A DNA stretch of 52,350 nt, taken from positions 1 through 52,350 of IMG/VR virus record IMGVR_UViG_3300038551_000101. One strand, 5' to 3'. The notes beneath the pieces were generated by a model. It made no database searches, had not been told where the DNA came from, and was given only the letters and a program-made list of their open reading frames with translations. Of this stretch, positions 1 to 52,350 are shown piece after piece. Positions within the stretch are counted from its first letter, which is position 1. Each line of letters opens with the position of its first letter. The DNA comes from a virus. Lineage: Duplodnaviria; Caudoviricetes. A program made the position numbers and the translations under genes.

Positions 1-590
1 TTAATTACTGTTAAATCATAATTAGCTGGAGCAATACCATTAAGATTTTTAAATGTCCATGTATATGATCCAACTTGTTGCGGCGCACATACACCAACCC
101 AAGCCGCTGCTGGATACGTATCAGGAGAAGGATGAACCATAATAACGGTGTTTTGTGAGTTTAATGTTTTCGCCAAATTTTTATTTACTGTCGATGCAAA
201 ATAAAACTTTTCTTGTGTATTAATCCACTTCGATAATTCTGTAATAACTGGGTCACTTTGAAGTGAGCAATGTAAGTAGAAAAAGTCATTGTACTTCTTG
301 ACTAATTCATTTAAAGCAGTGCTTAAATCTGTTGGATTCCCTGTAGCTGCTACATATGCCACACCATATATTGCAATCTTTTCTGGTCTTGGTGTTTGTC
401 CTAAAAGAGCAGAAGCTAATTTATACGTCGCTGAATTTGTACCGTAATCTGTACCAATTCCATCAATTTCCGTATATTCTTTATAATCCAGCTTCTTGTC
501 TGTAGACAAAATAAGCGGTAAACCAAATCCTTTTTGGCTCACCGCTTTTGTTTGTCTCGTGATAGTTACATTAACGTAACGATTACCCAT
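1..590 (-). CDS. Tail sheath protein (DUF3383-like), N-terminal part, runs off window start
   Basis: Not in ORF track. ATG at 590 after AAAGGAGG reads MGNRYVNVTITRQTKAVSQKGFGLPLILST...TWTFKNLNGIAP, open to position 1. Confidence 0.85.
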   Translation of the reverse strand, partial: MGNRYVNVTITRQTKAVSQKGFGLPLILSTDKKLDYKEYTEIDGIGTDYGTNSATYKLASALLGQTPRPEKIAIYGVAYVAATGNPTDLSTALNELVKKYNDFFYLHCSLQSDPVITELSKWINTQEKFYFASTVNKNLAKTLNSQNTVIMVHPSPDTYPAAAWVGVCAPQQVGSYTWTFKNLNGIAPANYDLTVI

Positions 591-1083
591 GAGAAATTCC
601 TCCTTTTGTTATCACAGCACTATCAATCCACTCAATATCTTTTAGTTGCTGGTAAGGTACTCTTAAAATGACATCAAAACCGTTTCTGCGCTCATAATCC
701 TCTATAACAAATGCATCACGGTTAATAACATCGGTTTGATCGGCAACTGCTACCCCAATACTTTGCAATACATCTACTCCAGCAAAAGAGAACCAGTCAT
801 ATATTTCCTGCGCTAAAGTAACAGAATCATCATCATCCATCGCGTAAGCAGTAAAGGAGATAGTAGTTTTGTAATCACTTAATCTCTGCAACTTATATTC
901 GCCATTGATAACAACACCTGTTTCTTCTGCTTGCCCGACTGCTTTTCCATATGGAGTAGTTAATTTGTATGTTGCATGTGGTACTTTCGGTCTTTCACCC
1001 ATTTGATCGGCCATAATAATTGGAGCGCCACAATGTTTTTTTATAGCAGGGATTAAAACGGCTCGTAACTCTTTTACATTCAC
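583..1083 (-). CDS. Neck/tail terminator protein
   Basis: 166 aa, immediately upstream of sheath; YERRNGFDVILR motif typical of this position. Confidence 0.65.
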   Translation of the reverse strand: MNVKELRAVLIPAIKKHCGAPIIMADQMGERPKVPHATYKLTTPYGKAVGQAEETGVVINGEYKLQRLSDYKTTISFTAYAMDDDDSVTLAQEIYDWFSFAGVDVLQSIGVAVADQTDVINRDAFVIEDYERRNGFDVILRVPYQQLKDIEWIDSAVITKGGISHG

Positions 1084-1433
1084 CCGTCTACCCCCTTTGC
1101 ATAGTACATATAAACATCTGCATAATCTTCATAATCTTTATTTGCATCGATGGTATACATTTGTTTTTTATACTCAATCTTCTGCCCTATTTTTAACGGT
1201 GCTAATGTATAAATCTTGCGGTCTTTTCTCGTATAGGTACCATTTGCTTCCTTTTGTAATTCATCCGTTGTAAGAGGGAGAATGATGCCTATCATGTGTT
1301 GTGGCGGGGCTTTTTTTCCTGGTATTAATTTACCTTCGTCGTTATAATCCCCTTTTGTTTCTTCAGCATGGAGAATAAATGACACTTGAAATTCTTCTAC
1401 GAAATCAGCGAACTGAAACGCTTTTCCACTCAT
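1080..1433 (-). CDS. Head-closure/neck protein
   Basis: 117 aa, synteny in the head-tail joining module. Confidence 0.55.
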   Translation of the reverse strand: MSGKAFQFADFVEEFQVSFILHAEETKGDYNDEGKLIPGKKAPPQHMIGIILPLTTDELQKEANGTYTRKDRKIYTLAPLKIGQKIEYKKQMYTIDANKDYEDYADVYMYYAKGVDG

Positions 1434-1435
1434 CG

Positions 1436-2065
1436 CTATTCCACCTCGTGTCTAATGGCACCAATCATACGGCCAGTATCATGTAGAGGATTAGAAGAAC
1501 CTTTTACATTTCTTGTAGATGCAGCGTTTGGTGGGCTTTTTACAGTCCTAGCATGACGTTGTATCATTCCAGCAAACTCCATACCAATCATATCCACAAA
1601 CACATCAGGATCAAGACGTAAGTTAATTACATCATCTAAGAACGATTCAATTTTATCGCCAATCTTATCAACGTTACTATCAAAACCCGTTCGAATGAAT
1701 GAACGTTCCGGAATTGTTACCGACCTCATAAGAGCAAATACAGGTTTTATATTACCTTTATCCACTAAAGCCAAAACACCATTACTACCATCTTCAATCC
1801 CTAATGCTACTAGTCCAGGAAAATCAGAAGCGCGTTTGTTTTTCGCTTCAGGGATAAGGGGAATCGTCAACCAATCCCCTTTTTTCGGTAATATAGTGGT
1901 ACCAAATTCATGTACTGCTGCAATCGTAACTAAATCTGCATCATTCGGATATTGATAATTATCTTCACCATGAATACCAACTGTAATTTTCTTGCGGCCT
2001 AACTTTTCCAATGCCTTCTTAATCCGCTTGCTATTATTTGTACTACGAATAGTTACACCCATCAT
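1436..2065 (-). CDS. Neck/tail-completion protein (virion morphogenesis family)
   Basis: AAVHEFG, IPERSFIR and PLHDTGRM motifs. Confidence 0.7.
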   Translation of the reverse strand: MMGVTIRSTNNSKRIKKALEKLGRKKITVGIHGEDNYQYPNDADLVTIAAVHEFGTTILPKKGDWLTIPLIPEAKNKRASDFPGLVALGIEDGSNGVLALVDKGNIKPVFALMRSVTIPERSFIRTGFDSNVDKIGDKIESFLDDVINLRLDPDVFVDMIGMEFAGMIQRHARTVKSPPNAASTRNVKGSSNPLHDTGRMIGAIRHEVE

Positions 2066-2316
2066 CGAAACCTAACTTTCCGATATGGTTTTAAAAAGTT
2101 TAAAGCAGATCTATATGTTGCACCCTCAAAAAAGCTCTTACTCATATCACCCAACGATTGACTCGCAACGTTTTGGCTTTCTTTCATCGATTTAATAATC
2201 ATATCTACAGCAATTTCAACATCAGGAGGTAAAGACCCATCTGTGAATTGTGGCGAACAAAAACTATTAATATGAGCAATTGCACCGGCTCTATATTGTT
2301 CATCTGTTAATGCCAC
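2062..2316 (-). CDS. Head-tail connector (adaptor)
   Basis: 84 aa; SQSLGDMSKSF...LKPYRK is gp15/gp6-like. Confidence 0.7.
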   Translation of the reverse strand: MALTDEQYRAGAIAHINSFCSPQFTDGSLPPDVEIAVDMIIKSMKESQNVASQSLGDMSKSFFEGATYRSALNFLKPYRKVRFR

Positions 2317-2334
2317 TAGCTCGCCCCCTTTTCA

Positions 2335-2598
2335 TTACTCACCGCTTAAAAGTTCAATTAACTCATCTTGCTTTAAGTTGCTGTAATTACTTAATCCTCG
2401 TTCTTTTGCCAACTTCTTTAATTCCGGTACTGTTAAATCATTTAAGTTCTGCTCAACTTCATCATGCTTGTATCCTAAATCCGATAGCAGTCCGATTGTA
2501 CGTTTATCAGTCGTTTCATACTCTCCATCAATAAAAGTACATAAAGCAGTATTCTTTTCTTTATCCCATACAATGCCATGGCCGTAGAACTTCATCAT
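2335..2598 (-). CDS. Rho N-terminal (HeH) domain protein
   Basis: LTVPELKKLAKERGLSNYSNLKQDELIELL. Confidence 0.8.
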   Translation of the reverse strand: MMKFYGHGIVWDKEKNTALCTFIDGEYETTDKRTIGLLSDLGYKHDEVEQNLNDLTVPELKKLAKERGLSNYSNLKQDELIELLSGE

Positions 2599-2756
2599 TT
2601 CTTCATCAGCCCTTGGTCTTTTAGTTTCTTTAATAACGCGTTAAAATCAGCTTTTAGTGCTGCTGCATCGGCAGCTACACTATCAGCCTGTGTTGGCATT
2701 TGGATAACTTCTTTAATCACCGGATCTACACGATTATCATCTTGAATTTTACCCAT
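2595..2756 (-). CDS. Small head fibre/decoration-like protein (53 aa)
   Basis: Not in track. MGKIQDDNRVDPVIKEVIQMPTQADSVAADAAALKADFNALLKKLKDQGLMKK, AAGGAGG RBS, directly after the capsid gene. Confidence 0.7.
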   Translation of the reverse strand: MGKIQDDNRVDPVIKEVIQMPTQADSVAADAAALKADFNALLKKLKDQGLMKK

Positions 2757-2812
2757 TCTGTGACCCTCCTTAGTTCAAATAAAAAGAGAGAGGTTATTAT
2801 CCTCTCCCTGTA

Positions 2813-3760
2813 TTAAGAAATTGCTAATCCAGTAATAGAACCGTGCATAAACGCAGGACCATGAGCAAGACCAATCTCACCGTAGATTTGACCTTTCTCT
2901 GCTGCTCCTGTCTTCGCTAATTCTTCATAGAATAGTACGCCTTTATCTGGCACGTTTTGCAATACTGGAGCCACTACAGACATGTCGAATAATCCAATTG
3001 AACCAGCAGGAACAAAACGATCCCATACAATACCAACTTTAGCGAAATCCGTTTCAATTTGTTGGATATTCACACCACCGACATTACGGTCTTGTGGCGC
3101 ATATCCATAAATTTCACTTATAACTTGTTTATTAAATGCATTAACGTATAAAACCATTTCGTTAAAATCTGCACCGTTTGTCGCCATCATGCGAAGTAAC
3201 TGATTAAATAGATCTTTATTTAATTTAGCGCCAGCTGCAGCAATCGTATTCCCTGTAGAGCATAGCTCGAACATACCGCGCGTTTTGTCCGCTTGCGTTT
3301 CGTTCGCGGCCAATGCATACGTACCATTTAAGAACGTATGTTCAACATCACGAGCAATTTTCGTTAATGATCGTGCGATTTGGAAATCTTTTTCGCTTGG
3401 TACATTATTAGAAGCTCCAGCACTATTGATTCCACTCAAACGCCCACTGTTTGATAATTTGCGGTACGTTACATTCACACTTTCGTGGAAGATTTGTGTG
3501 ACATTCTTATTTTGACCGCGTGTATAGGAAACCGCAGTTGGAGCAGTACCAGATGCTTGTTCTGAAATTGCAGGTTGTGATGGTGCTGGATATTCATATA
3601 AGCTATCAGTCGCGAATTCCTTATTAGATGTTTGTAAACCACCACCAGTTAAACCACCAATCATGGAAAGAAACGGTGTATTCTCTGCATCAGCAGTAAA
3701 TAATTCCCCATCATAGTTTGGTAAATTAAAAGATGTACCTTGACCTGTTACGTTTGCCAT
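2813..3760 (-). CDS. Major capsid protein (DUF5309/SU10-like)
   Basis: 315 aa; TSFNLPNYDGELF, NVTQIFHESV and GQIYGEIGLAHGP motifs; follows scaffold. Confidence 0.9.
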   Translation of the reverse strand: MANVTGQGTSFNLPNYDGELFTADAENTPFLSMIGGLTGGGLQTSNKEFATDSLYEYPAPSQPAISEQASGTAPTAVSYTRGQNKNVTQIFHESVNVTYRKLSNSGRLSGINSAGASNNVPSEKDFQIARSLTKIARDVEHTFLNGTYALAANETQADKTRGMFELCSTGNTIAAAGAKLNKDLFNQLLRMMATNGADFNEMVLYVNAFNKQVISEIYGYAPQDRNVGGVNIQQIETDFAKVGIVWDRFVPAGSIGLFDMSVVAPVLQNVPDKGVLFYEELAKTGAAEKGQIYGEIGLAHGPAFMHGSITGLAIS

Positions 3761-3773
3761 TTAGACATACCTC

Positions 3774-4493
3774 CTATTGTTTTTGTAATGCATGAATTTT
3801 ATTTTTCAGTGCAATTGCACCAGCCATATCACGGCGTTTTAAACATTCTTGGCGCTCTTTTTCTAGCTGTTCAATCTCACTAAGTTGTTTACCACCGCCA
3901 CCTACTAATGGAGCTTTACCTTTGAGCACATCGTTAACCTGCGCTTGTACAGCTTGTTGGAATTGTTCACTGAAAACTTTGATATTCTCATGTGTTTTTT
4001 CAGCATCCTCCCCTAATACAAATGAAGCAAACTCCGGTGGCAATTTCTCAGCAGATAGTTGCTTTTCTGTTTCTAATAGCAGTTTTTCCCGTTGAAATGC
4101 TTGTCGCTCTGATTCAAAGGCTTTTTGATCCTCTTGGAATTTAAGCGCTTCTTTCTCACGCTCCACCTTTGCGCGTTCCTCTGCACTTAGCTTTGCAAGT
4201 TCTTCTGCTTCCAGCTTTGCTTGTTCTACCTTTGCAGCTAATTCCTTATCCTTTTTCGCTTCAAACTTTTTAAGTGCTTCAGATACACGGCGATCAGCTT
4301 CACTTTGCAACTTTGCATTTAGTTCTTCTTGTGTGAGTGTGATAGTTTCCGGTGGTTCTTCCTCTTTACCCGGTTCTCCGCCGGCTCCTAAATCCTCACT
4401 AAAGAACTGAAGGTTTGTTAATCGTAACGGGAATTTCTTCTCCGCTACTTCTTTAAAAAATGGTACTTTTATATTTTCAACTTTATATGACAT
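3774..4493 (-). CDS. Capsid scaffolding protein (DUF4355)
   Basis: Coiled-coil, TQEELN...DRRVSEAL; N-terminal NLQFF motif. Start moved to ATG 4493 by RBS. Confidence 0.85.
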   Translation of the reverse strand: MSYKVENIKVPFFKEVAEKKFPLRLTNLQFFSEDLGAGGEPGKEEEPPETITLTQEELNAKLQSEADRRVSEALKKFEAKKDKELAAKVEQAKLEAEELAKLSAEERAKVEREKEALKFQEDQKAFESERQAFQREKLLLETEKQLSAEKLPPEFASFVLGEDAEKTHENIKVFSEQFQQAVQAQVNDVLKGKAPLVGGGGKQLSEIEQLEKERQECLKRRDMAGAIALKNKIHALQKQ

Positions 4494-4631
4494 TCCAATT
4501 TCCTCCTTGCCCTGCGTAGTTCCGTAGCCCTCCACAGTTCAATGATTTTTAGCAGTTTATAGCGTCATACTTAGGACAAATGGATAATAAAAAAACACCT
4601 ACTCTTTTAAGTACGTGTTACTTGCATATTA

Positions 4632-5561
4632 TTAAGATGCCAATCTTTCTTTCTGCCAATCTTTAAATGCCATGTTCTCCAGTTCCTTATACTGCGGTCT
4701 TTCTATTCTCATTACAGTATAAGTAACGAAACAACGGCAATTAATGGATGAACCAGCAGCAGGTAATAACCCTGGAGCGGGTCCCTTACTCAGTCCATCA
4801 TCAAACAATTCATGCATCTCAATGATTTTATTGTTTAACTTTCTATGGTTTGCAATGGTCTTTTTCCCTTTGCTTGGTCTTACACGCTCATCTTCTAACG
4901 TGTTCCATTGTTTCCCCATGATTACGCCATTTTTAGTAGCGTGGTCAGCTGCATCATGCTTTGCGCTTTCCTGTACCCGATGTCCTTCTGTACGAACAAT
5001 ACGAGTAGCTTTGACAACATCGCCTTCTAATGAATCCTTTAAGCGTTTTGCCATAATAGCATATGTCTCATTCTCCTGTAAGCCTTGTGTGACTTCCTGC
5101 TGGATCTTATGAATAATATCAGCCCGGTTCTTTTCTAAACGAGCTTTCAATGTTAATCCTGCTACTGGATTCTGTAGCATTGCAGTAAGTGACTCTGGTC
5201 TCACGGATGCATATCCTAGTTTGGTACGTGTAGTTGTTTCCACGCCCCATGCTGTTAGGTAGTATCCATCTTTATATACTTCTCCTAACACTTTAGTCAT
5301 TTGTTTACTGACTTCTTTATGATTAACTCCCATAATCCAGTTAATCCGCTTGTTCAGCTTATTCAGCCGATCATATTTGAGCATTTCTTCAAGTGTTAAC
5401 TCTCCGTTTTGCTCATACTTTTCATATTGCTCTGCCATCAGTTTCCTAATCTCAACTAATGTTTTCGCATATTGACGAGCAATTGCCCGTTCTGCTTTTT
5501 TTATTAATTGACCGATACGGCGATTTATCAGTTTGAAGATGTCAAACAGATTCATATCCAA
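4632..5561 (-). CDS. Minor head protein (SPP1 gp7/MuF family)
   Basis: RIVRTE, DERVR..H and INCRC motifs. Confidence 0.85.
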   Translation of the reverse strand: MDMNLFDIFKLINRRIGQLIKKAERAIARQYAKTLVEIRKLMAEQYEKYEQNGELTLEEMLKYDRLNKLNKRINWIMGVNHKEVSKQMTKVLGEVYKDGYYLTAWGVETTTRTKLGYASVRPESLTAMLQNPVAGLTLKARLEKNRADIIHKIQQEVTQGLQENETYAIMAKRLKDSLEGDVVKATRIVRTEGHRVQESAKHDAADHATKNGVIMGKQWNTLEDERVRPSKGKKTIANHRKLNNKIIEMHELFDDGLSKGPAPGLLPAAGSSINCRCFVTYTVMRIERPQYKELENMAFKDWQKERLAS

Positions 5562-5565
5562 TCAC

Positions 5566-6924
5566 CTACTCAATTTCTTCTTCATCATTAATTTCATCCT
5601 GATTCTCTTCATCTTCATCAGGTGGTAAATTGTCCAGGTCAATATATTCTTCTTTTTCCTGTTCCACTTTTTCCGCTTCATCAAAAGGATCTTCAATAGC
5701 TGGAATCAGTGTTCGCCCTGTTTCTTTACTCATAAACCCAGCTGCATTTAATTTAATAATTTCATCAATTGTTAAATCAGATTTAGGCAGGTTAGGAGAG
5801 AACCTTGGTATAACATCACGCCAATCATAATGATTACCCTGCTTATTTAAGATGTTCGTAATTAAACGTATACGGCGTTGAATCGCCTGTTTAAACAAAC
5901 GCTCTTTTACCACACGATTATCCTCAAGTGGCTTCAATTTATACTTCATTGCTTCTCCAGTTTGCGTTCCTCCAAAAGAGCTATCACTTAAATCTGGGAC
6001 TGCTGCTGTATCATGAATATCCTTTTTAAGACGGGTTTTCAAGTTTTCTTTCCAAGTATCATTGATATCCTTGATAAGCCATTCTGCTTTGGCATTCTCC
6101 CCGAATAGTTCAATGACCCTTTTTTCTTTCATACCCGATACATCTTTATCATCAGTAAGCATACCCATAATGACTAAATACGCATCATTTGAATAGTTAC
6201 TTTCGTTAATGTCGTCCGACTGCAATAAGTTGTATGCATCATTAAGTGTCATAACTTCCTCAAAATCACTTTTGATATTCTTATTGAAATACGGATTAAG
6301 TGGAACTTCACCAAAGAAATGAGCTTTTTCTTCAAATAATTGAATTTCATTACCCATTTTTATATATTGGTAGATTGAATCTGCAGTATAAACAAAGATT
6401 TCCGTTGCACCTTTGCCACTTATAACATCCTCATGATCATAGTAACGAATAGCCATGATAAGATTCTTTTCAATTGAGCGGTCATAAACAAAAATAACTT
6501 TCTGCTCTTCCAAATCTAAATAATCAAATCGTATTTCTAATTCATTTGCAGCATTCATTGTTGTATATATAATTTCTGCACCATATCCATAAATGGAGCA
6601 GTTATTTGCAAGAGAAGCATTCGTATGTTGTTCATCATTCAAATCAAATATTTCCTGTAGCTGCTCCATATACGTTTTGTCGTGACAGCTATAACTAATT
6701 GGTTTACCCATAAAGTAGCCAACACTCACATTAGTAATGTATTGGCAGAAGTTAGTCACTATTTTATTATTGGGCTTTGTTTCATCATCGAATTTACGCT
6801 CTAAAATATCATGTTCACCATCATAATATTTCTTCAATCGTATTTCTCTTTTGATACAATGCTTTTCAATAAGTTTGTTTATTATTTCACCGGTTACAGG
6901 AGTATCACTATCTAACCTAAACAT
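5566..6924 (-). CDS. Portal protein, SPP1 gp6-like
   Basis: 452 aa; YYDGEHDIL, GYFMGKPISY, FSPNLPK. Confidence 0.92.
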   Translation of the reverse strand: MFRLDSDTPVTGEIINKLIEKHCIKREIRLKKYYDGEHDILERKFDDETKPNNKIVTNFCQYITNVSVGYFMGKPISYSCHDKTYMEQLQEIFDLNDEQHTNASLANNCSIYGYGAEIIYTTMNAANELEIRFDYLDLEEQKVIFVYDRSIEKNLIMAIRYYDHEDVISGKGATEIFVYTADSIYQYIKMGNEIQLFEEKAHFFGEVPLNPYFNKNIKSDFEEVMTLNDAYNLLQSDDINESNYSNDAYLVIMGMLTDDKDVSGMKEKRVIELFGENAKAEWLIKDINDTWKENLKTRLKKDIHDTAAVPDLSDSSFGGTQTGEAMKYKLKPLEDNRVVKERLFKQAIQRRIRLITNILNKQGNHYDWRDVIPRFSPNLPKSDLTIDEIIKLNAAGFMSKETGRTLIPAIEDPFDEAEKVEQEKEEYIDLDNLPPDEDEENQDEINDEEEIE

Positions 6925-6939
6925 TTCACACCTCCTAGC

Positions 6940-8205
6940 TTATAAGCCTAATCCTTTGCGGATGTCGGTATTATTTGCATTTCCTCTGCGGCGTTTATCC
7001 TCAATAATGTAGCGTAAAGCAGCCATAGCATCATCAAACACTTCTACAGGTTCATCTAAATTCTCACCCGTTTTCGAATCTCGTTTCCACTTCCACTGTT
7101 GTATTTCTGCGATGGTATTTACACAAGAAGGGTGAATGTGTATCTTCAGTGTTTTTAAATAATCAATTTGAGCTTTTACACTATTAGGATTCTTAACAAC
7201 AGGTACAGCTTTGTATCCTGCTTTCCTCCACGTTTTAATACGATCCGGTTCAGCAGAATCACAATACATCATTAACCGCTTATTAATACCCTGCTTATCC
7301 GCTATTTCAATAATTTCACCTGTATCTTTTTCATGGACATAAATCTCATTGCAAATATACAACTCTCCATCTTTCCATCCACCAGTAAGAATTGCATTAG
7401 CATGGTTAAATCCAAAGTCCTGCGCATGATTCATAGAATCGAATCTCTCAAATGATGTATCGAAATCATGTATCTTGTAATTTTTAAGAATCAGCCCACC
7501 AATTTCTCCCCATTCACCTAGCCCGTATATTTGGTACCCCTCTGGATCTTGTGCTTTTCGCAACATCATCCTTCTGTGGTACGCTTCATCTATAAATCGA
7601 TTTGTTAAATACGTTGAATGATGAGTAAATATATCAGGATGCTCAATATCAAAGTATTTCTTTTTAATCCAATGCGTAGATGATACAGGGTTAAATGTAA
7701 AAGTAATTTGGTAATATAAATTTGGATTAGGCAGTATACCGCGCAAACGGTCATCAAGAATATCGATATCATTTTCTTTTAACTCTGTAGATTCTTCAAT
7801 CCATATCCAAGTTAACTTACCATGCTCAAATGTTATCGATTTAACTTTCTCGCGCTCGCTATCATCTTTCATACCACGAAATATGATCATATTCCCTGTA
7901 GTTTTGCACACCATTTCTAACGGGCTTTGTTTAATGCTCCAATACTTCTTTGCTTTCCTGCCAAACACTATATTGATAGCTTTCCTCAACTCTGCATAAG
8001 TTGAATGGCGATTCGTAACATCAATCTTCCTAACAACAAGCAAGTTAGCCCCTTGAAATTTCGGATCAGATAATTTAAGGATGAAGTCTTGAGCAATATT
8101 AGTTGACTTACCACTACCAGCAGAACCCTTTAACGCGCGGTATCGCTTCCTGCACTCATTTACAGGCTTGAAACTTCGGTTAAATTGTACCCTGATTTTA
8201 CTCAT
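6940..8205 (-). CDS. terL: Terminase large subunit, PBSX family
   Basis: Walker A GSAGSGKS, Walker B WIWIEE, TFNP, nuclease DDAMAALRY. Probable start MSKIRV at 8205. Confidence 0.95.
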   Translation of the reverse strand: MSKIRVQFNRSFKPVNECRKRYRALKGSAGSGKSTNIAQDFILKLSDPKFQGANLLVVRKIDVTNRHSTYAELRKAINIVFGRKAKKYWSIKQSPLEMVCKTTGNMIIFRGMKDDSEREKVKSITFEHGKLTWIWIEESTELKENDIDILDDRLRGILPNPNLYYQITFTFNPVSSTHWIKKKYFDIEHPDIFTHHSTYLTNRFIDEAYHRRMMLRKAQDPEGYQIYGLGEWGEIGGLILKNYKIHDFDTSFERFDSMNHAQDFGFNHANAILTGGWKDGELYICNEIYVHEKDTGEIIEIADKQGINKRLMMYCDSAEPDRIKTWRKAGYKAVPVVKNPNSVKAQIDYLKTLKIHIHPSCVNTIAEIQQWKWKRDSKTGENLDEPVEVFDDAMAALRYIIEDKRRRGNANNTDIRKGLGL

Positions 8206-9019
8206 CTTCATCACCATAATCGACTGTAATTTCAAGGCTGTTATCATCATCACCATCATCAATACGTTTAATCTCAGCAGTAGTCTTTTCAATGTTTAAC
8301 TTCATCTGCTCCAGCTCTAAACGGCGTTTATCATCAGCATGAGCTAATTGATCAAAACGGGCTATCATTGAAGTTAATGTGCTCATTGCCCTAGAAAGGG
8401 AATTAAGCAGGTTCGCTTGTTTCTCCCAAGCTTGTTGTATCGTCCATTGCTTCTCTACAGGAATTTCATCAATAATTTCATCACCATCTTCTGTTTTATC
8501 AAACCTAAGATAGTACTTAATTCCCGTTAATTCCTTTGTTTTATCCCGTTCATTACGAACATGCATGATACGTTGGGAGTTTAGGATATTGAAGTATTTA
8601 AGCCGTATCATTGTAAATAACATTGATACAGGATCTTCACTTTCAATCTCTTCTAATAGCTCCATAGCAGCTTCATCATCTTGCGGAATGATTTTACGGA
8701 ACAACCCGTGCTTCACTGCATTGTCATTTTTCTCCGGCGCACCATGACCAACTGCGTTTTTATTGCCCCACTTCGGTTTTGTATTACCCCGATTTCCTGT
8801 TGCATTTGCATTTTTATAGGGTGCACCTTTTTTCTTTGGTTTCTCTTTTTGTGTGCACACTTTTTCTTCTTTTGTATGCACACCTTTTCGATTCCATTTG
8901 TACCTGGTTTTCCACGACTTCACTGTATTAATACTAACTTCATGTTTATCAGCTATATCCTTGTATTTCATTCCTTGCAAATAATCTTGTTCAGCTAACT
9001 CGTGTTTTTGTTTAGTCAC
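8198..9019 (-). CDS. terS: Terminase small subunit (YqaS/XtmA-like)
   Basis: N-terminal HTH (GMKYKDIADKHEVSINTVKSWK), GAP-N-NA-KHG repeats; GTG start at 9019. Confidence 0.88.
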   Translation of the reverse strand: MTKQKHELAEQDYLQGMKYKDIADKHEVSINTVKSWKTRYKWNRKGVHTKEEKVCTQKEKPKKKGAPYKNANATGNRGNTKPKWGNKNAVGHGAPEKNDNAVKHGLFRKIIPQDDEAAMELLEEIESEDPVSMLFTMIRLKYFNILNSQRIMHVRNERDKTKELTGIKYYLRFDKTEDGDEIIDEIPVEKQWTIQQAWEKQANLLNSLSRAMSTLTSMIARFDQLAHADDKRRLELEQMKLNIEKTTAEIKRIDDGDDDNSLEITVDYGDEDE

Positions 9020-9061
9020 GTCACACCACCACACCACCCCTTCAATAGTAGGTGCGGATTG

Positions 9062-9271
9062 CTATTTCATTCCACACCTCTTATATAACCCATCAATACG
9101 CGTAAGGAATGCTCTACGTTTTATCACGGGTAAAATCACCTTACCTTTCACGATTTTCATGTAATAAGAAAAAGAGACCTTCAAATGACGCGCTAATTGT
9201 TCATCCGTCATTTCTAAGTCTCTTTTGGCCACTGCTATTTGATTTTGGAATTGTTTATTGATCATAAACAA
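9062..9271 (-). CDS. Small HTH-like protein
   Basis: MTDEQLARHLKVSFSYYMKIVKG. Confidence 0.55.
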   Translation of the reverse strand: MFMINKQFQNQIAVAKRDLEMTDEQLARHLKVSFSYYMKIVKGKVILPVIKRRAFLTRIDGLYKRCGMK

Positions 9272-9561
9272 TCTCCTCTCAAAGATTGCCCTTCATTATC
9301 TTTAAGTACTTGATAAAGTACTTTACCTACACGATTAATCATGTCTTCGTCTTGTTCTGTATATCCCGCTTCAAAGAATACACCATGCAACATTTCATGA
9401 ATGAATGTTTCTTCCTCGCGATCAACTGGCAAATCTGCATCGATTTTAATAATTAACTCGTCATATAATATTTGTCCGATGACGCCATGTTCTTTTGCTA
9501 ACCCTTTTACTTTAACTACCTTGTATTTCACTCCACCGATTTTCCAATGTGCTTCTTTCAT
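9262..9561 (-). CDS. ImmA/IrrE-like HExxH metallopeptidase-fold protein
   Basis: EETFIHEMLHGV, 99 aa. Confidence 0.7.
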   Translation of the reverse strand: MKEAHWKIGGVKYKVVKVKGLAKEHGVIGQILYDELIIKIDADLPVDREEETFIHEMLHGVFFEAGYTEQDEDMINRVGKVLYQVLKDNEGQSLRGDCL

Positions 9562-9671
9562 CTCTCACTCACCTCATCGCTAATCGCTAAATGAATCTTA
9601 TTTTTTAAAATTTATACCGAAAACTAATTTATGCAGGGAAATTAATATTTCATACATGATGTTTTCTATTT

Positions 9672-9699
9672 AGTTTACATAATTATAATTATGAGAAGT
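9672..9699 (-). other. Xer (CodV/RipX) dif-like recombination site
   Basis: Minus strand ACTTCTCATAA-TTATAA-TTATGTAAACT vs B. subtilis dif ACTTCCTAGAA-TATATA-TTATGTAAACT; right arm identical. Confidence 0.75.
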
Positions 9700-9859
9700 C
9701 CTTAAAAACCTATATTACGGGAAATCGTTGATACCACTCACTTCCCGTAACATATAATTCCAGTTATTTATGCACAATTTTATACATAGCGTAGTTTAGC
9801 GGGTTTTCGGTACCTAAACACCGTTATTTCCTGCATAAACTTCACCTTGTTAACTATCT

Positions 9860-10120
9860 CTATTTTTGTTCAAAAATTGCGCATTGTAATCGATATCCTT
9901 CTAAATACCAAATTTGATCCGTAATTCGTTTCTTGCAAATTTCAATCCCGATATTCACATCGTAATTAACCGGATCTACACAAGCGCTTGATTCAGTTAA
10001 AATAAATCCGTTTGGCAATTGCGCAACTACTACTGTACATTTACCGTGGAACTCTTCTACTGTCCAATGTGTCTTTTCTAAAATGTTATTAATATCTTCT
10101 TGCGTTACTGTATTTTTCAT
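9860..10120 (-). CDS. acb2: Gp49-family protein, Acb2-like anti-CBASS nucleotide sponge
   Basis: LPNGFILTESSACVDPVNYDVNIG...IWYLEGYRLQ matches the gp49/Acb2 signature. Confidence 0.8.
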   Translation of the reverse strand: MKNTVTQEDINNILEKTHWTVEEFHGKCTVVVAQLPNGFILTESSACVDPVNYDVNIGIEICKKRITDQIWYLEGYRLQCAIFEQK

Positions 10121-10332
10121 TATTCAACAACCTCCCAATTTTCAGCGAATAACTCAATATTCGTTTCTTTCCATGGCACTCTTCCGAATCGACTCTCAAC
10201 ATATAAGTATGGAGCAGTCATTTTACTATGCTCATCAGGAAATTGAGCGCGAATTACTACGTCAGGACTCCATTGTGGTAATCTCATCCCTTTTCCCTTT
10301 TTTACCTCTTCAAAAGCTTGACCAAAATTCAT
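10120..10332 (-). CDS. tad2: DUF2829 protein, Tad2-like anti-Thoeris sponge
   Basis: MNFGQAFEEVKKGKGMRLPQW...PYLY...VPW...LFAENWEVVE; start at ATG 10332. Confidence 0.78.
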   Translation of the reverse strand: MNFGQAFEEVKKGKGMRLPQWSPDVVIRAQFPDEHSKMTAPYLYVESRFGRVPWKETNIELFAENWEVVE

Positions 10333-10382
10333 TTCCTTTCCTCCTCTATTTCCAATCATTGAGTTCGTTTGTTTTGTAAAAC

Positions 10383-10667
10383 TCAGCAAGTCGTCCTTGC
10401 TCTGATTCGCATCGGTTTTCGATTTAGTACCTGCGACTTCATCACTTTATTTTTCACATACCCATAAATTACTCGTGCTGGTTTTCTTTCTTTTGTACAC
10501 TCTTCATAAAACCACACGATTTCTTTAACTTGCTCCTTAACCTGCTCCCACGATTGACGAATCCATTGAACAATTGTTTGAACAGCTTCATAAAACTTCT
10601 TTACAGCTTTCTGCAATATTTCAATATCAACCGATGTATCAACCAATGTTATTATTTGTTTAGTCAT
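10383..10667 (-). CDS. Hypothetical protein
   Basis: 94 aa, overlaps the upstream gene's stop. Confidence 0.6.
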   Translation of the reverse strand: MTKQIITLVDTSVDIEILQKAVKKFYEAVQTIVQWIRQSWEQVKEQVKEIVWFYEECTKERKPARVIYGYVKNKVMKSQVLNRKPMRIRARTTC

Positions 10668-10887
10668 TTAAATTCCTCTTCATATTCTCAACTACTTGTT
10701 TAGCTACTTGGTCTGCTTCCTCTTTTGTTAGATTAGGAGCATTTACCGTAGCGCTATAAGTAAATGTTTTTGTTTCTTTTTTAGAGGTTTTTAATGAAGC
10801 ATAAATGATGGTCACACCTGCACCAACAAATGTTATTTTAATTACGTTATCTAATACCAATGATGACCACATTAAAAAATCAAACAT
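10660..10887 (-). CDS. Small single-TM hypothetical protein
   Basis: 75 aa, hydrophobic N-terminus, GGGGAG RBS. Confidence 0.6.
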   Translation of the reverse strand: MFDFLMWSSLVLDNVIKITFVGAGVTIIYASLKTSKKETKTFTYSATVNAPNLTKEEADQVAKQVVENMKRNLND

Positions 10888-10965
10888 AATAATAATCTCC
10901 CCCTAACCATATATCTATTTCATTCAACTTCATGTTTAATATGTAATTTCTATATAACAAAGAAA

Positions 10966-11010
10966 AAAAGCCTATTAATCCTGCATAAGAACAGGTTAAT
11001 TAGGCTTTTT
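10966..11010 (-). terminator. Intrinsic terminator (possibly bidirectional)
   Basis: AAAAAGCCTATTAATCCTG...CAGGTTAATTAGGCTTTTT stem with A/T tails. Confidence 0.7.
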
Positions 11011-11895
11011 CAATCCAATCCTGAAGGAATAATGTGATTAAGTTGGCTTCTTAATCATCTCGCAACCACCGCACTGAAATATCATGGCTACACGCCGTGT
11101 GTTCGGTGGCTGGGAGAAGACTAAGAAATGTCCTCTCTTTTATACTCCGTGGAGTCGGAATGAATCGTTCCTCGAGTCAATTCATTCCTGTATGATTAAT
11201 CTGCGCTCAGTTGCGCCGGGGAGAAAGTCCCAAAGTATGAGGTCTACACCCTCTTTCAACATACAATTTTCTATATGCTCAAAGAGAGGTAGGCGCTCTC
11301 TTATAAAGGTTTTTACATTTATATCAAGACGCATGTACTTATTCCGGCGCCTTGTTTGAACCAATATATCAAGGGGAAGGCGAGGGGAACGCCTTTACAT
11401 TGGTTCAAACAAAGAGCCGTAGCTGTAGCTCCTTGCTCGTTTAATTGTTAAAGTCAAATAAAGGCCCTGACTCCATTTGACTTCGTTATATTAATAACCG
11501 CTGTGAGTAATTATTAATATAATTGTGCAATAAATTCCCTCCCCTGCAATTGAATACGAAATCAAGATTCAACATACAGGATGCGCATAAAGGTTTTACT
11601 GCTTTTGAGAACATAAGTAAGGCGTAGGTACTTATATGCTCAATAAGAAGTAAAACATATTGTCTCATCCAATAACCCAGAAGGAATGATTAGTATTAGA
11701 TACAGACAGGCTATAAAACTATAACCTTTGAAAAGAGAATTTCACTCTTCTCATTCCCCGTGCCGAGTTGTCGCAATACTGCTAGGCTCCGCATGTTCCC
11801 TCTGTACAATCTCATGCATCGTCACCATTCAACCCAACCGAGTGCACCTTTGATATAGGAGATAGTGCTCCTCCCATGAATTACTTCATGGGATA
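10966..11895 (-). ncRNA. Candidate large structured RNA / late leader with at least 12 hairpins
   Basis: No credible ORF with RBS; consecutive inverted repeats (see findings). Confidence 0.5.
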
Positions 11896-11954
11896 AGCTT
11901 ACCTCTGATTCAAATAGTAAAAGGTACCCGAAATGGTAGCCCAAAAGTGCCATT

Positions 11955-12347
11955 TTACATAATCCCTAGTGCATCAGCGAAATTTGCAATAGCAGATTTT
12001 TTCTTTCTGTAAAAGGTTCTCCTTTTAATGCCGATCATTGTGTAAATATAATCATCATTGAGTATCTTTGTATTCATGTACTTCATTTCTAATATTTTTC
12101 TCTCATCCTCATCTAGCGCTTCCTCTAATGCTCTTTTAATTTGAATGTATTGGATGTATTTTTTTCTTTCTTCTGGATCTTCCTGACGAGTTGCTTTCAA
12201 TTCCGGGAATAAGATTTCCACCCCAAGTGCTTCCCTCTCTTGCTTATTTTGAAATTTAACTTTTAATACACGGTATTTGTGCAATGCAATAATAACGTCC
12301 TGGAGTAAATCGTTTTCTCCCTCTTTCTTTTGTTGCTTATTCATCAA
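11955..12347 (-). CDS. ArpU/RinA-family late transcriptional activator
   Basis: LDEDERKILEMKYM...DDYIYTMIGIKRRTFYRKKKSAIANFADAL. Confidence 0.85.
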   Translation of the reverse strand: MMNKQQKKEGENDLLQDVIIALHKYRVLKVKFQNKQEREALGVEILFPELKATRQEDPEERKKYIQYIQIKRALEEALDEDERKILEMKYMNTKILNDDYIYTMIGIKRRTFYRKKKSAIANFADALGIM

Positions 12348-12487
12348 GTCAGAATCCCCCTATGTCCAATTTTTAAATAATTCATTTCATTAAGGTACGT
12401 GAAATTTTATTATTTTTATACTGAATAAGGGAACGATGATTACAATACAGCCCCACACCACACTGTTAATCATGGTTCCACTATTCA

Positions 12488-12667
12488 TTAAGCTAATTGT
12501 TTCTGTTTTCCCCTAGCTTTTTTATCTTCAATCCAACCTTCTTGCTTTAGCTGCTTCAAGTCCTTATATTTAAAGGTCCCGTACATCCATATCTTTTGTT
12601 TCTCCCACCCAAATCCTGATTCTTCACGATACAAAAAGCATGATTTACTTCCTGTACGCCTTGGCAT
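12488..12667 (-). CDS. Hypothetical protein (59 aa)
   Basis: Not in track. MPRRTGSKSCFLYREESGFGWEKQKIWMYGTFKYKDLKQLKQEGWIE..., AAGGGGG RBS. Confidence 0.6.
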   Translation of the reverse strand: MPRRTGSKSCFLYREESGFGWEKQKIWMYGTFKYKDLKQLKQEGWIEDKKARGKQKQLA

Positions 12668-12680
12668 TTAATCATCCCCC

Positions 12681-13157
12681 TTATGATCTTATCCATTTCC
12701 GTTTATCCTTGTCCCATATCACTACGATTAACTCCTGTTGATTTTGAAACTCCCACAGCTTTCTTCTGACGGGGAAACCGTCATTGATAGCCTTTTTACT
12801 GCCCTTTACATCAATTACCTCTATACGACCATCTGCATACGTTACTTTAAAATCCGGTGTAAACTTCATCGCTTCTTTCTTCGATTTACCCGACTGCGTT
12901 AAACTGCTTGGAATTGTAAATGATGGTATGAGAGTATAGGAAGGGTGGCATTCAATATGAACGACATCCCTCTTACTTCTCAAATACTTGTAATATCTTG
13001 CTTCAGTCCTGGAATCGAATTGTATACCTTCTACTACAGTTGGGATGCTTTTTATTCTGCCTGACTTACTTTTATCGCTTTTTACTCTCTTAGCCTTTTT
13101 AAGTATCCTTCTCTTAATCTCGATGATCTGTTCCTCGCTCTCCTTGAACTTGTACAC
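12681..13157 (-). CDS. DUF1064 PD-(D/E)xK nuclease
   Basis: GIQFDSRTEARYY, FTPDF, VIDVKG. Confidence 0.85.
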   Translation of the reverse strand: MYKFKESEEQIIEIKRRILKKAKRVKSDKSKSGRIKSIPTVVEGIQFDSRTEARYYKYLRSKRDVVHIECHPSYTLIPSFTIPSSLTQSGKSKKEAMKFTPDFKVTYADGRIEVIDVKGSKKAINDGFPVRRKLWEFQNQQELIVVIWDKDKRKWIRS

Positions 13158-13326
13158 TTTCCTCTCTCAATCTAAAAGCATCTGTTTTTAACCATTCTTT
13201 TCTTATCTTTCGTAAATTATTTATTGATTCATCCTCATGCTTCATCAAACGACCAGAAGCAATTGAACAATTTATACTGATTAAGAAAAATACATCTGCA
13301 AGGAATATCTCCATTTTTCTAATCAT
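13114..13326 (-). CDS. Hypothetical protein
   Basis: 70 aa with AGGAGG RBS. Confidence 0.55.
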   Translation of the reverse strand: MIRKMEIFLADVFFLISINCSIASGRLMKHEDESINNLRKIRKEWLKTDAFRLREESVQVQGERGTDHRD

Positions 13327-13348
13327 GTTTCTTCCTCCTATAAATGGA

Positions 13349-13711
13349 TTATTTTGTTACAAACAGTACTTCTTTTAACTTCCGTAATTCTATAAGTGAC
13401 ATCTTATCAACCGTATCCTTTAATTCTTTTCTTAATTGAGCTTTTTCTTTACCTCTCTCAATCATGTCCCAATATTCCTTTTCGGTCCGATAAGCTTGAT
13501 AATGATATCCCCATCCAGTGTTATGCGATAAATCCTTTTGGTTGAATCTATATGGTGATTTATCTTCTACCCCTTCAGGATTAGCGTAAAAACTTGTTTT
13601 ATTAGCTCTGACAACGATGAATTTTCTTAAATTAGGTTCTGACTTACCTACCCATCCGCCGCTTGTACTCACATAAACTTCTTGACCTTCTTCCATTTTG
13701 ATTTTAGTCAT
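13349..13711 (-). CDS. Hypothetical beta-barrel-like protein
   Basis: 120 aa, GGAGG RBS. Confidence 0.65.
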   Translation of the reverse strand: MTKIKMEEGQEVYVSTSGGWVGKSEPNLRKFIVVRANKTSFYANPEGVEDKSPYRFNQKDLSHNTGWGYHYQAYRTEKEYWDMIERGKEKAQLRKELKDTVDKMSLIELRKLKEVLFVTK

Positions 13712-13798
13712 TTTCTCTTCCTCCCTGAATAAAACTCAATATTCCGTCAATACTATAGATGACACGGTAATCTTTTCTCCTTGTTCCCCCTTGGAGAT

Positions 13799-13829
13799 GA
13801 GCAGTTAGCTTTTGCTAACTGCTCTTTTT
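13799..13829 (+). terminator. Perfect hairpin/terminator
   Basis: GAGCAGTTAGC-TTTT-GCTAACTGCTC-TTTTT. Confidence 0.7.
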
Positions 13830-13980
13830 AATCGTTCATTATTTCTCCGAATATAACGCTTGCTGTATAGTCGTAACAACGTTCACATAACCACTCATTA
13901 CGAGCTGGACTGTAACGAATCGTTGTCTTTTCTTCATCGCATAAATCACATGTTCCGACTTTATCCTCTTCCACATCCAT
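13828..13980 (-). CDS. Small zinc-finger protein (50 aa)
   Basis: Not in track. MDVEEDKVGTCDLCDEEKTTIRYSPARNEWLCERCYDY..., two CxxC, AAGGGG RBS. Confidence 0.65.
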   Translation of the reverse strand: MDVEEDKVGTCDLCDEEKTTIRYSPARNEWLCERCYDYTASVIFGEIMND

Positions 13981-14005
13981 TCCCCTTTTCTACAAAATGA
14001 AATTT

Positions 14006-14290
14006 TTATTGTAATCTTCCTTTATATATCTTTTTGATCTCAATTTCACTGAATCCCTCATACACCGTAAATATTTCCGGAAACTGACTCAAACACATAT
14101 CGATGATCATGTCATCAGTAGTTCTAACGAAAAAGTATTTAACCTCACCCAAGTAATCATTGTGTAGATAATAACTCCTAATCTCGCAATGGTAGCCATT
14201 AGCTTCCAATACTTCATACAGCTTGTTCTTTGTTTCATCTATATCAAATATTGATAACTGTCCCTCCGCAATATCCATTTGTTCTATCAT
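14006..14290 (-). CDS. Hypothetical protein with clamp-binding-like QLSIF motif
   Basis: EGQLSIFD near the N-terminus. Confidence 0.6.
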   Translation of the reverse strand: MIEQMDIAEGQLSIFDIDETKNKLYEVLEANGYHCEIRSYYLHNDYLGEVKYFFVRTTDDMIIDMCLSQFPEIFTVYEGFSEIEIKKIYKGRLQ

Positions 14291-14304
14291 TTCCCCATTC
14301 CCCT

Positions 14305-14826
14305 TTACGCTCGTTTCTTATTCCAAAATGCGTTTGTTCCTCTATAATTGAAAGAACTGGCTTGATATCCCCGTGACGCTGCTTCCGATGGTGTTAGTGT
14401 TGGTGTATTAATAGCTGTTTCTACATCCCATTTCCAGCGTCTTACTCTGCACCATAGCAATTCTCGTGAAATACCGTTACGCTTTGCTCGCTGTACCTGT
14501 TCATCAGTGAATACTGTATCTGTTTTCCTTGTTCTAGCAATCTTAATCGCTTCTTTATTACCTATTACCGATTTTGTTGCTGCCTCGTGCAGATCCCAGC
14601 CTCTTTTCCTACGATCTGCAAATGTTCTATAGCAAATCCCGTGTTCCTCGGCTATGTCCTTGTATTCTTTCCAACCCGTCCCCTTTGAAACTGGCTTAGT
14701 AATTGCCGTTTCCTTTGGCCAGCCGTACGAATATACGCGCTGGCGCAAAGTGTCATTGCTAATGCCGTTCCCTTCTGCTCGTTTGAAATCTTCTGGAGTA
14801 ATGTAGTAGTCATCGCCCATGCCCAT
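14305..14826 (-). CDS. Repeat-HTH-like phage protein, paralog 1
   Basis: Three repeats of A..NGI...T...R....W....A.T.P. Confidence 0.7.
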   Translation of the reverse strand: MGMGDDYYITPEDFKRAEGNGISNDTLRQRVYSYGWPKETAITKPVSKGTGWKEYKDIAEEHGICYRTFADRRKRGWDLHEAATKSVIGNKEAIKIARTRKTDTVFTDEQVQRAKRNGISRELLWCRVRRWKWDVETAINTPTLTPSEAASRGYQASSFNYRGTNAFWNKKRA

Positions 14827-14854
14827 TCCTCTTCCTTCCCAAATAGCGTTTTTG

Positions 14855-15082
14855 TTAAAATCTCTCACTCAAGTCTTCTAGCCAGTATGGTTCTTCAAGC
14901 CAATACCCTTCATCTTGATCGAAACGATAGTATAAAACCTCTCCATCTTCATTTACAAAAGGGTTTGTATATGTGTCATAAGGCTTACTTCCTTCTGGAT
15001 AATAAGTCATCACTTCTTTACCTAACATCGGGCAGTGAATTTTTCCCCATTCAATGGCATTTATCCAATTAAGTTCTTTCAT
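14855..15082 (-). CDS. Hypothetical protein (75 aa)
   Basis: Start MKELNWINAIEWG at 15082 with GAGGGAG RBS. Confidence 0.65.
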   Translation of the reverse strand: MKELNWINAIEWGKIHCPMLGKEVMTYYPEGSKPYDTYTNPFVNEDGEVLYYRFDQDEGYWLEEPYWLEDLSERF

Positions 15083-15122
15083 TCTTTCTCCCTCATTTCT
15101 TAGCAAATAACGATTTTGTGAT

Positions 15123-15203
15123 TTATTTGCTATTTTTCTTTCGATATTCACGCTCTTGCTTTGCAAAGAATTCTTTAACTGCATTTTCCCAATACGTACA
15201 CAT
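15123..15203 (-). CDS. Micro-ORF (26 aa)
   Basis: MCTYWENAVKEFFAKQEREYRKKNSK fills the space between two junction repeats; GGAGTG RBS. Confidence 0.45.
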   Translation of the reverse strand: MCTYWENAVKEFFAKQEREYRKKNSK

Positions 15204-15237
15204 CACTCTTCACTCCATTCCCAAATAAGGATTTTGT

Positions 15238-15603
15238 TTAGTTTCCTAATAACTCTGGGCTTTCATAAATATTCCCGATTACTTCAGCCCAATGTCTCAT
15301 TCTGTGAAGGTACCAACTGCCACAACTTATTTCCATTACTTCGTTATATCCAATCTCATAATTACCATCGACACCAATCGATCTGTCAAAAGGATGACCG
15401 ACAACCTTTACAATGTCACCGATATAAATTTCTGTTCCGTTCTTGTCTTTTAAGCCTGTGTATTGTAGTAATGGAGAATAAAATTTGTCTTCTTTCCCCC
15501 CATTCTTTAAAGTGTCTTTTAAACTATCAAAGTTTAGTATTTCTTCCCAGCTATACATGATTCGATTTTCTTTACCATATATCCGATATTTAACTTCATT
15601 CAT
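15238..15603 (-). CDS. yopX: YopX-family protein
   Basis: QYTGLKDKNGTEIYIGDIV...EVIGNIYESPELL. Confidence 0.9.
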   Translation of the reverse strand: MNEVKYRIYGKENRIMYSWEEILNFDSLKDTLKNGGKEDKFYSPLLQYTGLKDKNGTEIYIGDIVKVVGHPFDRSIGVDGNYEIGYNEVMEISCGSWYLHRMRHWAEVIGNIYESPELLGN

Positions 15604-15630
15604 ATATCTTCCGCCCTTTCCTCCAAATAA

Positions 15631-15939
15631 CTATTTTGTTTGGTTTTTTGACTGTTCAAATGCTTTTTTCTCACAATCTACACATGCTACAATGTCGCCA
15701 TCTTCATCAAATTGATAAATAGACTTTTCTTCAATATCCTTATTTAAAAAGCAAATATCACAATTGAATTGTCTTTTCTTATCCGCTGACTCATCATTGA
15801 TTTTCTTAGTTAATTTAACAGTTCCGATATTCTCATAAGGCTGAACTTCATACCCCTTCAAACTAAGGTATTGTGCTACTTTTTGCATTTCTTTCCATGC
15901 TGCTGTACCTTGACCAAATTCAATAGTTACTGTATTCAT
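15631..15939 (-). CDS. Hypothetical protein with C-terminal zinc finger
   Basis: CDIC...CVDC. Confidence 0.65.
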
Positions 15940-15977
15940 TTCTCATTCTCCCTTTCGTTTTAAAATAACGCTTTTGT

Positions 15978-16067
15978 TCAGTTTTCATCACATTTCCTGC
16001 ATTCGCACTCACAGTTTTCTAATTTCTCTTCACACTTAGCGCAATAATCTATAACTTCATAAATCAT
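15978..16067 (-). CDS. Cys-rich micro-ORF (29 aa)
   Basis: MIYEVIDYCAKCEEKLENCECECRKCDEN, ATGA-coupled to the upstream ORF. Confidence 0.45.
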   Translation of the reverse strand: MIYEVIDYCAKCEEKLENCECECRKCDEN

Positions 16068-16201
16068 TTATTGTCCCTCTTGAACTCTTCCTCTCTGAGA
16101 AGCGCTAACTCCTCTATAGCTTTATCTCTAAATTCAGTCATAAGAAGTATCCTAATAGTTAAACCGTCGTCAGTCAGTTTGCTAATTTGTTCTGCATCCA
16201 T
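16064..16201 (-). CDS. Hypothetical protein (45 aa)
   Basis: MDAEQISKLTDDGLTIRILLMTEFRDKAIEELALLREEEFKRDNK, GGAGAG RBS. Confidence 0.55.
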   Translation of the reverse strand: MDAEQISKLTDDGLTIRILLMTEFRDKAIEELALLREEEFKRDNK

Positions 16202-16251
16202 TTTTCATCTCTCCATTTCTTAATAAAATTCAAATTTGATTAAATTTACTT

Positions 16252-17004
16252 TTAGCCCTCAAAAAACTCACCAATCCAAGGCTCTGCACTCACTGCTTCC
16301 TTTCGTAATTGTTCAGCTAACTCAGTAATTTCGCCTTGAGCGCCCTTTCCTTTCTTACGTTTTGCGTAGAAGTCGAGCAAAGCTCGTAAATTAACAGTTA
16401 AAACCAAATTAGTGCAAGCTGCATTGGGTAGTACGCTTCGAGCATCCTCCGCTGGAATGCCTTTCTTTCTCAAATTGTCGTACATTGATTGGATTATATT
16501 CATCATGTTTTCATACTCTAAATCTAATCCTTTAGCTTTAACCGTCTCAGGAACTACATATTCAAAACCGCCTATTTTATCATCTGATCCCATTTTTACG
16601 TATCGTTGCGATTGCACACTGAAGGAAAAACCTACTCTGTGCCTTGTTAACTGTGCTAATAACGCCCTGCTCACTCCTTCAATCGCATAAGTAAAGGTAA
16701 TATGCTCTAAAGTAGAAGTGTGCTTACTTGAGACAATGTTACGCATTAAACGATGCCCTTCAGTACCTTCTTCCCCATCTTTTGCTTCATTTTTGAAATA
16801 CTTCTCACCTTCTTGGATAATAATCCCCGATGGCTTATTTGCTGCGTAGCAAGTTCTTACCGCTGTAAGAGCAACTGCTTGTCCATGTGTTGCCCCTAAT
16901 TTATCAAACACATTACCTTCTATTTCTATAAAATCGTTATATATATCTAAACTGTCATAAAAACCTTCACTCAGCTGCGTGTGAGCTAATAACTTCACAT
17001 CCAT
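16252..17004 (-). CDS. thyX: FAD-dependent thymidylate synthase
   Basis: HTSTLEH, signature RHRVGFSFSVQSQRYV, EDARSVLPNA. Confidence 0.95.
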   Translation of the reverse strand: MDVKLLAHTQLSEGFYDSLDIYNDFIEIEGNVFDKLGATHGQAVALTAVRTCYAANKPSGIIIQEGEKYFKNEAKDGEEGTEGHRLMRNIVSSKHTSTLEHITFTYAIEGVSRALLAQLTRHRVGFSFSVQSQRYVKMGSDDKIGGFEYVVPETVKAKGLDLEYENMMNIIQSMYDNLRKKGIPAEDARSVLPNAACTNLVLTVNLRALLDFYAKRKKGKGAQGEITELAEQLRKEAVSAEPWIGEFFEG

Positions 17005-17047
17005 GATTACCTTCCCCATTTCCCTATAATATTTTTATTACCGATCA

Positions 17048-17317
17048 TCACTTTATTCCGCTCAAGATTGCTATTTTTACATTCTTTATTTCTAACATTA
17101 AATCCTTAATTGCTGTTGCTTCACTTTCCCTTAATCCTTTGTCTAGTAAAGCGATACAAGCTCTTTCTACATTTGGATAAAATCCAATTGATTTATAATC
17201 AAACTTAATTTCTTCACCCTCTTTGGATTCCTTTTGGTACTTCTGGTTAATAATTACGTTGTAAGCATCTGAAGTAATTTTGTATTTTTCACCAATGTAA
17301 ATCTCCATCCCACTCAC
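17048..17317 (-). CDS. Hypothetical phage protein (DUF5405-like)
   Basis: YKITSDAYNVII...GFYPN pattern. Confidence 0.55.
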   Translation of the reverse strand: MSGMEIYIGEKYKITSDAYNVIINQKYQKESKEGEEIKFDYKSIGFYPNVERACIALLDKGLRESEATAIKDLMLEIKNVKIAILSGIK

Positions 17318-17331
17318 CTCTTCTTATTGGA

Positions 17332-17823
17332 TCAATATCCACTTGCTAACCGATCATAATTTACTTGGTTCTTTTCGAAATATGCCTTTTGCATATCTTC
17401 GTATGTCATTCCTAATTTCAATCCAATAGCTACAATTGTTGATAATGCCTTTATGTAATGATTGAAATCCGAGAAGTCACTTTGATACAACACCTCAAAA
17501 GAATAGTGATATGACTTTAATGATGTTTGATTAATAAGTAATCTTGGTAAATATGTTAGCTCGTTACTGTGTCCGTACTTATTACCAAGACTAGCTATAA
17601 AATGTAAGCAATCAGCCCATTCATCGTACTGACGCGCCTTATTATCCTTTTTGTTCTTCTTCCAATATTTAAAGAATCCGATTTCATTTGAAAGCTCACC
17701 TAACTCCGTATATAACGCCTGTGTTACGTCACCGGTTAGATTTTGTCCTTGTAACCCATGAACCTCAACAACTTTACAATCAAGCTTGTCTTGCGCTTCG
17801 AATATTTTTTGAATGTTTAACAT
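17332..17823 (-). CDS. dut: Dimeric (all-alpha) dUTPase
   Basis: ELGELSNE..FKYWK, EWADCLHF, YFEKNQVNYDRLASGY. Confidence 0.9.
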   Translation of the reverse strand: MLNIQKIFEAQDKLDCKVVEVHGLQGQNLTGDVTQALYTELGELSNEIGFFKYWKKNKKDNKARQYDEWADCLHFIASLGNKYGHSNELTYLPRLLINQTSLKSYHYSFEVLYQSDFSDFNHYIKALSTIVAIGLKLGMTYEDMQKAYFEKNQVNYDRLASGY

Positions 17824-18010
17824 TTAATTTCTCCTTTCCTTTTGTAACAACGATTTGTAAACGTTCACTTTCTTCTTTATGGTGTTTATAAAGCGATTCT
17901 GCCATTTGCAACTCTGCCCTTAACCTGTTTACTTCATCAAACCACTTACTAGCTTGTCCTTGTACATGCTCAAGTGCTTCTTCGTACAGATCAATATGAC
18001 GCGCTTCCAT
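17780..18010 (-). CDS. Coiled-coil hypothetical protein
   Basis: 76 aa, AAGGGG RBS. Confidence 0.55.
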   Translation of the reverse strand: MEARHIDLYEEALEHVQGQASKWFDEVNRLRAELQMAESLYKHHKEESERLQIVVTKGKEKLNVKHSKNIRSARQA

Positions 18011-18050
18011 ACCAACACCCCTTTATTTTCTTTTTGATTCTGCTAGTAAC

Positions 18051-18323
18051 TTAGTAATTTCGTAAACACCGTTTTCCTTTGAGTACATCATTGATTCCCC
18101 CCTCTGCTTTTTCATCGATTTGAATCATTTCATTTCTAACTTCTTGCAAGAATGCGATGTACTTCCCTAATTCCTCCTGATCCATTGTGGACGTATCATC
18201 TACGCTTGAGCATTCAGTAATATCAACGTGACAAATTTGATTCATATTTTCATTACGGACCTTAAATTCAGATAAAGTTACAGCAATTTTCCCGAAATCA
18301 TAAACAAATAACTTACTTATCAT
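18051..18323 (-). CDS. Hypothetical protein
   Basis: 90 aa, GAGGGGG RBS. Confidence 0.55.
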   Translation of the reverse strand: MISKLFVYDFGKIAVTLSEFKVRNENMNQICHVDITECSSVDDTSTMDQEELGKYIAFLQEVRNEMIQIDEKAEGGINDVLKGKRCLRNY

Positions 18324-18447
18324 CTATATCCCCCTCTAATAAACGTTCTAGTTCTTCACAAGATCCTTCGTATAAATCTCGATCACCCGGTAACTTAAAT
18401 ATGTTTCTGCTAATCAATTGCTCTATTAAAAACTGCTTACTATCCAT
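18313..18447 (-). CDS. FbpA-family small basic protein (44 aa)
   Basis: Not in track. MDSKQFLIEQLISRNIFKLPGDRDLYEGSCEELERLL..., GGAGG RBS. Confidence 0.6.
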   Translation of the reverse strand: MDSKQFLIEQLISRNIFKLPGDRDLYEGSCEELERLLEGDIDDK

Positions 18448-18457
18448 GATTCCTCCA

Positions 18458-18976
18458 CTACGCCTTTTTTCTTAAATTTAATTTTTTTCCATTTCTATAA
18501 AAATCATTATCAGCATTTGCTCGTTTCGCGACCTCTTGAGGTGTTAATACCGGTGTCTCAATTGCTTCTTTTTTATCCCATTTACAAGCCTTAACTCTTT
18601 TTAAAAGCGTTGAATAGTTAATCCCATTTTGTTGTGCTTGTTTTATTTGTTCTTCTGTAAAAGGGCGTTTCGCTCTTCTAGCATCTAATGATAGTTGTAA
18701 TACTTCTTTTCTTGTTTTAGGAGGTGTTGTCGCTGCTATCACTGCATCCCATCCTTCTTGTCGTCTCCTTCTAAATGTTCGTTCAGATACGCCATTTTCT
18801 AGTGCAATTTGTTTGAATTCTTTCCAACCTCTATTTTTGGTTTTCCTTACTGGTGTTGTTATGGCCTTTTCTTTATTCCAGCGGTAAATATAAACTCGAT
18901 CACTTAATAATTTATTACTAATTCCGAACGCTTCTGCTCTCTTATAGTCTTCATCAGTAATGTAATATCCAGTCAT
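18458..18976 (-). CDS. Repeat-HTH-like phage protein, paralog 2
   Basis: YYITDEDYKRAEAFGIS... aligns with 14305..14826. Confidence 0.7.
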   Translation of the reverse strand: MTGYYITDEDYKRAEAFGISNKLLSDRVYIYRWNKEKAITTPVRKTKNRGWKEFKQIALENGVSERTFRRRRQEGWDAVIAATTPPKTRKEVLQLSLDARRAKRPFTEEQIKQAQQNGINYSTLLKRVKACKWDKKEAIETPVLTPQEVAKRANADNDFYRNGKKLNLRKKA

Positions 18977-19017
18977 TGTAACGGTTTCCTTTCGCTTTTC
19001 CTCACCTCTTGAAATAA

Positions 19018-19443
19018 TTAATTGGAACAACGTCTGCCTGTTTCAATAGGTGGTATTGTAGCCGCCAATTCTATATCCCATTTATAATTACGTATCCGAG
19101 AATAAAATGTTTGATAATTAATACCGTTCTTCTCAGCTAACTCAGCCATTTCTTTAATCAAATTAGATGTTTTTCTAACTGGTTTCGTCGCCGCTTCTTC
19201 TGGAGTAAACCCTAAGGAAATACGACTATAAAATGTATTAGGATTCATTCCGTTTTGAACTGCGATTCCTAACCATATTTCAGATTGACTTTGCTTTGAT
19301 TTACGTTTCTTACCAGGTGGCGTTGTTATCGCTTCTTCCTTATCCCAAGCACAGTTATAAACTCGATTTCTTAATGTATTCTTGTTTATTCCATGAGCTT
19401 CCGCACGTTTATAATCAGATTGATTTAAAATCCCCTTTTTCAT
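19018..19443 (-). CDS. Repeat-HTH-like phage protein, paralog 3
   Basis: DYKRAEAHGINKNTLRNRVYNCAWDKEEAITTP and two further repeats. Confidence 0.7.
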   Translation of the reverse strand: MKKGILNQSDYKRAEAHGINKNTLRNRVYNCAWDKEEAITTPPGKKRKSKQSQSEIWLGIAVQNGMNPNTFYSRISLGFTPEEAATKPVRKTSNLIKEMAELAEKNGINYQTFYSRIRNYKWDIELAATIPPIETGRRCSN

Positions 19444-19456
19444 TTCAATCCCCCTA

Positions 19457-19723
19457 CTAATCTAGTTCCATAATCTCTGCCAATGACCACTTACTTATCA
19501 CTGTTTTTATAATTTGAATTTTCCCGTATCTTCCTTTTGCAGATTCTTCTGCATCTGTTGCATTCTTTTCTTCAAACCAATCAATTTTCTGCTTCTCGTC
19601 TTGATCATAGAAGTGAACCTCGTATACCGTTATGTCGCTAGGCTTCGCAAGAAATCGTTCTGCCGTGCTTGTTGCAGTATAATCAAAACTTCCCACAACA
19701 TCCTCCAGCGTTAACTGTTTCAT
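19457..19723 (-). CDS. Hypothetical phage protein
   Basis: 88 aa, MKQLTLED start. Confidence 0.65.
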   Translation of the reverse strand: MKQLTLEDVVGSFDYTATSTAERFLAKPSDITVYEVHFYDQDEKQKIDWFEEKNATDAEESAKGRYGKIQIIKTVISKWSLAEIMELD

Positions 19724-20007
19724 GCTCCTAATCCCATTGGACGCGATTTGATTAGTTTTTTATCTGCCTGATCCATAATCAATGCTGCGATTTCTAATTG
19801 ATGTCTTCCCATATCCACCGCAATCTCAATAAAGCTTTTTCCTTCTTTCCACATTTCTTGAAATCGAATCACTTCATTTTCATCAAATACCAGGTCCAAC
19901 TCTTCTAGAGCGATATATAAATTACGACGCGATTTCTTCATGTACTTTCTCTGTTGCAACGCCATTGTGTAATTTTCCTTTTCCAAATCCGTTCCAAGTC
20001 TCGGCAT
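19720..20007 (-). CDS. HTH DNA-binding protein
   Basis: MWKEGKSFIEIAVDMGRHQLEIAALIMD. Confidence 0.7.
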   Translation of the reverse strand: MPRLGTDLEKENYTMALQQRKYMKKSRRNLYIALEELDLVFDENEVIRFQEMWKEGKSFIEIAVDMGRHQLEIAALIMDQADKKLIKSRPMGLGA

Positions 20008-20194
20008 CCCATTTCCCCTCCGTTTGTAATTTATGAATTTCTCTTAATTCCGCCATAATGGTATGACGCTTTCTATCTATTTCCTCTGGCGTTTGATTTG
20101 CTGCTTCGCAAACACATGGTCCAAACTGATACATTCCCATGCCAATTCCGTTTTGAATCACTCCAGTTCCGTTACACGCGCACATAATCGTCAC
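19922..20194 (-). CDS. Zinc-binding hypothetical protein
   Basis: CACNGTG...PCVC. Confidence 0.6.
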   Translation of the reverse strand: MTIMCACNGTGVIQNGIGMGMYQFGPCVCEAANQTPEEIDRKRHTIMAELREIHKLQTEGKWDAETWNGFGKGKLHNGVATEKVHEEIAS

Positions 20195-20639
20195 CCTTTC
20201 TTATTACCACTTCAATATCACGTTCTGATATTTGAGCTACTGCAAAAGCCATGTTATTATGACCGGCGATTTTTACTCTTAACTTGTTGAAGATGTACAG
20301 CAACTCTTTGTTTGAAAATTCAGTTTTTTTACCTGTTGGTTTTCTCAGTAATTCACCTTCCGTTTTTTCTAACACATCAATTTCTATACTGAATTTATCT
20401 TCATCAATCTTTTGATGCACTTCTCTTATGGTCTTACGAAATCCATAATGTTTACCTACCGCTTTTATCAAATCGAACAACATTTTCCTTTCAATCCTTC
20501 TTACAGTTGGATCGCCATAGCATATTGAACAAGCTGTTATCTTTTTCTCTTCAATGTACACTTCGTAGATGTCGATGTTATCAATGGCTGCTGCGCATAT
20601 ATCACAAAACGGTTTGGACGGTGCTTCGTAATTTAACAA
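20172..20639 (-). CDS. Hypothetical protein with N-terminal zinc finger
   Basis: CDIC...CSIC. Confidence 0.65.
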   Translation of the reverse strand: MLNYEAPSKPFCDICAAAIDNIDIYEVYIEEKKITACSICYGDPTVRRIERKMLFDLIKAVGKHYGFRKTIREVHQKIDEDKFSIEIDVLEKTEGELLRKPTGKKTEFSNKELLYIFNKLRVKIAGHNNMAFAVAQISERDIEVVIRKGDDYVRV

Positions 20640-20654
20640 TTTTGGTTCCCCCTT

Positions 20655-21500
20655 TTAAAATTCAAGTTTTCTCCTTCTGAAATCTTTGGTTTCTTTAAAT
20701 ACAATAGACAACCTGTTTCCTAATAACCGTGACACAATTCGTTCGTCATACGCTTCTTCTATTCTGTCGCCAGATAAATTCGTTGTGATAATTGTTGCTT
20801 TACCTTGTCTTCCGTCAAAAATCGAGAATAATATTGTATTTATAAAACGAGTAGCTTTATCATTGCCGTTTAAAGCCCCTAACTCTGCGCCTAGGTCATC
20901 TAAGATGAGAAACTCAACTTCCACTAACCTGCGAATGATATCGTCTTCTGTGAGGGCGCTGTCTTTGTTAAATGTGCTTTTTATTTTCCTAACAAGTTCA
21001 CTCATCGTAATAAAAACAACTTCCCTGTTTCTCTCTTGTAATGTTTTTCCAATGGCATACGCTAAATGAGTTTTTCCTGCTCCGCAATTACCAACCAATA
21101 ACAAATTAATTTTTCGATTATCCAATAAATCTTTTGCTGCTTGTATTGCTGCTTGTGCATTATCTCTAGCTTCATCGCTTGTAGGATGATAATTTTCAAA
21201 TCTCGCATTCTTAATTGCAATATCTGCTATCAAACTTTCTTTTTCAAAAGCCATTTTTTTCTCGTTATCCTTAAATTCATTCCAACGTGCATTTTCTGAT
21301 TCGATAATAGGTTGTGCTTGCTCCCGGCTATAGCAAATTGGACATGTTGGTTTACCATCATTTATTCCTTTTACACATAACATTGGAAAAGGTTTTTTAT
21401 GATTTTCGCTATTATTACAAACATCAGAACTCATACTGGAATTCGCCTTTTTGACTAAATGTTTTATTACCGGATTCGTTGTTACCTGAACGGTTTCCAT
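20655..21500 (-). CDS. DnaC/IstB-like AAA+ helicase loader
   Basis: GNCGAGKT, LILDDLG, TIITTNL, ERIVSRL. Confidence 0.92.
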   Translation of the reverse strand: METVQVTTNPVIKHLVKKANSSMSSDVCNNSENHKKPFPMLCVKGINDGKPTCPICYSREQAQPIIESENARWNEFKDNEKKMAFEKESLIADIAIKNARFENYHPTSDEARDNAQAAIQAAKDLLDNRKINLLLVGNCGAGKTHLAYAIGKTLQERNREVVFITMSELVRKIKSTFNKDSALTEDDIIRRLVEVEFLILDDLGAELGALNGNDKATRFINTILFSIFDGRQGKATIITTNLSGDRIEEAYDERIVSRLLGNRLSIVFKETKDFRRRKLEF

Positions 21501-22356
21501 TTTTATCAGTTCCTTTCGTTTTTTCCTCTTTCACTTCAATCACCAAACGATCCCATTGCTTTCTTAATTTAGATGGAGATAAAATATTCTTTCTCCAAAA
21601 TGAATTGTTCTGCGACCACTTAATCAGGTACGTGATTTGTTCGTTTGTTTTTTTATCACGTTCTCGTATTAAACGAAATTCATTTGCCCATTTATCTAAA
21701 TCAGGTTTTTTATGATCAGGATTCGTATCTAAAATAAATTTAAATAACAATTCAGCATGCTCCATGTCGCAAGTTTCAAACTTGAGACGAGAAGTCTTTT
21801 TAGGTGTAGTAATCTTTGTAGTATTCTCTGTAGTAATCTTTGTATTTGTCTTACGTTCTAACGTAGGAGGGTCCTCCGTTTTATCGGGGGAGGGTGGTAC
21901 GTTAGAATGTAAGACCCTCTTACGTTCTAACGTACCAGGGTCTTGATATAAAATTGAAATTTTCATTATTTCTTCCGGTACTGGCTCTATAAACATTACA
22001 TTGTTATGTTTCATGCCATTTATTACAAGAGTCCTAAGTTCTGTTTTAACAAGCTTTTTATCTTTCAAATAATCACATGCATCTTTTACTTGCCTTTTAG
22101 TGAACCCGAATGTTTCCGCAAGCTGCGCATAACTTTTCTGTAATTTATCCGCTTTAAACTTTTGTTTGTAAGAAATATCATTTGTTTCTTCATCTCTTAT
22201 TTCAGTCGGTGTATACCAGTAATAGACTTCACTTAATAAAACTATTGCCACCACATATGGCTTTCCATTTTCTAAAGTAAGATGTTTAAACCACCCTTGA
22301 TCCATCGTATTACCCCGTAAGTTTATTCTTGCGACTTTCATTACATTGTTGTTCAT
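21424..22356 (-). CDS. Phage lytic replication initiator
   Basis: N-terminal wHTH, C-terminal FWRKNILSPSKLRKQWDRL; adjacent to loader; internal iterons. Confidence 0.85.
   Translation of the reverse strand: MNNNVMKVARINLRGNTMDQGWFKHLTLENGKPYVVAIVLLSEVYYWYTPTEIRDEETNDISYKQKFKADKLQKSYAQLAETFGFTKRQVKDACDYLKDKKLVKTELRTLVINGMKHNNVMFIEPVPEEIMKISILYQDPGTLERKRVLHSNVPPSPDKTEDPPTLERKTNTKITTENTTKITTPKKTSRLKFETCDMEHAELLFKFILDTNPDHKKPDLDKWANEFRLIRERDKKTNEQITYLIKWSQNNSFWRKNILSPSKLRKQWDRLVIEVKEEKTKGTDKNGNRSGNNESGNKTFSQKGEFQYEF
21852..21934. repeat. Iterons of the lytic origin within the initiator gene
   Basis: TACGTTCTAACGTA at 21852 and 21921; inverted variant TACGTTAGAATGTA at 21898. Confidence 0.7.
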
Positions 22357-22564
22357 CTGATTCACCTTCTCCATCTAATCGCTCACATATTGCAAAGCTG
22401 CTATTAATATCAATTTCTAGCAAGTTATAACCTTTATAATTTTTCTTCAGATATGTTTTTACTAGTTTTTCAAGATCCTGGCGTGATGCCGCCTTTTTAA
22501 AAATCGCTGCACTTATTAAAACTCTGTGTACTTCCTTTCGGTCAAACACTGCCAGTCCTCCCAT
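22310..22564 (-). CDS. Hypothetical protein
   Basis: 84 aa, AAGGAGG RBS. Confidence 0.6.
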   Translation of the reverse strand: MGGLAVFDRKEVHRVLISAAIFKKAASRQDLEKLVKTYLKKNYKGYNLLEIDINSSFAICERLDGEGESDEQQCNESRKNKLTG

Positions 22565-22575
22565 ATCATTCCTCC

Positions 22576-22672
22576 TTGTATTTAGGAGAAAACATTTGGT
22601 ATAATATTGTTAATATTGTTGCGTCAATATTTTGTTTTCTCCAGAGTCGATTAGGGGTAATCGACTCTTTTA
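22576..22672 (+). ncRNA. Candidate short antisense RNA (promoter plus terminator)
   Basis: TTGTAT-18-TATAAT with upstream TG, then AGAGTCGATTA-GGGG-TAATCGACTCT-TTT. Confidence 0.5.
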
Positions 22673-22772
22673 TTTTGTTTTGATGCTATGCGCATCATCA
22701 TGGCTAAGAACGAGGTGGAGAGGTGTGGGTGTCCGCTCCCAGCCATGATGACAAGCATAGGCTTGTCCACCC

Positions 22773-22961
22773 CTATAACATAAGTACTTCTAAGACTTCT
22801 TTCGCGCATCGCTTATGTTCTTTATCCCATCGATTCATTTCTTCTTTATTTCCTCTTAATTCGGCGATCAGTTCTTTAAAGGAATACTGGGCCATACACT
22901 CATGTCGTTTTTCTATGTAAGATGCTTTTTCTTCTTGCGTCATTACTGGTGCTGCACTCAT
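22773..22961 (-). CDS. Hypothetical protein
   Basis: MSAAPVMTQEE..., ATGA-coupled. Confidence 0.55.
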   Translation of the reverse strand: MSAAPVMTQEEKASYIEKRHECMAQYSFKELIAELRGNKEEMNRWDKEHKRCAKEVLEVLML

Positions 22962-23083
22962 CGTTTCACATCCTTTGACCAACCTGTTTTTTTATCCCAA
23001 ATATCAATCAAATGTACCGCAATAACTGCTGTACAAATCACCACAGCGACAATAAATAAAGATAGTTCACTTTGTTGTTCCAT
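22958..23083 (-). CDS. Small single-TM protein (41 aa)
   Basis: Not in track. MEQQSELSLFIVAVVICTAVIAVHLIDIWDKKTGWSKDVKR, AGGAGG RBS. Confidence 0.6.
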   Translation of the reverse strand: MEQQSELSLFIVAVVICTAVIAVHLIDIWDKKTGWSKDVKR

Positions 23084-23116
23084 CTCAATCTCCTCCTGAT
23101 TTTTATTCCAGTGGAT

Positions 23117-23359
23117 CTATGATGTCAGTTTGTCCTTCTTGTCCTTCTTAACTCGCGTTACGCGAGTGGGGTTATAAAAAAAATTATCTGCTGATACTCC
23201 ATAAAACTCCGCAATTCTCATAGCTATATTCCATCTTGGATTCTTCTTACCATTTTCAATCTCACAATAGTAATTCGAAGAAATATCTAGAATTTTAGCT
23301 ACTTCAAACTGCTTTAAACGTTTACTTTCCCGCAATTTGATTAACCATTCTCTTTTCAT
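23117..23359 (-). CDS. cro: Cro-like XRE HTH regulator
   Basis: 80-aa XRE HTH, first gene of the lytic operon, divergent from cI. Confidence 0.8.
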   Translation of the reverse strand: MKREWLIKLRESKRLKQFEVAKILDISSNYYCEIENGKKNPRWNIAMRIAEFYGVSADNFFYNPTRVTRVKKDKKDKLTS

Positions 23360-23468
23360 GTTTACCTCCGATGTCTTATGTTTGATTTTAGTATACTCGC
23401 GTTTCGCGAATATGTAAATACCCTTTTTAAAAATTTTCAGAATTAAAATAAATTCGCGGAGCGCGAAA
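23151..23468. promoter_or_regulatory. Three 17-bp immunity operators
   Basis: ACTCGCGTTACGCGAGT (23151), ACTCGCGTTTCGCGAAT (23395), ATTCGCGGAGCGCGAAA (23452). Confidence 0.8.
23390..23418 (-). promoter_or_regulatory. SigA lytic promoter (Pcro)
   Basis: TTTACA-17 bp-TATACT, with an operator filling the spacer. Confidence 0.75.
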
Positions 23469-23475
23469 AAAACAA

Positions 23476-23503
23476 TTGATTTTGTCTTATGAAATGGTAT
23501 CTT
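23476..23503 (+). promoter_or_regulatory. SigA promoter for cI
   Basis: TTGATT-16 bp-TATCTT with extended TG. Confidence 0.55.
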
Positions 23504-23525
23504 TATTTATAGGGAGGTTTTTCTT

Positions 23526-23873
23526 ATGAATATCGGGGAACGTTTAAAATATTTACGAAACAAAAGAAAATGGACTATGAAAGAGACTTCTTCTAAAATA
23601 GGAGTTAGTGACTCTACTTATAGTGGATATGAAACGAATTATAGAAAACCAGATGCTGAAATGATCTGTAAATTAGCAGAATTGCATAATACATCAACAG
23701 ACTTCATCCTTTGTAAAACAGATGATCCTTCATTAGAAAAAGAAGTTACATCTAACATCAAGGATTTTTTTGATAATCAAGCGCTACATTGGGATGGAAA
23801 AGAATTATCTAAAGATGATATAGAAAGTCTAAAAGATCTGCTTGAAATAGCAGTAAAAAGAATGCTGAAGTAA
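23526..23873 (+). CDS. cI: cI-like XRE immunity repressor (no peptidase domain)
   Basis: XRE HTH plus C-terminal LHWDGKELS domain; divergent from cro. Confidence 0.8.
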   Translation: MNIGERLKYLRNKRKWTMKETSSKIGVSDSTYSGYETNYRKPDAEMICKLAELHNTSTDFILCKTDDPSLEKEVTSNIKDFFDNQALHWDGKELSKDDIESLKDLLEIAVKRMLK

Positions 23874-23875
23874 TG

Positions 23876-23910
23876 AAAAAAGGATTAGCAATTAAGCTAT
23901 TCCTTTTTTT
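23876..23910. terminator. Bidirectional terminator between cI and the aimX-position ORF
   Basis: AAAAAAGGATTAGC-AATTAA-GCTATTCCTTTTTTT. Confidence 0.7.
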
Positions 23911-24056
23911 GTTTGCTGTTTATTTTGAAAAGCTCGTATTTCCTTATCAGATAATAAACCTTGTTTGCTTAGCTTCTCTAAAACGGTTTCTACGTCTCCA
24001 GTTACGCTCCCGCTCCCCATTAACACTTGAATCATTTGTTTCGCTTTCTTCTCCAT
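23892..24056 (-). CDS. Candidate arbitrium effector (aimX position), 54 aa
   Basis: Not in track. MEKKAKQMIQVLMGSGSVTGDVETVLEKLSKQGLLSDKEIRAFQNKQQTKKGIA; GGAGG 9 nt upstream. Confidence 0.6.
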   Translation of the reverse strand: MEKKAKQMIQVLMGSGSVTGDVETVLEKLSKQGLLSDKEIRAFQNKQQTKKGIA

Positions 24057-24245
24057 CTCCATCATCCTCCAACATTTTTTATAAGGTAAATCTTAGTTAC
24101 AGTATATAATCCCCTTTAAACTTTCCTTAGTTGTTCGTAATAAATGACAATCCTCATTCTCTAGATTCCACTGTAAATCATAAAGTGGAAAGTTTTTGTC
24201 GTTTTCGGAAAAGGAAAGTAAAAAAACTTTCCAATCCCTATAACG

Positions 24246-24284
24246 TAGAAATGACACTATCCATTTAGAATAGTGTCATTTCTA
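24246..24284. promoter_or_regulatory. 15-bp inverted repeat downstream of aimP (terminator or regulator site)
   Basis: TAGAAATGACACTAT-9 nt-ATAGTGTCATTTCTA. Confidence 0.65.
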
Positions 24285-24304
24285 TTATTATTTATCTATA
24301 TTAA

Positions 24305-24445
24305 TCAACCGCCACCCGGGTTAGGGTCCATATATAAAACTTGCGGTTCTACTTCTTTAACTTTATCTTGTTTTGTAGCCGGAATAAATGTAAACGTCGC
24401 AGCAGCAGCTACCACTAAAACAAGCTTTAATACTTTGTTTTTCAA
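24305..24445 (-). CDS. aimP: Arbitrium pro-peptide AimP (46 aa)
   Basis: Not in track. TTG start after AAGGTGGTG; MKNKVLKLVLVVAAAATFTFIPATKQDKVKEVEPQVLYMDPNPGGG has a signal peptide and Pro/Gly C-terminus; directly after aimR. Confidence 0.88.
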   Translation of the reverse strand: MKNKVLKLVLVVAAAATFTFIPATKQDKVKEVEPQVLYMDPNPGGG

Positions 24446-24472
24446 ACATTCCACCACCTTTATATCAATAAA

Positions 24473-25669
24473 TTAATTATAACATTTTAATGCGTTAATA
24501 GGTAGAGAAATATAGAAAAAATCCCCTGTTTTAGAAAAAAATTCTACTGACTTTTCTAAGTATTTTTTGTCTCCTGTTGCAACCCCTAAATAATATAATT
24601 GAAAGGCACTAAGTCTTCCATTTTGCTTTTCAAGCCCTTTCAATATTTCTATTGCTTCTTCATTTTTTTCAGTTTTTATATAGAAATAAGCTAATTCTGC
24701 TAAATCTAATTTTGTACGATCAATAGTATCAAGCTCTTTTCCATGGTGTATTTTTAAAAACAAGAGAACATTTAATATTCGATTCCTTCTTGTTTTTAGC
24801 TTTTTATTTGTAGGTTCACCAAGGATTTTTAAGGCTTGGTCTATATAACCTTTTGCCGTATTGTAATCTGTTAAAGCATAGCTTTCACCAAGTTTACAAT
24901 ACGCAATAGCTTTTGTACTTATATAATAATTAAATGGATCATTTATAATTTCTAGACAAACATCCCTAGCCCCTAATATATCTCCTTCATTATGGAGTTT
25001 AATAACACTTTGCATTTCTTTAATACGCAGTAAAAAAGAATTTTTGTTTGTATGCTTGCTTACTAATCCAATCCTTGGTAATAAGCTTTGTATATACTCA
25101 TTTACTTTTGTATAATCACTAAAATCAAGATACGAATACAAAGCACTAAATTCTGCAATTATCATCAAATCATTTTCCGTATGTTTATGCGAATTTATTT
25201 TCTTTTGGATTTCGTCTAAAAAATCTTTCGCAGTAATAGACCCTTCACTTCTTTTTCTCAACAATTGATAATATTCTGCAATCCTAATATTTGTACGGAT
25301 TGTTAAAGAGTTTCCTTTTTTTAGTTGAGATTCATTAGTTTTACTCTTAAATTTCAATATTTGTTCTATCACCAATTCCTGTAATTCGTATTCCCCAAAC
25401 ATATCCAATACCTCAAGAGCCAATTTTAGGTTTTTTGGAGATAGTGATGGTATATAAGCTTTAATACATTTTCTTCTAAAATCAATATCTTTAGGCCTAT
25501 ACAACCTAAGCAAGTCAACAAAATGCATAAAATCAAATTTACCTTGATCTTTAAAATAACTGTTTACCGTTGTATGAGTTACATTAAAACGAATTGCTAA
25601 TTTTCTATTCGTATATCCATCCGAAATTAATTTTTCACGCATCTTTTTCAAATCCAATACAACTTGCAC
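24473..25669 (-). CDS. aimR: Arbitrium peptide receptor AimR (RRNPP: HTH plus TPR)
   Basis: 398 aa; N-terminal HTH, LGESY motif, C-terminal LSAFQLYYLG...GDFFY; followed by a secreted peptide gene. Confidence 0.9.
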   Translation of the reverse strand: MQVVLDLKKMREKLISDGYTNRKLAIRFNVTHTTVNSYFKDQGKFDFMHFVDLLRLYRPKDIDFRRKCIKAYIPSLSPKNLKLALEVLDMFGEYELQELVIEQILKFKSKTNESQLKKGNSLTIRTNIRIAEYYQLLRKRSEGSITAKDFLDEIQKKINSHKHTENDLMIIAEFSALYSYLDFSDYTKVNEYIQSLLPRIGLVSKHTNKNSFLLRIKEMQSVIKLHNEGDILGARDVCLEIINDPFNYYISTKAIAYCKLGESYALTDYNTAKGYIDQALKILGEPTNKKLKTRRNRILNVLLFLKIHHGKELDTIDRTKLDLAELAYFYIKTEKNEEAIEILKGLEKQNGRLSAFQLYYLGVATGDKKYLEKSVEFFSKTGDFFYISLPINALKCYN

Positions 25670-25756
25670 AGTAGTTGTCCTCCCTTATGGACAATAAAAG
25701 GCACGTAAACCCCACTTTATTGCATATCAGGAAAACGTGTCACACTTTATCTGGGG

Positions 25757-25862
25757 TGTGTTATAATGTTATATGTACAAGATCTGCGACAATGTTCCCT
25801 AGCTGGCTTAGGGGATAGCGTAAGAGTGCGCCAACACTACTTCCGCCGCGGGTCTTTTTTTC
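25757..25862 (+). ncRNA. Candidate antisense RNA to the aimR leader
   Basis: TGTGTTATAAT extended -10; closed multibranch stem 25779-25856 ending in a T-run. Confidence 0.55.
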
Positions 25863-26054
25863 GTCCGTTTTTATTATTTTCATAATATCACAAATTTTAG
25901 AAATATAAGTCGTATGATTGTACGAAAATGAAAAACAATTGTTGAGAAAGTTTTCAAACACTGATATAACAACGTTTGTCAGCGTTTGAAAAATGCATAT
26001 GTAAGTTTTGATCAAGAACTAACATGAATATTTTACCACGCCAATAGCAAAATG

Positions 26055-26068
26055 AGAACACTAGTTCT
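26055..26068. promoter_or_regulatory. LexA (DinR/Cheo) box
   Basis: AGAAC-ACTA-GTTCT, intergenic, between aimR and the divergent XRE gene. Confidence 0.6.
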
Positions 26069-26086
26069 TATATTTTATTAACTTTT

Positions 26087-26133
26087 AGTTTGTAAAACAA
26101 TCATATGTTGATTAAGTGATTGTTTTACAATCA
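26087..26133. promoter_or_regulatory. Pair of 17-bp operators upstream of the second XRE gene
   Basis: TGATTGT-TTT-ACAATCA (26117-26133) and an inverted imperfect copy at 26087-26103. Confidence 0.65.
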
Positions 26134-26172
26134 AGTATAGTATGTTTAATCCTTAAATACTATACTCGAAAT

Positions 26173-26526
26173 ATGAAAGCGTTAGAATTGTTTGGGAAAA
26201 ATCTAAGATTACTTAGAAAATTAAAAGGTTTATCACAAGAAGAACTTGGTCAACATCTTAATTTAAGTCGTAATCAGATAAATAATTATGAAAATGCGAT
26301 GTTTGAACCAAATATGGATGCAATTCTTCAAATCAGTTCGTTCTTTAACGTCCCGTTAGATGCCCTTTTTAGCCGTTTTAACGAGACAGATGACGAATTA
26401 CTACGTAATACCCTCGATGAGATCCAAAAAACGTATGCAGCGTTAACAGGACCCCAACGAGAAAAGTATTGTAAACAACTCTTATTTTATTCAAAAGTCT
26501 TAGCAGAGACAGATGAGTTGTTATGA
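26173..26526 (+). CDS. Second XRE-family regulator
   Basis: MKALELFGKNLRLLRKLKGLSQEELG...YEN...EP; start moved to ATG 26173. Confidence 0.85.
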   Translation: MKALELFGKNLRLLRKLKGLSQEELGQHLNLSRNQINNYENAMFEPNMDAILQISSFFNVPLDALFSRFNETDDELLRNTLDEIQKTYAALTGPQREKYCKQLLFYSKVLAETDELL

Positions 26527-26593
26527 TTTGATTTTAGAAGAAAATGTTTCCAATTTCCAGCGGTAAAAACTACATAATTTACCATTTTGTAGA

Positions 26594-26619
26594 AGGGAGC
26601 TAGTCTTGCTCTCTTTTTT
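26594..26619 (+). terminator. Intrinsic terminator
   Basis: GGGAGC-TAGTCTT-GCTCTC-TTTTTT. Confidence 0.55.
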
Positions 26620-26714
26620 ATTTATCAACGACATAATATGACAAAATAATTGTAACTAAACCTGCTATGATGATTCTGAAAAATCTTACATTTTACATAT
26701 TGGAGGAATCAATT

Positions 26715-27296
26715 GTGGGTAAAATTTTTAAGTTTGGTTGTTTAGGAGTAATAGCACTCGTAGTTATTATTTTTATCGCTGCTGTCGTTGATGGTAATAA
26801 TGATCCAAAAGAGAAAGCATCTAATGAACCAAAACAAGAAGTAAAAAAGGATGCTCCAAAGAAAGATAAAGAAGCTAAAAAAGAAGAACCTAAAGAACTT
26901 TCTAAGGAAGGTGAATCCTCCAACGTAAAAATCACTGTTGGATCTGTTGAAACTTTAGAATCAGTCGGTACAGAACATATAAACGAAAAAGCTCAAGGTA
27001 TCTTTAAAGTTGTTGAATTAACACTTACCAATAATCAAAAAGACGCCATCACATTAAGTAGCAATAGCTTTAAATTAGTTGATAATCAAGGCCGTGAGTT
27101 TTCAACTAATTCCGCTGCACAGATTAAATTAAACGTAGCAAATGGCGGTAATTCTAAGTTTTTATTAGAAAAACTAAATCCCGGACTATCACAAACAGGT
27201 AAAGTTGTATTTGATGTACCTAAAGATGTACAAGGTCTAGTATTAAAAGCTCGTGGTGGCATGATGGGGAAGGAAATTACATTAAAACTGGAATAG
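26715..27296 (+). CDS. DUF4352 membrane-anchored surface protein
   Basis: N-terminal TM, Lys/Glu linker, FKLVDNQGREF...LNPG...VVFDVP; GTG start with GGAGG. Confidence 0.8.
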   Translation: MGKIFKFGCLGVIALVVIIFIAAVVDGNNDPKEKASNEPKQEVKKDAPKKDKEAKKEEPKELSKEGESSNVKITVGSVETLESVGTEHINEKAQGIFKVVELTLTNNQKDAITLSSNSFKLVDNQGREFSTNSAAQIKLNVANGGNSKFLLEKLNPGLSQTGKVVFDVPKDVQGLVLKARGGMMGKEITLKLE

Positions 27297-27324
27297 AAAA
27301 GGCATCCTTTGGGATGTCTTTTTT
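27297..27324 (+). terminator. Intrinsic terminator
   Basis: AAAAGGCATCC-TTTG-GGATGTCTTTTTT. Confidence 0.7.
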
Positions 27325-28034
27325 GTATCTATTCTTACCAGCCCCCTTTTATTAGGCCCAGTACCAGCGTTGCTGTAACCAGGGGCAAAGCAGAAAAAAT
27401 GCTTAATATATACATGTTTTTTTAGTAACAAAAAGGTTTAAAATCAATAATGTTACGAATTACTTTTGATACAGTATTTTGTTACAGCTACTTCAACGGG
27501 TAAGATATTTTATATTTTTAAATACAAAATGTAACAGAAACGAACGTTTATGTTACAAATCCGATTAGCCCAGTTAATCCTTCAATTGGATTAAGACCTC
27601 TTGCTATTATAATAAACAAGGTTGTTTTACCAGTACCAATTGGTCTAATTTGCCCAATAGCATTGAATTTTTAGGTGGGAGTCTTACTGCCCGTTAATGC
27701 GGGATAACAATTACTTTGCCCCTAAACGCAACAACGCTGGTATTAGGCCTATTACTATTTAATACACAATAAGTATAATGAAATTTCACGTACTATATCC
27801 GTTGTATAAAACCAAAGTTCAAAACATCACTAAAAATACTCCCCCACCAAAATAAAAACCCCCTAAATAGGAGGTTCATCAAAGTAATATATAAGTAATC
27901 CGAATAAGGTACTGTTTAACAAGATAACCCTGGGACAATAATAAAAATGTAACCCCAAAAGAACTAGACAGTTTAAAGAGACTTACCAGTGCGCACATGT
28001 AAATATAGATAGCTAAATGAGCACAAAGAAACAA

Positions 28035-28155
28035 GTAGTCCATATATATACGGTTTAAGGTGTTGGAGCATGTCCGCTTTTTTTTTCAATACAAATAATA
28101 ACAAGACGTAGACCATATATTAACGGTTTTACCTGACAGAGCATGTCCGCTTTTT
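28035..28155. repeat. Two ~48-bp direct repeats downstream of rep (probable plasmid origin)
   Basis: GTAG(T/A)CCATATAT..ACGGTTT......GAGCATGTCCGCTTTTT at 28035 and 28108. Confidence 0.65.
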
Positions 28156-29467
28156 ATAATTGCTTTCTTAATCTTCGTAAATGCCGCTCGGAAATTCCTA
28201 ATTCTTTCGCGATTTCTTTCCATTTCGGTTTCTTTACCTTGTTTAAAACTTCCTTTAATTTATCTAACTGTTTGTCTGTTTGTTCTGCTGACTTAGTTAA
28301 ATACTCTTCACGCGTTGCTATGCCTTTTTCACGACGTATTTCACGCTGTTTTATTGTATTCCTTCGTTGTTTTTCTACTTTATCGATTAAAGTACTCAAT
28401 TTTTCTTTTTCTTCTTGCCTAAAATCGATATTAAGCTTGCGGATTACCGTATCAGTACGCATTGGTTTAATAATGTTTTGCGGTAAACCGAAACGATTAT
28501 AGTCATTTTTCGCAAACTCATCGAAAAAAATCATCGCATCTTTATAAGCGTTTTTCGCTGTACGTTCGACTTCTTTTCTTGGTTGCGGATCAGCAAGCTT
28601 TTCATTTAATTGGAATGTCATTTCTAACGTTGCTGCTTGATTTTTAACAATTAAAGCCGTTGTAAAGGAATAAATGTATGTTAAATCATTTCGATTTTCA
28701 ATTACACCGTTTCTCATCTCAACGATAAGTTCTAAATCCGCTTTACGTTTTGTATTTAAACTGTAAAGATCCATTACCCCTTTACGTGCCGGTAACGTTG
28801 TTAAAGCGCCCTTACGCTTTGTTTTACGCTTCTTTTCTAGTGGCGGTACATATTCATATAGTTCCTGCAATGAATACTCTCTATCAGTCCATAAATCTAC
28901 TGTAATTGTTTGTCCAGTTTTACCATGTGTGCTATATGGTAATCTAAACACCCTGGATAAATCAGAACAGGAACCATCTGCACCTAAAGGCATTAGCATT
29001 TTAACAAAATGATTTGTTATGTATTGCGTTAAATACGCCATTTGTGGAGCAGCGCCACCACTTATGCTATAGACTAACTGCACACCTCGACCATTCATGA
29101 TTATGTTAGGACAAGGTAACGATTGACTGTAGACCAAATCATGCAGTTGCTTAATTACATATTCTTTTGAGAGTCCTATTTTATAAAAGTCCAAGTCTAC
29201 GCCTATATTGCGTATTTGCTTCAAATCAGCCGTTTTTCTGCTCCCGTGTTCAAATGCATTAAGGGATAAGTAAACGTCTTTTAAACCACGTTCTGAAGCT
29301 TTTAATAAATGCTTTATATCTCGTAAGCCGTACCAAATTTGTTTGTGATCTTCATTACTTAAATCAATTGTAACTACATATCCTGATTTTTTTCGTTCTG
29401 ATAAGTAACATTCATACCAGGAATCAATGAACGTTTCCTCCTGCGGCTTCCGAATTGCCACTGACAT
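28154..29467 (-). CDS. rep: Plasmid replication initiator, AEP/primase-like Rep with C-terminal HTH
   Basis: VDLD, NGRGVQLVY, SRVFRLP motifs; WKEIAKELGISERHLRRL; start MSVAIRK with AAGGAGG. Confidence 0.8.
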   Translation of the reverse strand: MSVAIRKPQEETFIDSWYECYLSERKKSGYVVTIDLSNEDHKQIWYGLRDIKHLLKASERGLKDVYLSLNAFEHGSRKTADLKQIRNIGVDLDFYKIGLSKEYVIKQLHDLVYSQSLPCPNIIMNGRGVQLVYSISGGAAPQMAYLTQYITNHFVKMLMPLGADGSCSDLSRVFRLPYSTHGKTGQTITVDLWTDREYSLQELYEYVPPLEKKRKTKRKGALTTLPARKGVMDLYSLNTKRKADLELIVEMRNGVIENRNDLTYIYSFTTALIVKNQAATLEMTFQLNEKLADPQPRKEVERTAKNAYKDAMIFFDEFAKNDYNRFGLPQNIIKPMRTDTVIRKLNIDFRQEEKEKLSTLIDKVEKQRRNTIKQREIRREKGIATREEYLTKSAEQTDKQLDKLKEVLNKVKKPKWKEIAKELGISERHLRRLRKQL

Positions 29468-29512
29468 ACAAAAAGACCTCCTTATAGAATAAAAGGAAGT
29501 CACACAAGAGTC

Positions 29513-29645
29513 TTTACCTCTTCGTTTAAATTTGTTATCATAAGAGTACAAATTAATTAACAACAGGGTATCACACCTTGTGCAACTTATTGGAGGGTTT
29601 ATTCTCAAACTTTGGTCGGGGAGAGAATAGGCCCTTTGTCCATTT
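29513..29645 (+). ncRNA. Candidate counter-transcribed copy-control RNA
   Basis: TTTACC-17-TATCAT with TG; terminal hairpin AGGGTTTATTCTC...GAGAATAGGCCCT; antisense to the rep leader. Confidence 0.55.
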
Positions 29646-29698
29646 ATTCGATTAATTTCTACAACAATTGTAATACAAGATTAATAGAGATACAAGAA

Positions 29699-29722
29699 GA
29701 GGACGAGCTTTATGCTTGTCCT
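29699..29722 (-). terminator. Terminator after par operon
   Basis: AGGACGAGC-TTTAT-GCTTGTCCT. Confidence 0.5.
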
Positions 29723-30202
29723 CTATTTTTCTATTCTATCTAAAATCATTTCGATCGCCTGGTTCACAAGCTCCGTTTTAAATCCTTTTCTTTTCCCTTT
29801 AGAAAGCTTTTCAAGGCGTTTAACTGTTTCGTTTTTAATTAACCATGTTTGACGAGTGTGTGTGTCTTCTTTAGTAACCTTTTTATTAAACTGTTCAAGA
29901 AACTGTTCAGTAAACTTATCATGAATATGTTCATTTTTATTTTCCTCTTCAATTTCAGGCTCCTGTTTAATTTCAGGTTCATTTTCCTCTTTAACTTCCG
30001 GTTCATCTTCATTATTATTCTCAACAACTTCTTCAACTGTTGGCACATCAGGGATTGTCGGCTTTTCTTCGCCTTCTTTTATTTCTTGTTTTTGATTTAA
30101 TTCTTCGCTATCAGCAACATCAGAAAACCCGGGTATTTTTGGTTTTTCTTTTTTAAGATTATCTCCGTAATCAGCTAAATCTCCTTTACCAGAACGAGCC
30201 AT
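29723..30202 (-). CDS. Partition adaptor / centromere-binding protein (type Ib-like)
   Basis: Acidic disordered N-terminus, C-terminal RHH-like THTRQTWLIKNETVKRL...KTELVNQAI; coupled to parA. Confidence 0.7.
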   Translation of the reverse strand: MARSGKGDLADYGDNLKKEKPKIPGFSDVADSEELNQKQEIKEGEEKPTIPDVPTVEEVVENNNEDEPEVKEENEPEIKQEPEIEEENKNEHIHDKFTEQFLEQFNKKVTKEDTHTRQTWLIKNETVKRLEKLSKGKRKGFKTELVNQAIEMILDRIEK

Positions 30203-30990
30203 TACACAGTCACCTCCGTTAATAATTCATTCGCTAAATCAACGTACAAATCTACAACATTATCTTTCTTTTTAATAAGTGTCGCAGGTTTTTTCTCGTA
30301 AGCTATTGCTTTAGCAAACTTAATTGATTTAGGAATAATTGTCTCAAATACTTTAATATCATTCTGCAAACAGAATTTGCGACATTCTTGTAACACTTCT
30401 TCATGAAGCGTTGCCCTTCTGTCGTAAAGAGTCGGAACAACTCCTAATAAATTTAGTTCTGTATTTGTCTTAGTTCTAAATTTATCGATAGTTTTTACCA
30501 TCTTCACTAAAGATCGCATGCTGTACACTTCAGGTTGGAACGGGATGACTACATCTGTTGCAAACTCCAATACATTCGCTTGGATCAATCCTAAGTTTGG
30601 TGGTGTATCAATAAATATGTAATCATAATCACTTACTACATCTTTCATTGCATTTTTTAACAATCCAAAAGGAGTAGGATATTTTCCGATTTCCGGTAAA
30701 ACATCTAGTTCAAAAAATGACATGTCATCATTTGATGGTAGAACATCTATATTTTCATGCACATTCATAATTGCGTGTTGTACTGGTAATCCATCTACTA
30801 AAACATCATATAATGTGTACTGACACTTATCAGGATTCTGGTTGAACGAAACTAATGCATTACCTTGGTTATCCGTATCAATAATTAAAACTTTCTTCCC
30901 TTGTGTCGCTAATACACCTGCAAGGTTTACTACAAGTGATGTTTTTAATACGCCACCTTTGTTCTGCGAAATAGATATAATTTTAGTCAA
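30202..30990 (-). CDS. parA: ParA/Soj partition ATPase
   Basis: KGGVLKTS, IDTDNQGN, YIFIDTPP; TTG start at 30990 with AAGGAGG. Confidence 0.93.
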   Translation of the reverse strand: MTKIISISQNKGGVLKTSLVVNLAGVLATQGKKVLIIDTDNQGNALVSFNQNPDKCQYTLYDVLVDGLPVQHAIMNVHENIDVLPSNDDMSFFELDVLPEIGKYPTPFGLLKNAMKDVVSDYDYIFIDTPPNLGLIQANVLEFATDVVIPFQPEVYSMRSLVKMVKTIDKFRTKTNTELNLLGVVPTLYDRRATLHEEVLQECRKFCLQNDIKVFETIIPKSIKFAKAIAYEKKPATLIKKKDNVVDLYVDLANELLTEVTV

Positions 30991-31197
30991 GGTTTTCTCC
31001 TCCTTATTATCTGTTACAGAATAACATAATGAAACTGAATAGTACACGTAATAATTTAATAAACAAATTACTGTTCATTAACATATTCATAAAACTGAAC
31101 AGTTTTATATTACTTTTCATTAATAATGTTTATGTTATTGAATACACTAATGATTTATATAACTGTTTCTATTTCTTTTCATGAAATCCTGCAAAGA

Positions 31198-31221
31198 AAA
31201 AAGCCCTTCATTGGGCTTTTT
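31198..31221. terminator. Bidirectional terminator
   Basis: AAAAAGCCC-TTCATT-GGGCTTTTT. Confidence 0.65.
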
Positions 31222-31264
31222 ATTCTATATTCTTATACAAGTACATAACATAGATATTGCCTGT

Positions 31265-31330
31265 TATCCTTGTAACTCTTCCTATCTTCGACCGTACAAT
31301 TGGGTGTGCTGTTTAGTTAAGGAAGAGTTA
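31265..31330 (-). pseudogene. Degenerate duplicate of the 3' end of the large ATPase gene
   Basis: Encodes NSSLTKQHTQLYGRR*EELQG* vs NSSLTIRHAEMYGRRWEELQG* at 31601. Confidence 0.75.
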
Positions 31331-31600
31331 CTTCTTCATCAAACATAAAAACATTCTATTCTGCTTTGTTGGACATAAATCAAGTAATCTCATGATATTC
31401 TCAGCGTCATTTATGCTATTTGCATTAACTATATTATTTCTCCACATCCATCGTTTCTTGTCTATACTTCTATATACAGCCCCACTATCACCATTAATCC
31501 ACAGTCGATTATTGCAACCCATGATTTCTGAACGAATCCAGTATTTTTTGTTAACCATAGCAATCACCTTTGTATTAAGACATAAGGAATACATCGCCTG

Positions 31601-34153
31601 TCATCCTTGCAACTCTTCCCATCTTCGGCCGTACATTTCCGCATGTCGGATAGTTAGGGAAGAGTTATTATATCGTTCTTTTTCATCTCTCGGTGGCAAC
31701 ATATGGACCATAAAAGCATGTAACGGTTCTTTTGTATTCAAAATAGCAATTGAATAATGTTTAGGCGTTCGCAATGCATCCTCTATCGTAAATGTGGGGT
31801 GTAATCGTTCTTTTGCTAATTCGAATGTCCCTTTATGATCGTTTGCAAATAAGAATTGATTCACACCACCAGCAATAAGATTATCTCGTAAGTAATCCGG
31901 TAATTTCCCCCAATGATGAAAAGCGAATATTGAACCCAATCTTTCTTTTCTTCCCTCCGTCGCTATACGTCCCATTAATTTAGCGAGACCCTTAGATTCA
32001 ACTTGCTCCGGTTCATTGAAAATCAAGAAGCAACCGTGTCTATCTTTATCCTCTTCACTCATGAGCATTCTAGTCATTAGAACTTTTAAAGTAACCCAAT
32101 GAGCTAATATATTACTAGCTGCACCTAATTTACGGTTAGGCATACGGATAATAATTACCTTTCCTTCCTTCATCCATTTCTCAAAATTGACGTTTTCCTT
32201 TGGTTGTTGAGCAAATATATCATGTAATGTATCATCACCAAAAAACATATTTAATCTGCTTAAAATAGCATCGCACTTATTACTTAAAGCTTCATTATCT
32301 CCCCACTGCAACAACTCCCTTGCTAGTCTTTCGTATCCTTCCTCCAACAATTCACTTATTCTATCAACGCGGTAATCTTCATCTTCAATTATTTTCTTAA
32401 TGTTAGAAAGAGATCCTTTGCTGGCTTTTGCTGCTTCCATTAAATATTTTTCGGAACGTGCTAAACCTTCTAGATTCATAAAGTCAATCATTTCTAAAGC
32501 GAACCGCGAACCGCCTTTTCTTCCTAATTTCTCTATAACTTCTGTTAAATCCATCGGGATGATATAGTCCTCATTTGATAAATCTAAATCGATTATTTTA
32601 TCAGACGGCAGTAGATCGCGTATTCCATCAGCCATTCCTTTATGGCCGGGCTGACATATCCAATCAGGAATAACAAACGAAATATTATGTTTCATTGCAC
32701 CTTCATAAACAAAATTTTGGATACTATTATCTTTTCCACTCCCCTGTTTACCAATGAAGGTATATCCGCAATAGAATTCTTCCTTTTGTTCCGCTTGTAA
32801 ACCAACATTAATTTTCTTATCTTTATGTTCTGCATAACCAATCAATAGATTTTTAGGATTTTGGAGTACACTTGGAATATCCGTTTCCGTTCTCTTTTTC
32901 ACGCTCAATGCTTCCTCGTATCGCCTTTGTAGCTCCGCTGTAGGCATTTGCATTGCTAATTTAGCCATTTCGTCAGTCGAAATTAAATTAACGTTACCGT
33001 TCATTTTCGTACGTTTGGAGAGGTGCAATGTATTTAACTCCCGGATAACTTCTTTCTTCCTGCTTTTGTTGTTAACTTTAACGCCATGTAGTTCGTTGTT
33101 ATCAGCTATTTCGCTGGATGAGAGGGATAAGGTTTCGCTCATTGTTTCACGCGTCAGACGGTCTTGTGAGTGCGCCGCTATACGTATATGACTTTTAAAA
33201 ACAGGATTGTTTAATTTTTCACGGCTCGCATTACTGATATGACGCGCGTTAATTTCATCCTCCAAACTAAACGGCTTATCAACCACTTTCCCTTTCTCAT
33301 ATGACTTATTACTTTTGAAAAATGTATTTGCTAAAGCATTAAATAAATCCGTAATCAGGAAATTCACTTCATTCACAAAACCTCCAAGCGCCTGTTTTGA
33401 AGCGCCTAACACCATCCTGGAGTTAATTGTTGCTCTTTGCGGTACTTTTCCTTTAGAAAGTTTCTCATAAGCCCAAGACGCGTTCTTTATCCACTTTTGA
33501 CGGTTCTCTGCTTCATTACAGATACTTAGCCTTGCAAAGTCTCCATCAAATTGTAATTCGTCTATCGTGTTCATAACTGCTGCAATAGGTGTCTTTTGCT
33601 CATTCATGTTTGTGTTCAAGCTGAATATATCGTGTTTTAGATACTTTAACTCCTGGATAATCGTATTTTCTTCCGGGACTTGTATTTGCTCAAGAGAAGC
33701 TTCTTTTATGGTGACACTCATCTTATTTTCTAATTTTCTTTTCAACTTAGTTGCTTGGTACTCTGAAGTCGATACATAAAACTCAATTTTCTTTTGGCCG
33801 TCCTCTTGTTTAAATATCACATCGAACCAAAATAAATCTTTCTCCCTGTATACAAAACGCAATCCATCGCGTTCTAAACGTGTTCCTGGTGATTCATACA
33901 TTTCATACATCTTATAAATAGCTTTCCATAATCGGCGCGTGTTATTTGTAACATTACTGTGCGGAATAATACGATACACAACCATTTTGTTTTGCTGTGT
34001 TTGAAAGAAATCAGACCAGGCTATTGTTTCAGTACGTTTCCACCACTTCTTTTTCTTCTTCGGTATTTCTGCCGGCACACCACCAAGATAAAGCGCGGGG
34101 TAATAAAATTTCTGCTCCTGATCCGGTAAAAACTCTTCTTTCTTCTCATCCAC
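31601..34153 (-). CDS. Large FtsK/HerA-superfamily (VirB4/VirD4-like) ATPase
   Basis: 850 aa; GKQGSGKD, GKVIIIRMP, FLIFNEPEQ, EGRKERLGSIFAFH; GTG start 34153. Confidence 0.75.
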   Translation of the reverse strand: MDEKKEEFLPDQEQKFYYPALYLGGVPAEIPKKKKKWWKRTETIAWSDFFQTQQNKMVVYRIIPHSNVTNNTRRLWKAIYKMYEMYESPGTRLERDGLRFVYREKDLFWFDVIFKQEDGQKKIEFYVSTSEYQATKLKRKLENKMSVTIKEASLEQIQVPEENTIIQELKYLKHDIFSLNTNMNEQKTPIAAVMNTIDELQFDGDFARLSICNEAENRQKWIKNASWAYEKLSKGKVPQRATINSRMVLGASKQALGGFVNEVNFLITDLFNALANTFFKSNKSYEKGKVVDKPFSLEDEINARHISNASREKLNNPVFKSHIRIAAHSQDRLTRETMSETLSLSSSEIADNNELHGVKVNNKSRKKEVIRELNTLHLSKRTKMNGNVNLISTDEMAKLAMQMPTAELQRRYEEALSVKKRTETDIPSVLQNPKNLLIGYAEHKDKKINVGLQAEQKEEFYCGYTFIGKQGSGKDNSIQNFVYEGAMKHNISFVIPDWICQPGHKGMADGIRDLLPSDKIIDLDLSNEDYIIPMDLTEVIEKLGRKGGSRFALEMIDFMNLEGLARSEKYLMEAAKASKGSLSNIKKIIEDEDYRVDRISELLEEGYERLARELLQWGDNEALSNKCDAILSRLNMFFGDDTLHDIFAQQPKENVNFEKWMKEGKVIIIRMPNRKLGAASNILAHWVTLKVLMTRMLMSEEDKDRHGCFLIFNEPEQVESKGLAKLMGRIATEGRKERLGSIFAFHHWGKLPDYLRDNLIAGGVNQFLFANDHKGTFELAKERLHPTFTIEDALRTPKHYSIAILNTKEPLHAFMVHMLPPRDEKERYNNSSLTIRHAEMYGRRWEELQG

Positions 34154-34154
34154 T

Positions 34155-34508
34155 TTAAACACCTCCAAGTATTGTAAGTGCAAGAATTAAAAGAGCTGTG
34201 TACCAACTTACCGTTTTCATTAAGCTTCCTTTCCCTAACATAGATGAAATGATAATAAATGCACCTGCCGCTATTGTGGTATATCCCATAATGTCCGGAA
34301 GGCTCACTACAAACCAATCCCATAGCAAAACCCCACATTCTTTAATAAAGTGACCAATCGGTTTTAATATGAACTCTATTTCTGTATGAACGATACTATC
34401 GCTAAAATCGTTTAGTATATCCATAAATGAGCCTTCCTTTGCCTTCTCACCGATATAACCACCTGCATTCGCTAAAACCATTTGACCACCATCTAAGATG
34501 AATTTCAT
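34155..34508 (-). CDS. Membrane protein (2 TM)
   Basis: Hydrophobic C-terminal half, AAGGAGG RBS. Confidence 0.7.
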   Translation of the reverse strand: MKFILDGGQMVLANAGGYIGEKAKEGSFMDILNDFSDSIVHTEIEFILKPIGHFIKECGVLLWDWFVVSLPDIMGYTTIAAGAFIIISSMLGKGSLMKTVSWYTALLILALTILGGV

Positions 34509-34520
34509 GATGTGCCCTCC

Positions 34521-34874
34521 TTATATTCCTTTTAAGAAATCCCTTATGTCTATCGAGTGTCTCGCCAAAATATATCCACAAGACACACCAATTAAAATTT
34601 CTAACGCCTTTGTACGATGCCCCAAAGCCCAACTTGCTCCACTGAAAATAATGACAAGTACTACCCCTGCATCAAATGCATTCATAATAGCCCCGTGGAC
34701 ATTTCCAAAAGTGCTATTAACAGTGGCTGCAAATGCTGCTTTGGGTAGGATCATGATAAGTGAACCGATAGTACCGGTAGTCACTCTTTTTAATGCGGTA
34801 ATATCACTTTTCTCCTTATTTTTGTAACTGCCATCCATAAACGAACGGAACGGTATTACCTCTGTTTTCGCCAT
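34521..34874 (-). CDS. TrbC/VirB2 pilin-like membrane protein
   Basis: Leader ending PKAAFA, then two hydrophobic helices (SGASWALGHRTKALEILIGVSCGY). Confidence 0.55.
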   Translation of the reverse strand: MAKTEVIPFRSFMDGSYKNKEKSDITALKRVTTGTIGSLIMILPKAAFAATVNSTFGNVHGAIMNAFDAGVVLVIIFSGASWALGHRTKALEILIGVSCGYILARHSIDIRDFLKGI

Positions 34875-34949
34875 GATGTACACCTCTCACATGTTATTTT
34901 TTTAACAGGACATACTAACGGTAAATCCTTAAAATTGGAGGGATTAACA

Positions 34950-35018
34950 ATGCATGTAGCTATTGCTGTAACAGTAGGAGCAATTATCGGTACATTAGTT
35001 AATATTTTCGTGGGCTAG
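34950..35018 (+). CDS. Hydrophobic micropeptide (22 aa)
   Basis: MHVAIAVTVGAIIGTLVNIFVG, GGAGGG RBS. Confidence 0.45.
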   Translation: MHVAIAVTVGAIIGTLVNIFVG

Positions 35019-35346
35019 ATGGCATAAATGGCAGTGAACTTGGAGAAGTTTGCTGCTTCTTTGTTTGTGATTTAAGTTGTTGGATCCGTTCGGATGCAGT
35101 TGGTTGTGGCTTTGGTTTTGAAGGTGCAGCAGGAGTGAATGTTTTTTCTGTTTTAATTTCTTTCATTTGTACTTTTAGCTGTTCAGATTGCTCTGTATGC
35201 TCTTTTTCTACTTCCACAAGACTCATAGCTTCCCAAATTAATTTCTTCACATATCCGCTAAAATTACGACGTTTAACGTGCTGTAACATTAATCTATCTT
35301 TTTCGTTCTTCTCATTAAAAGCCACTGGTTTACTGAATTTAGCCAT
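34999..35346 (-). CDS. RHH-like DNA-binding protein
   Basis: KPVAFN...RNFSGYVKKLIWEAM, disordered tail. Confidence 0.6.
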   Translation of the reverse strand: MAKFSKPVAFNEKNEKDRLMLQHVKRRNFSGYVKKLIWEAMSLVEVEKEHTEQSEQLKVQMKEIKTEKTFTPAAPSKPKPQPTASERIQQLKSQTKKQQTSPSSLPFMPSSPRKY

Positions 35347-35496
35347 TTACAACACTCCCTTTTGGTAGTAGCGGTGATATCGCTTTGTTAAAAGGTATTT
35401 CGTGCTGCTTGAACAATATTCAATCTTTTTTGAAGTTTAGAAAGTTTAATTTTTGGACAGGCTGATTACAAAAAAAATAAAAGGGAGCGTTTAATC

Positions 35497-35724
35497 ATGT
35501 TCGGTTTAGGTAAACGCAGATCTAAATTCGGTAAATTTTTAGATAAGAAAGGAATTTCTCAACAAGATGTAGTAAGAGAAAGTGGAGTGAACAGAGGGAC
35601 AGTCAGTAGAATTTGCCAAGGAGATGCTTTTTCTCCTTCTATGAAGAATGGACAAAAAATCATTAAAGCATTAAAAAAACTCACAGGTGAAAATATCGAT
35701 TTCGATGACTTTTGGACTATGTAA
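35497..35724 (+). CDS. XRE HTH regulator
   Basis: GISQQDVVRESGVNRGTVSRIC; divergent from the ATPase operon. Confidence 0.85.
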   Translation: MFGLGKRRSKFGKFLDKKGISQQDVVRESGVNRGTVSRICQGDAFSPSMKNGQKIIKALKKLTGENIDFDDFWTM

Positions 35725-35935
35725 AACGATAGTACCGCTATTACCAAAATAGTCATAAAAAATAGCCCTACTTTGGCAGTGGACTTGTTGATTAGCTATA
35801 AGCGCGCTATACGCTATTAGCTATATGCCGAGAACTTGAAAATATTGCACGTACATAAATATTAAATACAAAAAGAGTTGCTTCTAAAGATAAAGAACGC
35901 CTTACAGCTGGCTAATTATAGTCAGTTTTTTTGTT

Positions 35936-35953
35936 TGTCGAAGGATTGTCGAA
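35936..35953 (+). promoter_or_regulatory. Tandem Spo0A boxes
   Basis: TGTCGAA at 35936 and 35947. Confidence 0.6.
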
Positions 35954-36032
35954 CGAATACGATTGTATTTTTAACCTTGTAAGGTTAAAATGTTTGTATA
36001 AGGCGGAAAATTATAAAAAGGGAGAGATCACA

Positions 36033-36656
36033 ATGTGGTATAAGAGCTATAAAAAAGTGGATGGTATTGTTACAAAAAAAGGACCAAAACATAGTCCTAA
36101 ATTTGAATTTAATTTTGAAAAGCTCGCAGAAATTACTAATCATTATGAAGTGTTTATTGAAAAAGTAAAAGAAAATTATGAAAAAGATGGTGCAACCTTT
36201 ACAGATATTGCTGTTTTTATTGATGAACAAATCCCATACGCTGCAGAACAAAGGGAGGGGAAGGTAACAAAAATCTATGTTGTTTTTGACCATACTGCTC
36301 CTTATATTAGTTTATTTGGTTGTGATTATGAACATGAAAAATACCCTCGTATACATGAGTTATCTTATAATAAAAAATTGATTTCAATGATGGCTGATTT
36401 ATTACCAACAGAAGTAGAGTACACAAAAGAAATAGATAAATATATGACTGTACCGGAAGCGGCGGAAAAATTTAGTATCCCTGTTGAGACCGTAAAGAGT
36501 CGTTTGAAACCATCAATAACAAGCTTTAACGAACAACTAGTGCAAATGATTGAAGAAGGATTGATTAAATCTTACCTTAAAGCGGATGGCAAGCGGAAAG
36601 AGTGGATTATTAGTGAAGACGCTATGAAAAAATGGTTTTTTTCTGAAAAGGGGTGA
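36033..36656 (+). CDS. Moron protein with C-terminal HTH
   Basis: MTVPEAAEKFSIPVETVKSRL...EWIISEDAMKKWF; start MWYKSY with AAGGGAG. Confidence 0.7.
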   Translation: MWYKSYKKVDGIVTKKGPKHSPKFEFNFEKLAEITNHYEVFIEKVKENYEKDGATFTDIAVFIDEQIPYAAEQREGKVTKIYVVFDHTAPYISLFGCDYEHEKYPRIHELSYNKKLISMMADLLPTEVEYTKEIDKYMTVPEAAEKFSIPVETVKSRLKPSITSFNEQLVQMIEEGLIKSYLKADGKRKEWIISEDAMKKWFFSEKG

Positions 36657-36660
36657 AAAT

Positions 36661-36822
36661 ATGGCATTTGTAATACGTGGTGAAGGTTTTATATTAACCG
36701 ATTGCGAACCAGGAAAAGAAGAGAAAGAATTAGAGTTTGATACTTATGAGGAAGCAGAAAAAGCATTAGAACTTATACAATTCCCTATGAAAAAACCTAA
36801 TGCAAAAATAATTGAAGTTTAA
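36661..36822 (+). CDS. Hypothetical protein (53 aa)
   Basis: Not in track. MAFVIRGEGFILTDCEPGKEEKELEFDTYEEAEKALELIQF..., AGGGGTG RBS. Confidence 0.6.
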   Translation: MAFVIRGEGFILTDCEPGKEEKELEFDTYEEAEKALELIQFPMKKPNAKIIEV

Positions 36823-36889
36823 TTTTTATTGTGACGGAAATACCGCCACATTGTGTGCTAGGGTGTAAAAAGAATGGAGGTATGAGTAT

Positions 36890-37243
36890 ATGACTGAATT
36901 ACGAATCGATGAAGCAGTCTTAGATTATAAAGATTGTGCAGAAACGCAAAATGAACTATTTAACAAATTAATCCGCTTTATAGAATTAAAAGCACATCAA
37001 ACATATAAGGAGCGTATTGAGGTTATTAATGCGTGCGACTATTGCGGGTATGCATTACAAAAACCCTATGACTCCTTTGCAAGTGAAGTAAACCCTTCTG
37101 ATATATGGTATATATCCATACTAGATGAAAATGAGGAAGACTGGCTAAAAATCATGGGTGAAGATGCTGATTTTACTCAAGAACAAATACTGATTTATCG
37201 TTGTCAGGCATGTGGTAAATGGGAGATTTGTAACGACGGTTAA
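36890..37243 (+). CDS. Acidic zinc-binding moron protein
   Basis: CDYC...CQAC, GGAGG RBS. Confidence 0.65.
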   Translation: MTELRIDEAVLDYKDCAETQNELFNKLIRFIELKAHQTYKERIEVINACDYCGYALQKPYDSFASEVNPSDIWYISILDENEEDWLKIMGEDADFTQEQILIYRCQACGKWEICNDG

Positions 37244-37261
37244 ATAGAGGAATATAAAACA

Positions 37262-37292
37262 AAAGAGCCGCCCATAAGGACGGCTCTTATTT
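37262..37292. terminator. Bidirectional terminator
   Basis: AAGAGCCGCC-CATAA-GGACGGCTCTT. Confidence 0.65.
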
Positions 37293-38093
37293 TTATTTAA
37301 CTTCATAATACCAACCAAGACGTAATAACCACTCTTCACAAGCTTTCAATTGCGCATCAGAAGTAGGATCTGTGACGATATAAGCTAATCCATCCGGTTC
37401 AAGGACGAACTTACCGGTCATCTTTAACGATGTAAGAGCTCGCATAGCATCAAGCACTTCATAAGGCGAAAATGCTCCCGTTTGAATGATATTTTGTTTA
37501 GGTACCTCCGCTTGTATTTCCTTCTGTGCTGCTTCAGTAAACCAAGACAATGACTTGCTCCCAATAAGGGAATTCAGGTCACACTTACCGATACCAGGTA
37601 CATTTCCTGTTTCTGTGTATTGCCAAATGTCGCAAGGATAAGCTGGCTTTTTACCACCATAACGCGGAATCCATACAAAATCACTCTTTACATTTGCCAT
37701 ACCAAAAGGTGCATACATATGATGGCCGACATATAAACCGACTTTCTTAGCTCCTAATCGATATAACTCATCGATAAAGGCTTGTGTGCCGGCTCTCATA
37801 TCATTCATTGTTTTCACTTCTACATCGGCCACCCAAACCGTAGCGTTCTTGTCACCACGACTCCAGAAGTCTTGTGCTTCCTTCTTTGCATCAGCGATTG
37901 AAACGAAACGGCAAAATGCATAATTACCAAAAGGAATGTTATGCTGCTTCATTGCTTGTACATATCCTTTATACAATGGATCAACGTAATTTGAGCCATC
38001 TTGTACACGAGCAATTACAAAATCCAAGTACTGCTTTGCTACAGGCCAATTAATATTTCCGTTCCATTTTGAAATATCTACGATTTGTCCCAT
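37293..38093 (-). CDS. GH25 endolysin (PlyB-like)
   Basis: [25 protein letters not shown], plus C-terminal cell-wall-binding domain. Confidence 0.92.
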
Positions 38094-38305
38094 TATTGAT
38101 CCGCTCCTTTTTTATCTTGATCTGCAAACCATTTACCAGCAGCCGGATTAGAAATTACACCTGCAGCAATTAAAATAAACAGGATAATATCTACATACTC
38201 CTGATACCTCCCTAAATTAAAATTAGGAATGGTATCCATAAGGACCATTCCTAATAGTGCAAACAACGCCACCCATAATCCGCGATTTTTTAATTTCTCT
38301 TTCAT
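38093..38305 (-). CDS. Holin
   Basis: 70 aa, 2 TM, GVISNP, upstream of the lysin. Confidence 0.8.
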
Positions 38306-38322
38306 AATTAATTCATCTCCTT

Positions 38323-38586
38323 TTATTTAAGTAACGCTACCCCGACAGCTACTACTGCAACGACAACAGAAGCCCAACTTGCTGCAAGTGCTTTATTATT
38401 ACGTTTATCTTCTTTCATTTCCTTAATATCTTCATCACGGCTACGAAACATTTCGGCGACTTCAATCCGTGTAGGGAAATTTTGCGAAAATACGCCTATT
38501 TGCGCTTTTAATTCAACGACTAATTGTGTGAGGTTTTCTAGTTGAGCTTCTACTTTTGCTAGTCGTTCGTAGTCTTTTTGATCCAT
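38323..38586 (-). CDS. XhlA-like lysis accessory protein
   Basis: Coiled coil plus C-terminal TM. Confidence 0.6.
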   Translation of the reverse strand: MDQKDYERLAKVEAQLENLTQLVVELKAQIGVFSQNFPTRIEVAEMFRSRDEDIKEMKEDKRNNKALAASWASVVVAVVAVGVALLK

Positions 38587-38656
38587 TTTTCTCACCTCAT
38601 CCCAAAATAAAAAAGCCCACTATTGTGCGCTAACATTTAGCAAAATATATTTTCGA

Positions 38657-39718
38657 TCACCAATATGATCCATATGTTGCTTCATCACCTTTTAAAGAAT
38701 CAAATATACCTGGAGTAGTTGAATAATCCTTCACCTGATACGCAATTTGATTTGTCTTTCTATCAAATACGGTATAAACTTTTGTTGTCATACCGCCACC
38801 GCCTGTTTCTTCTCCAATTGTATACATATAATCATCATCTAATTTAACTAACCCTCTTATTCCATTCGTTACTTTTTGTGATACAATTGTCATTTCCTTA
38901 TTTACTTCTACAATAGTATTTGTTTCCTTTGCGAAATACGTTGCATCTCTTCTTATCCCTAAAAACTTCATGTTATCTAAAGAAGCATTTTGAATTATTT
39001 TCAATAATTTTTGATTAACATAATCTATATACACTCTTGTAAAACTAGTACCTGATGCACTCCTAAGTAATACATCTCCATTCTGGTACATTCCCATTAC
39101 AACGCTACTACTAAGACTAAAATCGTTATGAGATATTACAAATATCAATTCGAGATTCTTGTTATATACTCTGAATTGTTTGCGGTTTTCATCTACTATA
39201 AAGATAATTCCTTTTCTACCGTTTATCCACATTCTATTACTAGAATTTGCGTATCCACCTACAATACCTGATACCGACTTTTTAAATACGCCTTTTTTAT
39301 CATATAGTGTCATTGTATTTCGGGCATAATTTGCAATTAAAACATCCCCATTTATAAATGTCCCAAAATCCATTTCGCCCACTTGAGCAGGAGATGTATT
39401 CGGTTTAATAAGGCTTTCTGAAACGATTGTAATCTGTTGCATTTTCTTCATATCTATCAAATATAACTCTACTGTTTGAATCCCTGACATAAACAATCTA
39501 AAAACCCCTAAATTCTGTGGTGGACATACCGACATCGTTATCGTATGTGGAATAACAGTTCTACCCTCGTATATTTTTTGCAAACCCTTATCAACCAAAA
39601 CATTACCAGGTATGAGTAATCTCAAATCCCACATTCTAAAAGCACTAGAGCCTACCCCATGCGGATAAAGTCTATCAGATAATTGCCGATGATTAAAATG
39701 ATGTTCTAAATATGGCAT
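38657..39718 (-). CDS. Putative receptor-binding/tail accessory protein (beta-propeller-like)
   Basis: 353 aa, beta-rich repeats, coupled to the second fibre gene. Confidence 0.5.
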   Translation of the reverse strand: MPYLEHHFNHRQLSDRLYPHGVGSSAFRMWDLRLLIPGNVLVDKGLQKIYEGRTVIPHTITMSVCPPQNLGVFRLFMSGIQTVELYLIDMKKMQQITIVSESLIKPNTSPAQVGEMDFGTFINGDVLIANYARNTMTLYDKKGVFKKSVSGIVGGYANSSNRMWINGRKGIIFIVDENRKQFRVYNKNLELIFVISHNDFSLSSSVVMGMYQNGDVLLRSASGTSFTRVYIDYVNQKLLKIIQNASLDNMKFLGIRRDATYFAKETNTIVEVNKEMTIVSQKVTNGIRGLVKLDDDYMYTIGEETGGGGMTTKVYTVFDRKTNQIAYQVKDYSTTPGIFDSLKGDEATYGSYW

Positions 39719-40419
39719 TACTGAAGCACCTCGCTTACAACATCACCATCAGCATCATAGGTCGGTTTAGATACCTGCGTTTCAATTACAGTAGTACCAT
39801 TATCTGCATAAGTAGTAATGGTTTGCGTTAAATAGTTACCATTCGCATTCGGATCAGAAAGAACGGATTTTCTTCTAAGAATACCGCCTTTTGTTTTCCA
39901 CTCAACAATTTTGTATATACCATTTTCATCTTTAGATGATTTATATATACTAAGAGATTCCAAATGTTTCTCAATTTTTAAATTGAGTTGTTCTTGAGTG
40001 GTTTGTTTATTTTTCAATTCAGTTATGGCAGTATCAGCAGTTTTTACCTTTGTTCCAACCTCTTGCAGAACCCTTTCTACATTGTCACCTGTAAAATAAT
40101 TATCTTCATCAATTACTTTCACATTTATAGCATCACGATGAGGTGATTGATTTGTTTTAAGGATTTCATTAATTTCATTGATGGCGCCAACTAATGTAAT
40201 TTTTTCTTTTGTTGTTAATTGAGATAAATCCCCTAACGACTTGCTTCCTATTGCATTCTCCTGCAATTCTTTTAAGGCTTCATATGTTCTGTTGAAAAAC
40301 CAATCAAAATAACTAGCTGGTGGTCTTTGAGCAATTTTAAATCCAGTATCCCTCAAGGGTTGAGGTGGTTCGATTCCTCTGCTCTTCCATTCAGGTAATG
40401 ATTTAATAAAATCAGGCAT
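39718..40419 (-). CDS. Short tail fibre-like protein
   Basis: N-terminus paralogous to 40892..43588; LTTKEKITLVGAINE fibre motif. Confidence 0.7.
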   Translation of the reverse strand: MPDFIKSLPEWKSRGIEPPQPLRDTGFKIAQRPPASYFDWFFNRTYEALKELQENAIGSKSLGDLSQLTTKEKITLVGAINEINEILKTNQSPHRDAINVKVIDEDNYFTGDNVERVLQEVGTKVKTADTAITELKNKQTTQEQLNLKIEKHLESLSIYKSSKDENGIYKIVEWKTKGGILRRKSVLSDPNANGNYLTQTITTYADNGTTVIETQVSKPTYDADGDVVSEVLQ

Positions 40420-40490
40420 GTACAAGCCTCCCTTTACTTTATAAAACAAAGAGAGATCTACACCCCTCTTTGTTTTATACGCTATTTAAA

Positions 40491-40643
40491 TTATTCCGTA
40501 ACAACAGGCGGTACGTATGGAGATCCTGTGATTTGTTCATATTGCTCTGGTGTGATTTTTTTCATCTTCACAAAAATACCTACATCATCCTTAGAATAAA
40601 ATTCAGGGTAATACATTCTAGCAATTTTATAAAAGTCCAACAT
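40491..40643 (-). CDS. xkdX: XkdX-family protein (50 aa)
   Basis: Not in track. MLDFYKIARMYY...FVKMKKITPEQYEQITGSPY. Confidence 0.85.
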   Translation of the reverse strand: MLDFYKIARMYYPEFYSKDDVGIFVKMKKITPEQYEQITGSPYVPPVVTE

Positions 40644-40645
40644 AA

Positions 40646-40888
40646 TTAAAGCACTCCTTTTACAGTTAAATTTAAGATTAATAATGCTTGCTGTTCTGAC
40701 GTTAAATTCATTTCTTCCTCTTTTTTCATAAGCTCCAGGACTAATGCTGCATTCTGTGCTTGTAATTCACGAACTAATGAGCCTTTTTTATACTCATCAA
40801 CTTTTTGATTAAAATTTTCAATATTAATTACACCTGCATTCGCAAAATATTGAACGACTTCATCGATGTTACTTTCCATCTTTTTCAC
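40646..40888 (-). CDS. Tail fibre chaperone-like protein (XkdW position)
   Basis: 80 aa, between fibre and xkdX. Confidence 0.55.
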   Translation of the reverse strand: MKKMESNIDEVVQYFANAGVINIENFNQKVDEYKKGSLVRELQAQNAALVLELMKKEEEMNLTSEQQALLILNLTVKGVL

Positions 40889-40891
40889 TCC

Positions 40892-43588
40892 TTAGTGCCC
40901 GCCAGCTTTTAAGCGCGCTAAAATATCCACTAGCAATGCTGAGTGGATTGTAATCATCGTTGAATTATCTGCTTGTTTTACAGTTAATTCATCGGTTGTA
41001 GCCCTTATAGACTGATTAAATGTCGCTTTTACATCGAATGTGTTTGTAGTAAACAGGTGTTTATCTTGGACTAAGTATGTGACTGTGTATTCGGCTGTTG
41101 GGTCGAAATTGTTTTTCGATTGATAAGCAAAATACGTACCGTACGCAAATGTGTCTTTCGCTATTTTCCAGTTCTGTGTATCAATAACACCGTTTTTATA
41201 GATATTAATGATTAATAAATTTTTCGATTTAAATATTGTTTCGCTATCACGCGTATCGTTCAAATGATAATTAAATCCTGTAGCATTTAGTTTTGATTTT
41301 ACCTTTTCTCTAACTATCACACCACTATCGACACTCACCTGCGTCATACCACTTACAGCAAGATCCCCTTCAACTATTACAGCTTCAACTCGTGGAGTAG
41401 CAAGCTGATACGTTAACTTATATGGGGTGTAATTAGGTGCTCTATTCGCTTTTACATAAGCAAGTGTTTGTGTTGGTGCATCCTTGTCATCAACTACAGA
41501 TTTCCACGCGATAGGCTTCCCATTTGCATCTGCGGTTTTTACTTTCCAGCCGTTGAAGTATGCGCGAATTTCGTCTCCATTCGGATTAAAATTATCTGAA
41601 AAACCTGTGTCTGTGTTCGATGCAGAAATCTTCAAATTAACCGTATCGTCATCCCATACATCAGGAGCTAAACTAGTGTTTCCTAAAGTCAAAACTGCAT
41701 TATTGTATTTTAAAACTATCCCTTTTCTATTTGGTATCAACGATTGTCTACACGCAAATCTTTTAAACCCTGCGTACGCTTGAATGAAATTCCATTCTTT
41801 GTCAGAAAGTTGTTCATCCCCCCACTTACGCAGTAATTTCCACTGTCCGTCATCTTGGTACAACACATCGTTTATACCGTTTTGTCCCGCTAATACAGTA
41901 TTTGTGTATAAGTAAGATGGATTGCGTGGTGTAAATGGTTTTGGTTTGTCACCTAAAACTAGCATCGGTTGCTCAATATAGAATGTACCCGCACCAGCAG
42001 CGTTATTTCCAAACCAAAAAATAAACATTTTTGCGTTTTCAGGTACTGTGAATTTGAAGGTGTTCATTCCGGTTTTAATATCATACCTTGATATCTCTTT
42101 CCCTGAAGCGTCTGCTGTTCTTATAGAAAACCATCCTTTAAGATCTAAGCAACTAAATGCATATGTCTGTCCACCAACACAAGGTGTATTTAGATTCAAG
42201 TTAAAGTCCGCAAAATTAGAAGTTGCTTTTACGATTGCTTTATAAGAAGATTCTACTTCAAAAGAACCTATGCTAGTTGTTGAAGTGGTGGCATTACTTA
42301 ACGGTGGTATCAAATTCCCACCTTCCACAGTCACCAAAGGGTTTAAATGTTGCACACCCTGTACATACGGAAACTTATCCAGTAACTTCTGACCGCTGTA
42401 CTCTGAATCTACATTTATTTTGTTGTATGTCGCTTGATCTACTTCATATAAAGCGTCCTCTAGCAATGGTAACGATGTATTTACTTCTAGCTCCAGTTCT
42501 ACGTAGTCTGTGTTGATTACAGATACTACCGTTCCGTTGGATGGTTCTGCGTATGCTAGAAAGTTAATAAAGCCATCCGATTGAATCATACTTGAAATAC
42601 CAGGAGAATCCGTACGTGTAACAGATAATTTAGCTACTAAATTATTACTTCCTGTAACATTGCTAAGTCCAGTACTCCATTGAGTTCCATTCCATCCAAT
42701 TAATGTCGCTTTGCTTCCTGTAGGTCCGCTTCCAAATCCCGACCAATTACAAATAAGTTTTGTAATAACCTGTTTCGCCATCGCAATTTTATCAGCAAGA
42801 GCTGTTTTCCCTTGCCAAATTTGAGGCCCGAATTTATCTTCTAATGTACGGATGATGTTGAATGAGTATAATTGTTGAGCTATGACTCCACTCACAGGAT
42901 TGGATGCTGAAACTCTTAGGTTCCCATCTAATGAGCTTGTTCTATCATAGTTAGCTTGAACATTTTCATCCCAACTTTCTGTTGGTCGCTGTAGCGCATT
43001 AGAAACCGCATTTCCTTTTGCTATATTCCCATTATCAACAACACTTCCAGCAACTTTCCCCCGAAAATCCTGCTTAATCGAATAAGATACCGTTGCTTGC
43101 CCTGTAAATTTCGTAACTCCCTCGTACGTATTGCCACCATATGAAATTTTTGTAGTTCCTTTTTGCGGAATAAACACATAATATTTCGTATTATCTAAGT
43201 TGGTTTGCCCTAATAAGTTTACGAGTGTACGCCCTTGAATTTCTATATTTAATGGTGATGCTACTGGTGCATTTATGACATTTAAACCATGCTGCAACAC
43301 TTGGGATTTCCTTTCACTAACTAATTGTTGTTTATGAATTTCTCTTACAAGACTACCTGCCGATTCGCGAGCAACCCCATCAGCTCCTAGTCGTAGATCT
43401 TCTAAGTCACTAGCATGCACAGCTTTCTCTTGTAATTCTTTTAACGCCTTATATGTTTTATTGTGTAAATAATTCATATAATCAGCGGGTGGACGTTCAT
43501 CAACTTTCCATCCATTTGCTACTTTAGAAGCTGTAGGCTCTATCCCTGGTGAATTCCACACTGGTAACGTTTCTTTAAAGTTCACCAA
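40892..43588 (-). CDS. Long tail fibre / receptor-binding protein
   Basis: 898 aa after baseplate genes; IQGRTLVNLLG, YQLATP motifs. Confidence 0.8.
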   Translation of the reverse strand: MVNFKETLPVWNSPGIEPTASKVANGWKVDERPPADYMNYLHNKTYKALKELQEKAVHASDLEDLRLGADGVARESAGSLVREIHKQQLVSERKSQVLQHGLNVINAPVASPLNIEIQGRTLVNLLGQTNLDNTKYYVFIPQKGTTKISYGGNTYEGVTKFTGQATVSYSIKQDFRGKVAGSVVDNGNIAKGNAVSNALQRPTESWDENVQANYDRTSSLDGNLRVSASNPVSGVIAQQLYSFNIIRTLEDKFGPQIWQGKTALADKIAMAKQVITKLICNWSGFGSGPTGSKATLIGWNGTQWSTGLSNVTGSNNLVAKLSVTRTDSPGISSMIQSDGFINFLAYAEPSNGTVVSVINTDYVELELEVNTSLPLLEDALYEVDQATYNKINVDSEYSGQKLLDKFPYVQGVQHLNPLVTVEGGNLIPPLSNATTSTTSIGSFEVESSYKAIVKATSNFADFNLNLNTPCVGGQTYAFSCLDLKGWFSIRTADASGKEISRYDIKTGMNTFKFTVPENAKMFIFWFGNNAAGAGTFYIEQPMLVLGDKPKPFTPRNPSYLYTNTVLAGQNGINDVLYQDDGQWKLLRKWGDEQLSDKEWNFIQAYAGFKRFACRQSLIPNRKGIVLKYNNAVLTLGNTSLAPDVWDDDTVNLKISASNTDTGFSDNFNPNGDEIRAYFNGWKVKTADANGKPIAWKSVVDDKDAPTQTLAYVKANRAPNYTPYKLTYQLATPRVEAVIVEGDLAVSGMTQVSVDSGVIVREKVKSKLNATGFNYHLNDTRDSETIFKSKNLLIINIYKNGVIDTQNWKIAKDTFAYGTYFAYQSKNNFDPTAEYTVTYLVQDKHLFTTNTFDVKATFNQSIRATTDELTVKQADNSTMITIHSALLVDILARLKAGGH

Positions 43589-43602
43589 AAATCATTCCTC
43601 CT

Positions 43603-44343
43603 TTACCACGCTTTTAAAACCGAATCGGTCCCATCATTAAATCCATTCACTTTGAAATATCCACCAAATTTCCCTCCCTTATCAATTTCTACTTTAGCTA
43701 GTCCCTTTTGATCATCGAAATTTTCTTCTATTCCACCTAACCGAAAATCACCTGCATAATAAAACTCATTAGATGCAAAGTCACTGAACCCATGTTCTTC
43801 GTCTTCCTGTATTTTGTCAGGGAAATCAGAAAACATAAACGAACCCCTATAATATAAATCAGCAGGTATACCACCAGTCAGTAAATCGTTGACTACATAA
43901 CCGAATTCTTCAAATGGAATACCAATGGCTTCTACATAATCTACATCTATTTCAATGTGAAGCCCTACAGGATCATTATCTTTAATCCACTTTTCTTGAA
44001 TCTTAACAAACTTTTTTTCTAACCCAAGAATGAGGGACACGAACCGTAAAATAGAAGGAATAGATCCATCAGAATTATTTCGGATAATACGCGATTTTAT
44101 TAAAAATCGATATGCCGCATCATCAAAACCAATTCTGTCCTGCCCAATGTTTCGCCCAATATAATCAAGCGTTACCCCTTCTGCTTGGTCAATATCTCTC
44201 CAGTCATGTATTCTGTTTAATAATTCTTCATTTTCCTGGATATGATGAGCAGCAAGCTTCATCATTTTCGATATATTACTATTCTCGTTACGGTTATAGT
44301 TATCGGTGATTCTTTTTATCATTTTTGTGTAAATGCTAGACAA
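43603..44343 (-). CDS. Baseplate wedge protein (DUF2612-like)
   Basis: IDQAEGVTLDYIG...YRFLIK. Confidence 0.75.
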   Translation of the reverse strand: MSSIYTKMIKRITDNYNRNENSNISKMMKLAAHHIQENEELLNRIHDWRDIDQAEGVTLDYIGRNIGQDRIGFDDAAYRFLIKSRIIRNNSDGSIPSILRFVSLILGLEKKFVKIQEKWIKDNDPVGLHIEIDVDYVEAIGIPFEEFGYVVNDLLTGGIPADLYYRGSFMFSDFPDKIQEDEEHGFSDFASNEFYYAGDFRLGGIEENFDDQKGLAKVEIDKGGKFGGYFKVNGFNDGTDSVLKAW

Positions 44344-45523
44344 TGTTCACCACAACCTTACTAGAATCTATATTCGGAACATTTAAAGAACCAATTGAAA
44401 GATTAGAAGTTGTCCATGTTTTTCCATTATCTTTTGAAAGCTCAAGAGTACAATCTTTTATTCCAGGTACATTACTGTAAATGTTCGCCAGTATTTTCCC
44501 TGTTACAATGGTATCTCCCATACCTAGCCCGATATAATCAACACCACTCTCATCGATACCACCTATATACTTAACGATTTCCGTAATAATAAACTTGCGC
44601 CCCATTGCCCCAGCAGGAAATTCACCATCACGGTAAACCGTAACACGCGCAGAAATCGATTGTTCAGTTGCCTTACTAAATCCAATAATATGTTCATTTC
44701 CACCTTCATCGAACACTTTCAATTGCTTTTTACCGTAAGCACGGATTCCACCTGGTTTTGATTCAAGAATTGCTTTTGCAATGGCTTCATCTTCTCCACC
44801 ATATACGACTGTTTCAAAACTATGTGGTGGCCGTCCGTCTACATCAGGTACATCATCCGTATTATTAAATACTACCGCTGTACGAACACCTGGCACTTCT
44901 AATACACGCATTCGTATGCCCGATGGAGTCGATGACTTTGTAGAAAAGGAATTTGCATATCTTCTACGTAACTCCGTATCAGTCTCTCCTTCTCTCCCGT
45001 CTTTTGTTCGTTCAAGATTTGTAACGCTAATGATACCAACCGCGGGCGTAATAATTTCTGTAATCGTGTTAGGCTGCACATTACCATTAAGACCAGCTAT
45101 ACTTGCTTTAATCGGTACATTTACAATCCCATCTGAATCATCGTCATAACCAATGGCAGTAGTAACAAATTCTATCCCTGTTTTCGTGCCAATAATGGTC
45201 CCTAACTTCACTGTTGTTCCAGCATCCACTTTAAATCTAGCCATACCCACCGAAAACTTCGGTCGTTCCCGATCCATACCACGATTTTTTGCTACATAAT
45301 CTAAGCTGACTCCTTCAGCAGTGAAATAAAACGCACTATAATATATCTGCTCTGCCTGCTCATTTTCTTCCGCTCGCGCAAAAGCGATATTTTGAATGAA
45401 CATTCCTAAAGGACCACGCTCTGACAGGTTCACATCATTCCCCCATAATTTCCGGGCTTGTTCTTCCATTTCTTTAATAAAGTCGGCGTACCGTTTACGC
45501 TTAAATCCTTCTGCGGTTAACAT
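44336..45523 (-). CDS. Baseplate J/gp47 protein
   Basis: AEGVSLD, GREGETDTELRRR, PPHSFE. Confidence 0.92.
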   Translation of the reverse strand: MLTAEGFKRKRYADFIKEMEEQARKLWGNDVNLSERGPLGMFIQNIAFARAEENEQAEQIYYSAFYFTAEGVSLDYVAKNRGMDRERPKFSVGMARFKVDAGTTVKLGTIIGTKTGIEFVTTAIGYDDDSDGIVNVPIKASIAGLNGNVQPNTITEIITPAVGIISVTNLERTKDGREGETDTELRRRYANSFSTKSSTPSGIRMRVLEVPGVRTAVVFNNTDDVPDVDGRPPHSFETVVYGGEDEAIAKAILESKPGGIRAYGKKQLKVFDEGGNEHIIGFSKATEQSISARVTVYRDGEFPAGAMGRKFIITEIVKYIGGIDESGVDYIGLGMGDTIVTGKILANIYSNVPGIKDCTLELSKDNGKTWTTSNLSIGSLNVPNIDSSKVVVNIV

Positions 45524-45526
45524 GCA

Positions 45527-45883
45527 TTACACCCTCCCTTCCACTGTTTCTCCTGTTCCTTTTTTCGTGAACTTGAAATCAACCGCAAGTTTACGCGTTG
45601 TTTTTTCGTAATCGAACGTAATATCTTGTATATTTTCTACTCGATCATCTTGTAAAGCTGCTTCAAATAGTGCATTCGTTACAAGTGTTTCATCATACTG
45701 CTTCGCTTGTACTGTAGTACGATCAAATCCGTGACCAGGATTTAAAAACCATGAACCCTTTGCTGTTTTAAATGTTTCTGAAACAGCCTGTACAAGCTCA
45801 TCATCACCATGAACCATTTTGAAAGAGTTCTGCCCATCCAACTCTAAATCATTATTAGCAGGGTTAATGTATAAGTTTTTCAA
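45527..45883 (-). CDS. Baseplate W/gp46-like protein (DUF2634)
   Basis: KGSWFLNPGHG...DDRV. Confidence 0.8.
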   Translation of the reverse strand: MKNLYINPANNDLELDGQNSFKMVHGDDELVQAVSETFKTAKGSWFLNPGHGFDRTTVQAKQYDETLVTNALFEAALQDDRVENIQDITFDYEKTTRKLAVDFKFTKKGTGETVEGRV

Positions 45884-46386
45884 AAGTTCGTCCCTCCCGG
45901 CTGCAATGGTGTGCCGTTCACATCAACTGATCCTTTCAAACTAATAGTCCCGTTAATAACAACTTTCCCTCCACCAATCGTCATCGTTGCACCACCAGAC
46001 TTTTCACCAACCACGAGTTTGTCTACATCAGCAGCAGGTAAATCATTCGTGAACAGATTAATTCCGCATACTACAATCGCATCATCTACCGCGAGCATAC
46101 GTTGGCTTGCAGGGTTGTTAGATTGATACATAATGTTATCTATTTCTCTTTGCACAAAAACCACTAGCACGGTATCTCCGCGTTTATATGGCATTCTAAT
46201 AAAATACTCTGCTGTTTGTTGTATTCCAACTGGTACTGACTTGATAAGAGTATCTCCAGGAAGTAGCTTCACATCGGCTTTTGATTTGATAGGATCATAA
46301 CTGACTATTTCTCCAATCGCGCATGTATTTAAGCCGCCGACCACTTTGTCTTTAAATCTTCGGAAAAAGTCATTTGCTTCTTTCAT
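45880..46386 (-). CDS. Baseplate spike (Gp138-like)
   Basis: GDTVLVVFVQREID...DAIV. Confidence 0.75.
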   Translation of the reverse strand: MKEANDFFRRFKDKVVGGLNTCAIGEIVSYDPIKSKADVKLLPGDTLIKSVPVGIQQTAEYFIRMPYKRGDTVLVVFVQREIDNIMYQSNNPASQRMLAVDDAIVVCGINLFTNDLPAADVDKLVVGEKSGGATMTIGGGKVVINGTISLKGSVDVNGTPLQPGGTNF

Positions 46387-47210
46387 ACTGGATACACTTC
46401 CATTTCAGTGAAGTACGTGTTTCCATTTGCTTTGTGTCTGCCTTTCTCCACTCTGAAAAGACCATTTGCCGTTTTAGATTTAATTTGTAAGATACTATCC
46501 GTTGTAATTTGGTGGTGGAGCAGGGATACTACCTTAAACCCTTTCATTACAATCTTCTTTTTATTCTCATCAATACCGACTTCATAACTACTTTCTATAG
46601 GTGAAGGTGTACCGATTAACCCATGTTCTTTGTCCAGGATAAAACCAATTCTGTCACCGTCAAATTTATCTCGAATAAAGATACTTCCACGGTTTACATG
46701 CATTTTTGCTCCACAATCTTTTGCTACTTCGCCAATGGCTTGCCCTAGCATCGTTTTAATGGTCTTAGCATTCTTATACACAACATTTATTGGTAAAATA
46801 AAAGACCCAATCTGCAATCCACTCATGCTGATTAGGTCACTTAATACTTGTTTTCCCGTTATATTTTCTGCATAGGTTTTATCCACCCACTGCTCCATCC
46901 ATTTATCATTTACATCTATAACTTTTATCTTCGTAATTTTATCCACGCCACTCCATTCAGTACGCGGATTTCTGACAAATCCAACTAGAATAGCTCCTAC
47001 ATCCGATTGATACCCAGCGTTTAAAATAACGGGTTGTCTATCTTGTATGCTATTAATAGTGGAATCTTTTAAATTATATATTTCAATTTCGGATATATTC
47101 GGATCAGAACCATCGTCAAATGGTACATCGAAATTTATAGTAAAGTCTTCGTTTTTAAAGACGGAACTTCCAATAATTGCTTCATATTTGCGCCCCCATA
47201 ACAAACTCAT
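46383..47210 (-). CDS. Baseplate hub protein
   Basis: IEIYNL, LNAGY, GLIGTP. Confidence 0.75.
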   Translation of the reverse strand: MSLLWGRKYEAIIGSSVFKNEDFTINFDVPFDDGSDPNISEIEIYNLKDSTINSIQDRQPVILNAGYQSDVGAILVGFVRNPRTEWSGVDKITKIKVIDVNDKWMEQWVDKTYAENITGKQVLSDLISMSGLQIGSFILPINVVYKNAKTIKTMLGQAIGEVAKDCGAKMHVNRGSIFIRDKFDGDRIGFILDKEHGLIGTPSPIESSYEVGIDENKKKIVMKGFKVVSLLHHQITTDSILQIKSKTANGLFRVEKGRHKANGNTYFTEMEVYPV

Positions 47211-47515
47211 GATATTCCCCCAATCTCTAATAGCACCGTCTTACCTAAGTTTTCAAAGGTGACTCTTGTTTCACTACCACTATTATCCTTAGGAGTAATT
47301 GTTACTTTTGGGAGTCGCTTATCATTCAGCGCATAGAATAGCGGTAAATCTAGCACAACTTTTTCACCTGCTACGATAACCTGTCCTTCTTTTTCAAGTC
47401 CAATTGTGAAAAAGTCAAACCGCCTATTATAATGCACTTCAAATGTAAATAACTCTTTTGCTAGTTCCATTTCAAAACGGTACGGAATCTCTTCTTTCGT
47501 AATTTCAATATGCAC
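47207..47515 (-). CDS. Small baseplate protein
   Basis: FEVHYNRRFDFFTI; synteny. Confidence 0.7.
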   Translation of the reverse strand: MHIEITKEEIPYRFEMELAKELFTFEVHYNRRFDFFTIGLEKEGQVIVAGEKVVLDLPLFYALNDKRLPKVTITPKDNSGSETRVTFENLGKTVLLEIGGIS

Positions 47516-47523
47516 GATATCAC

Positions 47524-47943
47524 CTACCCTGTAGGTTGTTTGCGTCCTGCTGAAGATACCGCTTTTGTTTGCATCGCTTCAGCTAAAACAGACGGTTTAG
47601 CAATCCGCACTGCCACTAAGGTCATGCTGAATTTTAAACCGCCTTTTACATCTACATCATGTGTAGTATTAAAACTTTCAATAACAACATTGAACCAACC
47701 ATTTCTGTAAATATAATTCAATAACTTCCCTTGTTTTTGATAAGACATTAACTTTAACAATCTCGCTGAAGCATCCGGCCCAGTGAGAACCCCGCTTAAA
47801 TCCATTTTATCTGTTTCACGTTCTACGTGATCCGCAATGGATTCACCGTCTTCAATTGGATGTTCTGTCACTTTCACTCCATACTTAGGGTTCTCACTGT
47901 AAACTGTATCTAAAATAATGTCACCTAGCTTTGCTTTTGGCAC
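47524..47943 (-). CDS. Tail tube initiator / Dit-like protein
   Basis: VTEHPIEDG..IADH; follows tape measure. Confidence 0.7.
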   Translation of the reverse strand: MPKAKLGDIILDTVYSENPKYGVKVTEHPIEDGESIADHVERETDKMDLSGVLTGPDASARLLKLMSYQKQGKLLNYIYRNGWFNVVIESFNTTHDVDVKGGLKFSMTLVAVRIAKPSVLAEAMQTKAVSSAGRKQPTG

Positions 47944-47955
47944 AAGACCACCTAC

Positions 47956-50900
47956 CTATGTTGCTAGATTCAATTCATCCCAAAGTTCTCTCAAAGCCTT
48001 TTTCGTTTCTTCTTTTACCTGTTGAGCAATTGAAGCATCTCCATTGCTATTAACATGAATAACAACCTGTGGTGCAAATGTAGTGCCTGAAGAATTCCCT
48101 CCACCGCCACCACCATTTCCACGAGACGGGCTATCTTTTTCCAGATTCAGTGTAGGTCTTGATCCAGTTGTACCTAATATCCCAGCTTCTCGTAAAGCGT
48201 TCGATTGTCGAGCGGTTAATACTGCTTCATCCTTATGGAGAATCGCTTTATATCCGTCAAACGGTACTTGTGCAAGACCTGTAGCGTGACTTCCATCTGC
48301 TCCACCGCCAGGCATCCAAGAAGGAAGAGAAGGGAATTTAAATGATGGCATTTTGAAACTCTTAATGGCTCCAACAAAACCGTCCCAGGCTCCTTTTGCT
48401 CGATCTATAAAGTTGAATAACGGACTAAAGAAATTCGAGACGGCTGTTTTGGCTGAATCCATCGCGTTACTGATAACATCTTTTACAGAATTCCAAACCG
48501 ACGTCGTGACGGACTTTACAGTATCGAAATTACTCTTTATCGCGTTGTAAATACTTGTCACTATTTGAGTTACAATTCCGACAGCTGCGTTGAACGCCGA
48601 CTGTATCGCCGATGTGACCGCCGTCCAAATTGTACGGGCTGTGTTTAGTACGTTGTTAAAGGTCGTAGTGATTGCGGTCCAAATTTGGGTTGCTATTTGA
48701 ACGACGTAATTCCACGCCATTGTAAAGAAAGTCTGTATAGCCGATGCGACCGCCGTCCAAATCGTGATAGCCGTTGTAAGGATATTAGTAAAAACTGTAG
48801 AAATAGTTGTCCAAATTGCCGTAGCTATCGTGACTATATAGGACCAAATAGTTGAGAAAATCGTAGTGATCGCCGTAACTATCGCCGTCCAAATTGTAAC
48901 CGCCGTCGTCCATATAGCCGTAAAGACAGTTGTAATTCCAGTCCAAATTGCTGTCGCTATCGCAACTATACCCGCCCACAATTGCGTGAATACTGTAACT
49001 ATTGTCGTTACTATTAAATTCCAAACAACCGACGCCGTTGTAACTATCATATTCCAAATATTAGTTAACCCTGTCCAAATCTGCATAGCTGTTTCAACTA
49101 CCCATGAAACTAACGATGACCATAACATCTGTACTACGACTGTCAAGAACGTCCAAAACGTAGTCGCGTCCATAACAAGTTGATTCCACCACGTCGCAAT
49201 TCCTGTGACAAACGATTCAACGCCCGACGAAACCCATTCGACCGCTGCGTCCCAAGCTTCACCAATCGACGTCATGATGTTATTCCAGGTTTCTTTTGTC
49301 CACTCAACTAAGGATGACCACGCCTCGGAAATAGCCGCCCATAACTCGGCTGCCTTTGCCTTTACAGTATCCCAATTCATCCATAAAGCAACACCGATTG
49401 CAATAAGTGCAGCGATTGCAACAACAATCCACGTTATCGGACTTGCTAACATAGCTGTATTTAATCCCCATTGCGCTAACGTCGCCATAACCGTTCCTGC
49501 ACGCCATGCAACCATTAACTGATTTATAACACTGATAATTTGCAATCCTTTCATGATTAACAAGAACGAACCAACGCCCGCCGCTAATGAAACGAATACA
49601 GTCGAAATCCCTTGCCAGTTGTCTTTTATCGTTGTCCCTGCATCAATCATCGTTGTAACTACATCCGTAAGACCTGGTGTTAACTCGCTAATCTTTTGTG
49701 TAATACCTTCAAACGCTGCTAGAACAATTTCACCTAGTGGCGCCGCAGCTTTGATGATGTCACCGAATATGTTCGCGATATTACCTAATGTATCCCATAA
49801 AACCGGACCATTCGTTTGCACATATTCCACGAAATTCTGAAACGCCGGGTTGCTGCTTAGTGTATTTGCCCATGTGCTGAATTTTTCTGTAATGCCTAAA
49901 AGACCGCTTTCCATTTGCTTTCCTAGTGGTGTAAAGGCTTGTAATAGTCCGAATATACCGTTAAATGTATTCCCGAATATGTGTGACCAATTATACAAGC
50001 TACTTGATGCCGTTGTACTTAGCCATTCAAAGAAACTATTCAGACCTCCACCGCTAACGAACCCGTTTAACTCTTCTAATAATTGAGTGACAACCGCACT
50101 CACATTGCCAATCGTAGGCGCTAAACCTGTTAACATGGACTGTGCTAACTTTAGACCCTGGTTAAAAGCATCGAAAATAGGATTCTCAAATTGCTTTGTA
50201 AAGTCGCCCCAAAATGACTTGAATTCCTGTAATTCTTGCAATGCCCCACGCTGCGATGCACTCATACCTTCGTATAGTTCTGCTAATTCCTTTTGGGCGG
50301 CTATTCGTTCTTTTGCACTATCGGCGTTATCAATCTTTTCTTGTATTTGGTCAACTTTCGTTGCTGATTCAAATACTTGACCTAAAACACTAACCGCAAC
50401 TGCTCCATATGCAGCGGCTCCAATTCCTGCTGCTCCAAATGATGCAGCTATTCCCATTATTCCTGCTATAAGTGGTGCACCCATAGCCGTACCAAGTGCG
50501 GTTAATGCTCCAATCGCAATTGTGATAAGTCCTATTTTTAAAGCTGACCCTTCCGCTTGATCACCAACATTATCCACTTCTCTTGCTGCATCTCGAGCGG
50601 CCCTTTCTAGTTCTCGCATAGATGCGCTACCCGTTGCACCCATTGCGCCCATCGCTGCTGAAGCTTCACCCGCTTGATCGCCTACTTCATCTAATGCACT
50701 TGCTGTTTGGTCTGCCTGACTCTCAACGCCATCAAGCATCCCGTCTCCTACTGCTGCCATTGCTGCTAAACCAGAAGCGGCTCCTTGTGCTTCATCCCCT
50801 ATTTCATCAATCGCACTTGCTGCGCTATGTGCTTCTGAAGATATTTCATCAAATGACGCACTGCCAACTGCTGCAATCTCAGCAAATTCAGCCATTACTT

Positions 50901-51030
50901 CATCAATTTCATTTCCCATTTCTTCAAGAGCATCTTCTATATCATCAACGTCTCGCTCTATTCGGTCTAAAATGCCCATATCGACATTATCAAAGTCAAT
51001 GCTAACTATTAACTCACGTAATGATCCCAT
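47956..51030 (-). CDS. Tape measure protein
   Basis: 1024 aa, Ala-rich with 11/22-aa Trp periodicity; SHATGL...LHKDEAVLT. Confidence 0.92.
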   Translation of the reverse strand: MGSLRELIVSIDFDNVDMGILDRIERDVDDIEDALEEMGNEIDEVMAEFAEIAAVGSASFDEISSEAHSAASAIDEIGDEAQGAASGLAAMAAVGDGMLDGVESQADQTASALDEVGDQAGEASAAMGAMGATGSASMRELERAARDAAREVDNVGDQAEGSALKIGLITIAIGALTALGTAMGAPLIAGIMGIAASFGAAGIGAAAYGAVAVSVLGQVFESATKVDQIQEKIDNADSAKERIAAQKELAELYEGMSASQRGALQELQEFKSFWGDFTKQFENPIFDAFNQGLKLAQSMLTGLAPTIGNVSAVVTQLLEELNGFVSGGGLNSFFEWLSTTASSSLYNWSHIFGNTFNGIFGLLQAFTPLGKQMESGLLGITEKFSTWANTLSSNPAFQNFVEYVQTNGPVLWDTLGNIANIFGDIIKAAAPLGEIVLAAFEGITQKISELTPGLTDVVTTMIDAGTTIKDNWQGISTVFVSLAAGVGSFLLIMKGLQIISVINQLMVAWRAGTVMATLAQWGLNTAMLASPITWIVVAIAALIAIGVALWMNWDTVKAKAAELWAAISEAWSSLVEWTKETWNNIMTSIGEAWDAAVEWVSSGVESFVTGIATWWNQLVMDATTFWTFLTVVVQMLWSSLVSWVVETAMQIWTGLTNIWNMIVTTASVVWNLIVTTIVTVFTQLWAGIVAIATAIWTGITTVFTAIWTTAVTIWTAIVTAITTIFSTIWSYIVTIATAIWTTISTVFTNILTTAITIWTAVASAIQTFFTMAWNYVVQIATQIWTAITTTFNNVLNTARTIWTAVTSAIQSAFNAAVGIVTQIVTSIYNAIKSNFDTVKSVTTSVWNSVKDVISNAMDSAKTAVSNFFSPLFNFIDRAKGAWDGFVGAIKSFKMPSFKFPSLPSWMPGGGADGSHATGLAQVPFDGYKAILHKDEAVLTARQSNALREAGILGTTGSRPTLNLEKDSPSRGNGGGGGGNSSGTTFAPQVVIHVNSNGDASIAQQVKEETKKALRELWDELNLAT

Positions 51031-51043
51031 TCTTCACGCCCCT

Positions 51044-51274
51044 TTACTTTGGGGTTTTTGGCATTTTATTTTTCATATTCTTTTCCGTTATGCCGATCGC
51101 AGCTAAAGATTCCATAATATCTTCTGCATCCCATGTTTTTACTTCTTGGGGACTAATATAATAGTGGGCTGCAATTACATGCGCCCACCAAAATTTTGCT
51201 GCTCTTTGAATAAAGCGCTTATCGACACTTTTGATGTCAGTAAGCGCTCGTAATTCCTTATTTTCCTTGTTGAA
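51044..51274 (-). CDS. Frameshift extension of the tail assembly chaperone (GT-like)
   Basis: Open +1 frame FNKENKELRALTDIK...WDAEDIMESLAAI...PK* with no own RBS. Confidence 0.6.
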   Translation of the reverse strand, partial: FNKENKELRALTDIKSVDKRFIQRAAKFWWAHVIAAHYYISPQEVKTWDAEDIMESLAAIGITEKNMKNKMPKTPK

Positions 51275-51518
51275 ATCGCATTGCTGATATTACCACATCG
51301 TCTAATTCGGCTGAATTATCAAAGTCATCCAGTGTCACTTTAGGTTGTACAACAATATTCTCTAGTACCGCAGAATAAAGTGATCTACGTTTACTCCCTT
51401 TGTTTTCATCAACTTCATCCATAATATCTAACCAAGTAGAAGGCGCTACCTTTTGGAATAGATATTCTTTCTTCTCTACTTTACTAATGTGTTTCTTTGT
51501 TTTTTTATTTTCTGCCAT
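51258..51518 (-). CDS. Tail assembly chaperone
   Basis: 86 aa between tube and tape measure. Confidence 0.75.
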   Translation of the reverse strand: MAENKKTKKHISKVEKKEYLFQKVAPSTWLDIMDEVDENKGSKRRSLYSAVLENIVVQPKVTLDDFDNSAELDDVVISAMRFQQGK

Positions 51519-51550
51519 GTTATAGGCTCCTCTCTATTTCTATCTATTTA

Positions 51551-51949
51551 TCAAAGTGCTGAATAATCAGCTACATAAACTTGCACTTCCACACCACTTA
51601 CTTCTGCTCCAAATTCCGTAGATGGTGTCTTAAGGACACGGCACTCATTACCACCAGCTTTAAATTTGCTATCATTCGCATCAATAACTTGAATCGGGAA
51701 GTTACGTTTTTCTTTAGATAATTTACGTAGTTTCGGTAATGAAGCAGATGTATGTTTGAGTGTAATTGTAATTGTCCCTGTATCATCAGCACTTTCAGCA
51801 AATGTCACATCACCATGCGCTCCAACATGTGGAATCACGTTATCTTCATTTTTTTCACAGTTTACAAAAGTACCATCCATGAACCCAACCATAAATTCAC
51901 CGTCAACAATGACACTTACTTTCTTTGGATCATAAGAATCTACTGCCAT
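51551..51949 (-). CDS. Tail tube protein (DUF3277-like)
   Basis: YDPKKVSVIVDG...GTITITLKHTS. Confidence 0.85.
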   Translation of the reverse strand: MAVDSYDPKKVSVIVDGEFMVGFMDGTFVNCEKNEDNVIPHVGAHGDVTFAESADDTGTITITLKHTSASLPKLRKLSKEKRNFPIQVIDANDSKFKAGGNECRVLKTPSTEFGAEVSGVEVQVYVADYSAL

Positions 51950-51973
51950 ATTGTATAAACCTCCCTAAAATGA

Positions 51974-52350
51974 TTAAATTTTTAATACACCTCTAATTTT
52001 CGCGTTCTCAATCGCACCTGCAATCTCTGCTTCCCATTCCAAATCAGGAAGGATTCGTTGCGCTCTATCGTTCGTGCTTACTTCTGCACGAGTAGGAGCG
52101 GCAATGCTATAAAGCGGGTTCTCATCTTTATCCCTTGCGATAATTCCCTGATTCACACCAGCTTTTAGTGTTTTCTCCATTTCCGCTACTACTAAAGCTA
52201 TACCAGCATCAGTAAACGGAACTTTAGGTAGTCGAGCCAATAAACCGAATACTGCTTCTGTCATTCGAGCTTTTAAGAAATATTGCCCTTGCAGAATATC
52301 GATGTACTCACCGGACGCTGTAATACCCTTTGAAGTAATGTTCACGCCAC
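51974..52350 (-). CDS. Tail sheath protein, C-terminal part
   Basis: GEYIDI...KVPFTDAGI...DRAQR...AGAI; open to the window end. Confidence 0.85.
   Translation of the reverse strand, partial: GVNITSKGITASGEYIDILQGQYFLKARMTEAVFGLLARLPKVPFTDAGIALVVAEMEKTLKAGVNQGIIARDKDENPLYSIAAPTRAEVSTNDRAQRILPDLEWEAEIAGAIENAKIRGVLKI

Follow-up and report, generated by a model that had tools for sequence, protein, structure and literature searches.

Between the gene for an activator of late transcription and the late genes of a Bacillus cereus-group phage lie some 0.9 kb of DNA that look non-coding and crowded with hairpins. What does this region make, and what might it do at the head of the late genes? We analysed it in a 52,350-nucleotide stretch of the phage genome (the window) and in related phages and prophages, and found that it encodes a large, heavily folded RNA.

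Folding and coding potential of the region

The hairpin-packed character of the region, on which the original prediction was built, proved to be real. On the minus strand, folding z-scores were −5.19 for positions 11425–11955 and −10.57 for 10960–11445, and none of 100 shuffled sequences was equally stable in either case, compared with a z-score of −0.58 for the control, the arpU gene (11955–12440, minus strand), where 33 of 100 shuffles were as stable. The folding energy was −343.2 kcal/mol for the minus strand versus −286.8 kcal/mol for the plus strand, and GC content was 0.43–0.44 at 11000–11450, with flanks of 0.29–0.35. All of the stems proposed earlier are found in the minus-strand minimum-free-energy folds: those at 11035–11057, 11059–11116 (within module B, described below), 11157–11188, 11282–11301, 11352–11412, 11451–11483, 11486–11522, 11543–11580, 11593–11657, 11709–11726, 11733–11749 and 11873–11892, together with a terminator at 10966–11010. 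Several loops had also been proposed to share the motif CGCC; it is indeed present in the sequence, but conservation in distant homologues was seen only for another, C-rich loop, UUCCCCU.

We found no conserved open reading frame in the region. The longest encodes 60 aa on the minus strand and 91 aa on the plus strand, and the homologous locus L063 carries 1- and 2-nt indels within these short frames. None of the six ORFs tested matched Pfam, and one of the six matched a PHROG family, phrog_30248, a 40-aa family of unknown function, which aligns with only the first 22 aa of a plus-strand ORF lying over module B. A retron-type reading of the locus was rejected, as no reverse transcriptase was found among the 40 of 77 window ORFs scanned against Pfam.

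The region matches no catalogued RNA family either. Rfam 15 at gathering score returned no match in the whole window, and relaxing the threshold to E values up to 10 on 10700–12100 yielded two chance miRNA matches only. Searches of the relatives L001–L004, L006 and L063 gave nothing beyond a DUF3800-VIII match in L002, and the corresponding part of phage IEBH (1990–3050, E up to 10) gave nothing relevant. A stretch in the common type of 5′ domain that resembles the 'GGUAAGA' of RNase P gained no support from the Rfam search. ARAGORN detected no tRNA or tmRNA in the window, and none stands beside the element in the 30 loci scanned, the sole match (in L092) being a GC-rich false one.

A conserved core in a mosaic of hairpin modules

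Full-length MAFFT alignments of related elements were too gappy to fold, with 3222 columns for sequences of 1040 nt and 2260 columns for those of 920 nt; the analysis was therefore run module by module. Module A (11322–11448, minus strand) consists of helix A1, the long hairpin A2 (11352–11412) with its C-rich apical loop, and hairpin A3, a CAAGGCG/CGTCTTG stem with a 14-nt loop. Across 28 sequences its 29 pairs are 99.4% paired, and eight pairs (40 cells) have changed on both sides, which none of 500 shuffles equalled; in slid controls only 29–52% were paired. The helices contain invariant G-U pairs, the single-stranded UUCCCCU loop persists among divergent members of the family, and the covariance model of the module (R2) scored 108.2 bits on the minus strand versus 30.2 bits on the plus strand. 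The apparent invariance of the A3 stem and loop is partly due to the retrieval pattern, which demanded the A3 motif; the exact motif occurs in only 7 of the 13 loci found independently via module B. T-arm-like hairpins in two relatives (L044 and L080) were considered as tRNAs and rejected: ARAGORN was negative, and model R2 places them as insertions in hairpin A2.

Module B (11036–11166, minus strand) comprises a hairpin with a conserved UNCG-type tetraloop (C-UACG-G), a long interrupted helix (TCTTCTCC..CACCG / CGGTGG..GAGA) and a 3′ hairpin at 11035–11057. Its 22 pairs are 98.2% paired in 72 sequences, with six pairs (51 cells) changed on both sides; of 500 shuffles, none reached the number of doubly changed cells or the score, while 49 reached the number of pairs. 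The model of this module (R1) again preferred the minus strand (94.3 versus 31.3 bits). Of 58 distinct sequences, 53 can fold the 3′ hairpin, with stems that differ in sequence, and the outermost four pairs that RNAalifold assigned to the long helix, which compete with this better-supported hairpin, were not relied on. When loci were collected through module B alone, modules A and B co-occurred in fixed order in 11 of 13, ten of them scoring above 100 bits and one weakly.

The compensatory changes, found beyond shuffled and slid controls, and the conserved G-U pairs fix the strand as minus; the element therefore acts as RNA. We conclude with high confidence that the region belongs to a family of structured RNAs, conserved and specific to one strand, whose helices covary. 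This bears out the suggestion of a large phage non-coding RNA, one that is absent from Rfam.

The two modules were found in more than 100 IMG/VR phage contigs and in seven named Bacillus phages; of the 105 species genomes examined for the B. cereus-group family, 32 carry them. IEBH, 250, PfNC7401, 0105phi7-2, LY4 and CUBc25 are carriers among cultivable phages. Among the genomes searched the element is limited to this family. A contig scan with an 18-nt degenerate pattern of module B gave, among the 80 matches listed, nearly all chance hits in unrelated phyla and four real Bacillus contigs. So far, the RNA family has been met only in B. cereus-group phages and prophages. Across phages the modules are about 80% identical, and the ArpU homologues encoded upstream have a median amino acid identity of 38%. 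We found no description of a large RNA in B. cereus phages in the literature, and the preprint 10.64898/2026.09.22.753630 does not mention Bacillus.

Outside this 3′ core the element is a mosaic of exchangeable hairpin modules, with five types of 5′ domain among 99 loci. The window carries a rare one (11449–11906, minus strand; about nine hairpins, z-score −5.19): the 5′ ~480 nt of its element are common only to L063, with 88–92% identity, compared with 74–79% for arpU. Between these two sequences 165 alifold pairs include five changed on both sides, 19 changed on one side and none broken, and the hairpin at 11486–11522 alone has three compensatory changes. Weak matches to another hairpin, at 11558–11657, turned up at the corresponding place in 3 of 105 genomes. 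The insert between modules A and B (11167–11321, minus strand), with hairpins at 11282–11301 and 11157–11188, is also variable: it is common to only 12–14 of 106 loci, and at 11200–11299 the window and L063 share only 60% identity with gaps. In PfNC7401 a DUF3800-VIII RNA (RF03075) is inserted after module B. A candidate long-range pairing would join a G-run of the 5′ domain with a run of C either downstream of module B or within the loop of A2; one variant fits it perfectly and others fail, and the window and L063, two sequences only, differ by a matched G/C insertion in it. The element, then, consists of core modules A and B, a variable insert between them, exchangeable 5′ domains around them and a closing terminator.

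The edges of the element and its transcripts

The last gene before the element (11955–12347, minus strand) encodes a 130-aa ArpU-like late transcriptional activator, which matches phrog_248 'transcriptional activator' (E = 1.3e-18) and, weakly, DUF1492 (20.4 bits, under the 21.5 cut-off). Of 100 loci with the element, 71 have an ArpU homologue upstream of it in the same orientation. In the window, arpU and the terminase gene terS (8198–9037, minus strand) share a strand, as in the late promoter setting of Ltr/ArpU-type phages. According to the accessible text of PMC3753634, the binding sites of Ltr/ArpU proteins are three direct repeats of 7 nt that lie just beyond the gene of the protein itself.

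At the corresponding place we noted putative ArpU boxes and a −10-like hexamer (11914–11943, minus strand), read from the sequence: two imperfect direct repeats, GGGCTACC at 11935–11942 and GGGTACC at 11923–11929, followed downstream by TACTAT at 11914–11919. Both repeats are altered in concert in L063, to GAGCTAC and GAGTACC. The consensus promoter scan did not list the site, and the repeat tool did not detect the two copies, which differ by a 1-nt indel. In relatives the picture is clearer. The 5.3-kb locus of IEBH contains CGGATAA three times, all at 2007–2047, just past the upstream gene, and PfNC7401 has three GGGAACAAA-like boxes at 1902–1944, just past arpU; in these relatives activator-type direct repeats cluster nowhere but just past the activator gene, which is the 5′ border of the RNA, and family-wide conservation begins within about 30 nt downstream of the last repeat. 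This arrangement fits the earlier premise that the activator drives a promoter just downstream of its gene, and suggests that the RNA starts near 11906 from a promoter at about 11914–11943.

At the other end the RNA appears to be closed by an intrinsic terminator (10966–11010, minus strand), a hairpin of −19.7 kcal/mol (RNAfold) followed by seven T. A gapless consensus scan did not list it, because the stem is bulged. Just after it, at the head of the late gene cluster, stands a near-invariant 21-mer, TATAGAAATTACAYATTAAAC (10934–10954, minus strand), which is unique in the window (0.01 copies expected) and occurs exactly, in one copy each, in 90 of 251 loci. In the element loci examined the 21-mer lies downstream of module B on the RNA strand, and a hairpin with a T-run directly precedes it in 42 of 57 distinct contexts; some relatives have a second terminator between the RNA and the 21-mer. 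The first ORF after the element (75 aa; 10660–10887, minus strand) has a strong ribosome-binding site, GGGGGAG. A Tad2-like gene (10120–10389) is among the small accessory genes that precede terS, a gene with a homologue in only 24 of 100 loci (median identity 53%). Further strong terminator-like hairpins lie on the coding strand of the late operon at 2809–2785 and 547–513. No internal terminators or promoters were seen in the window element.

Reads from four RNA-seq runs were mapped on a relative of the window, L060. Run X13 gave no reads and X18 one. In run X19 seven reads, six of them 95–99% alike, mapped in a single orientation (the strand call assumes a dUTP-type library), and only between the predicted start and the terminator of the L060 element and at the 21-mer. 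About 80 reads of run X15 span a terminator hairpin with T-run and the 21-mer, covering only 52 nt of the reference; the flanks of these reads correspond to the context of another relative, L015, and read-through therefore occurs. X15 showed no position where many molecules begin.

The proposed leader RNA and alternative readings

The best reading of these results is that a single long, highly structured RNA of about 940 nt is transcribed from the minus strand of the region, roughly from 11906 to 10963, and its anatomy suggests that this RNA is the leader of the late operon. The ArpU/Ltr activator would bind the direct repeats at the 5′ edge of the RNA and fire the promoter there; RNA polymerase would then transcribe the whole folded leader, cross its intrinsic terminator (and the second one in some relatives) and so arrive at the 21-mer and the genes behind it: the small accessory ones, terS and those for structural proteins. 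The folded core may act in cis on the transcribing polymerase and set the amount of read-through, while the terminated 0.94-kb RNA would accumulate as a by-product or second product.

Leaders of late operons have precedents. In phage lambda the Q gene is followed by the promoter pR′, the 194-nt '6S' RNA, the terminator tR′ and the late genes, and the gene order here is alike: a late regulator, a promoter, a leader RNA ending in a terminator, and a late operon that needs read-through. In lambda, however, antitermination is the work of the Q protein itself, and the leader is a short one of simple structure, whereas the regulator of the element belongs to an activator family (phrog_248; accessible text of PMC3753634) and the leader is about five times longer, with conserved structure. 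The late promoters of Ltr proteins (RinA/ArpU/LtrA–C) offer another comparison: in relatives of the window, too, three short direct repeats, which vary with the type of activator, lie distal to the activator gene, with a conserved stretch after them; in the published phages, as far as the accessible text of PMC3753634 describes them, the sequence from the repeats to terS is a single intergenic region with the terminator of ltr and the promoter of terS, whereas the window phage has about 0.9 kb of conserved structured RNA and several small genes in between.

RNAs that make polymerase ignore terminators are known as well, among them put of phage HK022 (about 70 nt) and EAR (about 120 nt). An RNA that folds near the start of a long operon and acts in cis could work in this way here, and the position of the element and the terminators downstream (10966–11010, 2809–2785 and 547–513) fit such a role if the promoter is at about 11914–11943. 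The one hint that polymerase becomes terminator-resistant is given by the X15 reads that cross a terminator and the 21-mer. The known RNAs, however, are only 70–120 nt long, none was found in the element at Rfam thresholds, and a mosaic of 0.85–1 kb with swappable 5′ domains exceeds what antitermination needs. A strong terminator right after the RNA fits a discrete RNA made for release equally well; the window has just two imperfect repeats, at a site that the promoter scan omits; the RNA-seq signal is thin, seven reads of one run on a relative; and terminator-like sites are not enriched in the late region (six found versus 6.7 expected from shuffles). We propose only tentatively, as the likeliest mechanism but at somewhat less than even chances, that the leader gates the late operon or acts on it by RNA-mediated antitermination, the latter being among the earlier suggestions. 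It is a bolder and doubtful proposition that the element represents a new class of giant (0.85–1 kb) cis-acting antiterminator, or 'transcription gate', of the late operons of Ltr/ArpU phages, in which the A/B core would reprogramme polymerase to cross its own terminator and those within the ~25-kb late operon; tuning or receipt of the signal would fall to the swappable 5′ domains and the invariant 21-mer.

The main rival is a free-standing, trans-acting 'ornate' RNA of the GOLLD/ROOL kind, a reading that we consider possible but on balance unlikely. Most transcripts would then end at the terminator, the late genes would start at the 21-mer, and a stable 0.94-kb RNA would work elsewhere, as a scaffold or cage, as a decoy for host defence, or by binding a protein or G-rich RNA through its conserved C-rich loops. 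Every variant of the element is indeed a discrete unit that ends in a strong terminator, and X19 reads are confined to the element. The single-stranded UUCCCCU loop conserved in divergent members and the neighbouring anti-defence genes, such as the Tad2-like one, would suit such roles, and the 21-mer is invariant despite very different activators, as expected of a site read by something conserved. Like GOLLD (RF01998) and ROOL (RF03087), very large ornate RNAs of Firmicutes phages and prophages, the element has a conserved core and a variable periphery; the size and mosaic periphery resemble those of large bacterial RNAs in the accessible text of PMC5737381, where ROOL averages 581 nt, and the element, at ~0.85–1 kb, is larger. 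It differs, however, in having no covariance-model match to them even at E values up to 10 and, in the window and 29 of 30 loci, none of the tRNA neighbours that are typical of GOLLD and ROOL (though not strictly defining), in having been found, among the genomes searched, in the B. cereus-group family only, and in its fixed place and orientation between late activator and late genes. That constancy argues against a role in trans, as do the activator boxes, which are found at the 5′ edge of the RNA only, and the 21-mer region, where sigma-A-like hexamers are not visible and which X15 reads cross, together with the terminator, instead of starting there.

Three other readings are less probable. 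Rather than one functional molecule, the element could be a row of small structured RNAs or mobile hairpin modules that work separately, each an sRNA, decoy or stabiliser. On the earlier suggestion of an array of processed small RNAs or decoys the evidence is neutral. Free recombination of modules, as in the five 5′-domain types, the variable A–B insert and the RF03075 insertion, would suit this, as would the recurrence elsewhere of one hairpin of the window's 5′ domain. A catalogue of candidate structured RNAs from IMG/VR, our own data source, holds 8495 'DNAVirus_X' candidates of only 29–151 nt; single hairpins of the element may be among its entries, and its accessible text does not describe a large RNA (PMC10690425). 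Yet 11 of 13 loci have both A and B, always in the same order, and one terminator closes a whole that has no visible internal terminators or promoters, which makes such a row of separate units improbable. Still less likely is an unannotated or decayed coding sequence, such as a 5′ leader peptide (MRxSNYxYLTS.. in the common type, the 43-aa ORF at 11822–11953 in the window) or a small protein encoded on the plus strand across module B. A Shine–Dalgarno sequence with an in-frame ATG is present in three repeat types (31 loci), phrog_30248 matches 22 aa, and some records annotate tiny 'hypothetical proteins' at the element. However, differences show no codon periodicity (23/14/23 and 86/103/98 at codon positions 1/2/3), the peptides end at 20–59 aa through frameshifts, the ATG of the window ORF is missing in L063 where indels also occur, and neither the Pfam result nor the minus-strand-specific covariation with its G-U pairs is that of a protein gene; for the common type, a small ORF or leader peptide at its 5′ end was rejected, as a coding signature is absent. 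Finally, the hairpins might form in DNA, as parts of a packaging site, a replication or single-strand origin, or a recombination hotspot. Single-strand origins are likewise strand-specific hairpin clusters, few genes separate the element from terS, and the 21-mer behaves like a protein-binding DNA site. This reading is very hard to sustain for an element that ends in a transcription terminator, conserves a UNCG-type tetraloop, is covered by reads of one orientation, far exceeds such sites with its 0.9 kb, and is conserved although the TerS proteins of its carriers differ widely. One candidate partner, a ProQ-C-like protein (13349–13711), was rejected, its homologue being found in none of 100 loci.

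Structured RNAs of very large size are uncommon in bacteria and phages. The element adds another RNA of the GOLLD/ROOL size class, one whose position in a genetic circuit is defined: it follows the activator gene and the boxes, and after it come the terminator, the invariant motif and the late genes. Annotation pipelines miscall ORFs over it, as phrog_30248 illustrates. Since it is carried by cultivable phages and about one-third of B. cereus-group species genomes, its function, unlike that of GOLLD and ROOL, is directly testable. Were the giant antiterminator real, it would be by far the largest RNA known for that function and would fill a gap in activator-only models of late transcription in Gram-positive phages. 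If the leader gates late transcription, an RNA layer would be added to RinA/ArpU late control, and hence to phage packaging and gene transfer.

The RNA and its genomic setting

The element at about 11906-10963 of the minus strand is a conserved, strand-specific, terminated and very large structured RNA. It folds far beyond chance: the folding z was -5.19 for 11425-11955 and -10.57 for 10960-11445, with 0 of 100 dinucleotide shuffles equally stable in either case, and -0.58 for the adjoining arpU gene, used as a control. The minus-strand fold was 56 kcal/mol better than the plus-strand fold, and all stems named in the original prediction were present in minus-strand folds. GC content reaches 0.43-0.44 in the element versus about 0.3-0.35 in its surroundings. 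The region has short open reading frames (ORFs), but none of the six tested matched Pfam and only one touched a PHROG. This plus-strand ORF above module B (11084-11359) matches, with its first 22 amino acids, phrog_30248, a 40-aa family without assigned function that was probably built from ORFs miscalled over the conserved RNA. The Rfam search proposed with the prediction gave no match to Rfam 15 in the whole window at the gathering score, and just two chance miRNA matches in the element region at E up to 10; no tRNA or tmRNA was found in the window. We also noted a direct repeat of ~20 nt (RNA sense AUUCCUUC.GG.UU.UUGGAU), with one copy in the 5′ domain (11660-11690) and another between module B and the terminator (11011-11035).

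The window, a complete virus record of 52,350 bp, is a temperate phage of the Bacillus cereus group. Its genes include an AimR-type arbitrium regulator (24473-25669) and a ParA-like ATPase (30202-31047), both on the minus strand, an SPP1-type portal, an SU10-type capsid protein and a PlyG-type endolysin. Among 40 of the 77 window ORFs scanned with Pfam there was no reverse transcriptase, and no integrase was seen among these 40, so the phage may persist as a plasmid prophage. Genes around the element lie on the minus strand. The ArpU-like activator gene (11955-12347; phrog_248) borders the region upstream and a 75-aa ORF (10660-10887) downstream, followed by small accessory genes and then terS (8198-9037). 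One accessory gene is Tad2-like (Thoeris anti-defence 2; 10120-10389, minus strand; PF11195, E 1.7e-12); its homologue occurs in only 1 of 100 related loci, and the slot between the RNA and terS thus holds variable accessory genes. A possible RNA binder, whose domain resembles the phage ProQ C-terminal one (PF24203, E 7.5e-13), is encoded 1.4 kb upstream of the RNA (13349-13711, minus strand). Since homologues were found in 0 of 100 element-bearing loci, we rejected it as a dedicated partner of the RNA.

Distribution and covariation of the modules

A BLASTN search of deposited phages returned 10 records and matched seven Bacillus phages (PfNC7401, PfIS075, 250, 0105phi7-2, LY4, IEBH and CUBc25), all of which have 0.9-1.1 kb at the equivalent place, where the annotation shows no genes or just tiny 'hypothetical proteins'. 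Only three window blocks are common to them, 11416-11296, 11158-11048 and 10971-10902. A degenerate pattern made from the first block matched 108 IMG/VR stretches; L065, L092 and L093 were rejected as GC-rich false matches. Across 106 loci, window 11420-11320 was covered by 81-105 and 11160-11100 by 64-93, the insert between modules A and B by 12-14 only, and 11460-11960 by essentially one. An IEBH-type 5′ domain, with ~850 nt conserved in 72-105 of 106 loci, is present in 89 of the 99 loci having enough upstream sequence; the window's own type occurs in the window and one related locus, L063, only. With R1, the covariance model of module B, we found the element in all four Bacillus genomes reached through loci, at up to four copies per genome. 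At E up to 1e-5, R1 also matched 32 of the 105 species genomes searched in the B. cereus-group family. In 151 sampled genomes of the order, strong matches came from three members of this family only, with two weak matches of 37 and 33 bits; outside the family, the element was not found in the genomes searched (the 105 species and the 151-genome sample).

Covariation, proposed in the original prediction as a check on the stems, was found in both conserved modules when compared with shuffles. For module A (11322-11448) we used 28 representatives less than 94% alike, drawn from 67 distinct sequences, ten loci having been left out beforehand. Its three helices (29 pairs) paired in 99.4% of cells, and changes on both sides affected 8 pairs and 40 cells, a level that 0 of 500 column shuffles reached; slid partners gave only 29-52% pairing. 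Hairpin A2, the predicted stem at 11352-11412, holds seven of the covarying pairs. A divergent locus found through module B only, L238, retains helices A1, A2 and A3, built from stem sequences that differ almost completely, as well as the apical UUCCCCU loop. The invariance of the A3 stem and loop is partly an artefact, as the retrieval pattern demanded that motif; of 13 loci recovered independently by way of module B, seven had the exact motif and one a near one, and 10 scored above 100 bits with R2, the model of module A. In module B (11036-11166; 72 sequences, 2 of 74 having been dropped because locus ends cut them), 22 pairs showed 98.2% pairing, and both sides had changed in 6 pairs and 51 cells; 0 of 500 shuffles reached the cells or the score, and 49 of 500 reached the number of pairs. 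Of 58 distinct sequences, 53 can form the hairpin directly after module B (predicted at 11035-11057), whose stem occurs in seven or more different sequences. Invariant G-U pairs in the module A helices and the asymmetry of scores (94.3 versus 31.3 bits for R1 and 108.2 versus 30.2 bits for R2, minus versus plus) show that the element acts as RNA, from the minus strand. In two loci, L044 (~12013-12199) and L080 (~3021-3204), the apical part of A2 is replaced by a ~65-nt insertion with two T-arm-like hairpins (GGTTCGATTCC), in which ARAGORN called no tRNA.

Comparison of the window's 5′ domain (11449-11906) rests on one homologue, L063, which is 88-92% identical there and 74-79% identical in the adjoining arpU gene; beyond the terminator, the two sequences are unrelated. 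In the two-sequence RNAalifold structure, a method that favours this outcome, 141 of 165 pairs were unchanged, 19 differed on one side and 5 on both sides, and no pair was broken. The MFE structure of the window itself had 13 broken pairs and 4 with both sides changed. Differences fell in 29 of 330 paired columns versus 48 of 233 unpaired ones, and the hairpin at 11486-11522 carries three compensatory changes. Three of 105 genomes have weak matches to the long hairpin at 11558-11657 in the corresponding position; the 5′ domains are thus mosaics themselves.

The 5′ and 3′ edges

An ArpU homologue lies upstream on the same strand in at least 71 of 100 element loci, a lower bound because only 50 loci extend 2.6 kb upstream. 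These proteins have a median identity of only 38%, which makes the RNA the better conserved of the two. In relatives, short direct repeats directly follow the upstream gene: IEBH has three CGGATAA copies spaced by 11 and 23 nt, with no others in 5.3 kb, PfNC7401 three GGGAACAAA-like boxes at 1902-1944, and L109 and L070 a third repeat type. This is the layout given, in the text available of PMC3753634, for Ltr proteins including ArpU, namely three activator-specific 7-nt direct repeats just distal to the activator gene, then a shared stretch. Across the family, conservation of the RNA sets in no more than about 30 nt past the last repeat. The arrangement in the window is weaker, with two imperfect minus-strand candidate copies, GGGCTACC (11935-11942) and GGGTACC (11923-11929), both changing G to A in L063, followed by TACTAT (11914-11919); neither the repeat tool nor the promoter scan lists these sites (11914-11942). 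Together they suggest a start near 11906 and a putative RNA of ~940 nt. The common-type element carries, at its 5′ edge, a Shine-Dalgarno sequence and ATG that open a short ORF (MRxSNYxYLTS.., 20-59 aa) in three different repeat contexts (L003 2053-2160, L002 1939-2070 and 31 IMG/VR loci). Its differences lack codon periodicity and frameshifts alter its end, making protein coding unlikely; a short leader peptide is possible.

Every element variant closes with an intrinsic terminator. After it, where the late gene cluster begins, stands a 21-mer, TATAGAAATTACAYATTAAAC (10934-10954, minus strand), unique in the window and present in exactly one copy in each of 90 of 251 loci examined (including L001-L005). 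A hairpin and T-run lie directly 5′ of it in 42 of 57 distinct contexts, its distance after module B is 39-784 nt (median 369 nt), and no sigma-A-like hexamers are visible at it. No surrounding gene or RNA module is as well conserved as the 21-mer, whatever the phage's activator or terS type. The large RNA is, in some phages, separated from this second unit of terminator plus motif by an ORF or by a DUF3800-VIII RNA (RF03075); in PfNC7401 the DUF3800-VIII RNA (60.4 bits, 2824-2886) lies just 3′ of module B, before the 21-mer.

Transcription data, from four RNA runs compared with the common-type relative L060 (element on the minus strand, about 4469-5508), are thin but point in one direction. 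Run X19 gave seven reads (six at 95-99% likeness), confined to 4533-5459 and the surroundings of the 21-mer and of single orientation, with none in the L060 flanks, which may simply differ in that strain. All 99 X15 reads fell at 4096-4147 (T-run and 21-mer); ~80 extend in both directions into sequence that differs from L060 and equals the L015 context, including its terminator hairpin. Transcripts thus run through a terminator and the 21-mer rather than start there. X13 gave no reads and X18 one.

A putative late-operon leader

In phage lambda, the late unit comprises Q, pR′, 6S RNA and tR′. The layout of the element resembles this unit, set on a putative Ltr/ArpU promoter, and the element appears to be the leader of the late operon. 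Such a leader would be made from an activator-dependent promoter at the 5′ edge of the RNA; to reach terS, polymerase would have to cross a folded RNA of ~0.9 kb plus one or two terminators, and the strong hairpins at 2809-2785 and 547-513 would have to be crossed further on. Terminator-like sites of the late region are overall not enriched over shuffles. We propose, tentatively, that the RNA controls read-through in cis, by antitermination or gating, because this is the simplest account of its fixed position, orientation, terminator and conserved core. The main rival, in which a GOLLD/ROOL-like RNA is released and acts in trans and the 21-mer provides a start of its own, would suit the large size, the mosaicism, the retained terminator and the conserved C-rich loop; the placement of the activator boxes and the X15 read-through speak against it, and we consider it possible, if rather unlikely. 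That the region is an array of independent small RNAs seems improbable; that it is coding sequence, more improbable still; and that it serves as a DNA site, very improbable indeed.

The window element and its relatives match no Rfam family; GOLLD and ROOL are large structured RNAs of the same kind. As far as the available text of the literature goes, we found no prior description. Candidates in the IMG/VR structured RNA catalogue are 29-151 nt long according to the text available (PMC10690425), and single hairpins of the element may be among them. We rate the element as a new family, and its kind as a large structured phage RNA or late leader: large, widespread in a well-studied bacterial group, carried by cultivable phages and directly testable.

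Follow-up and report, generated by a model that had tools for sequence, protein, structure and literature searches.

What are the short, nearly identical sequences that separate the small genes of this phage, and what keeps them so alike? The window, meaning the whole stretch of DNA analysed, is a complete 52-kb phage-plasmid (52,350 bp; 36.5% G+C) of a B. cereus-group phage, and the sequences in question lie among 11 small ORFs downstream of the early operon. A preliminary description had listed ten junction sites here and read them as an integron-like cassette array served by a site-specific system. All 11 cassette ORFs are on the minus strand, each with its own Shine-Dalgarno sequence, and the region is laid out as follows (flanking genes, frame and region from Pfam and PHROGs, the region also from the ORF list):

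11955..17823, minus strand: frame around the array as a whole
17332-17823, minus strand: dUTPase, upstream of the array
16252-17004, minus strand: ThyX, upstream of the array
13114..16201, minus strand: cassette region with 11 small ORFs
16064-16201, minus strand: cassette ORF, 45 aa
15978-16067, minus strand: cassette ORF, 29 aa
15631-15939, minus strand: cassette ORF, 102 aa
15238-15603, minus strand: cassette ORF YopX, 121 aa, followed by the linker at 15221
15123-15206, minus strand: cassette ORF, 27 aa
14855-15082, minus strand: cassette ORF, 75 aa
14305-14826, minus strand: cassette ORF phrog_1065, 173 aa (PHROGs)
14006-14290, minus strand: cassette ORF, 94 aa
13828-13980, minus strand: cassette ORF, 50 aa
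13707..13828, minus strand: conserved non-coding element, distinct from the linkers, where the array ends downstream
13349-13711, minus strand: cassette ORF, ProQ-C-like, 120 aa
13114-13326, minus strand: cassette ORF, 70 aa
12681-13157, minus strand: DUF1064 Holliday-junction-resolvase-like gene, downstream of the array
11955-12347, minus strand: late transcriptional activator, downstream of the array

The repeated sequence is an 18-bp element, here called the linker, with the consensus AAYAAAA-N4-YATTTKR on the minus strand. It is restricted to about 2.7-3 kb of the window, within the accessory early region that has thyX on one side and the late activator on the other. The left arm overlaps the stop codon of the upstream gene, and 12-21 nt separate the element from the start codon after it. 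Six of the ten junction sites proposed earlier are strong copies (15961, 15623, 15221, 15103, 14839 and 13993), three are variants with insertions or deletions (13341, 14324 and 16224) and one (13731) was wrong when scored with the PWM. The sites are:

15961..15978, minus strand: linker type 1, AACAAAAGCGTTATTTTA, centre GCGTT, PWM 25.0 bits; separates the 29-aa from the 102-aa ORF; homology with phiS58, TP21T, phiCM3 and 11143 begins at 15966-15955
15623..15640, minus strand: linker type 2, AACAAAATAGTTATTTGG, centre TAGTT, exact pattern, PWM 22.4 bits; contains TAG, the stop codon of ORF 15631-15939; homology blocks stop at 15644-15625 or begin at 15639
15221..15238, minus strand: variant of linker types 3/4 (centres TTCTT/TCTTT), AACAAAATCCTTATTTGG, centre TCCTT, exact pattern, 24.4 bits; homology to the YopX gene of IEBH stops at 15222-15223
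15103..15120, minus strand: weaker copy of linker type 5, CACAAAATCGTTATTTGC, centre TCGTT, 2 mismatches, 15.2 bits; a homology block of Booya begins at 15107
14839..14856, minus strand: linker type 6, AACAAAAACGCTATTTGG, centre ACGCT, exact pattern, PWM 24.5 bits; homology of Booya and B83 stops at 14840
13993..14010, minus strand: linker type 8, AATAAAAATTTCATTTTG, centre ATTTC, PWM 20.5 bits; followed by TAGAAAAGGGGAATG and then the start codon; linker-only HSPs (30-60 bp, 88-100% identity) to 11 phages with different flanking genes on both sides
16224..16241, minus strand: variant junction element of the 'TTTGA' type, AATCAAATTTGAATTTTA, PWM 2.5 bits, upstream of ORF 16064-16201; junction kept in phi4J1 and phiCM3 (35-46 bp, 85-91% identity)
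13341..13358, minus strand: variant linker with a centre 1 nt longer, AACAAAATAATCCATTTA, PWM 2.7 bits, followed by the RBS of ORF 13114-13326; homology of Athena stops at 13338
14321..14341, minus strand: degenerate copy, 2 nt shorter, AACAAACGCATTTTGG, PWM -3.7 bits (scored at 14324), within the 3' end of ORF 14305-14826; no homology break maps here

The 'TTTGA' type is present in phiS58, phi4J1 and phiCM3, the phiS58 sequence AACAAAATTTGAATTTTG resembling the element at 16224. The site at 13727 (scored at 13731) was rejected as a linker copy (PWM -14.6 bits) and is part of the 13707..13828 element. This element of about 120 nt, a hairpin (GAGCAGTTAGC..GCTAACTGCTC) plus TATTGACGGAATATTGAGTTTTATTCAGG, is present in 13 of the 15 relatives, with two copies in 11143 and IEBH, and had no match in an Rfam search. 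Its hairpin reads as a plus-strand terminator, and the only terminator-like hairpin of the array region lies at 13799-13824, apart from the linkers.

Enrichment was measured against shuffled sequence. Exact matches to AACAAAANNNNTATTTGG occur three times in the window (14839, 15221 and 15623), all on the minus strand. Allowing up to 2 mismatches gives eight matches, five of which are junction sites, and those at 197, 14561 and 42176 look like chance matches; among 100 dinucleotide shuffles the mean was 2.24 and the maximum 7, so that none reached eight. A PWM derived from 57 unique instances, drawn from 16 phages, gave eight coding-strand matches of at least 14 bits and none on the opposite strand, compared with 0.2-0.3 per strand in shuffles (99.99th percentile over all window positions, 8.2 bits), scores that are slightly circular because 5 of the 57 instances are the window's own. 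Six of the eight are inside the array and the other two, near 25040 and 205, are weak (14.9 and 15.4 bits), which bears out both the proposed enrichment and the remark that the structural genes hold no such run.

The element had been described as an imperfect palindrome, and the inverted repeat is there in the form YAAAA-N6-TTTTR, but it is not a stable hairpin. Of 80 unique linker 22-mers, 41 were predicted to stay unfolded, with a mean MFE of -0.58 kcal/mol and a z-score against shuffles of -0.3; the linker showed no stable RNA fold, no covariation and no attC-like hairpin. No RNA family was found for it in Rfam, and its motif strings were not found in the literature searched. A promoter scan of 11500-17500 returned 13 promoter-like matches, fewer than the shuffle mean of 20.6; several fall within cassette ORFs and none at the six canonical linkers.

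The linker was present in all 15 related B. cereus-group phages at 2-8 copies each, a count that is biased because the relatives were found by similarity to the same region. In these relatives AAYAAAANNNNYATTTKR matched exactly 63 times, 62 of them on the array strand, and a backwards control pattern gave 0. Across the 16 genomes the PWM at 14 bits or more found 100 forward and 2 reverse matches against 0-1 in controls, and outgroup phages had no linker match in eight cases and 1 in one. The linkers are spread over at least 8 genera of phages that share one host group, and they are nearly the same between phages whose CI and Cro are 28-39% identical. With ORFs called by a simple script, the upstream stop codon ends at linker positions -5 to +10 in 63 of the 77 cases with a called upstream ORF. 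Downstream, 69 of 101 linkers lead to a start codon (median 19 nt, interquartile range 14-20, mode 19-20), while 32 of 101 had no called start codon within 60 nt; non-coding hairpin inserts, not genes, come after some linkers.

The 4-5-nt centres fall into eight discrete types in a conserved order. Among the 16 phages 230 pairs were concordant and 2 discordant, and in a permutation test on 14 phages 0 of 10,000 permutations reached the observed concordance. Prophage loci left out of the definition of the order gave 46 concordant and 10 discordant pairs. What lies between the linkers is variable, equivalent slots holding unrelated genes: 91 ORFs formed 61 clusters, 43 of which occur in a single phage, and nine clusters sit behind more than one linker type.

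The preliminary description had also proposed that genes are gained, lost and replaced with breakpoints at the motif, and this was borne out. Of 192 unique HSP ends in the arrays of relatives, 123 lay within 30 bp of a linker where 31.9 were expected if uniform, and there were about 1.2 ends per linker compared with 0.35 per non-linker junction of the same arrays (11 ends at 31 junctions). Where only the upstream gene is shared (19 unique pairs), 13 pairs lose similarity at linker position 16-18 and the other 6 at 21-31; where only the downstream gene is shared (14 unique pairs), similarity begins at -10 to +3 in 13. On these alignments, the patch shared by one-sided pairs is the linker itself. 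Pairs with an identical centre made up 20 of 27 upstream-only and 16 of 21 downstream-only cases, counts that are not independent because several relatives have recent shared ancestry (phiS58, Waukesha92 and TP21T; likewise 11143, A16R4, MY192 and IEBH). Judged from sequence, then, the linker is owned by neither the upstream nor the downstream gene. Among HSPs with identity no higher than 96%, only two run across a linker and 40 nt of flank in both directions; in those two the linker was 36/36 identical as opposed to 88.8% in the flanks. The remaining 12 of 48 one-sided pairs have different centres and share only 7-13 bp of arm, with joints whose breaks lie within the left arm or at the centre's right edge, suggesting exchange between unlike linkers also occurs. 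Contigs of other samples depart from the window sequence at 13341/13346, 14017, 15223, 15623/15624 and 15978/15985/15986. As for mini-circles, which exchange between nearby motifs would form, the joints found in assembled contigs have 20-31 nt on their short sides and may reflect one linker matching another. Taken on sequence comparison, the results support the linkers as joints where single-gene units are gained, lost and replaced.

The explanation we favour, which we consider to have an even chance of being correct, is an ordered rack of slot-specific linkers in which short homology guides gene exchange. The linker is a standard inter-cistron spacer in the accessory early operon of temperate B. 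cereus-group phages, starting at one gene's stop codon with a strong ribosome-binding site next to it, and a phage carries up to eight, with common arms (AAYAAAA, YATTTKR) and a 4-5-nt centre of its own in each. Since the centres come in a fixed order, the region can be seen as a rack whose slots are numbered. For two such phages or prophages in one cell, the linker would be the sole sequence they share around unrelated accessory genes, 18 bp or often 30-50 bp including the ribosome-binding site, and recombination guided by this short homology would exchange the gene or genes lying between two linkers. Linkers with unlike centres match poorly, so register would be kept and deletions within a genome would be rare. 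Homology rather than a dedicated enzyme would drive the exchange, with host recombination probably supplying the machinery. As similarity stops at 16-18 in 13 of the 19 upstream-only pairs, the identity available to some exchanges was apparently no more than about 18 bp, below what RecA-type recombination uses efficiently. In addition, homology alone does not explain why the arms are constant across eight diverged types, so a function for them must be assumed, and they may be kept for a part in expression too, forming an A/U-rich leader without structure that lies 12-21 nt ahead of the start codon.

That function could instead be the whole story, and the next reading, which we regard as unlikely, is that the linker serves expression or regulation alone, as a site of binding or processing that every independently translated gene of the region needs. 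Candidates would be RNase cleavage of the polycistronic early RNA, a leader that keeps the RBS open, or the target of a protein that binds DNA or RNA, and mosaic joints would coincide with it only because selection holds joints at gene boundaries, where the element is conserved. The occurrence on one strand only, the transcribed sense, agrees with this, as do the narrow spacing to the start codon and the conservation of the arms across paralogous types, a sign of purifying selection. Contigs from an RNA library that cover the homologue of ORF 15631-15939 reach a depth of 12,000-25,000 and end at the flanking linkers, with neighbouring matched stretches at 12-209, a weak hint because contigs give mean depth only. 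Random illegitimate joints, however, would give broken, doubled or missing elements, whereas each joint holds one intact linker with homology stopping at its edges, and the non-linker junctions of the same arrays have about a third as many homology ends. The lack of an RNA family, stable structure, covariation or promoter match in the searches above also counts against a regulatory role, and so do the linkers that precede hairpin inserts or have no start codon within 60 nt. Stoperators of cluster A mycobacteriophages are likewise short, asymmetric intergenic sites in one orientation to transcription that often overlap stop or start codons, and the linkers resemble them in being short, intergenic, in one orientation and overlapping stop codons. 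Stoperators, though, are spread genome-wide and match the phage's own repressor, while the linkers keep to about 2.7-3 kb and do not vary with the divergent immunity repressors, which argues against a site of the stoperator type.

Less probable again is site-specific cassette exchange, in which the linkers are sites for a putative enzyme supplied by the host or another element, with YAAAA arms around a 6-nt spacer in eight heterospecific variants, so that only like types would recombine and cassettes would be swapped slot for slot. The inverted-repeat arms conserved in all types, the type-specific and strictly ordered centres, the sharp limit of shared identity at about 18 bp and the single orientation of all sites would fit. 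The annealing proteins RecT, ERF, Rad52, Sak and Sak4 each had 0/16 phages over the cut-off; without one to aid short-homology recombination, the enzyme gains some appeal, and the 'relaxed phage recombinase' route is unsupported here. No candidate enzyme emerged, however. The window holds no PF00589 or PF00239 match, as the preliminary description had stated for recombinases, and PF00589 (0 matches in the complete 52,350-bp record) is also absent from the array-bearing Booya and IEBH. It occurs in 13 of the 16 phages in differing kinds and places; a small (~180-aa) PF00589 ORF is in only 6 of 16, and PF00239, also absent from IEBH, in 2 of 16. No recombinase, and no family besides an Xre-type HTH, is common to all 16 phages, which together with the same-centre counts on both sides speaks against a site-specific system; since arrays persist in integrase-less phages, a host enzyme acting in trans would fit the restriction to one host group. 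The linker arms are just 5-7 bp, to our knowledge shorter than the binding arms of known tyrosine recombinase sites, and cross-type joints exist. Homology predicts the same observations, because central mismatches block short-homology exchange too.

The same sites invite comparison with recombinase-mediated cassette exchange, an engineered system that pairs Cre or Flp with heterospecific lox or FRT sites, where arms are likewise shared and centres differ, an arrangement that would allow slot-for-slot swaps without deletion within a molecule. The linkers have much shorter arms, and they are natural and come without a recombinase found. That they form a natural counterpart, with eight heterospecific types (YAAAA arms, slot-specific 6-nt spacer) acted on by a putative site-recognising enzyme of B. 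cereus-group hosts or mobile elements, seems to us quite improbable. If true, accessory genes, probably counter-defence genes among them, would pass slot for slot between temperate phages belonging to many genera, and register would be kept.

The array is not an integron. An integron has an IntI-type tyrosine recombinase gene beside its array, and its cassettes are promoterless genes of one orientation read from a shared upstream promoter. Each cassette ends, on its 3' side, with attC, a 57-141-bp imperfect inverted repeat folding as a single strand, and the succession of sites reflects the succession of insertions. The array resembles this in its one-orientation run of small genes of variable content with imperfect inverted-repeat sites between them, and in having no promoter-like match at the six canonical linkers (matches do occur inside cassette ORFs). 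It differs in having no IntI, attI or Pc and in its sites, which are 18 bp long with no stable predicted fold. The linker is not carried with the upstream gene; centre type follows the slot rather than the cassette, in fixed order.

Chance likeness of AT-rich spacers that hold a stop codon and a ribosome-binding-site leader, conceivable in a 36.5% G+C genome with arms made of A and T runs, is refuted by the shuffles (0.2 matches per strand versus 8 in the window), the backwards pattern (0 versus 63 in 15 phages), the outgroups (0 in eight phages, 1 in one) and the discrete centre types recurring in fixed order.

The closest precedents for the rack of slot-specific linkers come from other phages. 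In the available text of PMC2839356 and PMC4122927, T4-type PeSLs are conserved intergenic motifs of hyperplastic regions that reach from the upstream stop to the downstream Shine-Dalgarno, combine a sigma-70 promoter with a terminator stem-loop, and shuffle ORFans by recombination between copies. As far as those descriptions go, the linkers are alike in being a repeated motif in a variable ORFan-rich region, spanning stop codon to Shine-Dalgarno, in which the ends of insertions, deletions and replacements between relatives fall. T4 has an active recombination system, whereas the phages here lack a recombinase of their own in the searches for RecT, ERF, Rad52, Sak and Sak4. Relative to PeSLs as described in that text, the linkers also have no sigma-70-promoter-like match and no stable stem-loop, are just 18 bp, and lie inside one operon as eight types in a fixed order. 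A fixed order of motif types was not found in the PeSL descriptions available from these papers (PMC2839356, PMC4122927). Lambdoid boundary sequences, in the part of PMC3029335 available, are short, conserved at module boundaries and proposed to guide homologous recombination where the neighbouring sequences are otherwise unrelated. The linkers, that of type 8 for example, resemble what is described there, a short sequence at a joint conserved between phages with unrelated flanking genes; they differ in marking most junctions throughout a region, down to single genes, and they do so in at least 8 genera and with slot-specific variants.

According to the same text, the old 'linker' idea of modular phage evolution was largely dropped, as most mosaic joints lacked any conserved boundary sequence that could be found (PMC3029335). 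Here such sequences are findable, at single-gene resolution and across at least 8 genera of one host group, and their numbered, ordered types add a layer that was unexpected. This leaves a mechanistic puzzle, precise exchange at about 18 bp in phages without a recombinase of their own, as far as the annealing-protein search of 16 phages goes. If the ordered rack is true, it would offer a concrete, testable route for the exchange of small accessory genes among temperate B. cereus-group phages, a simple sequence flag for the region that holds such genes, and a natural design that holds multi-gene arrays in register.

At 52,350 bp and 36.5% G+C, the window makes up a complete virus record, and its virion module is that of a contractile-tailed phage (portal, terminase, SU10-type capsid, baseplate J and sheath initiator). 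No tyrosine (PF00589) or serine (PF00239) recombinase domain was found anywhere in the window, in agreement with the preliminary description, which had noted that no recombinase is encoded here. Since ParA and a plasmid-type replication protein are encoded and no recombinase domain was found, the window appears to be a Bacillus cereus-group phage-plasmid. The early operon lies on the minus strand and runs from Cro through the replication genes, dUTPase, ThyX, 11 small ORFs and a DUF1064 gene to the late activator.

Features of the phage and its early operon
23526-23873, plus strand, and 23117-23359, minus strand: divergent CI/Cro pair
24473-25669: AimR-like regulator
30202-30990: ParA
28154-29563: plasmid-type replication protein (phrog_9432)
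17332-17823, minus strand: dUTPase
16252-17004, minus strand: ThyX
16201 down to 13114, minus strand: eleven small ORFs
13707-13828, minus-strand sense: conserved non-coding element of ~120 nt, with a hairpin GAGCAGTTAGC-AAAA-GCTAACTGCTC, then TATTGACGGAATATTGAGTTTTATTCAGG
12681-13157, minus strand: DUF1064 Holliday-junction-resolvase-like gene
11955-12347, minus strand: late activator

A second accessory region, from which linkers are absent, sits between the late activator and the terminase, with a Tad2-like (Thoeris anti-defence 2) gene and a gene of the N4 gp49/Sf6 gp66 family at 9860-10389. The window also has three phrog_1065 paralogues (14305-14826, 18458-18976 and 19018-19443) with weak PVL_ORF50 and HNH-endonuclease C-terminal similarity. 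One of these occupies a slot, the space between two linkers, in the ordered row of linkers that we call the rack; the related phage IEBH has five or six phrog_1065 matches.

The linker is an 18-bp element, AAYAAAA-N4-YATTTKR, with shared arms and a centre of 4–5 nt that defines its type. On the minus strand AACAAAA-N4-TATTTGG is exact at 14839, 15221 and 15623, and allowing up to two mismatches adds 15103 and 15961; the window as a whole holds eight such matches against a shuffle mean of 2.24, and none of 100 shuffles reached eight. For a PWM we used 57 unique instances from 16 phages (the window, which contributed five, and 15 B. cereus-group relatives). The preliminary description had counted ten sites, and six of these stand as strong linker copies, scoring 15–25 bits, against 8.2 bits at the 99.99th percentile of window positions. 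Three others (13341, 14324 and 16224) are length variants that score below 3 bits each, and the site at ~13727 scores −14.6 bits and is part of the separate element at 13707-13828. The window's linkers are of types 1, 2, a TCCTT variant, 5, 6 and 8. No copy was found at the remaining early-operon junctions, and only two PWM matches, both weak, occur outside the array; the earlier remark that no such run was noticed in the structural genes holds. Overall, the motif is a real, non-random one that marks joints of gene exchange.

A megablast search with positions 12000-18000 hit 48 phage records, of which 44 are Bacillus phages. Because the matches were gene-sized patches only and no record covered 80% of the query, the region can be described, from alignment, as highly mosaic. 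The 15 relatives span at least eight genera (Waukeshavirus, Wbetavirus, Camtrevirus, Hubeivirus, Pushchinovirus, Beceayunavirus, Rockvillevirus and Cecivirus). Exact matches to AAYAAAANNNNYATTTKR occur 2–8 times per phage in 15 of 15, a figure that is biased by retrieval of these relatives through similarity to the array region itself. Sixty-two of the 63 matches are on the array's strand, and AAYAAAANNNNYATTTKR read backwards has none in the 15 relatives. At a PWM score of at least 14 bits, the 16 phages gave 100 forward and 2 reverse matches, with 0–1 for reversed or complemented controls.

As an independent sample we used ten phages picked by dUTPase protein similarity. PHBA67-T, the sole temperate B. 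cereus phage among them, carries TAGTT then TTCTT linkers just downstream of dUTPase. There were no matches in two lytic B. cereus podoviruses or in six phages of Geobacillus, Aeribacillus, Paenibacillus, Psychrobacillus, B. megaterium and a Bacillus sp., and phi105 had one stray match. A 25-base pattern (the type 6 linker plus ribosome-binding site) scanned across one genome per prokaryotic species was found in 17 places. Four are lone matches in unrelated taxa; of the other 13, 12 belong to B. cereus-group species and one to a contig with the label Paenibacillus sp., and most have more linker matches nearby. A 14-base pattern hit at least 116 stretches of viral contigs, nearly all of them lone chance matches among the matches listed. 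When genome contigs were searched for the 102-aa cassette protein, 134 pattern matches were obtained and none was confirmed.

The centre had been described as a variable core, a term that does not fit, as it is restricted to eight recurring types that follow one order along the operon: GCGTT, TAGTT, TTCTT, TCTTT, TCGTT, ACGCT, ACTTC and ATTTC. In the 16 phages 230 pairs of linkers are concordant with this order and 2 discordant, and none of 10,000 within-genome permutations reached the observed order (14 phages, two near-duplicates dropped). Prophage loci outside the defining set gave 46 concordant and 10 discordant pairs, and one such locus resembles two tandem arrays. A locus on the minus strand of a B. 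nitratireducens contig (L178, 244-2057) reads TCGTT, ACGCT, ATTTC, then GCGTT, TAGTT, ACGCT, ATTTC, and looks like a duplicated or double array. The rack is better conserved than the contents of its slots: the 91 array ORFs, with a median length of 74 aa, form 61 clusters, of which 43 occur in a single phage, and the slot between types 1 and 2 has at least nine unrelated contents. Half of the clusters found in more than one phage (9/18) stand behind more than one linker type.

The stop codon of the upstream gene overlaps the left arm or lies where that arm begins. An upstream ORF was called in 77 cases, and in 63 of these the stop ends at linker positions −5 to +10. Downstream of 69 of 101 linkers there is a start codon, at a median distance of 19 nt and with a strong Shine-Dalgarno in front, often TAGAAAAGGAGAATG; after the remaining 32 come non-coding inserts with G+C-rich hairpins. 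Several ORF-less slots hold inserts of 100–315 bp of this kind, as in the A16R4 record (3097-3917, locus L147), whose inserts are shared with 11143, MY192 and IEBH and are in some cases related to the CAGCTAG..CTAACTG hairpin of the element at 13707-13828. These inserts may be terminators, small RNAs or remnants. We rejected a hairpin, in RNA or single-stranded DNA, as the meaning of the YAAAA-N6-TTTTR palindrome: 41 of 80 unique 22-mers are predicted to be unstructured (mean MFE −0.58 kcal/mol), and linker position 3 shows no covariation with positions 17–18. An Rfam scan of 11000-17000 gave no matches at E up to 1. The linker as a promoter was also rejected, there being no promoter-like matches at linkers. 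By eye, the arms had no convincing match to the known motifs cre, CodY box, ComK AT-box, dif or NusG pause TTNTTT.

The element at 13707-13828 is present in 13 of 15 relatives, with two copies each in 11143 and IEBH, and its TATTGACGGAATATTGAGTTTTATTCAGG directly precedes varied start codons. On the plus strand the hairpin precedes a T-run and reads as a terminator. It has no Rfam match, and RNA-library contigs over 13656-13839 reach a depth of ~8,500. The element may serve as a conserved leader or promoter, or else be a small antisense RNA.

Homology among the arrays breaks at the linkers. Array spans contain 192 unique blastn HSP ends, and 123 of these are no more than 30 bp from a linker centre, compared to 31.9 expected if uniform, and ends number ~1.2 per linker versus 0.35 per linker-free gene junction in the same arrays (11 ends/31 junctions). 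Where only the upstream gene is shared (19 unique pairs), similarity stops at linker position 16–18 in 13 pairs and at 21–31 in six; where only the downstream gene is shared (14 unique pairs), it begins at −10 to +3 in 13 and at +12 in one. The patch common to unrelated contexts is the 18-mer, sometimes with the ribosome-binding site. Centres are identical in 20 of 27 upstream-only and 16 of 21 downstream-only pairs, and in 405 of 4,691 unrelated pairs; because the first two fractions are so alike, the linker is owned by neither neighbouring gene. Only two HSPs of at most 96% identity cross a linker with 40 nt on each side, and in these the linker is 36/36 identical and the flanks 88.8%.

Contigs from four public runs depart from the window at 13341/13346, 14017, 15223, 15623/15624 and 15978/15985/15986, and one metagenome shows two or more different genes after the type 2 linker. 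Stretches of the window that have no contig cover in runs X11, X14 and X15 were left out of the reading. Joints within contigs (13828 to 13984/13992, 14016 to 14823, 14260 to 15957, 15244 to 15625 and 15647/15649 to 15959-15963) were set aside as evidence of deletions or circles since their short sides are 20–31 nt at a minimum likeness of 88 and could be linker cross-matches. Run X15 is an RNA-seq library of an isolate; its contigs that match the 102-aa ORF (phrog_6309, window 15496-15863) have depths of 12,000–25,000, and other matched array parts 12–209. Contig depth is a weak measure, and a homologue may be strongly expressed.

The simplest account, to which we give about even credence, is homology-guided exchange at linkers by host functions. 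Events would be rare, and since every product is viable they would be retained. Linkers of the same type often have 30–50 bp in common, ribosome-binding site included, and mismatched centres would hold unlike linkers apart. Homology-guided exchange must assume a second function for arms that are constant across all eight types, and a leader or processing role is plausible, as the linkers show a strand bias and keep a fixed distance from the start codon. Single-strand annealing proteins (RecT, ERF, Rad52, Sak, Sak4), which commonly assist recombination at short homology, were each over the cut-off in 0 of 16 phages, despite very mosaic early regions, and the only junction resolvases adjoining the rack are DUF1064 in the window and an annotated RecU in phiS58. 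It is possible, at a low probability, that the linker is purely regulatory and the joints passive. A site-specific, cassette-exchange-like system with its enzyme supplied in trans would account more directly for the arms, the sharp 18-bp unit and the heterospecific centres, but it lacks a candidate enzyme, must tolerate the observed cross-type joints and seems to us quite improbable.

A dedicated phage-borne site-specific enzyme is unlikely because PF00589 and PF00239 are patchy and all-against-all clustering found no family common to all 16 phages except a broad Xre-type HTH cluster. The three phages without PF00589 are the window, Booya and IEBH; the other 13 of 16 have differing integrases at differing places. 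PF00239 was found in 2 of 16, and both domains are absent from the window and IEBH. The idea of phrog_1065 (PVL-ORF50-like) as a universal partner protein was rejected, since it is present in 9 of 16 phages only. Six of the 16 (relatives W02, W05, W07, W12, W13 and W14; not the window) carry a small PF00589 tyrosine-recombinase-like ORF (~180–190-aa open frame) after the late regulator, ~2–3 kb downstream of the array, and the Athena copy has an in-frame TAA.

The integron-like label first given to the array was mistaken, as the array has no recombinase, no attC-like fold and no sites tied to cassettes. Stoperators are sites tied to the phage repressor and are not confined to one region; this reading is excluded, since linkers are confined to one region and independent of repressor divergence. 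Two known systems come closest: the PeSL motifs of T4-type phages, and the boundary sequences of modular theory. PeSLs lie at junctions in hyperplastic regions, are conserved, and form the points at which ORFans get shuffled (PMC2839356; PMC4122927). As far as these accounts describe them, PeSLs and boundary sequences have the same place and role as linkers, whereas linkers, compared with PeSLs, are without promoter and stem-loop, are much shorter and add ordered slot-specific variants. Five linker strings and the motif description were not found in the literature, subscription journals and supplementary files being outside the scope of the search. The finding is best filed as conserved-linker-mediated modular exchange, and the ordered, heterospecific linker types look to be a new feature of such exchange.
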